Source: a virus
DNA length: 33,235 nt
IMG/VR virus record: IMGVR_UViG_3300036770_004485
Reading direction: 5' to 3' (one strand)
Shown: positions 1-33,235 of the stretch, piece by piece
Numbering within the stretch: the stretch's first letter is position 1
How the letters are laid out: the number at the start of each line of letters is the position of its first letter
The notes under the pieces: model-generated
What the model was told of the DNA's origin: nothing
What the model saw: only the letters and a program-made list of their open reading frames with translations
Database searches by the model: none
Translations under genes and position numbers: made by a program

Positions 1-3000
1 AGAAATAGATCCTAAACCATCTCCACTCAAAGTTGCCGTAGCGTTTGCTCTCATTGTTGAACCAAACCCAACAGGATTTGCTACTATGACTGAAGGAGCA
101 ATTGTATATCCAATTCCAGGATATGTAATTGATATTGAAGAAATTGTTCCTAGTCCAGATACTATTGCTGTTGCACTAGCACCAACAAAATCTCTCTGAT
201 CATAAATCTCTATAATCTGTTTGCTATCATCAATAGACTCATTGTACGAGTCAAATAAAGGTATAACATTTTGCACCCAAATTTCGGTTGATCCAAGTCC
301 TACTGATTTTATAATAGTGCTGTTAGGTATGATATTTGCTTCATATAAAATACGATCTTTTGTAACTATGTTTCCATCAATAATAAGATCTTCTTGTTGT
401 TTGCACCAAGTCATTGGTCTTTGAATTGTACCATCAGTGGTCAGACCAGCATTAGTATATGGAGATGTTGTAAAATTGTCAGCAGTCAAAATTCCTACAA
501 CGCTTCTTTCACTTTGATCAAAATTAGATCTATAGAAATTACCATTTCCAATTCTAACTTTATCTCCAACTTTAATTGTTTCAAGAATATCTCTTGAAAT
601 AACATCAACATTTCCTGTTCCCTTATAGAATAAGATTGAACAAGTATCACCAACTTTCGGAGCTTCAGAAAAAGTGATATTTGAACCACCAGGGAATATA
701 TATGATTTACCAGGTTCTTGTAACACATTGTTCAAAAATACAATGATTGTTTGCTCTACATCAATAAGAGAACCTTTTTTTGCTCTGATAGTAAATTGTT
801 TGTTTTCTTTTTTCAAGACAAAAACTTTTTGAACACCATCAAATTGAGTATCAAGATTATCTAAAACATCTAGATCACCAAATCTCCAAGCAGTAAACTT
901 ATCAAACGATACCGTGTTCACAAACAATCTAAAGTCGCTAAATCCCGCACCAACTGTCGGATCTGTAGGTATGCCTGTCAATCCTCCAGAAGGAATTGTT
1001 AGTGTTTCACCTGCTCTATATCCATAACCAGAATTTGTCACCTCAAAATTCAGTACACTTGAACCAGAAGAAACCTGAATGTCAACAATTGCATTCGTTC
1101 CTAGTCCAGCGCCAGTAGAACTTGGATGATAAATTAGAGGAATATTTGAATATGGAATCGGAGCATCAATTACAACAATTGGAGGATTTGTAAATGTGTA
1201 TCCAATACCAGGATTAGTTACACTAACCCCAACAATGTGACCATTTGAAATAGACGCAGTTCCTATGGAAACTATATCTACAGCATCAAGATCTGCGGTT
1301 CTAACACCAACATTTACTGTTATTTGTTGTACCACCCCATTCAAAGTTGAGATACCAGATCTATATCCAGAACCACTATTTCCAATACTGACAGAAATAA
1401 TAGTACCAAATCCAGATATAATCGCTGTTCCTCCAGCTTGAACCAGTGGTTGATAACCAAATCCTTGAGATGATCCAAGAGATGCTAAAACTCCTCCAAC
1501 AGGAACAGTTCCTGTTCTTACGTCGTTTCTAACAGAGGCACCATATCCACTAAAAACGATTGAAGTTATACCAACATTTTCTACTAAGGCAAAATCATTT
1601 ATTCGTGAACTTTGAGATGGTATTTGTGCAATGTCATTTATCAGAATCAAGGCATGTGAAGTACTGAATCCAGATACATTATTTCCCTCTTGCTTTAGAG
1701 TAAATGTTTTTCCAACACCAGTAAGGTCTGGAGAAATAGAATCAAAAATATAATTGGTTGCATACGTATGTGTTGAAGCACCAACTACTCCATTCCTAAT
1801 GAAAACTCTTCCTTGGAATGTAGAACTTGTTTGTAATCCGGTCCAATATATTTCATCGGGATCATTAACATTTACAATCGGTTGTGTGCCATTTGGAGCA
1901 GTGTAAAAATTAATCGTATTATCAATAATATTATAAGAACCTTCATATTTTTCAACTACTGCTCCAGATGGATGAGTTGAAAATCCTGTACCCATCCAAC
2001 CTCTTTGTACAACAAAAACATTTGTACTACCAAATCCAACTTGTTTTATTGTCACGAACTCATCTTCCACTTTGAGAAGATCGCCACCATAGAATGATGT
2101 AATTCCAGACAATCTCATCAATTCACCACCAAAACTCATTTCCTCTATTAGAGTATGAGTAATATTTGCAGGAATTACTGGATCTTGAATGTTGTTATCT
2201 AGTGCTACTATGCATTTTGAATTTTGGTCTTGAGATATAAATGAGTGTGATGTGCCTATGCCAACGCTGGTTAGATTTAGATAATTGCCAATATTTGATA
2301 CTAATGAGTCTTGAGCAGAAGCTGCGACTCTTATTGACTTGTCATCAACCTTAATTGCATAAACATATTCTGGCAGTTTATCAGTAGATCCATAACCAGA
2401 TATAGTAGTAGTTCCAATACCAATTGAAGATGTGCTGCCAGTTCCTAAAGGAACATATCGCAGTCTTTCTCCAGAAGTAAAGAAGTGATTTGGAATGTAT
2501 ATTAAATTTTCTGTAACATCAACAATTGTCGGACTTGACGCATCGAAAGATTTAGCAAAAATTGGATCACCACCATGAAATAGACCGAATGCTCTGAGAA
2601 CGTCTGATTGAGTTCCAGTGTAAGTTCCTTCTACAGATTCTATAGAACTATCATTCAAACTAACCAAGGTAATTTCATCAACACCACCTTTTGTATGAGC
2701 AGCAGTATTCAAAAATGTTTTAACTATTGTTCTTGTAGATGCTGGGGGTGTGTAAACAATGTTTCTCAAACTACTTCCACTGATAACACCAAATGTGCCT
2801 ATTCCACTGTGAACGTTGTCACTATCATCATCAACGGATCCAAATAAAGTTTGATAGGAAAGTGTGCCTGTATCTGCCAAATAGAGAGATTCAAAAAATT
2901 CATATCTATTGTTAGTTACATCATAAACTTGAATAATTCCATAAGCAGCATCTTCATCTGGATGAACCCCAAAACTTGCTATTGTAGTAATTCCTGGGGA

Positions 3001-6000
3001 TGATGATGCTGGGATATCAGTATATCGTGCTATCAAATCTCCATTTGTCAAATTAGTTGTATCGACTCCTACCGTTGAAACTCCAGCATGAAACTTTGTA
3101 ACGAGCATGTGGAAAGTTAACGCAGATCCAACGGTAGAGATGCCGGTAGGAGTAAAGTTGAGATAAAGTACATTACTAGAAATATTCGCTCCAAAAGTAC
3201 CTATTGAAGGTCCAGGAATTGTTGTTAAATCATTATCAGTAATATGTCCATACTCTACTCCATACACGTTACTATTGTTATGAACTAAATTCATATTCAG
3301 AACTTCATGTCTATTGCCATGTTCAACTTCTATTATCAGTTTTGCAGATTCATAATTTGTTGTAGAGAATCCAAGTATGTTTACTGCGGTCGTTATTCCA
3401 GAAGGAATAGTTGTTCCTCTAGATTCAACACTGACAATATCCCCAACTGTATGAACACCTACTAAAGTAGCGATACCAACAGATGAATGTGGTGATCTAT
3501 CAATGTTATAAACCAAACCATGAATATCATAATCATTGAATTCATATTTTTCTGGATAGAATAATAATTGACCTTCACTACCAATTTGTTGATAATCAAA
3601 ATAACCATTGAGTTGAGTTTGCACATCACCATATTCTTGAACGAAACCATTTCCTTGGTTATCAATCAAAAGTTCAACGATCGCCATTTGTCTTTCATCA
3701 ACAAATTGGGTATCATTTGCCATTATCAAATATTTTCTAAATCTAGAACCTACTAGTGGAAATCTATCAATAACAGAATATCTTTCTGCTCTAGGAGTAT
3801 TATTAAAAGAGTTGCTTATATCATCAATACTCAAAACTCTATTACCAACTGATTCTTCATAATCTGTGATAGGTACATTTCTGAGCAAAATTTCATCAGA
3901 GAATGTTATTCCACTAATTTCTTTGGATTTTTCTGAAACCAAATCAAAATCAAATACACAATACGTTTCAACTTCCGAAATCAAATCTATAATTGATTCA
4001 ACATCATTACTGTTTATTTGTGGAGTAATATCAAACTCAGGATTAGATTCAATCGTAAGATCAGAGAACTTTTTAAATCCTGAAGTGTGATTCAAAGAAG
4101 AAACAACATCATTCCAGGTATCGTATGCAATTTTTGATTTAAGTGAATATGAGAAATATTGATAATAATCACTATCAATTAGTCGTTGTTCATTGACACT
4201 CAATTTGCCAGAGTCTTTTCTCCAACCTTTCACAACTAATGGAGATGCATCAATGTTGAAATAAGAATCTACGTTTATTTTTGATACAATTGTAGCAAGA
4301 GATCCAGATCCTTTACCTCTGACTTTATCTCCAACAGCAAATTCTTTTTTACTGTTTACTTTTAATATTTTATTTGTTTTGTCCCAACTCGAAACAACTC
4401 CTTCGACAGATTCAGATCCAGAAATAGTTACAAGTTCTTCACCAACAGAAAAATCATTTTTTATTAGTTTAGGATCAAATACTGGAAAGCTTGAATATGG
4501 AATCATTCTTCCATATGATTTGGTGGTTGAATACGTACCTGGATCACTGACATTAGAATGAAGTTTATATGTTGCAGATCCTATTCCACCAATGTTTGCA
4601 TTTACTGAAGTTAACTCAAAGAATGTATAATTATAATCACTTGAATTGTATCCAGAACCTTCCGATGCAATACCAATATTTTCCACAAATACTCTATCAC
4701 CAGCAGAAAATGGAAAAGAGTTTTGTGTTGAAAAACCTACAGAAAATTGTACCGTAACTTCTTTTGTAATTGTATTAAATCCAACCGTGCTTATACCAAC
4801 TCCGTTAGAATTATTTACTGTAATAATGGTTGGTTTTGTATCAGACAAAGATTTTGTATTTCTTGTAACATCAACTCTGGTAATAGTTCCATTTTTTATT
4901 TTAGGAACTAAGGTAACATCTTGAATTACAGTATTTGTAATAGGATCAAGAACAACAAGATTTGGTGGAACCAAAAAGTCTCTTCCTCCAGTTATAATTC
5001 CAACAGATTCAAAAGAATTCAATGATTCTACTTCTAAAATTTCTGGAGCATTAGCAATAATTTTGAATGTTGGATCCGATGGATAATTATACCCCGTGTC
5101 TCTAGTGGAAATCTTGGTAACTCTACCCATATTTCCAGACAATCTAACAATTCCATTGATTCCATTTTGTGTTGATATGGAATTAATCCCTGGTAGTGAT
5201 AGATATCCAGATCCAGATCTTTTTACCTCTACAGATTCTATAGGACCAGCAGCGGTAATAGAGTCAGTAACATAATAAAAAGTACCATCAGAACTTGCGT
5301 ATGATACTGATTCTGGATTTTGATTCAAAAGATATCTAAATGTGGTTGATCCAATTCCCGTTGGATATTGAACAGCATTATAAACGCTGGGAATTACATC
5401 AATCGTATTTGCAAATGATTGCTCTTCATCAATAAAAATTTCTGACTTTGATGATGGTATTACATCAATATTTACTGGGGTAAATTTATAATAAAGTTTT
5501 GGAGGAGTCAGATCATTTGTAGATATATTTACAGCAGCTGGATCTGTTGTTCCTACTGTGCCAATGGCAACAACTTCAAACTGCTTATTTGTTTTCGAAC
5601 TTATGTACTCTTCCCTAAAGGAGTTATCTTTATAAAATTCAAGTTTAAACGCTGGATACGTAGTTCCAACTGAAGTTGCAGATAAGGATCTATCCGTCAC
5701 CGCAAAAGAAACAAGATTTCCGCGATATACATTTACATGTGGGTTTACTTTTGAAATAAAATGTTCTCCACTGCCGATACTTGATATTCTTATTGGAGTT
5801 GGATTTGGTGAATATGAGAATATTTTTTGATTAGACAACTTAATATTGTTAGAGTCAATAACAATGACATAATACATCTCATTATTAACTAATCCATTTG
5901 GAGCAGATCCATTAGTGGTAAATATAATTTTTTGGGATTGCTCTAAACCATGATTTGAAATATTGATAGTATTAGTTACAGTGTTGATTCCAGATGGTTC

Positions 6001-9000
6001 GAATTTTTTTCTATCAAAAACAATTCTTCTATTGAAATCATTATATTGAACAAAAACTCTCTGCTCTTTATTTGGTTTAGAAATAATTGCAATTTGATCT
6101 TTGAAAGTTAATCCATGATTTTCGCTTGTAGTCAATATTGATTCATACACTGCTGCGTTGGCAGTAATAGAGTTTGTTTGTAGTGTTAAACTATGTGTTA
6201 CTCCACTACCAACAGAGACAAACAATAGTTTTGTTGATGTTGAACCTAAACCAACATAAGTTCCAGTAGAACCTATACCAATTTTAGTTGTGCTTAGTCC
6301 AACCAAATTTTCTGATTCTTTTATTGCATAAACTTTTGATTGATTTTCAAGATCAAATTCATTTATACCATTCCAAACTCTAAGGGACGATCCCCCTCCA
6401 TTTGAATAAACTAACTCATCTCCAGTTTCAAAACTATGATTGGAGATCAAAATAGAACCCAAAGGAACAATTTTTGAAGTAAATGCAATTCCAGATTCAT
6501 ATTGATTATTTTGTAGAAGATTTGGAGGAGCAATGTTATTCAATGGATGATATGAAATCGTTGTTCCAATTCCAACACTTGTTGCAGTCCCAAGAGCAAC
6601 AACTTCTGAAGGATTAAAATATCTTTGTAGTTTTGGTGGATTTGAAGTAAAAGTTGAAAAACCTACTGGAAAACTGAAAGTACTTTGATATTCTAGTACA
6701 AGAGTTCTAAAACTATATGAAGTCCCTACAGTGCCATCATAATTTCTTTGAACTCGAACTAATTGATTTTGCGGATCAATGTTTAGAACTTTTAATTTTT
6801 CTAAGTTTTCTGCACTAAGTCCAATTCCAATAATAGTATTTTCTCTAAAATAGAGAGGGTCGTATGAACCAATCAAACTAATTGTAGTTGTTAAACCAGT
6901 TGTAGATGGAGATTCAAGATTATCCCCCAAATACCATGATCTTTGAGGATTACTAATTATTTTATTGCCATTTAAGTTTGAATAACTATGTGTTGATAAA
7001 CCAGATATTATAATACTGTTTTTATTTTCAAAATGATGTGGTGATGTGCAATAACCTATTGCTAAACCACCGCTTACATATAATTCAAGATTTTCTGTTG
7101 ATATAGTTGATGATGCCAAAGATACAATATTTTTTCCACGAACAGATTTAATTTGAGCAGTGGTTGATCTTCCATAAAGAGGAGAACCCTCAATAACTAA
7201 ACGATCTCCTGGTTTATAACTAGATCCAGCAGATACTACATTAAATCCGGTAACAGATCCTTTTGAAGTTGATGTTATTTCCGTAACTTGCCTTGGATCT
7301 GCAGTGGAATCATTAATGTATTCACTGTATCCGAAATTTCTACTTGTTTTTGTTGGTCGGGTATTTCTAAAAAGTAAGTCATAGTTATAATCAACCTGAT
7401 TGATATTTCTGTCAAAGTTAAATGAATCTGGTTTTCCTTTGAAAGAATCCCCGATTACATAAGGAAACTGTGGTAATTTATAATTTTTGAATGCTCCAGA
7501 TCCTTCAGATGGTCCAGAATTTATCGTGGTATAATACGCATATGTGCCAAAAGGATAATCTGGAGTTTTTGCAAATCTTCCATTTTTTTCGTCTAAATCA
7601 CCATTACCAGCGAATACATAATCTTCAATAAAATACCCGTTTGAGAATCCAGGAGGTCTTTCAGAACTAGGAATTAGGTCATATCCAGATCTAATTTCAC
7701 GAACAGATCCTCCTCTAGGAGTATCATATGCAAATGGACCATAAATTGGATGTCCATCAAAAGCCCAACCAATAATTGGAGAGTGATATTCTGAAGATAC
7801 CTCAACATTGTTGATTTTTCTTAAATCAACAGAATCTGCTCCATATTTTGTTTCTCCATCTTCACTCTTTGCATATATCAGTTCTCTAAGTGCTCTAGGA
7901 GCAGTCATTGCAGCATAACTACCGCGAGAATACTGATTTTTACTCTCTGTTAGGATTCCATCATCAACACTAAGATTATTTTTATATCTCTCAAAATTAT
8001 TAATAGTCCATTTACGAATTTTTGCTCTTGCCTTTGCTCCTTGACCAGTTGGAATAACATCGATAAAGGTAGTGAAAGTAGTAAATCCACTACCTCCATC
8101 ATTAATTTGTATCGATGTAATAGATCCATTGTGAACAATTGGAGTCAATGATGCATTTGAACCAGAACCAGAAATTTTCAACTCTGGTTGTGCTACATAT
8201 CCAGATCCACCATTGATAACAAAAACTTCTTTAATTTGTCCACTTGATATGATTGGTTTTAGTTGAGCTCCAGAACCACTATCAAATAAAATTAGAGGTT
8301 GTCTTTCAAAATTAATTACATCGGAACACCCATATCCGACTCCAGTTTTTTCTAGGTTTATTTTTTGAACATACCCTCTAAATTTTGGTTTTACTGTTGG
8401 TTGGAATATTAAATTATTTGTGGTTTCAATTCCAACATTACCACTAATTTGAACAACAATTGGAGGATAGTTGAATATGTGAGTTCCTCCAACTCCGACA
8501 TTCTTGAAATCAACAAAAATTTGATTTTTATAGTTATAATCAGAAATTGTTGTTCCAATTCCTGCTGCAGATAGTTTGAAATTACTATCATCTAGTTTAT
8601 AGACATAATATTGCTGATCGGTGGTCAACCCAGAAATCGACACACCTTCATATTTGTATTCTATTAGATCTCCACTGGAAAAACCATGATTATTATAAGT
8701 AATTTGATTTTTGCTAGAACTAATACCAGATGAAGAAATTCTAATAGGATTATTAGTGTAACCAAATCCTTTATCAGATATTGTTATTGATGATAATACA
8801 TTTTTTAATTCAACGGTTGTAAAGTATTGATTTCCTTGTCCAAAATCAGTGATATTAATTGTGTTTATTCCAGATAAAGCATCAGATTTTCTGGTGTGTA
8901 ATTTTATCTGACTCAATCCTATTGTTGACACATAATATACTGAATTATCTACTAAGTTAGCATCTCTGATAACAGAAGATTGATGCGTCCCAATTCCGAT

Positions 9001-11586
9001 TGGAGTTTGCGAATTTGAACTGTAAACAATCGCGTCACCATTTCTAAATCTATGATATGTGGAAAATCCAATGGTATTTGTAGACGTTGAAATAAATCCT
9101 GACCCTACACTTGTATTTGTAAAGGCAATAAGTTTTTCTTTTCTAGTATTTGCTTTAGCTACTGCTCCAAAACCATTTCCACCAGTTATGGTGATGATAG
9201 GATTTGTGACAAAATCCGATCCCCCATCTAAAACTTCAATTGCTTCTAACTGCCCAACAACCGTCGCCGTTGCGGTTGCACCAGATCCAACAGAATCCTG
9301 TATAATTATCTTTGGAGGATTGATTACGTCATAATTACTTCCACCCGCAGTTACATCAATATTAGTAATGCTGCCGTAATAACAAAAATCTTGAGACTTA
9401 TAACTTAAGATATCTACACCGTTAATAAAAACTCCAACTATTCCTGGAGAAACTTCATGATACTTTGAAGTTTCTGTAATTTCAAATGGAATTTTTCTAA
9501 TGCCATAAGAAGAATCTAAAGAATTTTCATATGACTTTATTGGATAAATTTGCTGAAAACTAGCAATACCAGATACATTTACAAATTTATTTTCAAATAA
9601 CTCCGATCTTGAAGGAGACAATTTAATATTATCGGGGTCAACTGATTTTACAAAATAAGTTCCTTCTCTAAGATCACCTAAAGTTCTTTCTGTCGTAATT
9701 GCTATCGGTTCTCCATATCCTCCAACTAATTCAACAAATTTATCTGGAATATAATAAACTTCATCTCCAGTTATGAAACTATGATTTGGAGCAGGGATGG
9801 TATCGCCAGAAATTACAATTCCATTTCCAGTCCCACCATCACTTATATTTACGACTCCGGTTCTGACATTGATTGGATCTCTGTATGATGGAAGTGAATG
9901 AGAAGTAATGTAAACTGAGTCATTGACATCATAAAACGATTTGACAACGTTAGCAGGAAGTTCTGAAACAGTATTATTTTGAGAATATACTTTTGTCAAT
10001 ATTCTCTTAACATTTCCTTTGTTAAGTGGGTTGAACCCATTCAAACCAGATACGTCAAAGGAATAATCTGAAATAATTTTATTAACAATACCAGTAGTAA
10101 CATATCCATTTGGACTAATTGTTTTTATTGTATCCCCGACGTTTAGAGTATGCTTTTCGTAAGTTTCTAATTGAAAAAGAGAAATAATATTTGGATTTTG
10201 TCCTAATTGGTTAGAACTTAATATTCTTGCATTTTTGATAACAAATGTTGAAGATTCATTAGATATGAGGGAATCTGTAATAACATTATCTTTATCATAT
10301 CCAAGAGACTGTAATCGTATGATATCATTTTTTACAAAGTATGGCGTATCAATATCTGTAGCTTTTATAGTATAATCACCAATACTTCCTTTGATTCTAA
10401 AAGAAATTTCATTTCCTTCAGAATCGTATCCATATGAAAGATTATTTTGGAATACTTCTTGGGTATCACTAATTTGATCTAATATTCCGTTTACATTCAA
10501 AAATTGAGATATATTTTTTGACGAATAAGTAACTATTCCAACACTTCCATTGGAATATGTTACATACAATTCACCAGTTTTTGCAAATCCAATTGTCGAT
10601 TCTACATTTATAAATGTAGAACCAGATGAAACATTATCAATTACTTTAGTTTGAGGATCAACTACAAACTTTCCATACAAAGAACCATATGTTACAATAT
10701 CTTTATCTTCGTTGTAATCAACGTTGATTCGATAAAACTCTTTTCCATCTCTTTTGATATTTTCTACATCGACAACAGATCCATAGGCAATAATATTGCC
10801 ATTTGAATTTTCTTGATATATTGTTTTTGTGGATAAATCTCCTATATTACCAATAATTGGTTCAACATTCAATTGCAAAACTCTTTGGTATCCTGCATCA
10901 GATGGAGTAAAAAGATTTTCTTGTGGTTTTAGTACCTTTACTCTTTCATCATATAATGCATTGAAAAGAATTTCAAAAGAATTTTCTGTTCCTTTAGATG
11001 TATAAAAATCTTTTGACTGCCTAATAAAATTGGCAACATTAAGTTTTTTATTCAGTTCTCTGTCTTCAAATCCGGGCAAAAATTGAGTTTTTAATTTTTT
11101 GAAGAATTCTTTCAAAAATAACGAGGAGAGATTTATTACTTTAGTCTCATTTATATGATCATCTGCTAGAGATGATTCAAATATCAACTCATCTGGACCA
11201 TTCAATCCCCTATAACTTGTAATCCCACTAAAACCTCTAATGCATCCAGTAAAAGAAGTGTTTGTTTTTCCAGTGTAAGAAATAATTTCATTATCAATTT
11301 TTAGCAAACCATATGAATCTGGCCAACCATTAGTGGATAAAACATTAACAGTAATGTCTGTAGAGTTTGCGTCAGAAGTAAGAGTTGTATAATCAACAAT
11401 AGAAGTATATGTGCCAACTTTTACATATTGATCTATGTTATCAAGTATGTCTATTGATCCACCTTGATACTCTGTTGATTTGTAATATGTTTTTAGAAAA
11501 TCTCCTAATCTTTGATTTTCTGAGTTGACAAAATCTGGCAGTTGCTGCTCGATTACTGTTTGGATTTTTACTCTTTTTTCTAACAT
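1..11586 (-). CDS. Giant baseplate wedge initiator / gp7-like structural protein (3' end outside window, >=3862 aa)
   Basis: ATG at 11586 (MLEKRVKIQTVIEQQLPDFV...), 1 nt after the gp6 stop. The same frame still reads sensibly at positions 60-1 (STMRANATATLSGDGLGSIS). The ORF track lists no terminated ORF in this frame, implying no internal stop. Contains FYTSKGTE.SF.ILF motif, many NH.F..GD...Y repeats and G/S/T/I-rich beta repeats. Follows the gp25-gp6-gp7 order of cyanomyoviruses. Confidence 0.88.
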   Translation of the reverse strand, partial: MLEKRVKIQTVIEQQLPDFVNSENQRLGDFLKTYYKSTEYQGGSIDILDNIDQYVKVGTYTSIVDYTTLTSDANSTDITVNVLSTNGWPDSYGLLKIDNEIISYTGKTNTSFTGCIRGFSGITSYRGLNGPDELIFESSLADDHINETKVINLSSLFLKEFFKKLKTQFLPGFEDRELNKKLNVANFIRQSKDFYTSKGTENSFEILFNALYDERVKVLKPQENLFTPSDAGYQRVLQLNVEPIIGNIGDLSTKTIYQENSNGNIIAYGSVVDVENIKRDGKEFYRINVDYNEDKDIVTYGSLYGKFVVDPQTKVIDNVSSGSTFINVESTIGFAKTGELYVTYSNGSVGIVTYSSKNISQFLNVNGILDQISDTQEVFQNNLSYGYDSEGNEISFRIKGSIGDYTIKATDIDTPYFVKNDIIRLQSLGYDKDNVITDSLISNESSTFVIKNARILSSNQLGQNPNIISLFQLETYEKHTLNVGDTIKTISPNGYVTTGIVNKIISDYSFDVSGLNGFNPLNKGNVKRILTKVYSQNNTVSELPANVVKSFYDVNDSVYITSHSLPSYRDPINVRTGVVNISDGGTGNGIVISGDTIPAPNHSFITGDEVYYIPDKFVELVGGYGEPIAITTERTLGDLREGTYFVKSVDPDNIKLSPSRSELFENKFVNVSGIASFQQIYPIKSYENSLDSSYGIRKIPFEITETSKYHEVSPGIVGVFINGVDILSYKSQDFCYYGSITNIDVTAGGSNYDVINPPKIIIQDSVGSGATATATVVGQLEAIEVLDGGSDFVTNPIITITGGNGFGAVAKANTRKEKLIAFTNTSVGSGFISTSTNTIGFSTYHRFRNGDAIVYSSNSQTPIGIGTHQSSVIRDANLVDNSVYYVSTIGLSQIKLHTRKSDALSGINTINITDFGQGNQYFTTVELKNVLSSITISDKGFGYTNNPIRISSSGISSSKNQITYNNHGFSSGDLIEYKYEGVSISGLTTDQQYYVYKLDDSNFKLSAAGIGTTISDYNYKNQIFVDFKNVGVGGTHIFNYPPIVVQISGNVGIETTNNLIFQPTVKPKFRGYVQKINLEKTGVGYGCSDVINFERQPLILFDSGSGAQLKPIISSGQIKEVFVINGGSGYVAQPELKISGSGSNASLTPIVHNGSITSIQINDGGSGFTTFTTFIDVIPTGQGAKARAKIRKWTINNFERYKNNLSVDDGILTESKNQYSRGSYAAMTAPRALRELIYAKSEDGETKYGADSVDLRKINNVEVSSEYHSPIIGWAFDGHPIYGPFAYDTPRGGSVREIRSGYDLIPSSERPPGFSNGYFIEDYVFAGNGDLDEKNGRFAKTPDYPFGTYAYYTTINSGPSEGSGAFKNYKLPQFPYVIGDSFKGKPDSFNFDRNINQVDYNYDLLFRNTRPTKTSRNFGYSEYINDSTADPRQVTEITSTSKGSVTGFNVVSAGSSYKPGDRLVIEGSPLYGRSTTAQIKSVRGKNIVSLASSTISTENLELYVSGGLAIGYCTSPHHFENKNSIIISGLSTHSYSNLNGNKIISNPQRSWYLGDNLESPSTTGLTTTISLIGSYDPLYFRENTIIGIGLSAENLEKLKVLNIDPQNQLVRVQRNYDGTVGTSYSFRTLVLEYQSTFSFPVGFSTFTSNPPKLQRYFNPSEVVALGTATSVGIGTTISYHPLNNIAPPNLLQNNQYESGIAFTSKIVPLGSILISNHSFETGDELVYSNGGGSSLRVWNGINEFDLENQSKVYAIKESENLVGLSTTKIGIGSTGTYVGLGSTSTKLLFVSVGSGVTHSLTLQTNSITANAAVYESILTTSENHGLTFKDQIAIISKPNKEQRVFVQYNDFNRRIVFDRKKFEPSGINTVTNTINISNHGLEQSQKIIFTTNGSAPNGLVNNEMYYVIVIDSNNIKLSNQKIFSYSPNPTPIRISSIGSGEHFISKVNPHVNVYRGNLVSFAVTDRSLSATSVGTTYPAFKLEFYKDNSFREEYISSKTNKQFEVVAIGTVGTTDPAAVNISTNDLTPPKLYYKFTPVNIDVIPSSKSEIFIDEEQSFANTIDVIPSVYNAVQYPTGIGSTTFRYLLNQNPESVSYASSDGTFYYVTDSITAAGPIESVEVKRSGSGYLSLPGINSISTQNGINGIVRLSGNMGRVTKISTRDTGYNYPSDPTFKIIANAPEILEVESLNSFESVGIITGGRDFLVPPNLVVLDPITNTVIQDVTLVPKIKNGTITRVDVTRNTKSLSDTKPTIITVNNSNGVGISTVGFNTITKEVTVQFSVGFSTQNSFPFSAGDRVFVENIGIASEGSGYNSSDYNYTFFELTSVNANIGGIGSATYKLHSNVSDPGTYSTTKSYGRMIPYSSFPVFDPKLIKNDFSVGEELVTISGSESVEGVVSSWDKTNKILKVNSKKEFAVGDKVRGKGSGSLATIVSKINVDSYFNIDASPLVVKGWRKDSGKLSVNEQRLIDSDYYQYFSYSLKSKIAYDTWNDVVSSLNHTSGFKKFSDLTIESNPEFDITPQINSNDVESIIDLISEVETYCVFDFDLVSEKSKEISGITFSDEILLRNVPITDYEESVGNRVLSIDDISNSFNNTPRAERYSVIDRFPLVGSRFRKYLIMANDTQFVDERQMAIVELLIDNQGNGFVQEYGDVQTQLNGYFDYQQIGSEGQLLFYPEKYEFNDYDIHGLVYNIDRSPHSSVGIATLVGVHTVGDIVSVESRGTTIPSGITTAVNILGFSTTNYESAKLIIEVEHGNRHEVLNMNLVHNNSNVYGVEYGHITDNDLTTIPGPSIGTFGANISSNVLYLNFTPTGISTVGSALTFHMLVTKFHAGVSTVGVDTTNLTNGDLIARYTDIPASSSPGITTIASFGVHPDEDAAYGIIQVYDVTNNRYEFFESLYLADTGTLSYQTLFGSVDDDSDNVHSGIGTFGVISGSSLRNIVYTPPASTRTIVKTFLNTAAHTKGGVDEITLVSLNDSSIESVEGTYTGTQSDVLRAFGLFHGGDPIFAKSFDASSPTIVDVTENLIYIPNHFFTSGERLRYVPLGTGSTSSIGIGTTTISGYGSTDKLPEYVYAIKVDDKSIRVAASAQDSLVSNIGNYLNLTSVGIGTSHSFISQDQNSKCIVALDNNIQDPVIPANITHTLIEEMSFGGELMRLSGITSFYGGDLLKVEDEFVTIKQVGFGSTNVFVVQRGWMGTGFSTHPSGAVVEKYEGSYNIIDNTINFYTAPNGTQPIVNVNDPDEIYWTGLQTSSTFQGRVFIRNGVVGASTHTYATNYIFDSISPDLTGVGKTFTLKQEGNNVSGFSTSHALILINDIAQIPSQSSRINDFALVENVGITSIVFSGYGASVRNDVRTGTVPVGGVLASLGSSQGFGYQPLVQAGGTAIISGFGTIISVSIGNSGSGYRSGISTLNGVVQQITVNVGVRTADLDAVDIVSIGTASISNGHIVGVSVTNPGIGYTFTNPPIVVIDAPIPYSNIPLIYHPSSTGAGLGTNAIVDIQVSSGSSVLNFEVTNSGYGYRAGETLTIPSGGLTGIPTDPTVGAGFSDFRLFVNTVSFDKFTAWRFGDLDVLDNLDTQFDGVQKVFVLKKENKQFTIRAKKGSLIDVEQTIIVFLNNVLQEPGKSYIFPGGSNITFSEAPKVGDTCSILFYKGTGNVDVISRDILETIKVGDKVRIGNGNFYRSNFDQSERSVVGILTADNFTTSPYTNAGLTTDGTIQRPMTWCKQQEDLIIDGNIVTKDRILYEANIIPNSTIIKSVGLGSTEIWVQNVIPLFDSYNESIDDSKQIIEIYDQRDFVGASATAIVSGLGTISSISITYPGIGYTIAPSVIVANPVGFGSTMRANATATLSGDGLGSIS

Positions 11587-11587
11587 T

Positions 11588-13489
11588 TTATCTCGTTATC
11601 GATCCATTAGTAAAACTTGATGAAACTGAGTAGTTATATCCAGACTTGTCAGAACCTGATGAAATAGTATCTGGAACAACATTTATAACACTCTTACTTA
11701 TATCTAGTTGCAAAAATAAATCCTGTAATCCAATCACATCATTTGATTCTGGCACTGCTTGAATTTCAATTATTGAGATATCAGAATCAATGATTGAAGT
11801 GTTTACAATTCTAATTGGAGATAATAAAATCTCTCCCTTTTCATAATTTACGGTTCCAACATTTCTTCTGACAATAGATCCTTCTGTATCAGAAACTTTT
11901 CTGATTAAATTAATAATACCCGTTTTCAAATCAGAATTTGGAACATCTGTTAGAAAAACTTCGCCAGTGTAACCGTCTAAGAAAAATCCCGTGGTTTTTA
12001 TATTGTAACCCTGTACGTTGACATGAAATTTATTTCCAAAGCAAATTTCATAATCTGCAAATGAATTCAAAACAGGTCTCAAGTTACGACGCATTACAAC
12101 TTTAGTAATGTTCGAAGTAATAGCAGAACTTGTATTATCAATTATACTCAACAATTTACTATATTTGAGTCTTGAACCAAATTTATTAAGATCTGTAGAA
12201 TCTGCATATGTTTGTAAAGACTCTGAGACTTGAGTTTTGATGTAACTAGCACCTTCAGATTTGTTAGTGTTGTAATAAACATTTGAATTGATTTCTATGA
12301 ATAAGTAGTTCAAATCAATAATCTTTGGCATTATGCCAGCAACAGAGTAACTTTTCAGTTTTTGCTCTATATCAAATTTAATAAAATTTGATAGATAATT
12401 GCCATTCTTTGGTTTGACGCCAATAAAAACTCTTCCGTATTGTGGAGGAGATAAAGTTTCTCCACCAAAAACAACGGATGATTCTGTTTCTGGAAAAACT
12501 TTTTTAATTATGGATTCATAATCAGTCGCAGTTACTGCTCTATTTTGAGCAGCGTAGTTCTTAGGAGCATAATTGCGAATCGAATCCACAGATTCAATCT
12601 CACCGCCACCTGTTGACTCTTGAGTAAGAGAAATATCTGATACGCCAGTGGTTACGACTCGATCATTATTGTCAACTAATCGACCAGCAAAAGTGAAGTT
12701 TCTAATTCCATTCGCTTGAGATCCATTAGTTATGATATACGTTGCTGTAATATAGTTATTATTTTCTAGTCTATTTCCAAAAACACCATCTCCGAAAAGA
12801 ATTTCATATCTTTCATCGGCAACTTCTTGTAATAGATAGATTTTGGAATCTGGTCCAACATCGATGATGCTATCTACAAATTCATATTTTACTGAAGAAA
12901 TTGCATAATCAAAATCTTTTACTTTTACAATCAATGTAGAAGTATCAACATTTGAATTTGGTATGATAAATTTTTGATTCAGTTGAGATGTATTCACCGT
13001 AAAATTATTTTCTAAGTAAGTGCCTTCATAAATTTCAATATCATTGAAGAATGCAAGGTTATCAATGATATTAACAGTGATATCTTCGGGAATGCAGAAC
13101 GTATAGTTAGACCCTCCAAAACTGTCTGAGACCGCCACCAGACCCGCTCTAAGGGTCAATGTGTTAGGATTGGTGGTAAGAGACGATGTATCAACAAAAA
13201 AACTTACAGTTGCTTTTGATGCTTTTTTTGAAGATGGTAAATATCCAATATTTCTTGCAAGTGCTACAATGTTTTCTCTAAGAGTGGCACTATCGATAAA
13301 TCCTTCATTTGCCAACATATTGGCATTGTATGAAGAAATATATGTGTTATATGCTAAAACGTCAATTAGAACAGAGAAATTTGATCCCTCAAAATCAAAA
13401 TCTGTGAAATTAGAATTTGAACGCAGATAATCTTTTATCTGCGTTTTTATTTGATCAAAGTCTAGGTCTGAAAACTTTGTAAGTGGCAT
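11588..13489 (-). CDS. gp6: T4-like baseplate wedge subunit gp6
   Basis: 633 aa; LDFDQIK...FTDFDFEGSN.SVLIDVLAYNTY, FIDSATLRENIV, FGDGVFG and QNRAVTATDY motifs. Confidence 0.95.
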   Translation of the reverse strand: MPLTKFSDLDFDQIKTQIKDYLRSNSNFTDFDFEGSNFSVLIDVLAYNTYISSYNANMLANEGFIDSATLRENIVALARNIGYLPSSKKASKATVSFFVDTSSLTTNPNTLTLRAGLVAVSDSFGGSNYTFCIPEDITVNIIDNLAFFNDIEIYEGTYLENNFTVNTSQLNQKFIIPNSNVDTSTLIVKVKDFDYAISSVKYEFVDSIIDVGPDSKIYLLQEVADERYEILFGDGVFGNRLENNNYITATYIITNGSQANGIRNFTFAGRLVDNNDRVVTTGVSDISLTQESTGGGEIESVDSIRNYAPKNYAAQNRAVTATDYESIIKKVFPETESSVVFGGETLSPPQYGRVFIGVKPKNGNYLSNFIKFDIEQKLKSYSVAGIMPKIIDLNYLFIEINSNVYYNTNKSEGASYIKTQVSESLQTYADSTDLNKFGSRLKYSKLLSIIDNTSSAITSNITKVVMRRNLRPVLNSFADYEICFGNKFHVNVQGYNIKTTGFFLDGYTGEVFLTDVPNSDLKTGIINLIRKVSDTEGSIVRRNVGTVNYEKGEILLSPIRIVNTSIIDSDISIIEIQAVPESNDVIGLQDLFLQLDISKSVINVVPDTISSGSDKSGYNYSVSSSFTNGSITR

Positions 13490-13887
13490 TATCTTGTTGC
13501 CTGAAGAATGAAGTCTATTGCTTGTGGATTATTTGGTTGCCCAACAATGTAGTACGAAATCAAAACATTATATGCATTGTCATCGTATACTGGAGTCACT
13601 TCTACCGTATTCAAATATACTCTTGGTTCATAATTGTTGATCGTTGTTTCAATTTCCGATCTTATGACACTTGCAGTACCAATATCTAGAAGTTCAAATA
13701 AACTTCCACTAATTCTTGAACCAATATTAGGTTCAAAGAATCTTTCACCCAAGTTTGTGAGTACTAAATTACGAATCGAACGAGAAATTGCAGTCTCGTT
13801 CGTCAAAACAGTGACATCATTTGTAATAGGATGCCTCTGGAATGCTAGAGAAATGTCTTTGAATGACTTTGAAATAGCTTGAGGCAC
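13489..13887 (-). CDS. gp25: Baseplate wedge subunit gp25 (GPW/gp25 family)
   Basis: 132 aa, GTG start; FKDISL.F..HP.T.D, AI.RSIRNLVLT..GERFF.P..GS and I.NYEPRV motifs; TAATG overlap with gp6. Confidence 0.95.
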   Translation of the reverse strand: MPQAISKSFKDISLAFQRHPITNDVTVLTNETAISRSIRNLVLTNLGERFFEPNIGSRISGSLFELLDIGTASVIRSEIETTINNYEPRVYLNTVEVTPVYDDNAYNVLISYYIVGQPNNPQAIDFILQATR

Positions 13888-13909
13888 TATTTTTCAAAAA
13901 ATATCTAAC

Positions 13910-14170
13910 TTATTTAGAGTGGTTTGTCCAGGTTTCATCATGAGGAATGGGTTCAGTACCATAATCCCAGTCGTCATAATCTTCATCGTTACGAATTTCT
14001 TCTCTAGAACCATAGAAACTGTAACCATGACTAAAATGACTGCCCTCTAGAGGTTTCATAGGCACTTCAAGTGCCTTAATTTTCTCTTCCCAACCATATT
14101 CACTTGATAAAAATTGAGTTCCCCACTCTTTTTTCATGTAATTTTCGTCTTTATCCACCTTTTTGGTCAT
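13910..14170 (-). CDS. Acidic hypothetical protein
   Basis: 86-aa ORF filling the gap; D-rich C-terminus (DEDYDDWDYGTEPIP). Confidence 0.7.
   Translation of the reverse strand: MTKKVDKDENYMKKEWGTQFLSSEYGWEEKIKALEVPMKPLEGSHFSHGYSFYGSREEIRNDEDYDDWDYGTEPIPHDETWTNHSK
13911..13917 (-). promoter_or_regulatory. Probable T4-like late promoter (CTAAATA)
   Basis: CTAAATA 23 nt upstream of the gp25 start; resembles the gp55-type TATAAATA core. Confidence 0.6.
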
Positions 14171-14846
14171 TTTTTGCTCCTGATTCGTTAAAATCAGAAC
14201 TTTTTACGGGGTTGCTATCCCGAATTTTTGTAATTTCGTACATAAAATCGTCTGAAGTCTCAATTTTGCGACGATTTTCGACTGAATATTCGGTCAAATC
14301 GATTTCATACCCTGGATTTTTGGTAATTCTGTTCTTTGTCCATGCATCATCATACCAAAGTATCTTATTATTTGGGTAGGCATAGAAGTTTCCGTTATCC
14401 ATCTTGAAGAAATGAGCACATTTGTGTTCTGGAGTTTCACTGAAGTTAGTATTCAGAGTTGATTTTGACTCCCATGACCAATCAAGAGTAAACATATAAG
14501 TTCCTTCATTCTTTTCTCCACGATAATTAATCAGTTCTGCACGTAATCCCGCGAGACGAGCGCGGGTCTGAACATCAACATAAGGAGAAAAGCAGTCCCA
14601 CCACATGCACTCTTCTAATTCAGGAACTGGTGCATCAGGTTTCCAACAGAATGCATGAATCGGTCTTCGTGTCCAGTTGACACCATTCTCTAGAAACGCC
14701 TCAAAGAGGGGTACGTGCTTCTCTAAGGAGGCAACGGAATGTACGTCGCATAGAGTGACCTCTCCATGCCCTTTTTTATGATTATAGAGGAACTCATTAC
14801 GAATGTAACAAGTAATGGTAGGAAGATTGTGATTTAGATATGACAT
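14151..14846 (-). CDS. Conserved phage hypothetical protein
   Basis: 231 aa; WDCFSPY, YMFTLDW and EHKCAH...GNFYAYPNN motifs typical of a marine/freshwater phage family. Confidence 0.85.
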   Translation of the reverse strand: MSYLNHNLPTITCYIRNEFLYNHKKGHGEVTLCDVHSVASLEKHVPLFEAFLENGVNWTRRPIHAFCWKPDAPVPELEECMWWDCFSPYVDVQTRARLAGLRAELINYRGEKNEGTYMFTLDWSWESKSTLNTNFSETPEHKCAHFFKMDNGNFYAYPNNKILWYDDAWTKNRITKNPGYEIDLTEYSVENRRKIETSDDFMYEITKIRDSNPVKSSDFNESGAKNDQKGG

Positions 14847-14871
14847 AAAAAAAGCATGTATTGCTACATGC
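14847..14871 (-). terminator. Rho-independent terminator
   Basis: GCATGTA-GCAA-TACATGC followed by T7 on the minus strand. Confidence 0.75.
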
Positions 14872-14884
14872 TCATGAATATAAA

Positions 14885-15031
14885 CTATTTACCTTGTCCC
14901 CTATAAGGTTTCTTTGCCGAGTTACGAGAAGAGGCAGCATACTTGGTGTTTTTTCCATCACCTTGGCGAGTATTCTTGGGATGAGACTCAATCAGAGTCT
15001 TACCGGTCGGAGATTGCTTAAGTTTCGACAT
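14885..15031 (-). CDS. Small basic protein (48 aa), not in ORF track
   Basis: Manual translation MSKLKQSPTGKTLIESHPKNTRQGDGKNTKYAASSRNSAKKPYRGQGK; fills the gap after the glycosyltransferase. Confidence 0.8.
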   Translation of the reverse strand: MSKLKQSPTGKTLIESHPKNTRQGDGKNTKYAASSRNSAKKPYRGQGK

Positions 15032-15033
15032 AA

Positions 15034-15810
15034 TCAGATAATACGAGTTTTCTCATGACCCACACGAATCCGAGGGTCTACCCAGATATCAAATCCTGCG
15101 GCGATGGCATCGAGACAGAATGAGACATCTTCTCCGCACATATCCTGCACTTCTCCAGACTCAAACTGTTGCATCTTCGGAGCAAACCACGGATACTTCA
15201 TCTCAGAATGCTCAAACACTCCGTTCTTAATCAGCACCCAACCGAAACCAATATAATCGACTGTGAAGGGTTTGCGACGTTTGGAAATCGATTCCAGAGT
15301 CTCATGATTCATGACTCCACCATTCTTACGGAAGTCACCTTCCTCCAACCAGTGAGCACATGAAGTGGTTTGTCCATCTTCTGTACAATACCAACCAGAG
15401 ACAATCTCTTTCTCTGTACCATCTTCTGCAATCGCAAGATCGCACAATTGCCAGAACTTATTCGTGTCAAATACAATATCCGAATCAATCCAGAGTTGAT
15501 AATCATATTGCAGTTTACCATCCCAGGGAACCTGATCAGGACCGCGTAGTACATTTGCACCAAGACACTTACAACGTGCAAAGTTCACCATGGAAGAATA
15601 ATCTTGAGAGATCTGAATACTCATTCCATTCTGAACCATGTCAAAACAAAGTTGAACAAAGTTCTTCAGAAAGATGTAAGATACCCCACGACCAGGAAGA
15701 CAAAACACAATGCTCTTCCCACGCATTCTTTGTTTAATTGCATCAATATCAAACTCCTCAGTTTTCTGTATAGGAGGAGTTTTTGCTTTTACAGTAAATC
15801 CTTTTGACAT
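15034..15810 (-). CDS. GT-A fold (GT2-like) glycosyltransferase
   Basis: WIDSDIVF (DxD), GEDVSFC and VGHEK motifs; start moved to the ATG of MSKGFTVKAK. Confidence 0.75.
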   Translation of the reverse strand: MSKGFTVKAKTPPIQKTEEFDIDAIKQRMRGKSIVFCLPGRGVSYIFLKNFVQLCFDMVQNGMSIQISQDYSSMVNFARCKCLGANVLRGPDQVPWDGKLQYDYQLWIDSDIVFDTNKFWQLCDLAIAEDGTEKEIVSGWYCTEDGQTTSCAHWLEEGDFRKNGGVMNHETLESISKRRKPFTVDYIGFGWVLIKNGVFEHSEMKYPWFAPKMQQFESGEVQDMCGEDVSFCLDAIAAGFDIWVDPRIRVGHEKTRII

Positions 15811-15858
15811 AAGTTTGAATGACCTACAATTCAATTCTAACTTATTATATAGCGTTTG

Positions 15859-16059
15859 TCAATGAGACGAATCTAATGAAATCTCTTTGACATATTCGAC
15901 CTGTTCATAGGAAAGATCACTTACACTGTAATCTGTTTTCATGAGACCAACCATGTTTCTGATTGTTTCCCATTTGTTTTCAAAATCTTCCCTCTGAAGA
16001 TTATGAAATAGACATTTATCTTTTGCGTAGATATGAAATCTAAACTCTTTGGTAATCAT
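15859..16059 (-). CDS. Hypothetical protein
   Basis: 66-aa ORF overlapping the cupin stop region. Confidence 0.7.
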   Translation of the reverse strand: MITKEFRFHIYAKDKCLFHNLQREDFENKWETIRNMVGLMKTDYSVSDLSYEQVEYVKEISLDSSH

Positions 16060-16393
16060 CTTCGATTCTTACAATGTCTTCTTCGATGCACTGAGATCCT
16101 AATTGAACCTCTATTATAGTTATACCATTTTCATCTGCTCTGAGTCTGTGCTTCTGACCGCACTCAATTGTAAACGTGCTGTGAACCTTTGCAGAATATA
16201 CCTGGTCCTCAATGGTGACAAATCCCCCACCTTTTACAACTGTCCAATATTCTGAACGATGATGATGATACTGTAATGATAACTGCTGATTTGGTTTTAC
16301 GACTAACCTCTTCACCTTATAGAATTCCTCATCTAGAAGATTCTCATAGTGACCCCATGGGCGTTCAAATTTCTCCGGGGAATTTTTTTCCAT
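16040..16393 (-). CDS. Cupin, mannose-6-phosphate isomerase type II C-terminal-like
   Basis: ERPWG.Y, KVKRLVV.P...LSLQYHHHRSEYW.VV.G, HRL and IIEVQLG...EEDIVR.EDDY.R motifs. Confidence 0.9.
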   Translation of the reverse strand: MEKNSPEKFERPWGHYENLLDEEFYKVKRLVVKPNQQLSLQYHHHRSEYWTVVKGGGFVTIEDQVYSAKVHSTFTIECGQKHRLRADENGITIIEVQLGSQCIEEDIVRIEDDYQRV

Positions 16394-16623
16394 ACATGAA
16401 ACCTCTTCACACTTTTATATATCGCGGCGATTTTTTATTTCTCACTCGATTTGTCACCTCTGTAGGTTAGGGATGTTTTGATTTTTAATATAAGGAACGG
16501 CGATCGGGTTTATACGCCCCATCGCCGCCCGACGCCACCAACGCCCGCACAAATACACTGCCATTTCTAACAGCAACTGCCATCACATCACAGCACAACA
16601 CTGATGCTTACTGTGTCCCTCCT

Positions 16624-16652
16624 ATTATAACACCTCACAGGTCAACTGTCAA
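16624..16652 (-). promoter_or_regulatory. Consensus sigma70-type promoter
   Basis: TTGACA-17-TATAAT with extended TG; followed by ~225 nt lacking a convincing ORF. Confidence 0.85.
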
Positions 16653-16655
16653 GTC

Positions 16656-16844
16656 TTAGTGATACGCTGTCTCCCAGAGTGACTCTACATCAGCTGACAG
16701 ATCTTCCACAGTGACTGTCAACGACTCACCGCCGCCGATATCAAAGACCTTGTGAAAATCGATCTGCTGGACATCAAAGTCATCAAATACTTCAAAGTCC
16801 AATGTGACACGTAGGCGCTGTTTGTGTCCAGTGCAAGTGTTCAT
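16656..16844 (-). CDS. Hypothetical protein (62 aa)
   Basis: Start moved to MNTCTGHKQR, downstream of the promoter at 16869-16898. Confidence 0.7.
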   Translation of the reverse strand: MNTCTGHKQRLRVTLDFEVFDDFDVQQIDFHKVFDIGGGESLTVTVEDLSADVESLWETAYH

Positions 16845-16868
16845 GAGTTCCTGGTGATTGACCTTGTT

Positions 16869-16923
16869 ATTATATAACAGGTCTGGTGCATCTGTCAAGG
16901 TGTGACTGTCAGGGAACTGGTAC
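16869..16923 (-). promoter_or_regulatory. sigma70-type promoter with degenerate upstream palindrome
   Basis: GTACCAGTTCCCTGACAGTCAC then TTGACA-18-TATAAT. Confidence 0.75.
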
Positions 16924-16941
16924 AATCTGGCGGGGTGGGGG

Positions 16942-16970
16942 TTGACAACTGTGTCGTGTTATGTTATGCT
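16942..16970 (+). promoter_or_regulatory. Plus-strand sigma70-type promoter firing into the DnaA-box/iteron array
   Basis: TTGACA-17-TATGCT with extended TG; the only clear plus-strand promoter seen. Confidence 0.65.
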
Positions 16971-16988
16971 CGCTAAGATCACAAGACT

Positions 16989-17157
16989 CACAGGGTATAA
17001 AACAAGATCACAACAGTTTTCCACAGGGTATAACACAGATTTCACACATCTTTCTGACAGGTATAACAACAGTTTTCCACAGATTTACAACACTTTTCCA
17101 CAGATTGTGGAAAACGTTATAACAAATACATTTACATTATTAATTACATTTTTAATC
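16989..17157. repeat. Iterated units with four TTTTCCACA DnaA-type boxes and an AT-rich tract (candidate origin)
   Basis: TTTTCCACA at 17017-17025, 17073-17081 and 17094-17102, inverted copy at 17106-17114; three (C/G)ACAG(G)GTATAA units at ~33-bp period; AT-rich 17113-17157. Confidence 0.75.
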
Positions 17158-17346
17158 ATTTTTTACCTCTTTTTGAGTATAATTCACGTCATTCCAGTGC
17201 CTAACAGCATTAGAAACGATTGCAATGTTGGTAATCAGATAGGAGGAAAGAATCACGGTTCTGATGATAGCAACAATGTCTGCCTCTCTATCACATTTAC
17301 CTTTCTTTTCACCTAGAGCGTAACACCATAGTCTCCACAGATTCAT
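17152..17346 (-). CDS. Small probable membrane protein
   Basis: 64 aa; W..ALGEK...D.EAD..A.IRT followed by a hydrophobic stretch. Confidence 0.75.
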   Translation of the reverse strand: MNLWRLWCYALGEKKGKCDREADIVAIIRTVILSSYLITNIAIVSNAVRHWNDVNYTQKEVKND

Positions 17347-17564
17347 TCGTTACGTTGTCGAATAGAGGACAAAGGTGTGATCCGATTGTAGTCATCTGGG
17401 TACACGAGTAGACAACATCCACCGACACTATTCTCTGATTCACGAATACACACAGTAACATAAGATTCGCAAACAAATTGAATCTTTCCATAGAATGTAT
17501 CACCATTCTCTTTATCATACCTGACCTCTAATCCTTCATGAAAAGAGGAGTTTTTCAAGGGCAT
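17343..17564 (-). CDS. Hypothetical protein
   Basis: Likely start MPLKNSSFHEG; ATGA overlap with the next gene. Confidence 0.65.
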   Translation of the reverse strand: MPLKNSSFHEGLEVRYDKENGDTFYGKIQFVCESYVTVCIRESENSVGGCCLLVYPDDYNRITPLSSIRQRNE

Positions 17565-17847
17565 TTTGTCGGATTGGCATTGCTGAGAACGGACTGGTTT
17601 GGGTAACAACTTTTCCAGGGGTTTTGGGGTTGATTGGGGCATGAACTTCTCCTGTCTTTTTGTTTACGAATCCCCAGATTGTCTGAGTTGGTTTTCCTAA
17701 ATTGTAATCAAACTTTCGCTTGCAAACTAACCAAATAGCAATGAACTTTGCATTGAAGTCTTGTTCTGAATAGGAGTAATCTTGAGGAAGTTCAGTAACA
17801 TTCTTCCGAAGCAAGGCGTAAGCGGAAGAGTGGTTTTTCAAGGTCAT
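17536..17847 (-). CDS. Conserved cyanophage-type hypothetical protein
   Basis: IWL...FDYNLGKP..TIWGF...HAPIN motif; start uncertain. Confidence 0.7.
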   Translation of the reverse strand: MTLKNHSSAYALLRKNVTELPQDYSYSEQDFNAKFIAIWLVCKRKFDYNLGKPTQTIWGFVNKKTGEVHAPINPKTPGKVVTQTSPFSAMPIRQNALEKLLFS

Positions 17848-17932
17848 CAGTATAATTCTCCTCGATACATTCAATAATAGCATCCAGGTGCGATTTTGTC
17901 AATTCAAGTGTAAACAAAGTTTCGGTGTCCAT
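17792..17932 (-). CDS. Small acidic hypothetical protein (46 aa), not in ORF track
   Basis: Manual translation MDTETLFTLELTKSHLDAIIECIEENYTDDLEKPLFRLRLASEECY. Confidence 0.6.
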   Translation of the reverse strand: MDTETLFTLELTKSHLDAIIECIEENYTDDLEKPLFRLRLASEECY

Positions 17933-17937
17933 TTTAA

Positions 17938-18186
17938 TCAGTTCAGTTCACGAAGTTCGTTTTCAATACAGTTGAAGACTTCCTCATAGAGGTAATCATA
18001 ATCGTCTTCCACATTGTTGAGAACTTGCTCTGCAATCTCACGGGATTGTGTCACTTGTTCTCCATCTTCATTCATCACGAATACATCGGGATTGGTGAAG
18101 ATAAATGCAGCAACAGGAGCATCTGCACCCTGTTCGGCAATCATACGCTCGACAGATTCTTTGAGTTGTTGTAAAGTTCGTGCCAT
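17938..18186 (-). CDS. Hypothetical protein
   Basis: 82-aa ORF in an operon-like array. Confidence 0.8.
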   Translation of the reverse strand: MARTLQQLKESVERMIAEQGADAPVAAFIFTNPDVFVMNEDGEQVTQSREIAEQVLNNVEDDYDYLYEEVFNCIENELRELN

Positions 18187-18188
18187 GA

Positions 18189-18341
18189 TCAGTTCAGTTT
18201 CTCAAAGTTACGGACAACAATTTCACAGAGTTCATCTAAAACTTCATCGTTGAAGAAAATCTTTTCATCATCAACAAATGAAGCATAAGTGAGAATGTCC
18301 TGCTGGATTTGTTCGCGGACAGAAAGAAGTTGAGTGTTCAT
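18189..18341 (-). CDS. Small acidic hypothetical protein (50 aa), not in ORF track
   Basis: Manual translation MNTQLLSVREQIQQDILTYASF...LCEIVVRNFEKLN. Confidence 0.75.
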   Translation of the reverse strand: MNTQLLSVREQIQQDILTYASFVDDEKIFFNDEVLDELCEIVVRNFEKLN

Positions 18342-18370
18342 GATTCAGTAGTTAGAAACGGTTTGCAAAA

Positions 18371-18685
18371 TCATGCCAGACGCATACCTGAGAAGAACGG
18401 AATCGGAGCACCTGAGTAGTTAACAAACCACTCAAAGTTCTTGGCAAAGACTCGCTCACCTTCCATTCCGAAGGCACTCAGAATAGCATTGAGGCGAGAC
18501 TTTGTGGTGTGAGATTGCCAACCACCATCAAACAATTCGATCCAGGTTTCACCAATGCGAGCAATCAAATTGCCATGCAGATAGACATCAGAAACATTCG
18601 TGCAAGAGATAACTTCAGTGTTGGCAAGTTTGAAGTCTTGATTGTTTTTGATGGCGGCGATCATTTGGGATTCGATCTTACGCAT
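18371..18685 (-). CDS. Conserved phage early hypothetical protein
   Basis: 104 aa; VYLHGNLIA, GGWQS.TTKSRLNA motifs; first gene behind repeat unit R1. Confidence 0.85.
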   Translation of the reverse strand: MRKIESQMIAAIKNNQDFKLANTEVISCTNVSDVYLHGNLIARIGETWIELFDGGWQSHTTKSRLNAILSAFGMEGERVFAKNFEWFVNYSGAPIPFFSGMRLA

Positions 18686-18697
18686 GAGGTCCGTTTC

Positions 18698-18770
18698 GTT
18701 TGGTATGCTTTAGTATTGCACGGATTCGGGGATTCCACAAGGGGTCTTGTGCCACTTTGTCAACTGGCAC
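18698..18770 (-). promoter_or_regulatory. Repeated early-promoter unit R1
   Basis: GTGCCAGTTGACAAAGTGGCAC-8-TTGTGG-14-TGC-AATACT-AAAGCATACCAAAC. Confidence 0.85.
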
Positions 18771-18774
18771 ACCC

Positions 18775-18990
18775 TCAGTCTTCGTAGTCATTTTCCATGA
18801 CATAATCGCAATCCCACCCATACTGGTATGCCACATCTTTCTCGATCATGTTTAGATTTTGTTCGGTCATCTTCTCATTCAGAAGATCACCATTCTCATC
18901 GCAAAGTTCGCTCATCCAATAATCACAAAGCGTCTGATTTGTCTGTTCCAGATTGTTGATTGCGGTCTCAAATGCGGATTGAATGTTCAT
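18775..18990 (-). CDS. Hypothetical protein
   Basis: 71-aa acidic ORF. Confidence 0.75.
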   Translation of the reverse strand: MNIQSAFETAINNLEQTNQTLCDYWMSELCDENGDLLNEKMTEQNLNMIEKDVAYQYGWDCDYVMENDYED

Positions 18991-18999
18991 GATTAAGAT

Positions 19000-19230
19000 T
19001 CAGAAGTGTGCTTCGGAGGTATCAAGTTGATTGCTATACTTTGCGATGGCATCATAACACTTTTTCTTCATACCTTCATCACCATCGGCAACATAACCAT
19101 TCAGAAACTCAATAGCATAACGGATGCGAAGTTCAGGATGAGAGAGAATACGTTGACGCTCATTGTATGCTCGATTGTATGCAAACATTTCACGATCTTC
19201 AATGCTGACGGTGTGAAACTTGCGATTCAT
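19000..19230 (-). CDS. Hypothetical protein
   Basis: 76 aa; first gene behind R2, AAGGA upstream. Confidence 0.8.
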   Translation of the reverse strand: MNRKFHTVSIEDREMFAYNRAYNERQRILSHPELRIRYAIEFLNGYVADGDEGMKKKCYDAIAKYSNQLDTSEAHF

Positions 19231-19241
19231 TCAGTTCCTTT

Positions 19242-19313
19242 GTTTGGTATGCTTTAGTATTGCACAAAAAAGGTGCCAGTGGGGAGAATGGTGGACACTT
19301 TCCCAACTGGCAC
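19242..19313 (-). promoter_or_regulatory. Repeated early-promoter unit R2
   Basis: GTGCCAGTTGGGAAAGTGTCCAC...TGCAATACTAAAGCATACCAAAC; no TTG at the -35 position. Confidence 0.85.
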
Positions 19314-19321
19314 ATTGTTAC

Positions 19322-19468
19322 TCAGAACTCGATAGGTTGCAGAGTAGGATAACTCACCTCCGAAACATTCTCACTCACACTATCAGCAGCAAGTGCATCC
19401 AAGATAGAAAGAATCTCGTTGCCATTGTTGCCTTGTGCCAGAAGAGAAATCAGAACGGATTTGGACAT
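19322..19468 (-). CDS. Small hypothetical protein (48 aa)
   Basis: Likely start MSKSVLISLLAQGNNGNEILSILD. Confidence 0.7.
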   Translation of the reverse strand: MSKSVLISLLAQGNNGNEILSILDALAADSVSENVSEVSYPTLQPIEF

Positions 19469-19533
19469 GATGTAGTTAGAAACAAAAATGGAGAGTTTGA
19501 GTGTCTTTAGGGCGCATCTCATTCCCATGTCAT

Positions 19534-19788
19534 TCAGAAATCAAACACGTCAGAGTTAATCTGAATCACGTTCACTTTCGGATCGGCAAACTTAACTCCG
19601 TCCTTAGTTTCCTTCACACCGTAGACATTGTAAAGGCAACTTACCAGAGATTCGTAATCACCACACTCTTGTGCCAGATGATACAGACTCTCATCATTGT
19701 TGATCCAGAGAGCAACATTCCAGGTCTCATAATTCTCCCAACCGTTATAGGAGATGTCGAGAGCATTGCGTTGGAAAGTGGCAGTCAT
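19534..19788 (-). CDS. Conserved phage hypothetical protein
   Basis: YNGW.NYETWNVALWI.NDE.LY motif; first gene behind R3. Confidence 0.85.
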   Translation of the reverse strand: MTATFQRNALDISYNGWENYETWNVALWINNDESLYHLAQECGDYESLVSCLYNVYGVKETKDGVKFADPKVNVIQINSDVFDF

Positions 19789-19800
19789 TTGAGTCCTTTT

Positions 19801-19872
19801 GTTTGGTATGCTTTAGTATTGCACACTAGACGGTCGTTTGGGGGGTTTGGTGGACAGTTTGGTAACTGTCAC
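19801..19872 (-). promoter_or_regulatory. Repeated early-promoter unit R3
   Basis: GTGACAGTTACCAAACTGTCCAC...TGCAATACTAAAGCATACCAAAC. Confidence 0.85.
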
Positions 19873-20023
19873 ACGCTGCTGCGGTTTGTTGCGGATTGTT
19901 GCAAAGTTTAATCATTTGCTGGTCCATCTTTTCCCACATTTGTGCATCTCTCTGTGCCAACCAAATGTTAAACCCGACCATTGAAGAAATGCCGACCATA
20001 ATAGCAATCGCGTACTTTTTCAT
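19826..20023 (-). CDS. Small protein with N-terminal hydrophobic anchor
   Basis: Likely start MKKYAIAIMVGISSMVGFNIWL; C-terminus runs into R3. Confidence 0.65.
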   Translation of the reverse strand: MKKYAIAIMVGISSMVGFNIWLAQRDAQMWEKMDQQMIKLCNNPQQTAAACDSYQTVHQTPQTTV

Positions 20024-20025
20024 GA

Positions 20026-20169
20026 TTAGAATGATGTGAACTCTTCCAGATAATACCTGACACTCACACCAAGTTTCTGACACTCTGAGATGATCAATTC
20101 CAATTTGTCATTGTCTTTGATGTCACACTCTTTGATCAAAAAGTGTAAGTCTTTCTCAATTTTGTTCAT
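20026..20169 (-). CDS. Small hypothetical protein (47 aa), not in ORF track
   Basis: Manual translation MNKIEKDLHFLIKECDIKDNDKLELIISECQKLGVSVRYYLEEFTSF. Confidence 0.7.
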   Translation of the reverse strand: MNKIEKDLHFLIKECDIKDNDKLELIISECQKLGVSVRYYLEEFTSF

Positions 20170-20353
20170 AGGTTTCTGAAACGGAAGGCGAAACATCTTC
20201 GATCTGTTGTGTCGGAACTTTTACGCGAATGTTATAAGGAGAATTGAAAAAACGCCGAAAAGCAGTAACAAGAATGAGAAGCGTCGAAGTAACACCAACC
20301 AAACCAAGGAAGGTGATAGCATCGCCAGAGAAAGTGTAGGTATCAGGTGTCAT
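20156..20353 (-). CDS. Small probable membrane protein
   Basis: 65 aa with one hydrophobic segment followed by RRFFNSPYN. Confidence 0.75.
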   Translation of the reverse strand: MTPDTYTFSGDAITFLGLVGVTSTLLILVTAFRRFFNSPYNIRVKVPTQQIEDVSPSVSETYEQN

Positions 20354-20356
20354 GAT

Positions 20357-20518
20357 TCAAACGGAGGGAGTTACTTCGATTTCTTTGATGTTGAGACCAC
20401 AAAGTTGATTGTAGACGCGATTGAGTATAAGATCGCAGGCACGAATTGCTTTGGATTTCTCATACCAAATGGTCACACATCCGTCGTAGGTTTCAACTTG
20501 AACGCGGTAGTTTTTCAT
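20357..20518 (-). CDS. Small hypothetical protein (53 aa), not in ORF track
   Basis: Manual translation MKNYRVQVETYDGCVTIWYEKSKAIRACDLILNRVYNQLCGLNIKEIEVTPSV; first gene behind R4. Confidence 0.8.
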   Translation of the reverse strand: MKNYRVQVETYDGCVTIWYEKSKAIRACDLILNRVYNQLCGLNIKEIEVTPSV

Positions 20519-20526
20519 CTCGTTTT

Positions 20527-20600
20527 GTTTGGTATGCTTTAGTATTGCACGGATTCAGGCAAATCGCAACCGCTTGTGTGCCACTTCTCAAACTGGACTC
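20527..20600 (-). promoter_or_regulatory. Repeated early-promoter unit R4
   Basis: GAGTCCAGTTTGAGAAGTGGCAC-8-TTGCGA-TTTGCCTGAATCCG-TGCAATACTAAAGCATACCAAAC. Confidence 0.85.
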
Positions 20601-20728
20601 GCATACTTGAAAGCATCAAGAATCTTCTGGTAATCTCGCTGTTCGACTTCATCGAACTCGTATGCTTGTTGCTCCAGGCAATACACGAGCAGTTCAATTT
20701 GATCGTTGGACAGTTCAATTTGTAGCAT
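20588..20728 (-). CDS. Small hypothetical protein (46 aa), not in ORF track
   Basis: Manual translation MLQIELSNDQIELLVYCLEQQAYEFDEVEQRDYQKILDAFKYASPV; stop lies inside the R4 palindrome. Confidence 0.7.
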   Translation of the reverse strand: MLQIELSNDQIELLVYCLEQQAYEFDEVEQRDYQKILDAFKYASPV

Positions 20729-20909
20729 CAGTCTTCAGGTAATTTTGTAAGGTTTTGAGGATACGTTGCATGGCAGAGCGAGAATAACCTGTAGCAAAAG
20801 GATAACCTTGCCCGTCAGTATCAGGTGCAGTATAACACACATTGACTGCATCTTTCAAGTCTCTGACGATCCATTTTAGATCGTCAGAGTTAACTTTTGT
20901 GGTTGACAT
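20715..20909 (-). CDS. Hypothetical protein
   Basis: 64 aa; GYPFATGYSRSAM motif; abuts the upstream stop. Confidence 0.8.
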   Translation of the reverse strand: MSTTKVNSDDLKWIVRDLKDAVNVCYTAPDTDGQGYPFATGYSRSAMQRILKTLQNYLKTDATN

Positions 20910-21176
20910 TTAGCAGGCACCCCACATAGGATTTGCAAGTTGTGCATCAGTGTGAAAATCAGTTACCTGATAACCCATGCCAATTCTTTCCTCACACTCA
21001 CGCTCAAACTCACGTTTGGTGATTACTTTCTTGCTCATGGTATCAGTACCTTTGAAAGAAAGAATCTTGAGCATGTAGTTGGGAGAGACATCAGCATCAA
21101 TCGCAACCTTGACGGGATAATAGTCAACAACCATGGAAGGTTTGCCGTCAATTTGAGAGATTGCTGAGAGTTGCAT
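20910..21176 (-). CDS. Hypothetical protein
   Basis: Start moved to MQLSAISQ, directly behind R5. Confidence 0.8.
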   Translation of the reverse strand: MQLSAISQIDGKPSMVVDYYPVKVAIDADVSPNYMLKILSFKGTDTMSKKVITKREFERECEERIGMGYQVTDFHTDAQLANPMWGAC

Positions 21177-21186
21177 CGGTTCCGTT

Positions 21187-21259
21187 GTTTGGTATGCTTT
21201 AGTATTGCACGGATTCAGGCAAAGCACAAGGGGTCTTGTGCCAGTTTCTGAACTGTCAC
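21187..21259 (-). promoter_or_regulatory. Repeated early-promoter unit R5
   Basis: GTGACAGTTCAGAAACTGGCAC-AAGACCCC-TTGTGC-TTTGCCTGAATCCG-TGCAATACTAAAGCATACCAAAC. Confidence 0.85.
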
Positions 21260-21663
21260 ACTGCCAGGGCACCGCTGGGAATCTCTACACCTTCTAGGTA
21301 AGATTCGTGCCATTCGCATGTATCATAGCACAACCATCCTTCCTCTTGAGTATAAACGTATGCAAACTCTTCGGCACCTTGAGTCAGATACTCGTGCAGG
21401 TTAGCATCAAGGCGAGGAGGACAATCATCACCTCGTTGAGAATAATAGAGCGCACCTTGGGCAACAGTTTCATTATTAAATCCAGCATTTGTCCATGCCG
21501 AACTCATGTCGCCACCATCAATCAGTTCAGCAACTTTATCACGATCGTTGTAATGTGTGCGGAGAATACGACCCAACCACTCAGGATAACCATCCCAATG
21601 ATGATAAACTGACAGAATGTTTCCATTCTTGAGTTCAAGACCAATGCGAGAGCGTGTTGCCAT
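21256..21663 (-). CDS. Conserved phage hypothetical protein (YxHWDGYP family)
   Basis: MATRSRIG...SVYHHWDGYP...LIDGGDMS...EEFAYVY; start moved to behind R6. Confidence 0.85.
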   Translation of the reverse strand: MATRSRIGLELKNGNILSVYHHWDGYPEWLGRILRTHYNDRDKVAELIDGGDMSSAWTNAGFNNETVAQGALYYSQRGDDCPPRLDANLHEYLTQGAEEFAYVYTQEEGWLCYDTCEWHESYLEGVEIPSGALAV

Positions 21664-21673
21664 TTGTTCGTTT

Positions 21674-21746
21674 GTTTGGTATGCTTTAGTATTGCATGAA
21701 ATCAACGATCACGCAACTGGTAGTGTGCCAGTTCCTGAACTGACAC
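21674..21746 (-). promoter_or_regulatory. Repeated early-promoter unit R6
   Basis: GTGTCAGTTCAGGAACTGGCAC-8-TTGCGT-14-TGCAATACTAAAGCATACCAAAC. Confidence 0.85.
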
Positions 21747-21918
21747 AATTTGTCTTTGATAATTGGTCAATGAATTGCCTTGCCGTTGTTATACTGTTGA
21801 ACCATCTTGCCTGCTTGCCATCAACCAGAGCAACATACTTGTTTCCATGAGGCATAGCAATGTAATTGCCACATTTGCTCACATAAGGAGGAGCAACATC
21901 AAAGATTTGACTATTCAT
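21709..21918 (-). CDS. Hypothetical protein
   Basis: 69 aa; ATGA overlap with the upstream gene; C-terminus encoded by R6. Confidence 0.7.
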   Translation of the reverse strand: MNSQIFDVAPPYVSKCGNYIAMPHGNKYVALVDGKQARWFNSITTARQFIDQLSKTNCVSSGTGTLPVA

Positions 21919-22151
21919 CGGGCAATCACATCCAGAGACTCCAATAGCATCATTGCAAGTTCCATCTGATTCTCATCATCAATCACAGGAATGTTTGTTT
22001 GCACAAACTCACTTGCAAGTTGAGCAAAAAGTTCAGTCGTTCGCTCATCTGAGAATACAGCAGTGGCAAAATCACTCTTGAAACCGTCACGCAACAGACG
22101 CAGAGAACGTGTTACTGTCAGTTCTTTAATTTCTTGTTGATAGTCAGTCAT
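21915..22151 (-). CDS. Hypothetical protein
   Basis: Likely start MTDYQQEIKEL. Confidence 0.75.
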   Translation of the reverse strand: MTDYQQEIKELTVTRSLRLLRDGFKSDFATAVFSDERTTELFAQLASEFVQTNIPVIDDENQMELAMMLLESLDVIAR

Positions 22152-22159
22152 TTGTGTAA

Positions 22160-22525
22160 TCACTTCATGTAAAGATAAGCGCCTGCCCAATCAGCGTGGG
22201 CAAACAGATACTCACGATCACGAATCAAACGCAGATCGTAACGAACGCCCTTGGCAGGTTGCTTCCAAGATGCAGACTTGTAGACTTCACCAGTCTTCTT
22301 GTCAACAAAAGCGTGAACAGAACGTTGACCACTGGAGTCAATCATGATGATCTTGTGATACTTCTTACCCGACACAAAGGTATAATCATAACCTTCAGGA
22401 GCAGCATCACGCAGAGCATCACAGAACTGCCACACATACTTGATGACATTCAGTTGAAGAGTGTTGCGAGCATCTTGCTGAGCGCAATAGTCGCTGAAGT
22501 CCTTGGTGAGAAAAGCGGAAGTCAC
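22160..22525 (-). CDS. Conserved T4-like/cyanophage hypothetical protein
   Basis: GKKYHKI...SVHAFVDKKTGEVYKSASWK.PAKGVRY...DWAG.YLY; probable GTG start behind R7. Confidence 0.85.
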   Translation of the reverse strand: MTSAFLTKDFSDYCAQQDARNTLQLNVIKYVWQFCDALRDAAPEGYDYTFVSGKKYHKIIMIDSSGQRSVHAFVDKKTGEVYKSASWKQPAKGVRYDLRLIRDREYLFAHADWAGAYLYMK

Positions 22526-22538
22526 TTGACGTTTCTTT

Positions 22539-22611
22539 GTCTGGTATGCTTTAGTATTGCACGGATTCGGGGATTCCACAAGGAGTCTTGTGCCAGTTCA
22601 TGCACTGGCAC
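22539..22611 (-). promoter_or_regulatory. Repeated early-promoter unit R7
   Basis: GTGCCAGTGCATGAACTGGCAC-AAGACTCC-TTGTGG-AATCCCCGAATCCG-TGCAATACTAAAGCATACCAGAC. Confidence 0.85.
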
Positions 22612-23506
22612 ATTGAAACCGACCGCTGTTGAAGTTATGATAAGCAAAGACCTCACGATTCACCAGTTTGAACATACCGAACGCATTGGTGAGAACATAA
22701 CCCTCAGCATCAATACGATTGCCATTGATGTAAGCGGCAGGACCATCATTGCGGCACAGAAACAAGCAGTCATCTTTGATTGACTTCACCAACGACCACA
22801 AACGGATCAGGTTAGGATCACAATCAAAGTCATTTACGCTCTCTGTGGTAATCTGTTCACCAGCACGAATGAGAGCGTTGATTTGTTGTTTGATTTTTGC
22901 TGCCTCCTTGTTAGAGACAAAATTAACCATGGTAGAGATTTGACGAGCAAATTGTACGATGCCAGCAACATCCTCAAACGATTCTTGACCGTACTGAATG
23001 TATGCTTCAGGTTTCACAAACTTGACATAGGGAGTATCCGTGATGGTAAAGTTCATCGGATAAGCAACTGCATCACGCAAATCTTTCTCTGCGATGTAGA
23101 CAGTATGAGGAGCAATGATGATCTCCTCGTTCACTACTTCAGGAAACTTGTAAGTGATTGTGTTTGGTGTGTATTCGTCGGATCCACCGAACCCGATAAA
23201 ATCACCTTGCAAAATACCAGCAGTGCGAGGCAAGTAATCCAAGCAAGCATGAAGGATTTGTGCGACATTTCCTTGGTGGTTTGCATCAATGTCCTCATGC
23301 GATTCGTTGATCTTAATTTTTACTTTGTTGAACACACTTTTGGTGCCAACGAAGAAGTTTCCAGTTGCAGGATTCGTGCCCCAAACAATCGCAGGAGCAC
23401 CATCAATTTTAACCGAAAGATTGCCAGGATTTACGAACCAATCCAGAACTGACAGATCGCCAGTCAGGATAGAATCTTCGGGGTGTTCAAGATGTGTGTT
23501 CTTCAT
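22598..23506 (-). CDS. Ligase-like nucleotidyltransferase-fold protein (DUF6267-like)
   Basis: 302 aa; HLEHPED, SVKIDGAPA (KxDG motif I), GTKSVFNK, QGDF, EGYV (motif IV) and KLVNR (motif V). Confidence 0.75.
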   Translation of the reverse strand: MKNTHLEHPEDSILTGDLSVLDWFVNPGNLSVKIDGAPAIVWGTNPATGNFFVGTKSVFNKVKIKINESHEDIDANHQGNVAQILHACLDYLPRTAGILQGDFIGFGGSDEYTPNTITYKFPEVVNEEIIIAPHTVYIAEKDLRDAVAYPMNFTITDTPYVKFVKPEAYIQYGQESFEDVAGIVQFARQISTMVNFVSNKEAAKIKQQINALIRAGEQITTESVNDFDCDPNLIRLWSLVKSIKDDCLFLCRNDGPAAYINGNRIDAEGYVLTNAFGMFKLVNREVFAYHNFNSGRFQCASA

Positions 23507-23571
23507 GCTTTTAGTATTGCACGAAATCGTGCCCAGGTCAAGGGGGTGTGTGCCAGTTCCTCAACTGTCCT
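23507..23571 (-). promoter_or_regulatory. Repeated early-promoter unit R8 (leaderless configuration)
   Basis: AGGACAGTTGAGGAACTGGCAC-8-TTGACC-14-TGC-AATACT-AAAAGC-ATG. Confidence 0.8.
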
Positions 23572-23640
23572 TTACACTTTCAAAAAAATCGTTGATTTTA
23601 TTTGGGCGGATGACCTATGACACCCTTCAGGTAGAATTGC

Positions 23641-23665
23641 AAAAAAATCAGGGTTTGACCCCTGA
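23641..23665 (-). terminator. Rho-independent terminator after the helicase
   Basis: TCAGGG-GTCAAA-CCCTGA followed by T7; preceded by a second hairpin TGAGTCTC-ACCC-GAGACTCA (23674-23693). Confidence 0.75.
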
Positions 23666-23690
23666 CCAGCACTTGAGTCTCGGGTGAGAC

Positions 23691-24905
23691 TCACCGACGC
23701 ACAACACTTATGGCAGGTTCTCCTTGTTGGAAGATAGTGTCAACAACTGCCTGAACTTTCTTGGCAGTGCTGATACCAACGTTGGAGAACACGGGAATGT
23801 GAACCAGACCGAACGATTTGGTATAATTGGCAAGGTCACCAGGTTTGATAGAACCATCGCGCAGACCTTTGGCATCATCCTTATGCAAACGGATCACCCG
23901 TCCGATAGTCTGAGCGATGCCAATGTAGTCCATGGCACGCATCATCACGCAGGCAGAAAGACCAGAGACGTTGATACCTTCAGACAGAATACTGTGGTGC
24001 ATGATGACAAACTTCTTGCCATCTTCCTTGCCCCAAGCATTGAGAGTGTCAAAGAATACCTCACGATTAACCTTCTTGCCGTTGACAAATGCACCATGCT
24101 TCGCAGTAATCCACATCAGAGAATAACCACGACGATCCAACTCATAGGCAAAATCAGTTTCAGACACCAGACGCATGATGTCTTTGGTCTTGGTAGCACA
24201 AATCAGCACCTTTTCCATGCTTTCGCTGTTGTCAATGACGTTGAGCAGATTGTTGCGATCACGACCTGCAATGTCGCCGTTGATAGTCTCAGGCAGTTTG
24301 GCAGTGACAACTTTAGGAGGGATAATGTATCCGCCTTCAATGAGTTCGGGAGCAGAAACTTTCTCAATCACCTGACCATAAACGTCAGGATTGTTCATCC
24401 CAGGTTTAGAGGGAGTGAGAGAATGTTTGGGAGTTGCAGTAAAGAAGTAGCAACGCTTAGCAATAGCAGACATAGCAGAAGTTGCAACGTAGAAGTTACG
24501 CTGAACGCTATTATGTGCCTCATCAAAATAAATCGTAGCAACTGGAATCCCAGCATCAACAACACGCTCAAGCGAATTGTAGGTGGTGAAGATGAGTCGC
24601 TTCTTGTCAGAGTTAGCAAGCACCCAGTTGTAAATCTCTTTGGGTTTGGTGGTAGAATAGTGATGCGTTTCGCCACTGTGGACGTGCATCACTTCTGCAT
24701 CAAGGATAAACTCAAGAAACTCAGAAGAGAGTTGCTCAGCAAGCAAGATGCGCGGTGCAACCACTACAATAGTGCCAGATTCTTGACGCTGAGCATCAAA
24801 AATCATGCAAGCAGTCTTGCCACCGCCAGTAGGAACAATCGCCTGACCAATGCTATGCTGAAGCATAGCATCAAGAATACGCTGTTGGTGAGGACGAAGT
24901 TGCAT
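23691..24905 (-). CDS. Superfamily 2 DEAH helicase (ResIII/UvsW-like core)
   Basis: LRPHQQ, PTGGGKT, YFDEAH, TATP, LSEGIN and QTIGRVIR motifs; start moved to MQLRPHQ because 24928-24956 is a promoter. Confidence 0.92.
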   Translation of the reverse strand: MQLRPHQQRILDAMLQHSIGQAIVPTGGGKTACMIFDAQRQESGTIVVVAPRILLAEQLSSEFLEFILDAEVMHVHSGETHHYSTTKPKEIYNWVLANSDKKRLIFTTYNSLERVVDAGIPVATIYFDEAHNSVQRNFYVATSAMSAIAKRCYFFTATPKHSLTPSKPGMNNPDVYGQVIEKVSAPELIEGGYIIPPKVVTAKLPETINGDIAGRDRNNLLNVIDNSESMEKVLICATKTKDIMRLVSETDFAYELDRRGYSLMWITAKHGAFVNGKKVNREVFFDTLNAWGKEDGKKFVIMHHSILSEGINVSGLSACVMMRAMDYIGIAQTIGRVIRLHKDDAKGLRDGSIKPGDLANYTKSFGLVHIPVFSNVGISTAKKVQAVVDTIFQQGEPAISVVRR

Positions 24906-24927
24906 GAATTGAATTGATTGTCTCTTT

Positions 24928-24984
24928 ACAATAGCATCAAAAAAGGGGTCTGTCAAGACCCCTGTGCCAGTTCAGAAATTGTCT
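24928..24984 (-). promoter_or_regulatory. Promoter variant R9 fused with a terminator
   Basis: AACTGGCAC half site, then GGGGTC-TTGACA-GACCCC-T6, then TGC-TATTGT at 17-bp spacing. Confidence 0.8.
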
Positions 24985-25991
24985 GGTCTCTTGAATCGTT
25001 TATTAACTTTTGCTGCCTCTTTGATCGTTGCATCTCCAATGCAATGATTTGACTTGAGACCTTCTCTTTGGCAGAAAATCTTGTATCGGTCAAGAATACT
25101 GTGGAAGATGTATTTGTGAGCATTAGCATCAATATATCCTTTACAGAGAGTAGTTTGACTCTCCATTCTTGGCAGAACGTTGATAAGGAAATACTTGAAG
25201 TTTTCCTCTCTTCCATTCTCCAAAACATCATCAATAAACTGTGCCAGTAAGCAGCAGGTCCTGAACATTGGACCAGTGACATAAGTATCAACTGCTCGTG
25301 ATCCGCCAAAAGAATTGTGGAACATTTGTGCCCACATCCAGTTGCCAGCTGCAAGTCTACGCTGTGATTCTGGATCTTCTGCGGGGTAATCTACGGTAAG
25401 AGCCAAATAGAATTGGTTGAAAGATTTCAATTCAATTCCATCTTCTCCATCGTATCCAAAACCATCAATGTGAAGGTGATAACCAGTCAGGATTCTCTCT
25501 ACCCACAGAGATGTTTGATCCTTAAATACAACACCTGCACGAATCTCATCAATCTTACTGAGTTTTTTACGTTGTGTATTCAGTGCAAAAAAGATTTCTG
25601 CTTCAATTTCTTCACACTCTTGAAGTGTTGAATCTTCATTGTGCTCATAGATCATTGCAGGAAAAGATACAGAATTATCCTTAACTCCCGACAGATAGTG
25701 AAGAACTGCTTTATGCTGCCCATCAATCAACCAATCTCCACTGTTATTTCCCAACCCTTCGGGACGACGTGCAACAACAGCAGGAATCAGCAACTTTAGG
25801 TCTAGTTTCTTATATTTTTTAATACAACTGGTGCTCAACATTCTCTGATACAGAGATGATACCTTTAGTTCACCGCTATTTGAATAATTTTCAAATGTGA
25901 GAGGTTTACCCTCAAATCCTGGTATCACAGACTTCATCAAATCTTTCTTTGATGAAAGTTCTTTGATTGTTTTATAGTTAGATGTAGACAT
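24972..25991 (-). CDS. ParB/Srx-like DGQH-motif protein
   Basis: 339 aa; YQR, LIDGQHK and EAEIFFALNTQRKKLS motifs as in DGQHR/DndB/ParB-like domains. Confidence 0.7.
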   Translation of the reverse strand: MSTSNYKTIKELSSKKDLMKSVIPGFEGKPLTFENYSNSGELKVSSLYQRMLSTSCIKKYKKLDLKLLIPAVVARRPEGLGNNSGDWLIDGQHKAVLHYLSGVKDNSVSFPAMIYEHNEDSTLQECEEIEAEIFFALNTQRKKLSKIDEIRAGVVFKDQTSLWVERILTGYHLHIDGFGYDGEDGIELKSFNQFYLALTVDYPAEDPESQRRLAAGNWMWAQMFHNSFGGSRAVDTYVTGPMFRTCCLLAQFIDDVLENGREENFKYFLINVLPRMESQTTLCKGYIDANAHKYIFHSILDRYKIFCQREGLKSNHCIGDATIKEAAKVNKRFKRPDNF

Positions 25992-26039
25992 AGTTTTGTT
26001 TAAGTTAGTTTATTGCCACTCATTGTGTGGCATGTTTAA

Positions 26040-26068
26040 ATTATAACAGATGAAAGTTTATCTGTCAA
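26040..26068 (-). promoter_or_regulatory. Consensus sigma70-type promoter
   Basis: TTGACA-17-TATAAT with extended TG, upstream of the DGQH gene. Confidence 0.85.
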
Positions 26069-26075
26069 TACTTTT

Positions 26076-26270
26076 TCATTTACCCTTCAGTAAATTGTGA
26101 TAGTATTTTACCTCGGGGTTGTCATAATCAGCACATCTGGGATAAAACACACCATCAACGTAACAAGACTTTTCTGGTTCTCGGTAAATTGGTTTGGGAG
26201 GAATATCTCTAGTGCAGAGATATGCACCATCTAGGCACAGCTGCAAAAATATCAATGCTGCCTCAATCAT
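26076..26270 (-). CDS. Small Cys-containing hypothetical protein
   Basis: 64 aa; ATGA overlap with the methyltransferase stop. Confidence 0.7.
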   Translation of the reverse strand: MIEAALIFLQLCLDGAYLCTRDIPPKPIYREPEKSCYVDGVFYPRCADYDNPEVKYYHNLLKGK

Positions 26271-27007
26271 AGACCCAAAGGATTTTCCAATCGGATTCTT
26301 TCTTGCAGTTTAGCATAGTATTCTGCATCAAGTTCTGTGCCTGTGTATTTTCTATCACACCGCATTGCTGCTACAGCAGTAGATCCAGAACCCATAAAGC
26401 AATCCAGCACAGTATCACCAGGGTGAGTGTATGCACGAATGAGTCTTTCCAAAACCTCAAGATTTTTGGTAGTCGGATGCCACCCAATGTAATCTTTTGA
26501 CGTTGTGTGATTGTTCTTCTCCCAAATACAGGTAGGAATTGTACCTTGTTCATAATCTTTCCCAGTGCGGAGGTTCTTTTTGACCTTCCTTTCCACTCGT
26601 ACATCACCATCGTTGAAGAGGAATGTTTCGCCTTTTGACCAACAGAAAGCATACTCATGTTTGCGGGCAAAGTTAGTCTTAGCACGTCCACCCCAGTTAT
26701 AACTCCAGATGATCTCATTCTGAGCACACATGCCAGCATAAGAATCCACCAGTAGTTTATATCTAAGAAACGTGCTGGTCTTCAGTGTGCCCCATACAAT
26801 CAACATACGGTTGGGTTTGAGAACACGGACACATTCAGCAGTCCATTGATCACACCATCCTAGGTAATCGCCTTCACAATCCCATTGAGAATCCCACCCC
26901 TTTCCACCATCAAATCCAATGAAATAAGGTGGATCAGTAAGCACCAGATCCACGCTATTATCATCAATCTGTTTGAGGTATTCCAGACAATCAACGTTCT
27001 GAATCAT
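26267..27007 (-). CDS. Beta-class N6-adenine/N4-cytosine DNA methyltransferase
   Basis: DLVLTDPPY precedes HPTTK and VLDCFMGSGST; start MIQNVDCL in ATGA overlap with the upstream nuclease. Confidence 0.93.
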   Translation of the reverse strand: MIQNVDCLEYLKQIDDNSVDLVLTDPPYFIGFDGGKGWDSQWDCEGDYLGWCDQWTAECVRVLKPNRMLIVWGTLKTSTFLRYKLLVDSYAGMCAQNEIIWSYNWGGRAKTNFARKHEYAFCWSKGETFLFNDGDVRVERKVKKNLRTGKDYEQGTIPTCIWEKNNHTTSKDYIGWHPTTKNLEVLERLIRAYTHPGDTVLDCFMGSGSTAVAAMRCDRKYTGTELDAEYYAKLQERIRLENPLGL

Positions 27008-27510
27008 ACTTGTGTCATCCATGTAAAATCGGAGGGGAAACCATCAAGAAAGAACGTGCCAGAATTAACACGCTTGCCGCCATGTTGATTGTAGATCCAA
27101 TTACCTTTTTCATCCTGAACTTCTACAGCAGAGCGTACAGTTTCTTTGTCTGCCTCATAGATTTCCAAACGATCAGGATAAAATGCCAGGAAAACTACAT
27201 CATCATAGTCTTGATCGGGGCGGATTTGTTGCCAACGAAAGTGAGTGCCATCGCCCCACAAGAATGAACCTTTAATTTCTTTCTTGCGACCAGCAGCAAT
27301 ACGATCGTGGTCAGAGTTCTCTGCTTTTTCTACAAGAACACCCTTAGATTCCATGTATTCTTGATAGACACGCTCAAAGTATTTGCCTTTCTTCTTAGAA
27401 GAGAGGTCTTTGAGGGTTTTGAAGGGAGAATCAGCATACGGATCTTTGCTTTGCTCTTTAGCAATCTCAGCAAAGACTTTAGTAGAATTGAAGTCGTTAG
27501 CGTTGAGCAT
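27004..27510 (-). CDS. Putative PD-(D/E)xK restriction-endonuclease-like protein
   Basis: 168 aa; KGKYFE helix, DHD...KEIK catalytic pattern, QQIR..QDYD; coupled to the methyltransferase. Confidence 0.7.
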   Translation of the reverse strand: MLNANDFNSTKVFAEIAKEQSKDPYADSPFKTLKDLSSKKKGKYFERVYQEYMESKGVLVEKAENSDHDRIAAGRKKEIKGSFLWGDGTHFRWQQIRPDQDYDDVVFLAFYPDRLEIYEADKETVRSAVEVQDEKGNWIYNQHGGKRVNSGTFFLDGFPSDFTWMTQV

Positions 27511-27533
27511 AACCTTGACTTGAGTACCTTGTT

Positions 27534-27570
27534 ATTATAGCACACAAAAAAGGGAGGATGCGACCCTCCC
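27534..27570 (-). promoter_or_regulatory. Terminator fused to extended -10 promoter
   Basis: GGGAGG-7-CCTCCC-T6, then GTG-TGC-TATAAT 23 nt upstream of the nuclease ATG. Confidence 0.75.
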
Positions 27571-27896
27571 TAGTCCAGTTCTTCATCTGTCCACTCTAAG
27601 CATCGTTCCTTTACTTCTTCCCAGGAATAAGTTTTCTCTTTACCAGTCATAACATCATCTGCTAATTGTAGCAGATACTCAAGAAACTCTTTGGAATAAA
27701 CTTCATCTTCTCCAAGAGATGCCCAAAACCATTCAAGACACTCTTGCTCTGGGTTATCTTCCTTGAGCAGAGCATAGTCAGTATAGTTTGATCTCATGAG
27801 ATCAGACCAAATACGAAATGCTCCACGAATACTTTGCCATCCTGTCATCCAGCAGTGACCAATCCAATAATCAAACCAGTTCAGTTTCGTTTTCAT
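27570..27896 (-). CDS. Trp-rich hypothetical protein
   Basis: 108-aa ORF in a tightly overlapping array. Confidence 0.8.
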   Translation of the reverse strand: MKTKLNWFDYWIGHCWMTGWQSIRGAFRIWSDLMRSNYTDYALLKEDNPEQECLEWFWASLGEDEVYSKEFLEYLLQLADDVMTGKEKTYSWEEVKERCLEWTDEELD

Positions 27897-28143
27897 CTAA
27901 TTCCTCCAAATGATTCCAGTTCCAAGTTCTCTCAATGAATCCAATATCAAATCCAAATTTATATACCCAAAACATAACATTCAGTAGACTATTGTTACCA
28001 ACACTAATCTGCATATAAGGCCCAGACGGATAATCGTTCCAAGAAACTGATGCCTGAAGAAGTGCCCATCGTTTATTATGTAAAATCTGAACATACCAAT
28101 CATGCCCAAAGTCATAACGGTGTTTGAATGTAATTAATTTCAT
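27871..28143 (-). CDS. Hypothetical protein
   Basis: Likely start MKLITFKHR in ATGA overlap. Confidence 0.75.
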   Translation of the reverse strand: MKLITFKHRYDFGHDWYVQILHNKRWALLQASVSWNDYPSGPYMQISVGNNSLLNVMFWVYKFGFDIGFIERTWNWNHLEELDENETELV

Positions 28144-28376
28144 TTTGAACAATGTAAAAAGTACTTATATTCTGCTACTTGATGTGGAGCATACCTCACC
28201 ACATCACAGTCCTTGTATTTATCAACAACCTCAAATGATGATTCCAATGGTTTACCGCCTGTGGAAAGATTAGCAAGCACAATCATAATAACAATAAAGA
28301 CAACAGAGGCGCCAACAAATACACCAAAACCACGGAGCAATTCTTTGAGAGCATACTTATCTTCAGGTGTCATCAT
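28140..28376 (-). CDS. Small membrane-anchored hypothetical protein
   Basis: One hydrophobic segment, then FEVVDKYKDCDVVRY. Confidence 0.75.
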   Translation of the reverse strand: MMTPEDKYALKELLRGFGVFVGASVVFIVIMIVLANLSTGGKPLESSFEVVDKYKDCDVVRYAPHQVAEYKYFLHCSK

Positions 28377-28719
28377 TATCATCCCACGGAGCACGACGGT
28401 TCATAAGTTCTTTGATTCTTTCCACCACAGCAGGATTTGGTGGTTCATTGATTCGTCGCACAAGTTCATCATATGCTTCTGCGGATACAATAATCCTTTC
28501 TGGTTCTTGTCCCAATCTCAACCTACGTTCTGGACTGATAGTTAGATTGTAAGGGTCATCATAAGGATAAATGTATTCCTGAAACCATCCAATACTCAAA
28601 CTCTCCCAGAACTCACCATATCCCCATTCATCACCATCATCATAACAGTCAAGAATATACAAGATGTTGTGGAAACCATCAAGAAAGAGTTCCCATTTAG
28701 TTGGTTCTTGAAATCTCAC
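28363..28719 (-). CDS. Hypothetical protein
   Basis: 118 aa; C-terminal S.EAYD.L..RI..PP......L..R.APW segment. Confidence 0.75.
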   Translation of the reverse strand: MRFQEPTKWELFLDGFHNILYILDCYDDGDEWGYGEFWESLSIGWFQEYIYPYDDPYNLTISPERRLRLGQEPERIIVSAEAYDELVRRINEPPNPAVVERIKELMNRRAPWDDNDDT

Positions 28720-28901
28720 AGCGTTTCATCACTCCAATAGTATCTCAGTTTATCACCATCAGCAGAAATATTCAAGTGATATGTTTTGTTGTTTTGTGTG
28801 TAAACACCAATCCATAGAGTTCTTTCATTCATACTTTCAAGATGAAACATTTGAATGTCTTGGAGTACAATCTCATCAGGATTTTCAGTAAATCTACTCA
28901 T
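28716..28901 (-). CDS. Hypothetical protein
   Basis: 61 aa; overlaps neighbours by 4-8 nt. Confidence 0.75.
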   Translation of the reverse strand: MSRFTENPDEIVLQDIQMFHLESMNERTLWIGVYTQNNKTYHLNISADGDKLRYYWSDETL

Positions 28902-29355
28902 TATTCTTCCTCACTCGTTCAAGAAACTCATCACTCTGTTGATACAATCGTGCAATCAAATCCTTAATATCATCAATTGCAATCACATTATACTCCACAT
29001 TCATATTCTCACAAATAAGAGCATCCACCATACATTCAAGTGTGATGGCTTGCATATGTTCTGGTGTGATTGGTGTCCCATGAGGAAGACCAGAACATTC
29101 TTCATTATAGAAGTGATTATATCGTCTCAGCACAGTATCACTTCGTTCTTTGCGTTCCCATTCTTGTTTTGCAAGTTCTCTGTTTGCTACTTCACGACGT
29201 TCTGCTTCCTCAAACATCTCATCAGGATAAGGTTCTTGGTTTCTCATAAGTTCTCTCAACCTTTGTTTACCGTATTCAGTGAGTTCATATTTCTTGGTGC
29301 GGAGATCATCAAGTTCTTCTTGTGTAAGATTGACCCAAGGCATTTCATCGTTCAT
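28894..29355 (-). CDS. Hypothetical protein
   Basis: Likely start MNDEMPWV in ATGA overlap. Confidence 0.75.
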   Translation of the reverse strand: MNDEMPWVNLTQEELDDLRTKKYELTEYGKQRLRELMRNQEPYPDEMFEEAERREVANRELAKQEWERKERSDTVLRRYNHFYNEECSGLPHGTPITPEHMQAITLECMVDALICENMNVEYNVIAIDDIKDLIARLYQQSDEFLERVRKNNE

Positions 29356-29567
29356 TCTGGTTGGTCCCAAAGTCGTTCTCTCAACATTCTAACACACTTG
29401 TTCCAGTCATAAGAGTTCGTGTCGTGCTCATTCGGCATCCATTCCTCAACTGCTGATACAATCTCATTACTTTGCTCAACAGAGAAACCAAGTTGATGCC
29501 TCATTACATTCCACAAGGATGCTGGACGATTGTTGAGATTGTGAAGTATTTTATCAAGGTCAGTCAT
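29352..29567 (-). CDS. Hypothetical protein
   Basis: 71 aa; overlapping array. Confidence 0.75.
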   Translation of the reverse strand: MTDLDKILHNLNNRPASLWNVMRHQLGFSVEQSNEIVSAVEEWMPNEHDTNSYDWNKCVRMLRERLWDQPE

Positions 29568-29871
29568 TCCAATATGCTCTCACATTTCTATAAGGTTCTG
29601 CTTTCACACCACCATAAGTATCAAAATAAGGCTTTGGGTCATTAGGTTGAGCAGTATGAACTAACTTTGTAATATTAGGAGAAATAGTATTAGGAGGAGT
29701 GGGAGGAGTATAAGGAGCACTATAAAGTAGTGGAGATTTACTCAAATACTCTTCAATAATATTACAAGACCATCCATCCTCATAGAATTGCTTACCATAG
29801 AAAATCGCATCTTCCTTATTTGGAAAGGAAGCAACATAAGTGTCGTTGTGATAGAGTGAATAAACTTTCAT
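29560..29871 (-). CDS. Hypothetical protein with Pro-rich C-terminal half
   Basis: Likely start MKVYSLY in ATGA overlap. Confidence 0.7.
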   Translation of the reverse strand: MKVYSLYHNDTYVASFPNKEDAIFYGKQFYEDGWSCNIIEEYLSKSPLLYSAPYTPPTPPNTISPNITKLVHTAQPNDPKPYFDTYGGVKAEPYRNVRAYWND

Positions 29872-30089
29872 TTTACAGTATCCACAAATACAGGAACTTC
29901 CCCACACATTTTAGTTGCCGCAGTATCATTAGCAGCATAAGATTTCCTACATTCTAACACAATCTCATAAGTTTTGGTGAATAACTCTCTGTCCTTTTGA
30001 GTATTGTAAGTATTCAGTAGTTCCATAGAAAGGAAATAACCAGTAACGATGAGAAGTGGAATGATGAAGATAAAGATAAAGGGCTTCAT
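29868..30089 (-). CDS. Small membrane-anchored hypothetical protein
   Basis: 73 aa; N-terminal hydrophobic segment. Confidence 0.75.
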   Translation of the reverse strand: MKPFIFIFIIPLLIVTGYFLSMELLNTYNTQKDRELFTKTYEIVLECRKSYAANDTAATKMCGEVPVFVDTVK

Positions 30090-30340
30090 TTCAGTTCTTC
30101 TTCAATCCTTTCAATCTCAAAAATTGCATTTAGAAACTCCAGACCATACTTACCTACAACCCACGCATCTTTATCTTCAAAGAACCTATCACCTACGGTT
30201 CTCATTGAATAACATTCTTTTTCTTTATCAAAGAAAGCAATCACATAACAAGTTTCACTATTTGTGTTTTGACGCCACTTGACGAGTTCATATTTGTTGT
30301 TGCATTTACTCCAACGGAACTCAATGTTACGAAATCTCAT
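30086..30340 (-). CDS. Hypothetical protein
   Basis: 84 aa; overlapping array. Confidence 0.8.
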   Translation of the reverse strand: MRFRNIEFRWSKCNNKYELVKWRQNTNSETCYVIAFFDKEKECYSMRTVGDRFFEDKDAWVVGKYGLEFLNAIFEIERIEEELK

Positions 30341-30527
30341 TGTTCTCCAAGATAGTTTTGATTTGTTTGAGGTCTTCTATTCTTTGTTTTGTAAGATCGT
30401 ATTGTTCTACATACCAATCAATATCATTGACTTCGTGATTAAGTTCTTCACGAATGTCCCATTCATAACATTGAAGATCTCCTTCTTGATCTTGTATGAA
30501 GTATTCTAATGTATCAATCAGAGACAT
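30327..30527 (-). CDS. Acidic hypothetical protein
   Basis: Likely start MSLIDTLEY. Confidence 0.7.
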   Translation of the reverse strand: MSLIDTLEYFIQDQEGDLQCYEWDIREELNHEVNDIDWYVEQYDLTKQRIEDLKQIKTILENNEIS

Positions 30528-30699
30528 GTTGATCCTCAAAATCAAACCATTCATACAGGGAATTCATTGCACCCTCAACCACACAATCAACCACAGCATC
30601 TTGGTGCGGGTTTTCTACATGTTTGTGAGCACGATTGTATCCGTAACGGACACCTTCTTCAAGTGCCATTTCTAATACTTTACGAAAGTTGGGTTTCAT
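30514..30699 (-). CDS. Hypothetical protein
   Basis: 61 aa; EEGVRYGYNRAHKH motif. Confidence 0.8.
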   Translation of the reverse strand: MKPNFRKVLEMALEEGVRYGYNRAHKHVENPHQDAVVDCVVEGAMNSLYEWFDFEDQHVSD

Positions 30700-30872
30700 T
30701 CTTCATCCTCTTCATAAGGGAACATTTCATCATACTCTTCATCAGTCAGAGTGAGATACTGAACATTAGCATTTTTGTGCTCTTCAGCATACACCAACTG
30801 ATAGTGAGCAAAGCTACTTTCAGAAGTGCTAGCATACTCTATAAGTCCATCAACAATACAAAGGTAGTTCAT
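30696..30872 (-). CDS. Small acidic hypothetical protein (58 aa), not in ORF track
   Basis: Manual translation MNYLCIVDGLIEYASTS...FPYEEDEE; ATGA overlaps at both ends. Confidence 0.8.
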   Translation of the reverse strand: MNYLCIVDGLIEYASTSESSFAHYQLVYAEEHKNANVQYLTLTDEEYDEMFPYEEDEE

Positions 30873-31084
30873 TCAATCACCTCCCAGTGTGCGTCAGATT
30901 TGTCACCAAAACGATTAGTTCCAGTTCTTGTGCTTACCCAGAAGAAGTATTTGCGATTTTCTGATGCCAGAAACAACTCACCACCAGTATCCTGCTCTAC
31001 AATACAGACAGGATTGTTATCCATAGTGTTAGCTAGACGGTTTTTCGCTTTGCTGCTTTTGGGCTTTACGAGCACTTTTCTCAT
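30869..31084 (-). CDS. Hypothetical protein
   Basis: Likely start MRKVLVKPKSSKAKNRLAN. Confidence 0.75.
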   Translation of the reverse strand: MRKVLVKPKSSKAKNRLANTMDNNPVCIVEQDTGGELFLASENRKYFFWVSTRTGTNRFGDKSDAHWEVIE

Positions 31085-31304
31085 CTTCAATTTCCTTTTT
31101 AAGTTTGCGGATACCAGTGATGAAATAAGCAAAGTCTCGTGTTTCAGTGATTCGTTTGATCTCACCACATACACCACACTTTGCTTCATAAACAGAAGAG
31201 CAACCTACAGAATAAACACCATACTTTTGTCCACAATCAAAACAAGTATTACCAGCAGTCTCAAGTTTCTTGAGTAGTGCTTTTTTTTCTTTAAGTGTCA
31301 TCAT
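31029..31304 (-). CDS. Small Zn-finger-like protein
   Basis: CFDC...CGVC pair of CxxC motifs. Confidence 0.7.
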   Translation of the reverse strand: MMTLKEKKALLKKLETAGNTCFDCGQKYGVYSVGCSSVYEAKCGVCGEIKRITETRDFAYFITGIRKLKKEIEDEKSARKAQKQQSEKPSS

Positions 31305-31683
31305 GAAGAGGTGTGTGTCTAACTTCAGTTATTTTACCATCCCGAAACAGGATGTGGCAAGAGGGCCACTTGCAATAGTGTCCATCCCACCTTGAAGGAT
31401 ATACTTCTACGACTTTGAAAATATAAACAGGTTTTATCTTTCCTCTCTTCCCAGTGGGAATCCACTCATAATTCAAAAATAATTTCTTTTCATCATACCT
31501 TGGATCATCTTCATTAATTGTCTCAAAGGTATGAGTTCCACCATAATCAATCTCATACAATTGCCCAGCAGGACTAATCCAATAGTCCTTCAGGCAACAG
31601 TCAAGATCTTTAGTTTGTAGTTCTTTATTAAGATAACCAGGACCCAAATCATATGAGGTCCTGACTGTATCAAACATTCCCAT
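31291..31683 (-). CDS. Conserved phage hypothetical protein
   Basis: 130 aa; MGMFD...QTKDL.C....YWI...GQL motif. Confidence 0.85.
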   Translation of the reverse strand: MGMFDTVRTSYDLGPGYLNKELQTKDLDCCLKDYWISPAGQLYEIDYGGTHTFETINEDDPRYDEKKLFLNYEWIPTGKRGKIKPVYIFKVVEVYPSRWDGHYCKWPSCHILFRDGKITEVRHTPLHDDT

Positions 31684-31828
31684 GATTCTTTAGAACCTCA
31701 TTACAGCGTTCCATAATCGCATTAGTAAAGTCTTCTTCTGTCCATGTGTTGAAAACACTTTCAACAGGATCATTCGGGTCCCAGGAGATAGTGAACGACC
31801 CGTCCTCATTCTCTTTAACATCAATCAT
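31670..31828 (-). CDS. Small hypothetical protein (52 aa), not in ORF track
   Basis: Manual translation MIDVKENEDGSFTISWDPNDP...; ATGA overlap. Confidence 0.75.
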   Translation of the reverse strand: MIDVKENEDGSFTISWDPNDPVESVFNTWTEEDFTNAIMERCNEVLKNHGNV

Positions 31829-32046
31829 TTGTCCCCAAGAGTAAAATCAGAAATTGGATTGTGACCATTCACAAGTGCCTGAACATCTTGTGCTTTACGC
31901 AGAAACTTTTGATGATAATCCACCCATTCTTGAATCTCTTGTTTGAGTTCAATAAAGAATTGTACCGCTGTAGTATCCTCATCCGTCAAATAATCGCCAA
32001 TCACATCACCAAGGCGATCACGACGTTGCTTTTCGTAAGTTTCCAT
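31825..32046 (-). CDS. Hypothetical protein
   Basis: Likely start METYEKQRRDRL. Confidence 0.75.
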   Translation of the reverse strand: METYEKQRRDRLGDVIGDYLTDEDTTAVQFFIELKQEIQEWVDYHQKFLRKAQDVQALVNGHNPISDFTLGDK

Positions 32047-32116
32047 GTGCCATTTATTGAGTAAAGAATCTGAAGGATCAGAGGTTTTTAACATTTCCAT
32101 CAAACCGAACAAAGGT

Positions 32117-32146
32117 ATTCTAGAGGGATTTATGGGTTTTTGTCAA
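32117..32146 (-). promoter_or_regulatory. sigma70-type promoter overlapping the peptidase 3' end
   Basis: TTGACA-18-TAGAAT. Confidence 0.65.
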
Positions 32147-32557
32147 GTAGTACAGGTATTCCTCATAAAGAACCTCCTCCATTTGAAATGCTTGCACTTC
32201 CCATGGTTGCTCTGAATAGTCCGTCTCAGTGTGATCTATGCCCCTCCAGAGACGCTTTCCATACTTATCCCTGAGAGCACCCTTGACGTGTTGATATACA
32301 TGCCAGAGTTCATGTAGGAGGGTTCTGGTGTAATGTTCGGCAGGCATTTGATTGTGCATTTCAATCTCAAATGCACGAGGACGATGATCACAATCTGTGA
32401 CACCTACCCAACCGTGAACACCATCACGAAGCATCCCACGATGATGAACAACAATGTCCAATCTGTGTCGTGGAAGATGTTTCTGAACAAACCAATTGAC
32501 GATACGCTCACAACGACGCTTGCTGTAATTGTATCCAGAAGTTTCAAGACAGAGCAT
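32120..32557 (-). CDS. HExxH zinc metallopeptidase-like protein
   Basis: TLLHELWHVYQ plus YSEQPWEVQA; likely start MLCLETSG. Confidence 0.8.
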   Translation of the reverse strand: MLCLETSGYNYSKRRCERIVNWFVQKHLPRHRLDIVVHHRGMLRDGVHGWVGVTDCDHRPRAFEIEMHNQMPAEHYTRTLLHELWHVYQHVKGALRDKYGKRLWRGIDHTETDYSEQPWEVQAFQMEEVLYEEYLYYLTKTHKSL

Positions 32558-32651
32558 AATTAAATACCACTTGAGTAAGACGTACACCCCAGTTCATCAT
32601 TGCCATAAACGACACGATAAACAGCAGTCTATCAAGAGTTGTGAATCTCAT
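32544..32651 (-). CDS. Small hydrophobic peptide (35 aa), not in ORF track
   Basis: Manual translation MRFTTLDRLLFIVSFMAMMNWGVRLTQVVFNYALS; directly behind promoter R10. Confidence 0.6.
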   Translation of the reverse strand: MRFTTLDRLLFIVSFMAMMNWGVRLTQVVFNYALS

Positions 32652-32672
32652 AGGGTCTTTGCTTACCCTTCC

Positions 32673-32731
32673 ATTATAAAACCCCTCCAGGACGATTCTG
32701 GAGGAGTCTGTGCCACTTATTTGACTGTCAC
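32673..32731 (-). promoter_or_regulatory. Promoter variant R10 with palindrome and internal terminator-like hairpin
   Basis: GTGACAGTCAAATAAGTGGCAC, hairpin CTCCTCCAG...CTGGAGGGG, then TTT-TATAAT. Confidence 0.75.
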
Positions 32732-32732
32732 A

Positions 32733-33235
32733 TCAGATGGTGGGATAAATCGTAATTGTGTTTCCCATTCCTGAGTGATTGGTGCATTGATAGTAAAGAG
32801 TATTTGATGCATTAAATGGAACTTCAAACCTTATTGTTCCAGTTGCAGCACCGTTATTTGTAACTCCATTATCATAAGCAGCACCACCATCACTTACACG
32901 AATTTGAAATGGGTGAGCTCCACCAGAGTTGTTTACAAACTCATACACTCTACCTCTTGCAAGATATAGAATTGGATCATTGGTCGTTTGAGTAAATCCA
33001 ATTCCAGTGAAGGTATAATCAGACGTTCCATTGGCACCTAAAACCCATCTACCATCAATAGCATTTGAAGTATCTCCATAATATGTGACAATGCCCGATG
33101 ATGCAGTAATAATACCAGAAGAAACTTGAACCGTTCCTAATGTTGTAACACCAGAAACATTCAACTGATTTGTAAAGGTGGTTCCAGTAATTGTTACACC
33201 AGCACCAAGAGTTTCAAGTTTTTTATTCGTTCCAA
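32733..33235 (-). CDS. C-terminus of a fibre-like structural protein with cupredoxin-like domain (5' end outside window)
   Basis: Frame stays open to the window end (GTNKKLETLGAGVTITGTTFTNQLNVSGVTT...); ends with HPFQI...LYYQCTNHSGMG. Confidence 0.8.
   Translation of the reverse strand, partial: GTNKKLETLGAGVTITGTTFTNQLNVSGVTTLGTVQVSSGIITASSGIVTYYGDTSNAIDGRWVLGANGTSDYTFTGIGFTQTTNDPILYLARGRVYEFVNNSGGAHPFQIRVSDGGAAYDNGVTNNGAATGTIRFEVPFNASNTLYYQCTNHSGMGNTITIYPTI

Follow-up and report, generated by a model that had tools for sequence, protein, structure and literature searches.

The interval 16869-17183 of the DNA analysed here, a stretch of 33,235 bases that we call the window, appears from its sequence to be one example of a non-coding control module which T4-like cyanophages (Kyanoviridae) carry at a single locus. 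The module is the best candidate for the replication start of these phages. Its promoter and unwinding-element design, its single-copy conservation and its gene-less antisense promoter make an origin the best guess. In the specific form put forward here, to which we give somewhat less than an even chance, it would be an origin of the T4 oriF/oriG type (promoter plus unwinding element) on which host DnaA docks. The docking of DnaA on the box array, taken alone, is quite probable.

T4-type phages replicate mostly by recombination, possess several origins and are thought to begin replication without a host initiator. To our knowledge, no replication origin has been mapped in any T4-like cyanophage. 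For Syn9, the prediction of a single theta origin is cited in PMC2984593. No paper linking cyanophages to DnaA boxes or to TTTTCCACA was found in the literature searched, subscription journals lying outside it.

The window is part of a T4-like cyanophage with all genes on the minus strand, including the baseplate genes gp6 and gp25, a UvsW-like helicase and many members of small cyanophage PHROG families. At the DNA level it is nearest to Synechococcus phages, which are only 70-83% identical, and among isolates to the lake phage DSL-LC02. The window DNA was also found in freshwater, subsurface and drinking-water metagenomes, and therefore the host is probably a freshwater picocyanobacterium. 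The box cluster occupies a 300-bp gap separating two small minus-strand genes. The upstream one (17152-17346, 64 aa) belongs to phrog_1679 (E 8e-29) and the downstream one (16656-16844, about 62 aa) to phrog_12516 (E 4e-15, with the match beginning at residue 28 of the longest frame). The site had previously been placed at the junction of the early and structural regions; it lies near this junction but not at it, as gp25 (13489-13887) and gp6 (11588-13489) are located about 3 kb downstream, with three other genes between them and the boxes. Searches for terminator-like sites in 16400-17700 and for tRNAs in the whole window gave none, and Rfam over 15800-18000 returned only sub-threshold chance matches.

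Four exact copies of TTTTCCACA within 98 bp, as reported in the earlier note, are present at 17017-17114. In detail, box 1 (17017-17025), box 2 (17073-17081) and box 3 (17094-17102, 21 bp after box 2) are on the plus strand, and box 4 (17106-17114) is inverted, 3 bp after box 3. Boxes 1 and 2 have the extended form (GTTTTCCACAG in box 1). Box 1 is unchanged in the strain variants X5 and X9, and boxes 2 and 3 are likewise unchanged in the variants. The window holds six copies of the 9-mer on both strands, against 1.02 +/- 0.93 expected from 100 dinucleotide shuffles, none of which reached six. The same note had counted only one copy outside the cluster, but there are two, at 4679 (+) and 9058 (-). 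The expectation for 98 bp is about 0.003 copies, so that four boxes in this space are far beyond chance.

Two decayed boxes can be read from the sequence between boxes 1 and 2, on the plus strand, at 17040-17048 (two mismatches) and 17051-17059 (three mismatches). When they are included, the box spacings are 23/11/22/21/12 bp, i.e., in helical phase. The decayed boxes keep a 23/11/22 phasing between boxes 1 and 2, comparable to the 22/11/21 arrays of L051, L064, L068 and L129, and may still be bound by DnaA. The pair of direct boxes 21 bp apart is the core of what we call type-A modules, and an inverted, often imperfect box 2-6 nt past the last direct box recurs in L099, L110, L136, L095 and S-BM3.

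The 9-mer is a cyanobacterial DnaA box (PMC4674748), and its earlier identification as such is further supported by box pairs across the Cyanobacteriia: pairs within 30 nt were found in 169 of 201 genomes, against three reversed-pattern matches in all. In the host arrays, boxes recur at 11 and 21 bp and have the extension TTTTCCACAG. The phage boxes have the flank logo AG-box-GG, and both the flanks and the 11/21-bp phasing are shared with the cyanobacterial arrays; spacings in the phage arrays are 11-13, 19-25, 56 and 78 bp. Cyanobacterial genomes of 2.2-2.5 Mb, for which size served as a proxy for picocyanobacteria, carry only 3-8 extended boxes GTTTTCCACAG, in two loci.

Several observations on the host genomes can be added. 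Many Cyanobacteriia genomes of 1.6-2.7 Mb have no direct box pair. Two small cyanobacterial genomes (L303-L306) have two box-array loci each. The box-richest locus of one 2.5-Mb genome, with about ten boxes and DnaA-trios, is flanked by Wzy_C and ArsA-like genes and not by dnaN, and the other array locus is located between ycf66-like and amine-oxidase-like genes.

The array of the window differs from a host oriC in several respects. DnaA-trios are defined as runs of at least three NAN repeats, with the consensus 3'-GAT-5', no farther than 16 bp from a box (PMC8287927). The host array L303, with tandem boxes, a 4-nt spacer and (CTA)4 TAA TAA, is a textbook case. The longest run in the window is two, and over 48 phage modules the median is 2.5, against 3 in the wrong-strand control; no trios thus stand within 16 bp of a box in the phage module, whereas (CTA)4 follows the tandem boxes of the host. 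The order of boxes and AT-rich tract also varies between phage groups, the boxes are fewer, and neither dnaA nor dnaN is a neighbor. What is shared with cyanobacterial arrays and oriC (PMC4674748, PMC8287927) is the 9-mer itself, the AG..GG flanks, the 11/21-bp phasing and an AT-rich neighboring stretch. The proposal of an oriC mimic is not supported in its strict sense, given the missing trios and the differing order, and both these features count against an origin more generally.

A phage-encoded reader of the boxes was considered and rejected: DnaA domain IV (PF08299) had no match in five module-bearing genomes, although 10 of the 14 genomes searched as a control did contain it. Since no phage DnaA domain IV was found, the reader of the boxes is likely to be the host protein.

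Two predicted promoters stand back to back upstream of the boxes. P-minus (16869-16898, minus strand; TTGACA-18-TATAAT, 12 of 12 consensus matches) is the predicted promoter of the downstream small gene, which has a probable ATG at 16844 with AGGA 8 nt before it and is overlapped by an RNA contig covering 16644-16778. Its hexamers are unchanged in the strain variants, where the sole change (16882) falls in the spacer, and a divergent partner promoter recurs in related modules. P-plus (16931-16970, plus strand) consists of a G-rich run, TTGACA (16942-16947), 17 nt and a TG-extended TATGCT (16965-16970). It has 10 of 12 consensus matches plus the TG, and its hexamers are also unchanged in the variants. 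The predicted P-plus is antisense to every neighboring gene and points into the boxes and then into the AT-rich tract. The block GGGG-TTGACA-N17-TAnnnT is also found in L123, L099, L110, L136, L130, L092 and S-BM3. P-plus itself would be expected to fire. In the one metatranscriptome that shared part of this stretch, contigs were located on the flanking ORFs only, which does not imply that the uncovered module is silent.

The start-region motif CTAAGATCACAAG (16973-16985) follows the -10 hexamer of P-plus after 3 nt. CTAAGA(T/C) with CACAAG occupies this position in type-A modules, and CTAAGAC is invariant in the alignment of the type-C cassette described below. The leader (16975-17070, plus strand) then contains three repeat units, U1 (16975-17003), U2 (17004-17036) and U3 (17037-17070). 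U1 and U2 are tandem duplicates, both beginning with AAGATCACAA, and ACAGG(G)TATAA is present in all three units, i.e., as ACAGGGTATAA at 16990 and 17023 and as ACAGGTATAA at 17057, with spacings of 33 and 34 bp and no copy elsewhere in the window. The last two repeat units open with the final ACA of a box or decayed box, and therefore the repeat unit is a box plus its 3' flank. The claim of iterons is thus borne out as far as three units at a period of about 33 bp are concerned, but as iterons they are weak, the first unit being the most variable spot among strain variants. Relatives have leader repeats that differ in sequence and copy number, or none at all, and a Rep-like neighbor was looked for and not found. 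Tandem repeats between promoter and boxes were also observed in the leaders of L092, L136, L134 and L139 (type A and DSL-LC02), with variable copy number and a shared core (CATTTATAAG / CATAAGAA).

The AT-rich tract (17118-17183), a candidate unwinding element, contains ACATTTTTAAT and overlaps the 3' end of the ORF at 17152-17346. The flanking AT-rich stretch seen earlier proved to be exceptional, as no other 40-mer among the 33,235 bases is less stable than 17125-17164 (90% A+T) and no other 60-mer less stable than 17124-17183. The 40-mer begins 10 bp past box 4, and an AT-rich region thus lies beside the boxes, as is asked of an oriC. The counterparts of the tract in S-PM2, DSL-LC02 and Syn9 are among the least stable 0.008-0.5% of 40-bp windows, and the related motif TATTTTTTAATACATTT was found in S-PM2, DSL-LC02, S-BM3 and P-HM2.

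Conservation of the boxes in relatives, on which the earlier note had let its proposal depend, was found, with arrays at one locus in the same neighborhood. When IMG/VR was scanned for box pairs no more than 30 nt apart, at least 116 stretches were obtained, and 44 of the 116 listed are T4-like cyanophage contigs with homologues of gp6, gp25, phrog_1574 and Gp96. Many of these listed contigs have 4-6 exact boxes with the recurring spacings 11-13, 19-25, 56 and 78-79 bp. The other 72 of the 116 listed stretches are not T4-like by tblastn and may be other phages or host DNA. Some of these are GC-rich (0.55-0.68) with six boxes (L127 and L079), and L109 has five boxes with a 9-bp period.

Among 17 complete Kyanoviridae genomes, ten have a box-array locus, one locus each. 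Nine of them contain at least two exact boxes within 50 bp (S-PM2, DSL-LC02, S-RIM4, S-RIM32, S-H38, S-RIM2, S-CREM1, Syn9 and one IMG/VR genome), and the tenth, S-BM3, has one exact box plus three boxes with one mismatch. No array was found in the remaining seven (S-T4, S-CAM7, S-SCSM1, B3, P-SSM2, P-SSM4 and P-HM2). In S-PM2 and Syn9, the module is located at 19.2 kb and 52.6 kb, respectively.

Three layouts can be distinguished. Type A, to which the window was assigned by eye and from its promoter and box positions, has P-minus and P-plus back to back, a leader, two direct boxes 21 bp apart, an inverted box and the AT tract. In type B, four phased boxes and an inverted one stand between P-minus and P-plus, and a box pair and the AT tract come after P-plus. 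Type C (S-PM2, DSL-LC02 and others) has TTGACA-N17-TAAGAC, a conserved leader, TATTTTTTAATACATTT, two boxes 12 bp apart and an inverted box. Accordingly, the boxes precede the AT tract in the window and in S-BM3-type modules and follow it in S-PM2, DSL-LC02, L085 and L104. In the window, S-PM2, Syn9, DSL-LC02, S-BM3 and the S-RIM phages, the promoter of the cassette runs antisense to the genes around it.

A box-free sequence model of the type-C cassette gave one match per genome, at the box locus, in nine genomes. The model also matches P-HM2 (E 9e-7), although the cassette there is not followed by any box, even if one mismatch is allowed. This presence of the cassette without boxes shows that the promoter-leader-AT cassette is the core and the box array an add-on. 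Together with the seven of 17 genomes that have no boxes, it also implies that DnaA is not essential to the role of the cassette. In P-HM2 (L307, 35200-36000), a direct repeat of ACTATGAAATC (two copies) stands at the place held by boxes in other phages. As a detector of the module in the window, the type-C model (R1) was rejected, its best match there being the AT tract at E 1.3.

Close-variant contigs from two other studies, a set which was not selected for boxes, unlike that from IMG/VR, span 16644-17936. Each variant has about 22 substitutions and 10 indels over this range. The changes pile up at 16988-17012, i.e., in the first of the repeat units, with substitutions and small deletions in two independent variants. 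No change is listed for 17013-17274, so that all four boxes and the AT tract are identical.

Kyano_Gp96 (18371-18685, minus strand; PF23790, E 1e-42) is the most constant neighbor of the module: in 19 of 21 sequences, among them Syn9, S-PM2 and DSL-LC02, it lies no more than 1.5 kb from the boxes. The phrog_1679 gene has 20 relatives in IMG/VR whose contigs are devoid of a box cluster; the module is therefore not tied to this gene but to the Gp96 neighborhood. The Kyano_Gp96 family has 5912 relatives, many of them more than 80% identical. The AlphaFold model of the protein (pLDDT 93) shows two halves, each of helix plus beta-sheet, and comparisons with the PDB by sequence and by fold gave no match (best Z 3.9). 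Gp96 was not retained as a DNA-binding partner, since the model is confident, yet has no PDB sequence or fold match to back it.

The closest known design is that of T4 oriF (uvsY) and oriG (gene 34), R-loop origins composed of a promoter and a downstream unwinding element (PMC3016281). A comparable arrangement is found in the sequence of the window, with P-plus at 16942-16970 and the AT tract 150-210 nt downstream, and a host sigma-70-type -10 is present in the promoter of the module too. The T4 promoters are MotA-dependent middle promoters which also serve genes (PMC3016281), whereas that of the module is of the sigma-70 -35/-10 type, with a TTGACA -35 and no MotA box, and is antisense and gene-less. 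T4 has no DnaA boxes against the four of the module, and an R-loop in the latter is putative. As far as we know, cyanomyoviruses lack motA and asiA.

As an origin of this type, the module would work as follows. Host DnaA, present at infection, would dock on the box array, while P-plus would transcribe over the boxes into the AT tract. The transcript would open the tract or hybridize to it, as at T4 oriF/oriG, and prime the phage replisome (gp41/61, gp43, gp44/62, gp45 and gp59). DnaA may help or gate the first origin-dependent round and would not itself unwind the DNA as it does at oriC. As phage genomes multiply, their arrays would soak up DnaA as a side effect. Cumulative GC skew of the window, Syn9, S-PM2 and DSL-LC02 is monotonic with no signal at the module; this is because coding is on one strand, and the skew says nothing about an origin.

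The main rival is a transcription switch without origin function, in which bound DnaA blocks or stimulates P-plus and/or P-minus; we regard it as possible but rather unlikely. Early expression would then track the level of host DnaA, or an antisense RNA that targets the early genes upstream would do so, and titration of DnaA by the phage copies could make a copy-number timer. The box positions suit such a switch, as they occupy +40 to +140 relative to P-plus in the window and fall between the two promoters in type B, and so do the conserved antisense orientation and the absence of DnaA-trios, which fits a docking or roadblock role. There is also a precedent in lambda, where DnaA-protected boxes lie downstream of the antisense promoter pO (PMC3985674). 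At pO (oop), it is the antisense promoter activity, rather than the RNA, that modulates origin firing (PMC3985674), and lambda is therefore a phage precedent for the preferred origin reading as well. The likeness of lambda pO/pR to the module thus includes host DnaA boxes downstream of an antisense promoter and the use of the host initiator as a regulator (PMC3985674), but lambda has its own initiator O with iterons, which loads host DnaB, and two imperfect boxes against four exact ones. What the switch leaves unexplained is the specific, conserved and extremely AT-rich tract which always accompanies the promoter. Moreover, neither a conserved RNA structure nor a terminator nor an Rfam family came to light, and the antisense transcript was not seen in the one RNA run, where contigs covered the flanking genes only. 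A primary function as a DnaA sink, also raised in the earlier note, is improbable. Like E. coli datA, the array is a cluster of high-affinity-type boxes, all exact matches, outside the chromosomal origin, and could lower free DnaA, drawing it from the host oriC and stopping host initiation. By simple arithmetic, the boxes of a few dozen phage genomes, at four per genome, would exceed the 3-8 extended boxes of 2.2-2.5 Mb host-type genomes. A pure sink explains too little of the module's anatomy, as it needs no fixed orientation, antisense promoter, AT tract or fixed neighborhood, and many relatives have only two or three boxes, while an array is missing from 7 of 17 genomes. On the host chromosome, datA acts by a hydrolysis of DnaA-ATP that depends on IHF, and the module has promoters and an AT tract which are unneeded by a sink.

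Two further readings are less probable still. The 9-mers could be read by a phage-encoded protein or by another host factor, their identity with DnaA boxes being convergence or a relic. The small neighbors phrog_1679, phrog_12516 and Kyano_Gp96 have no known function, and Gp96, with no known fold, is tightly linked to the module. This reading is very unlikely, as the match to the host consensus reaches past the 9-mer into the flanks and the 11/21-bp phasing, the five phage genomes searched gave no homologue of DnaA domain IV, and P-HM2 has the cassette in a Gp96-family neighborhood without boxes. We give marginally less credit to an iteron-type origin, in which a phage initiator would bind to the ACAGG(G)TATAA units, with the DnaA boxes in an auxiliary role. 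Iteron plasmids (P1 oriR, F and pSC101) and T4 oriE resemble the module in having direct repeats beside DnaA boxes and an AT-rich stretch, and T4 oriE has iterons of unproven role. The three units at 33-34 bp spacing, and the leader repeats of several related modules, which share a core (CATTTATAAG / ATAAGA) and vary in copy number, would also agree with it. On the other side, close strain variants differ most in the first unit, so that the repeats are not conserved even at this level, the short-leader relatives L099, L110 and L095 have none, units 2 and 3 overlap a box or decayed box and may reflect tandem duplication of box plus flank, and no cognate Rep-like gene was identified. The strict oriC mimic and the iteron origin both lack defining features among those that could be compared.

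The oriF/oriG-type origin docking host DnaA thus remains our preferred reading, and the conserved single-locus module, with its gene-less promoter, unwinding-prone tract and perfect boxes, is a concrete and testable origin candidate. It is a tentative proposal that T4-like cyanophages differ from T4 in making one defined origin fire in dependence on host DnaA, and we hold it to be possible but more doubtful than the origin itself. If true, the start of phage replication would follow the replication or cell-cycle state of the host, and thereby light and nutrients, and the accumulating arrays would shut down host initiation. Through the module, these very abundant viruses would also be coupled, directly and at the molecular level, to the replication state of the picocyanobacteria that are killed by them.

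Some minor observations concern the annotation and the surroundings of the module. In S-PM2 (L138, NC_006820 15000-24000), RefSeq annotates nine tRNAs which overlap CDSs and DnaA boxes. ARAGORN found no tRNA on these 9 kb, and therefore the tRNA coordinates of the record look displaced.

Downstream of the phrog_12516 gene, a perfect TG-extended TTGACA-17-TATAAT promoter is located at 16652-16624 (minus strand), followed by about 230 nt without an ORF of more than 40 aa. The region 16393-16652 had no match in the phage collection and none in Rfam. Within it, 16582-16643 is swapped for a different 27-38 nt in variants from three metagenome studies, and depth spikes of 137x and 657x, against about 20x, occur at 16420-16503, as if a short piece were common to many genomes. 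Finally, an open frame of at least 3862 aa (1-11586, minus strand) lies directly downstream of gp25 and gp6 and runs off the window; it is presumably a giant baseplate or fibre protein.

Follow-up and report, generated by a model that had tools for sequence, protein, structure and literature searches.

Why does one short stretch of a cyanophage genome carry the same sequence unit again and again between small, otherwise unrelated genes, and do such units express these genes, mark where they are exchanged, or both? The window, by which we mean the whole 33,235-nt stretch of DNA that was analysed, comes from a T4-like cyanomyovirus: it holds baseplate wedge genes and a giant ORF of 3862 aa or more, and its best protein matches are Synechococcus and Prochlorococcus myoviruses. 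The giant ORF prompted us to consider an N4-like phage with promoters for its own RNA polymerase, a candidate that was rejected because its neighbours are baseplate wedge genes of T4 type and the phage matches are all cyanomyoviruses. The array occupies a relatively GC-rich, hyperplastic stretch amid the baseplate genes, with a GC content of 0.43-0.46 vs 0.29-0.37 elsewhere in the window. In a complete 211-kb relative, full units are confined to 4 kb (132.7-136.7 kb), where GC reaches 0.53 vs about 0.37 genome-wide. Cultured Synechococcus phage ACG-2014f genomes also contain homologous units, together with one indel made of a unit plus an ORF, showing that the pattern is not an artefact of metagenome assembly.

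The eight direct repeats proposed in a first-pass annotation of this DNA are real: a 23-nt motif, allowing at most one mismatch, is found at 18698, 19242, 19801, 20527, 21187, 21674 and 22539, in 7/7 cases on the minus strand and with a chance expectation of 0 (100 shuffles), and R8 (~23507) is shortened, its core abutting the ATG directly. The annotated spacing of ~490-970 bp corresponds to a measured 487-968 nt from unit start to unit start, and the start codon, placed within ~13 nt, lies 8-13 nt past the core. Some details had to be revised. Adding the preceding base to the motif defines a 24-nt core and exposes a mismatch in R6; on the minus (coding) strand of the window, five copies are exact and not six, two (R6 and, as annotated, R7) have one mismatch, and R8 is indeed shortened. 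Nor is there a 22-bp palindrome in each copy: it is 24 nt long (10+4+10) and imperfect (consensus TGTGnCAGTT-N4-AAsTGGCACA), with a degenerate left arm in R4 and R8. In a typical unit the palindrome is followed, after 7 nt, by a -35 of the TTG type, then by a 17-nt spacer and a -10 (AATACT) that is extended by TG; a short A/C-rich leader leads up to the start codon. TTGnnn-17-TGn-AATACT is present in 6/8 units; R2 and R3, with only the extended -10, form a subtype B with a different upstream half and no TTG -35. A ninth, diverged joint precedes the helicase gene, combining a palindrome arm, a terminator and a TTGACA-17-TATTGT promoter. The joints are, by position:

18698-18771, minus strand: R1; palindrome 18748-18771, 24-nt core 18698-18721, ATG of gene 1a at 18685; putative promoter (minus strand, by sequence) with -35 TTGTGG at 18735-18740 and TGC plus -10 AATACT at 18712-18720.
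19242-19314, minus strand: R2, subtype B; terminator-shaped, with a long hairpin and then T6 adjoining an exact core; no TTG -35.
19801-19873, minus strand: R3, subtype B; hairpin of 7 bp whose arm variant is compensated; core exact; lacks the TTG -35.
20527-20600, minus strand: R4; left arm degenerate, right arm conserved; TTGCGA-17-TGC-AATACT; exact core.
21187-21260, minus strand: R5; gene 6a takes its TGA stop from the left arm of the palindrome; TTGTGC-17-AATACT; exact core.
21674-21748, minus strand: R6; palindrome; TTGCGT-17-AATACT; core mismatched at its first base.
22539-22612, minus strand: R7; palindrome; TTGTGG-17-AATACT; a single core mismatch (A to G).
23507-23570, minus strand: R8; left arm degenerate; TTGACC-17-TGC-AATACT; 6 nt to the ATG of the 302-aa gene.
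24928-24983, minus strand: helicase joint; right arm of the palindrome; GC hairpin plus T6 terminator with TTGACA in the loop; 17 nt; TATTGT.

These joints separate a run of small genes, listed here after the helicase gene that precedes them:

23691-24905, minus strand: helicase gene (phrog_16), immediately upstream of the array.
22598-23506, minus strand: cassette 8, a single 302-aa gene (DUF6267 / phrog_455).
21709-22525, minus strand: cassette 7, genes 7a (DUF7717, phrog_818; start probably the GTG at 22525), 7b (phrog_3298) and 7c.
21256-21663, minus strand: cassette 6, gene 6a (135 aa, phrog_1987).
20588-21176, minus strand: cassette 5, genes 5a (phrog_500), 5b and 5c.
19826-20518, minus strand: cassette 4, genes 4a (phrog_12489), 4b (phrog_14199), 4c and 4d (phrog_1355).
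19322-19788, minus strand: cassette 3, genes 3a (DUF7249, phrog_871) and 3b.
18775-19230, minus strand: cassette 2, genes 2a (phrog_15469) and 2b.
17152-18685, minus strand: cassette 1 and tail, gene 1a (Kyano_Gp96, phrog_554), then about seven small genes with no further unit.

Intervals of one to four genes, as annotated, are thus the rule, except after R1, where eight or more genes follow without another unit and the tail has a consensus TTGACA-17-TATTAT promoter at 17874-17902. Gene and unit can interlock: the 7c ORF passes through the R6 hairpin and stops between the R6 -35 and -10. The suggestion that these are host-takeover or anti-defence genes finds no support because every cassette gene is a DUF or belongs to a PHROG family of unknown function; a PDB sequence search with the 302-aa protein gave no match.

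Do the units look like promoters? In 213 unique related units, the near-invariant positions are the TTG of the -35, the TG that extends the -10, and -10 positions 2 and 6; in a set of 115 unique related units, too, the invariant positions are those expected of a sigma-70-type promoter. Ahead of the orthologous 302-aa gene, relatives differ in the -10 hexamer (AATACT, CATACT, TACAAT, TATCTT) but retain A2, T6 and the 6-nt distance to the ATG. Across related units the distance from -10 to ATG is bimodal, at 6 nt and 22-27 nt; since only 6 nt separate them in R8, the transcript of the 302-aa gene is predicted to be leaderless. Some relatives have a GGGCCC-N3-AAAGTGT signal before this gene, which is absent from the window. 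Other promoter types fit less well. A T7-type promoter (single-subunit RNA polymerase), considered for the 24-nt conservation, was set aside because the -35/17/-10 pattern and the variation among relatives fit a sigma-70-type; a sigma-54 promoter (TGGCAC-N5-TTGC) was dismissed on a spacing of 8 nt, not 5, and a CRP-type site (TGTGA-N6-TCACA) likewise on spacing. The T4 late-promoter motif TATAAATA is absent across the whole window and is hence uninformative. Three perfect TTGACA/TATAAT promoters lie elsewhere in the window without a palindrome; compared with these, the -10 AATACT and -35 TTGTGG of the units are weaker consensus matches, and the units may therefore constitute a separate, factor-dependent promoter class.

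The palindrome could accordingly be read as DNA, as a site for a dimeric activator, repressor or anti-terminator of phage or host origin, and not as an RNA hairpin. We consider this a serious minority possibility. Across 152 unique units whose source phages differ by ~25% in their proteins, the two half-sites, TGTGnCA and TGGCACA, do not vary; the palindrome is conserved across related units without covariation and base pairing is not preserved at its variable positions (98/152 units have G.G at pair 8/17, and 55/152 have A.G at pair 5/20); its distance to the -35 is constant at 7 nt, and the units keep to one island while the perfect promoters elsewhere do without it. However, no candidate binding protein came to light, half-site centres 17 bp apart are unusual for helix-turn-helix dimers, and R4 and R8 have a degenerate left arm despite an intact promoter part. 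Such a promoter class can coexist with the reading that we favour below.

Read as RNA, the palindrome is predicted to fold into a stable hairpin in R1 (-19.6 kcal/mol, z -2.2), R2 (-23.5 kcal/mol, z -5.7), R3 and R7 (z -3.4), and a hairpin also forms in R5 and R6; R4 (z +0.7) and R8 are predicted not to fold stably. A U-tract follows the stem only in R2 and the helicase joint. Given these two results, a terminator role is doubtful for most units. Instead, the hairpin could be a ribonuclease target or barrier that sets the 3' ends of cassette mRNAs. Its invariant stem and the general lack of a U-tract would agree with this, as would the position of the stop codon of the upstream ORF, which falls inside the hairpin (arm or loop) in 75/105 units, where a terminating ribosome would cover it; yet there is no covariation, and Rfam and tRNA searches found no known RNA family or tRNA. 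We consider this explanation improbable. A generic hairpin scan of related loci proved unusably noisy.

Evidence for exchange comes from the relatives, collected with the 302-aa gene (DUF6267 / phrog_455) as anchor. Far from a fixed gene order, 87 related loci (~85 contigs) display 78 distinct gene layouts. Adjacency is retained in 15/55 cases at window junctions with a unit vs 41/53 at those without; over all gene-family pairs the values are 0.35 and 0.59. In contig G003, homology to genes 2a and 5a begins at the 24-nt core, and the units there are chimeric, with an upstream half of another type; several block ends against G003 also fall at gene ends within cassettes. In close pairs (identity of at least 93%), one cassette indel of 947 nt is bounded by two hairpins, and ORFs have given way to others from their ATG up to the next unit, the units on both sides being conserved. 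By eye, 16/24 break ends lie in units; by rule, 18/35 block ends lie in long joints, which make up 13% of the sequence. The joints are thus seams of gene exchange, and the expectation that relatives would differ by gene gain or loss with breaks in the repeats was borne out. The idea of a recombinable cassette array holds in so far as loss, gain, replacement and reordering all occur at joints in relatives; the cassettes are not fixed modules, given that many breaks fall at tight gene-gene junctions inside them.

These tight junctions matter for interpretation. They could mean that the units are plain punctuation, ordinary promoter and terminator signals around which general or illegitimate recombination, not promoted by the repeats, is filtered by selection. 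Tight stop/start junctions receive 9/35 block ends on 5.6% of the sequence, a 4.6-fold enrichment per nucleotide as against 3.8-fold for long joints, as selection against broken genes would alone predict, and stop/start overlaps also bound several indels, on one side or both, in close pairs as well as in ACG-2014f isolates. In contrast, long joints, counted per junction, break at about three times the rate of others; unit-to-unit events leave a single chimeric unit (L038/L047, L031/L041), ORFs are swapped between two conserved units, and the G003 homology begins exactly at the shared core. On balance we find plain punctuation unlikely, and we infer that homology between repeats promotes recombination over and above a mere tolerance of intergenic breaks.

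A site-specific mechanism would resemble an integron, the palindromes acting as attC-like sites at which a dedicated recombinase would cut and join. The likeness lies in small unrelated genes parted by imperfect palindromes, whose mismatches are fixed and which close each gene group at its 3' end with the stop codon within the joint, and in cassettes that are gained, lost and reordered. But no match to the tyrosine recombinase PF00589 was obtained in two complete and two partial related genomes, although 14/14 control genomes matched, and no integrase was found among the window ORFs searched against PHROGs, in keeping with the integrase-free exchange proposed in the first-pass annotation. Furthermore, break points scatter over the unit (loop, just past the hairpin, spacer, ATG) with no fixed position, and each unit has a private promoter-like element, unlike promoterless integron cassettes that share one common promoter. 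The integron reading is largely refuted already and we give it hardly any weight.

We therefore think that the array is probably a promoter-early stem-loop (PeSL)-type cassette array, its units being composite joints where genes are both expressed and exchanged. The palindrome usually contains or directly follows the stop codon of the preceding gene; seven nt past it, a host primary-sigma-type promoter (TTGnnn, 17-nt spacer, TGn plus AATACT) would start transcription ~6 nt past the -10, giving an A/C-rich leader of 20-25 nt with little or no Shine-Dalgarno sequence, or no leader for the 302-aa gene. Host RNA polymerase would thus begin a new transcript at every joint, so that each group of one to four small genes would be expressed separately, probably early, and the hairpin would punctuate the transcript arriving from upstream by attenuating it, by stabilising its 3' end or by binding a protein. 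Promoter activity, early timing and hairpin action are all deduced from sequence. The joints are the only sequence common to otherwise unrelated gene groups (60-85 nt alike, with the 24-nt identical core) and could for this reason serve the phage's own homologous recombination in joining unrelated genes while leaving them unbroken. More speculatively, and with considerable doubt, the unit might be a dedicated cassette joint across Kyanoviridae, an integrase-free functional analogue of the integron in one GC-rich island, its invariant palindrome read sequence-specifically by a phage or host protein (for transcription control, RNA processing or recombination) and its built-in stop(s), private promoter and ribosome-loading leader expressing any inserted ORF; if so, any ORF dropped between two joints would be expressed at once.

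T4-like cyanophages are among the most abundant lake and ocean viruses and their variable genes are mostly small and of unknown function. A joint that both expresses genes and marks sites of exchange would explain the turnover of the accessory gene pool. The palindrome plus promoter would also provide a sequence handle by which the island and its cassettes could be located in metagenomes, and those who work with picocyanobacteria would gain compact native promoters and leaders and a likely leaderless start.

How does the array compare with known phage systems? T4 early promoters are many near-identical, strong host-polymerase promoters that head short groups of small non-essential genes, spread over large parts of the genome and with their own extended consensus. 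The units are alike in being repeated promoters each heading a short small-gene group, and unlike in being local to one island and in having a conserved palindrome. The PeSL comparison, already drawn in the first-pass annotation, is closer, in both anatomy and conservation pattern: (i), a stem-loop lies immediately upstream of a sigma-70-like promoter in the repeats (R4 and R8 lack a stable fold, R2 and R3 have the extended -10 only); (ii), many copies occur in a hyperplastic stretch whose small genes have no known function; (iii), differences between related phages, indels and replacements, map to the elements without an integrase, tight junctions being equally enriched per nucleotide. PeSLs are known in the T4-type phages RB49/phi1, T4/PST and KVP40/nt-1, and in RB49/phi1 terminator activity and mini-circles were demonstrated experimentally (PMC2839356, PMC4122927); for cyanophages, the one paper found with a PeSL search, on S-PM2, reported only a low density (PMC4503421). 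The units also differ in several respects: one fixed stem sequence is kept across cyanomyovirus genera where PeSL stems are a G-run and a C-run, the stem usually carries the stop codon of the upstream gene, there is no AT-rich UP-like tract, conservation extends into the leader (24 nt identical), and the units are restricted to one GC-rich island. The concept itself is thus already in the literature, from relatives of T4 among the coliphages and vibriophages; the present array adds its occurrence in the cyanophage branch, with a fixed stop-codon hairpin.

The motif described in the first-pass annotation recurs seven times in the window with at most one mismatch, always on the minus strand (0 expected from 100 shuffles), and the proposed eighth copy, R8, was recovered at about 23507, shortened and with an ATG directly after the core. 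Counting the base that precedes it, the conserved core is 24 nt long, exact in five copies and with one mismatch each in R6 and R7. Every gene in the array part of the window lies on the minus strand. A 24-nt imperfect palindrome stands upstream of each core; it is matched ten times in the window against 0.15 expected, the two matches outside the array being at 24965 and 32711. The parts of the unit, and the joints that depart from it, are:

Palindrome, minus strand: TGTGnCAGTT, a 4-nt loop, AAsTGGCACA
Promoter, minus strand: 7 nt past the palindrome, TTGnnn, a 17-nt spacer, TGC and AATACT
Transcription start, minus strand: after AAAGC, probably at the A of CATACC
Leader, minus strand: A/C-rich, with the start codon 8-13 nt past the core
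R2 and R3: core as in the other units, different upstream half
R2: long GC hairpin followed by T6, the shape of a canonical terminator
R8: -10, then 6 nt, then the ATG of the 302-aa (DUF6267) gene
Joint before the helicase gene: right arm of the palindrome, GC hairpin with T6, and TTGACA-17-TATTGT, its -35 within the hairpin loop

The 24-nt core (window 18698-22562 and seven contigs, L001-L007) is identical in all leadered copies, bar the single mismatches of R6 and R7, even though gene identity among these eight contigs is just 70-85%. Across the wider family, cores are only slightly more alike within a genome (0.60) than between genomes (0.52). The start region and leader may be strongly constrained in this lineage, or gene conversion may have acted recently; either could account for the identical cores.

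Relatives were gathered as 80 loci found with the 302-aa protein and 7 found with the exact core, and an iterated nhmmer profile over them collected 332 related units, 213 of them unique. Apart from the palindrome, these unique units hardly vary at the -35 TTG, at the TG ahead of the -10, or at -10 positions 2 and 6; the spacer between the two elements varies freely. The distance from the -10 to the ATG is bimodal (6 nt in 20 units, 22-27 nt in 75). The unit thus bears what looks like the signature of a primary-sigma promoter with a leaderless or short-leader transcript. Before the orthologous 302-aa gene, the -10 hexamer differs by lineage (AATACT, CATACT, TACAAT, TATCTT, TATAGT), with A2 and T6 kept and always 6 nt before the ATG, a placement found in nearly all of about 80 relatives (window 23506-23541, minus strand; L008-L087). 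Because this spacing is kept whatever the hexamer, the DUF6267 mRNA is predicted to be leaderless. Three perfect promoters of the form TTGACA-17/18-TATAAT, without palindrome, lie on the same strand:

26040-26068, minus strand: perfect promoter
16869-16898, minus strand: perfect promoter
16624-16652, minus strand: perfect promoter

Given these, the repeated units would constitute, as far as sequence can tell, a distinct and formally weaker promoter class. For about 60 nt downstream of the promoter at 16652 there is no clear ORF start; its product could be a small RNA or the transcript of a 36-aa ORF. This one gene of 302 aa also shows a swap of promoter classes, since at the orthologous position before it certain relatives (L008-L011, L018, L021, L022, L025, L027, L035, L077 and L079) lack the palindrome/TTG unit and bear a quite different signal instead. 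Some of them carry GGGCCC or CTCACC, 3-4 nt, AAAGTG, TATAGT or CAGTAGT, and the ATG; further ones have a C-rich spacer and no -35, then TACAAT.

What the palindrome does is a separate matter. Among 152 unique full palindromes, the outer four pairs and pair 6/19 are invariant and thus uninformative on pairing; at pair 5/20, 88 copies have C-G and 55 have A.G, whose A provides the TGA stop of the upstream gene, and pair 8/17 is G.G in 98 of the 152. Pairing at variable positions in this set is no higher than expected from independent columns. In 75 of 105 units the palindrome includes the stop codon of the upstream ORF, either at left-arm position 3 or in the loop. It is therefore the sequence of the palindrome that is conserved. 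The palindrome may also act as an RNA hairpin. For the window, folding predictions give a stable hairpin in R1, R2, R3 and R7 (z -2.2 to -5.7), a weaker one in R5 and R6, and none in R4 and R8. Among window units a U-tract follows the stem only in R2 and the helicase joint, and a canonical terminator role is unlikely for most units. Searches of the element against Rfam families and for tRNAs gave no match. The palindrome may also be a protein-binding site, which would make this a factor-dependent promoter class, or serve in RNA processing; both roles are compatible with reading the unit as a promoter-bearing cassette joint.

Gene order among the relatives (tblastn of window genes against the loci) comprises 78 distinct layouts in 87 loci. 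Where both genes are present, adjacency is kept in 15 of 55 cases at window junctions with a unit versus 41 of 53 without, and gene-family pairs are adjacent in a mean fraction of 0.35 of co-occurring loci with a unit versus 0.59 at tight junctions (Mann-Whitney p ~5e-6, not a true probability because the loci are related). The related contig G003, which has the exact core, runs 6a, helicase, 302-aa gene, 7, 2a, 5a, 1a, 3b against 7, 6, 5, 4, 3, 2, 1 in the window; its homology to 2a and 5a starts at the core, the upstream half of the unit being of another type, and the units before these two genes are chimeric. The expectation that relatives gain or lose genes at the repeats was borne out by indels, replacements and reordering with breaks in units. 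Twelve breaks were read in close pairs with flanks at least 93% identical. In the clean cases among them, a 947-nt cassette is present or absent between two hairpins (L038/L047), one chimeric unit takes the place of two (L031/L041), and ORF replacement starts at the ATG and reaches the following unit, with both units conserved (L017/L044, L031/L041).

Location of 35 non-redundant block ends
Long joints: 18 block ends, 13% of sequence, 3.8-fold enrichment
Tight stop/start junctions: 9 block ends, 5.6% of sequence, 4.6-fold enrichment
Gene interiors: 8 block ends, 77% of sequence, depleted

Counted per junction, breaks are about three times as frequent in long joints as in tight junctions; per nucleotide there is no difference. 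The joints are seams of exchange. We infer that homology between units causes the exchanges, because chimeric units occur and the units are the sole homology between unrelated cassettes. An integron-like cassette mechanism finds no support: a search for tyrosine recombinases gave no match in the related genomes examined, two complete and two partial (controls were positive), break points fall at various places in the unit, and each cassette appears to be preceded by its own promoter-like element. Isolate genomes of the cultured Synechococcus phage ACG-2014f differ by an indel of a unit plus ORF, and one of them (L088 6014-6409, NC_026927) has an HNH endonuclease gene with its own promoter and then a full hairpin-promoter unit, absent from two other isolates, L090 and L091; this indel and insertion show that the pattern cannot stem solely from mis-assembled metagenomes. 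Units may be carried along or copied when homing-endonuclease genes insert.

Most cassette genes fall in PHROG or Pfam families common to other cyanophages and are thus real genes. None has an assigned function (the families are DUF6267, DUF7717, DUF7249, Kyano_Gp96 and several PHROGs without a name), and the host-takeover or anti-defence roles suggested for them are neither supported nor excluded; a PDB sequence search with the 302-aa DUF6267 protein gave no match. Genes 7a (DUF7717, 22160-22525, minus strand) and 1e (17536-17883, minus strand) cluster as one protein family, the Pfam match of 1e being weak (E 0.003), and are likely to be diverged paralogues, each in a cassette of its own.

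The array lies within about 19 kb of small genes inside the baseplate module, whose landmarks are:

11588-13887: T4-type baseplate wedge genes
1-11586, minus strand: giant open-ended ORF of at least 3862 aa, adjoining the wedge genes

The giant ORF has a single Pfam match, a YHYH domain (residues 1263-1356), and is probably a baseplate-associated structural protein of cyanomyoviruses. The window also encodes a ferredoxin-like protein, a helicase and a DNA methyltransferase, and the last part of a baseplate/tail-fibre connector gene lies at its far end. Because of the wedge genes, and because nucleotide similarity among phage genomes is confined to Synechococcus and Prochlorococcus myoviruses (each at most 5% of the query), the window belongs to an uncultured T4-like cyanomyovirus. 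GC content is 0.43-0.46 in the array island (18000-25000) versus 0.29-0.37 in the structural genes (1-13000), and in a complete 211-kb relative (G004, 130-135 kb) the island reaches 0.53 versus about 0.37 genome-wide; the island may be of foreign origin, or repair in a recombination hot spot may favour GC. Two complete related genomes have the palindrome and TTG pattern concentrated in a few kb, and full-length profile matches in the 211-kb genome occur only at 132.7-136.7 kb. ACG-2014f (marine, isolated on WH7803; Kyanoviridae, Atlauavirus) carries homologous units between small genes upstream of its helicase gene; their left arm holds the stop codon, their -10 is TGC-TATACT and their leader is CATACCAAA. 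Nucleotide comparison located 365 such places in 108 phage records, cyanophages in every case, so the joint is a family-wide feature that extends beyond this window.

The PeSL was defined in RB49/phi1 and later recognised in T4/PST and KVP40/nt-1 as well (PMC2839356, PMC4122927). It pairs a sigma-70-like early promoter with a neighbouring stem-loop; such elements crowd into hyperplastic regions, mark where indels and replacements end, and give rise to mini-circles. Cyanophages are mentioned in neither paper. A study of S-PM2 sought PeSLs and found few (PMC4503421), and our literature search returned no other paper linking PeSLs with cyanophages. The four defining features of PeSLs examined here all hold for this array and its relatives, and to that extent the first-pass annotation of a PeSL-type cassette array stands, whereas its crossover between repeats is a cause that we infer. 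Judged from its sequence, the window array would be a member of the PeSL kind, set apart by a palindrome of fixed sequence that usually holds a stop codon, by its conserved leader and by being confined to one GC-rich island.
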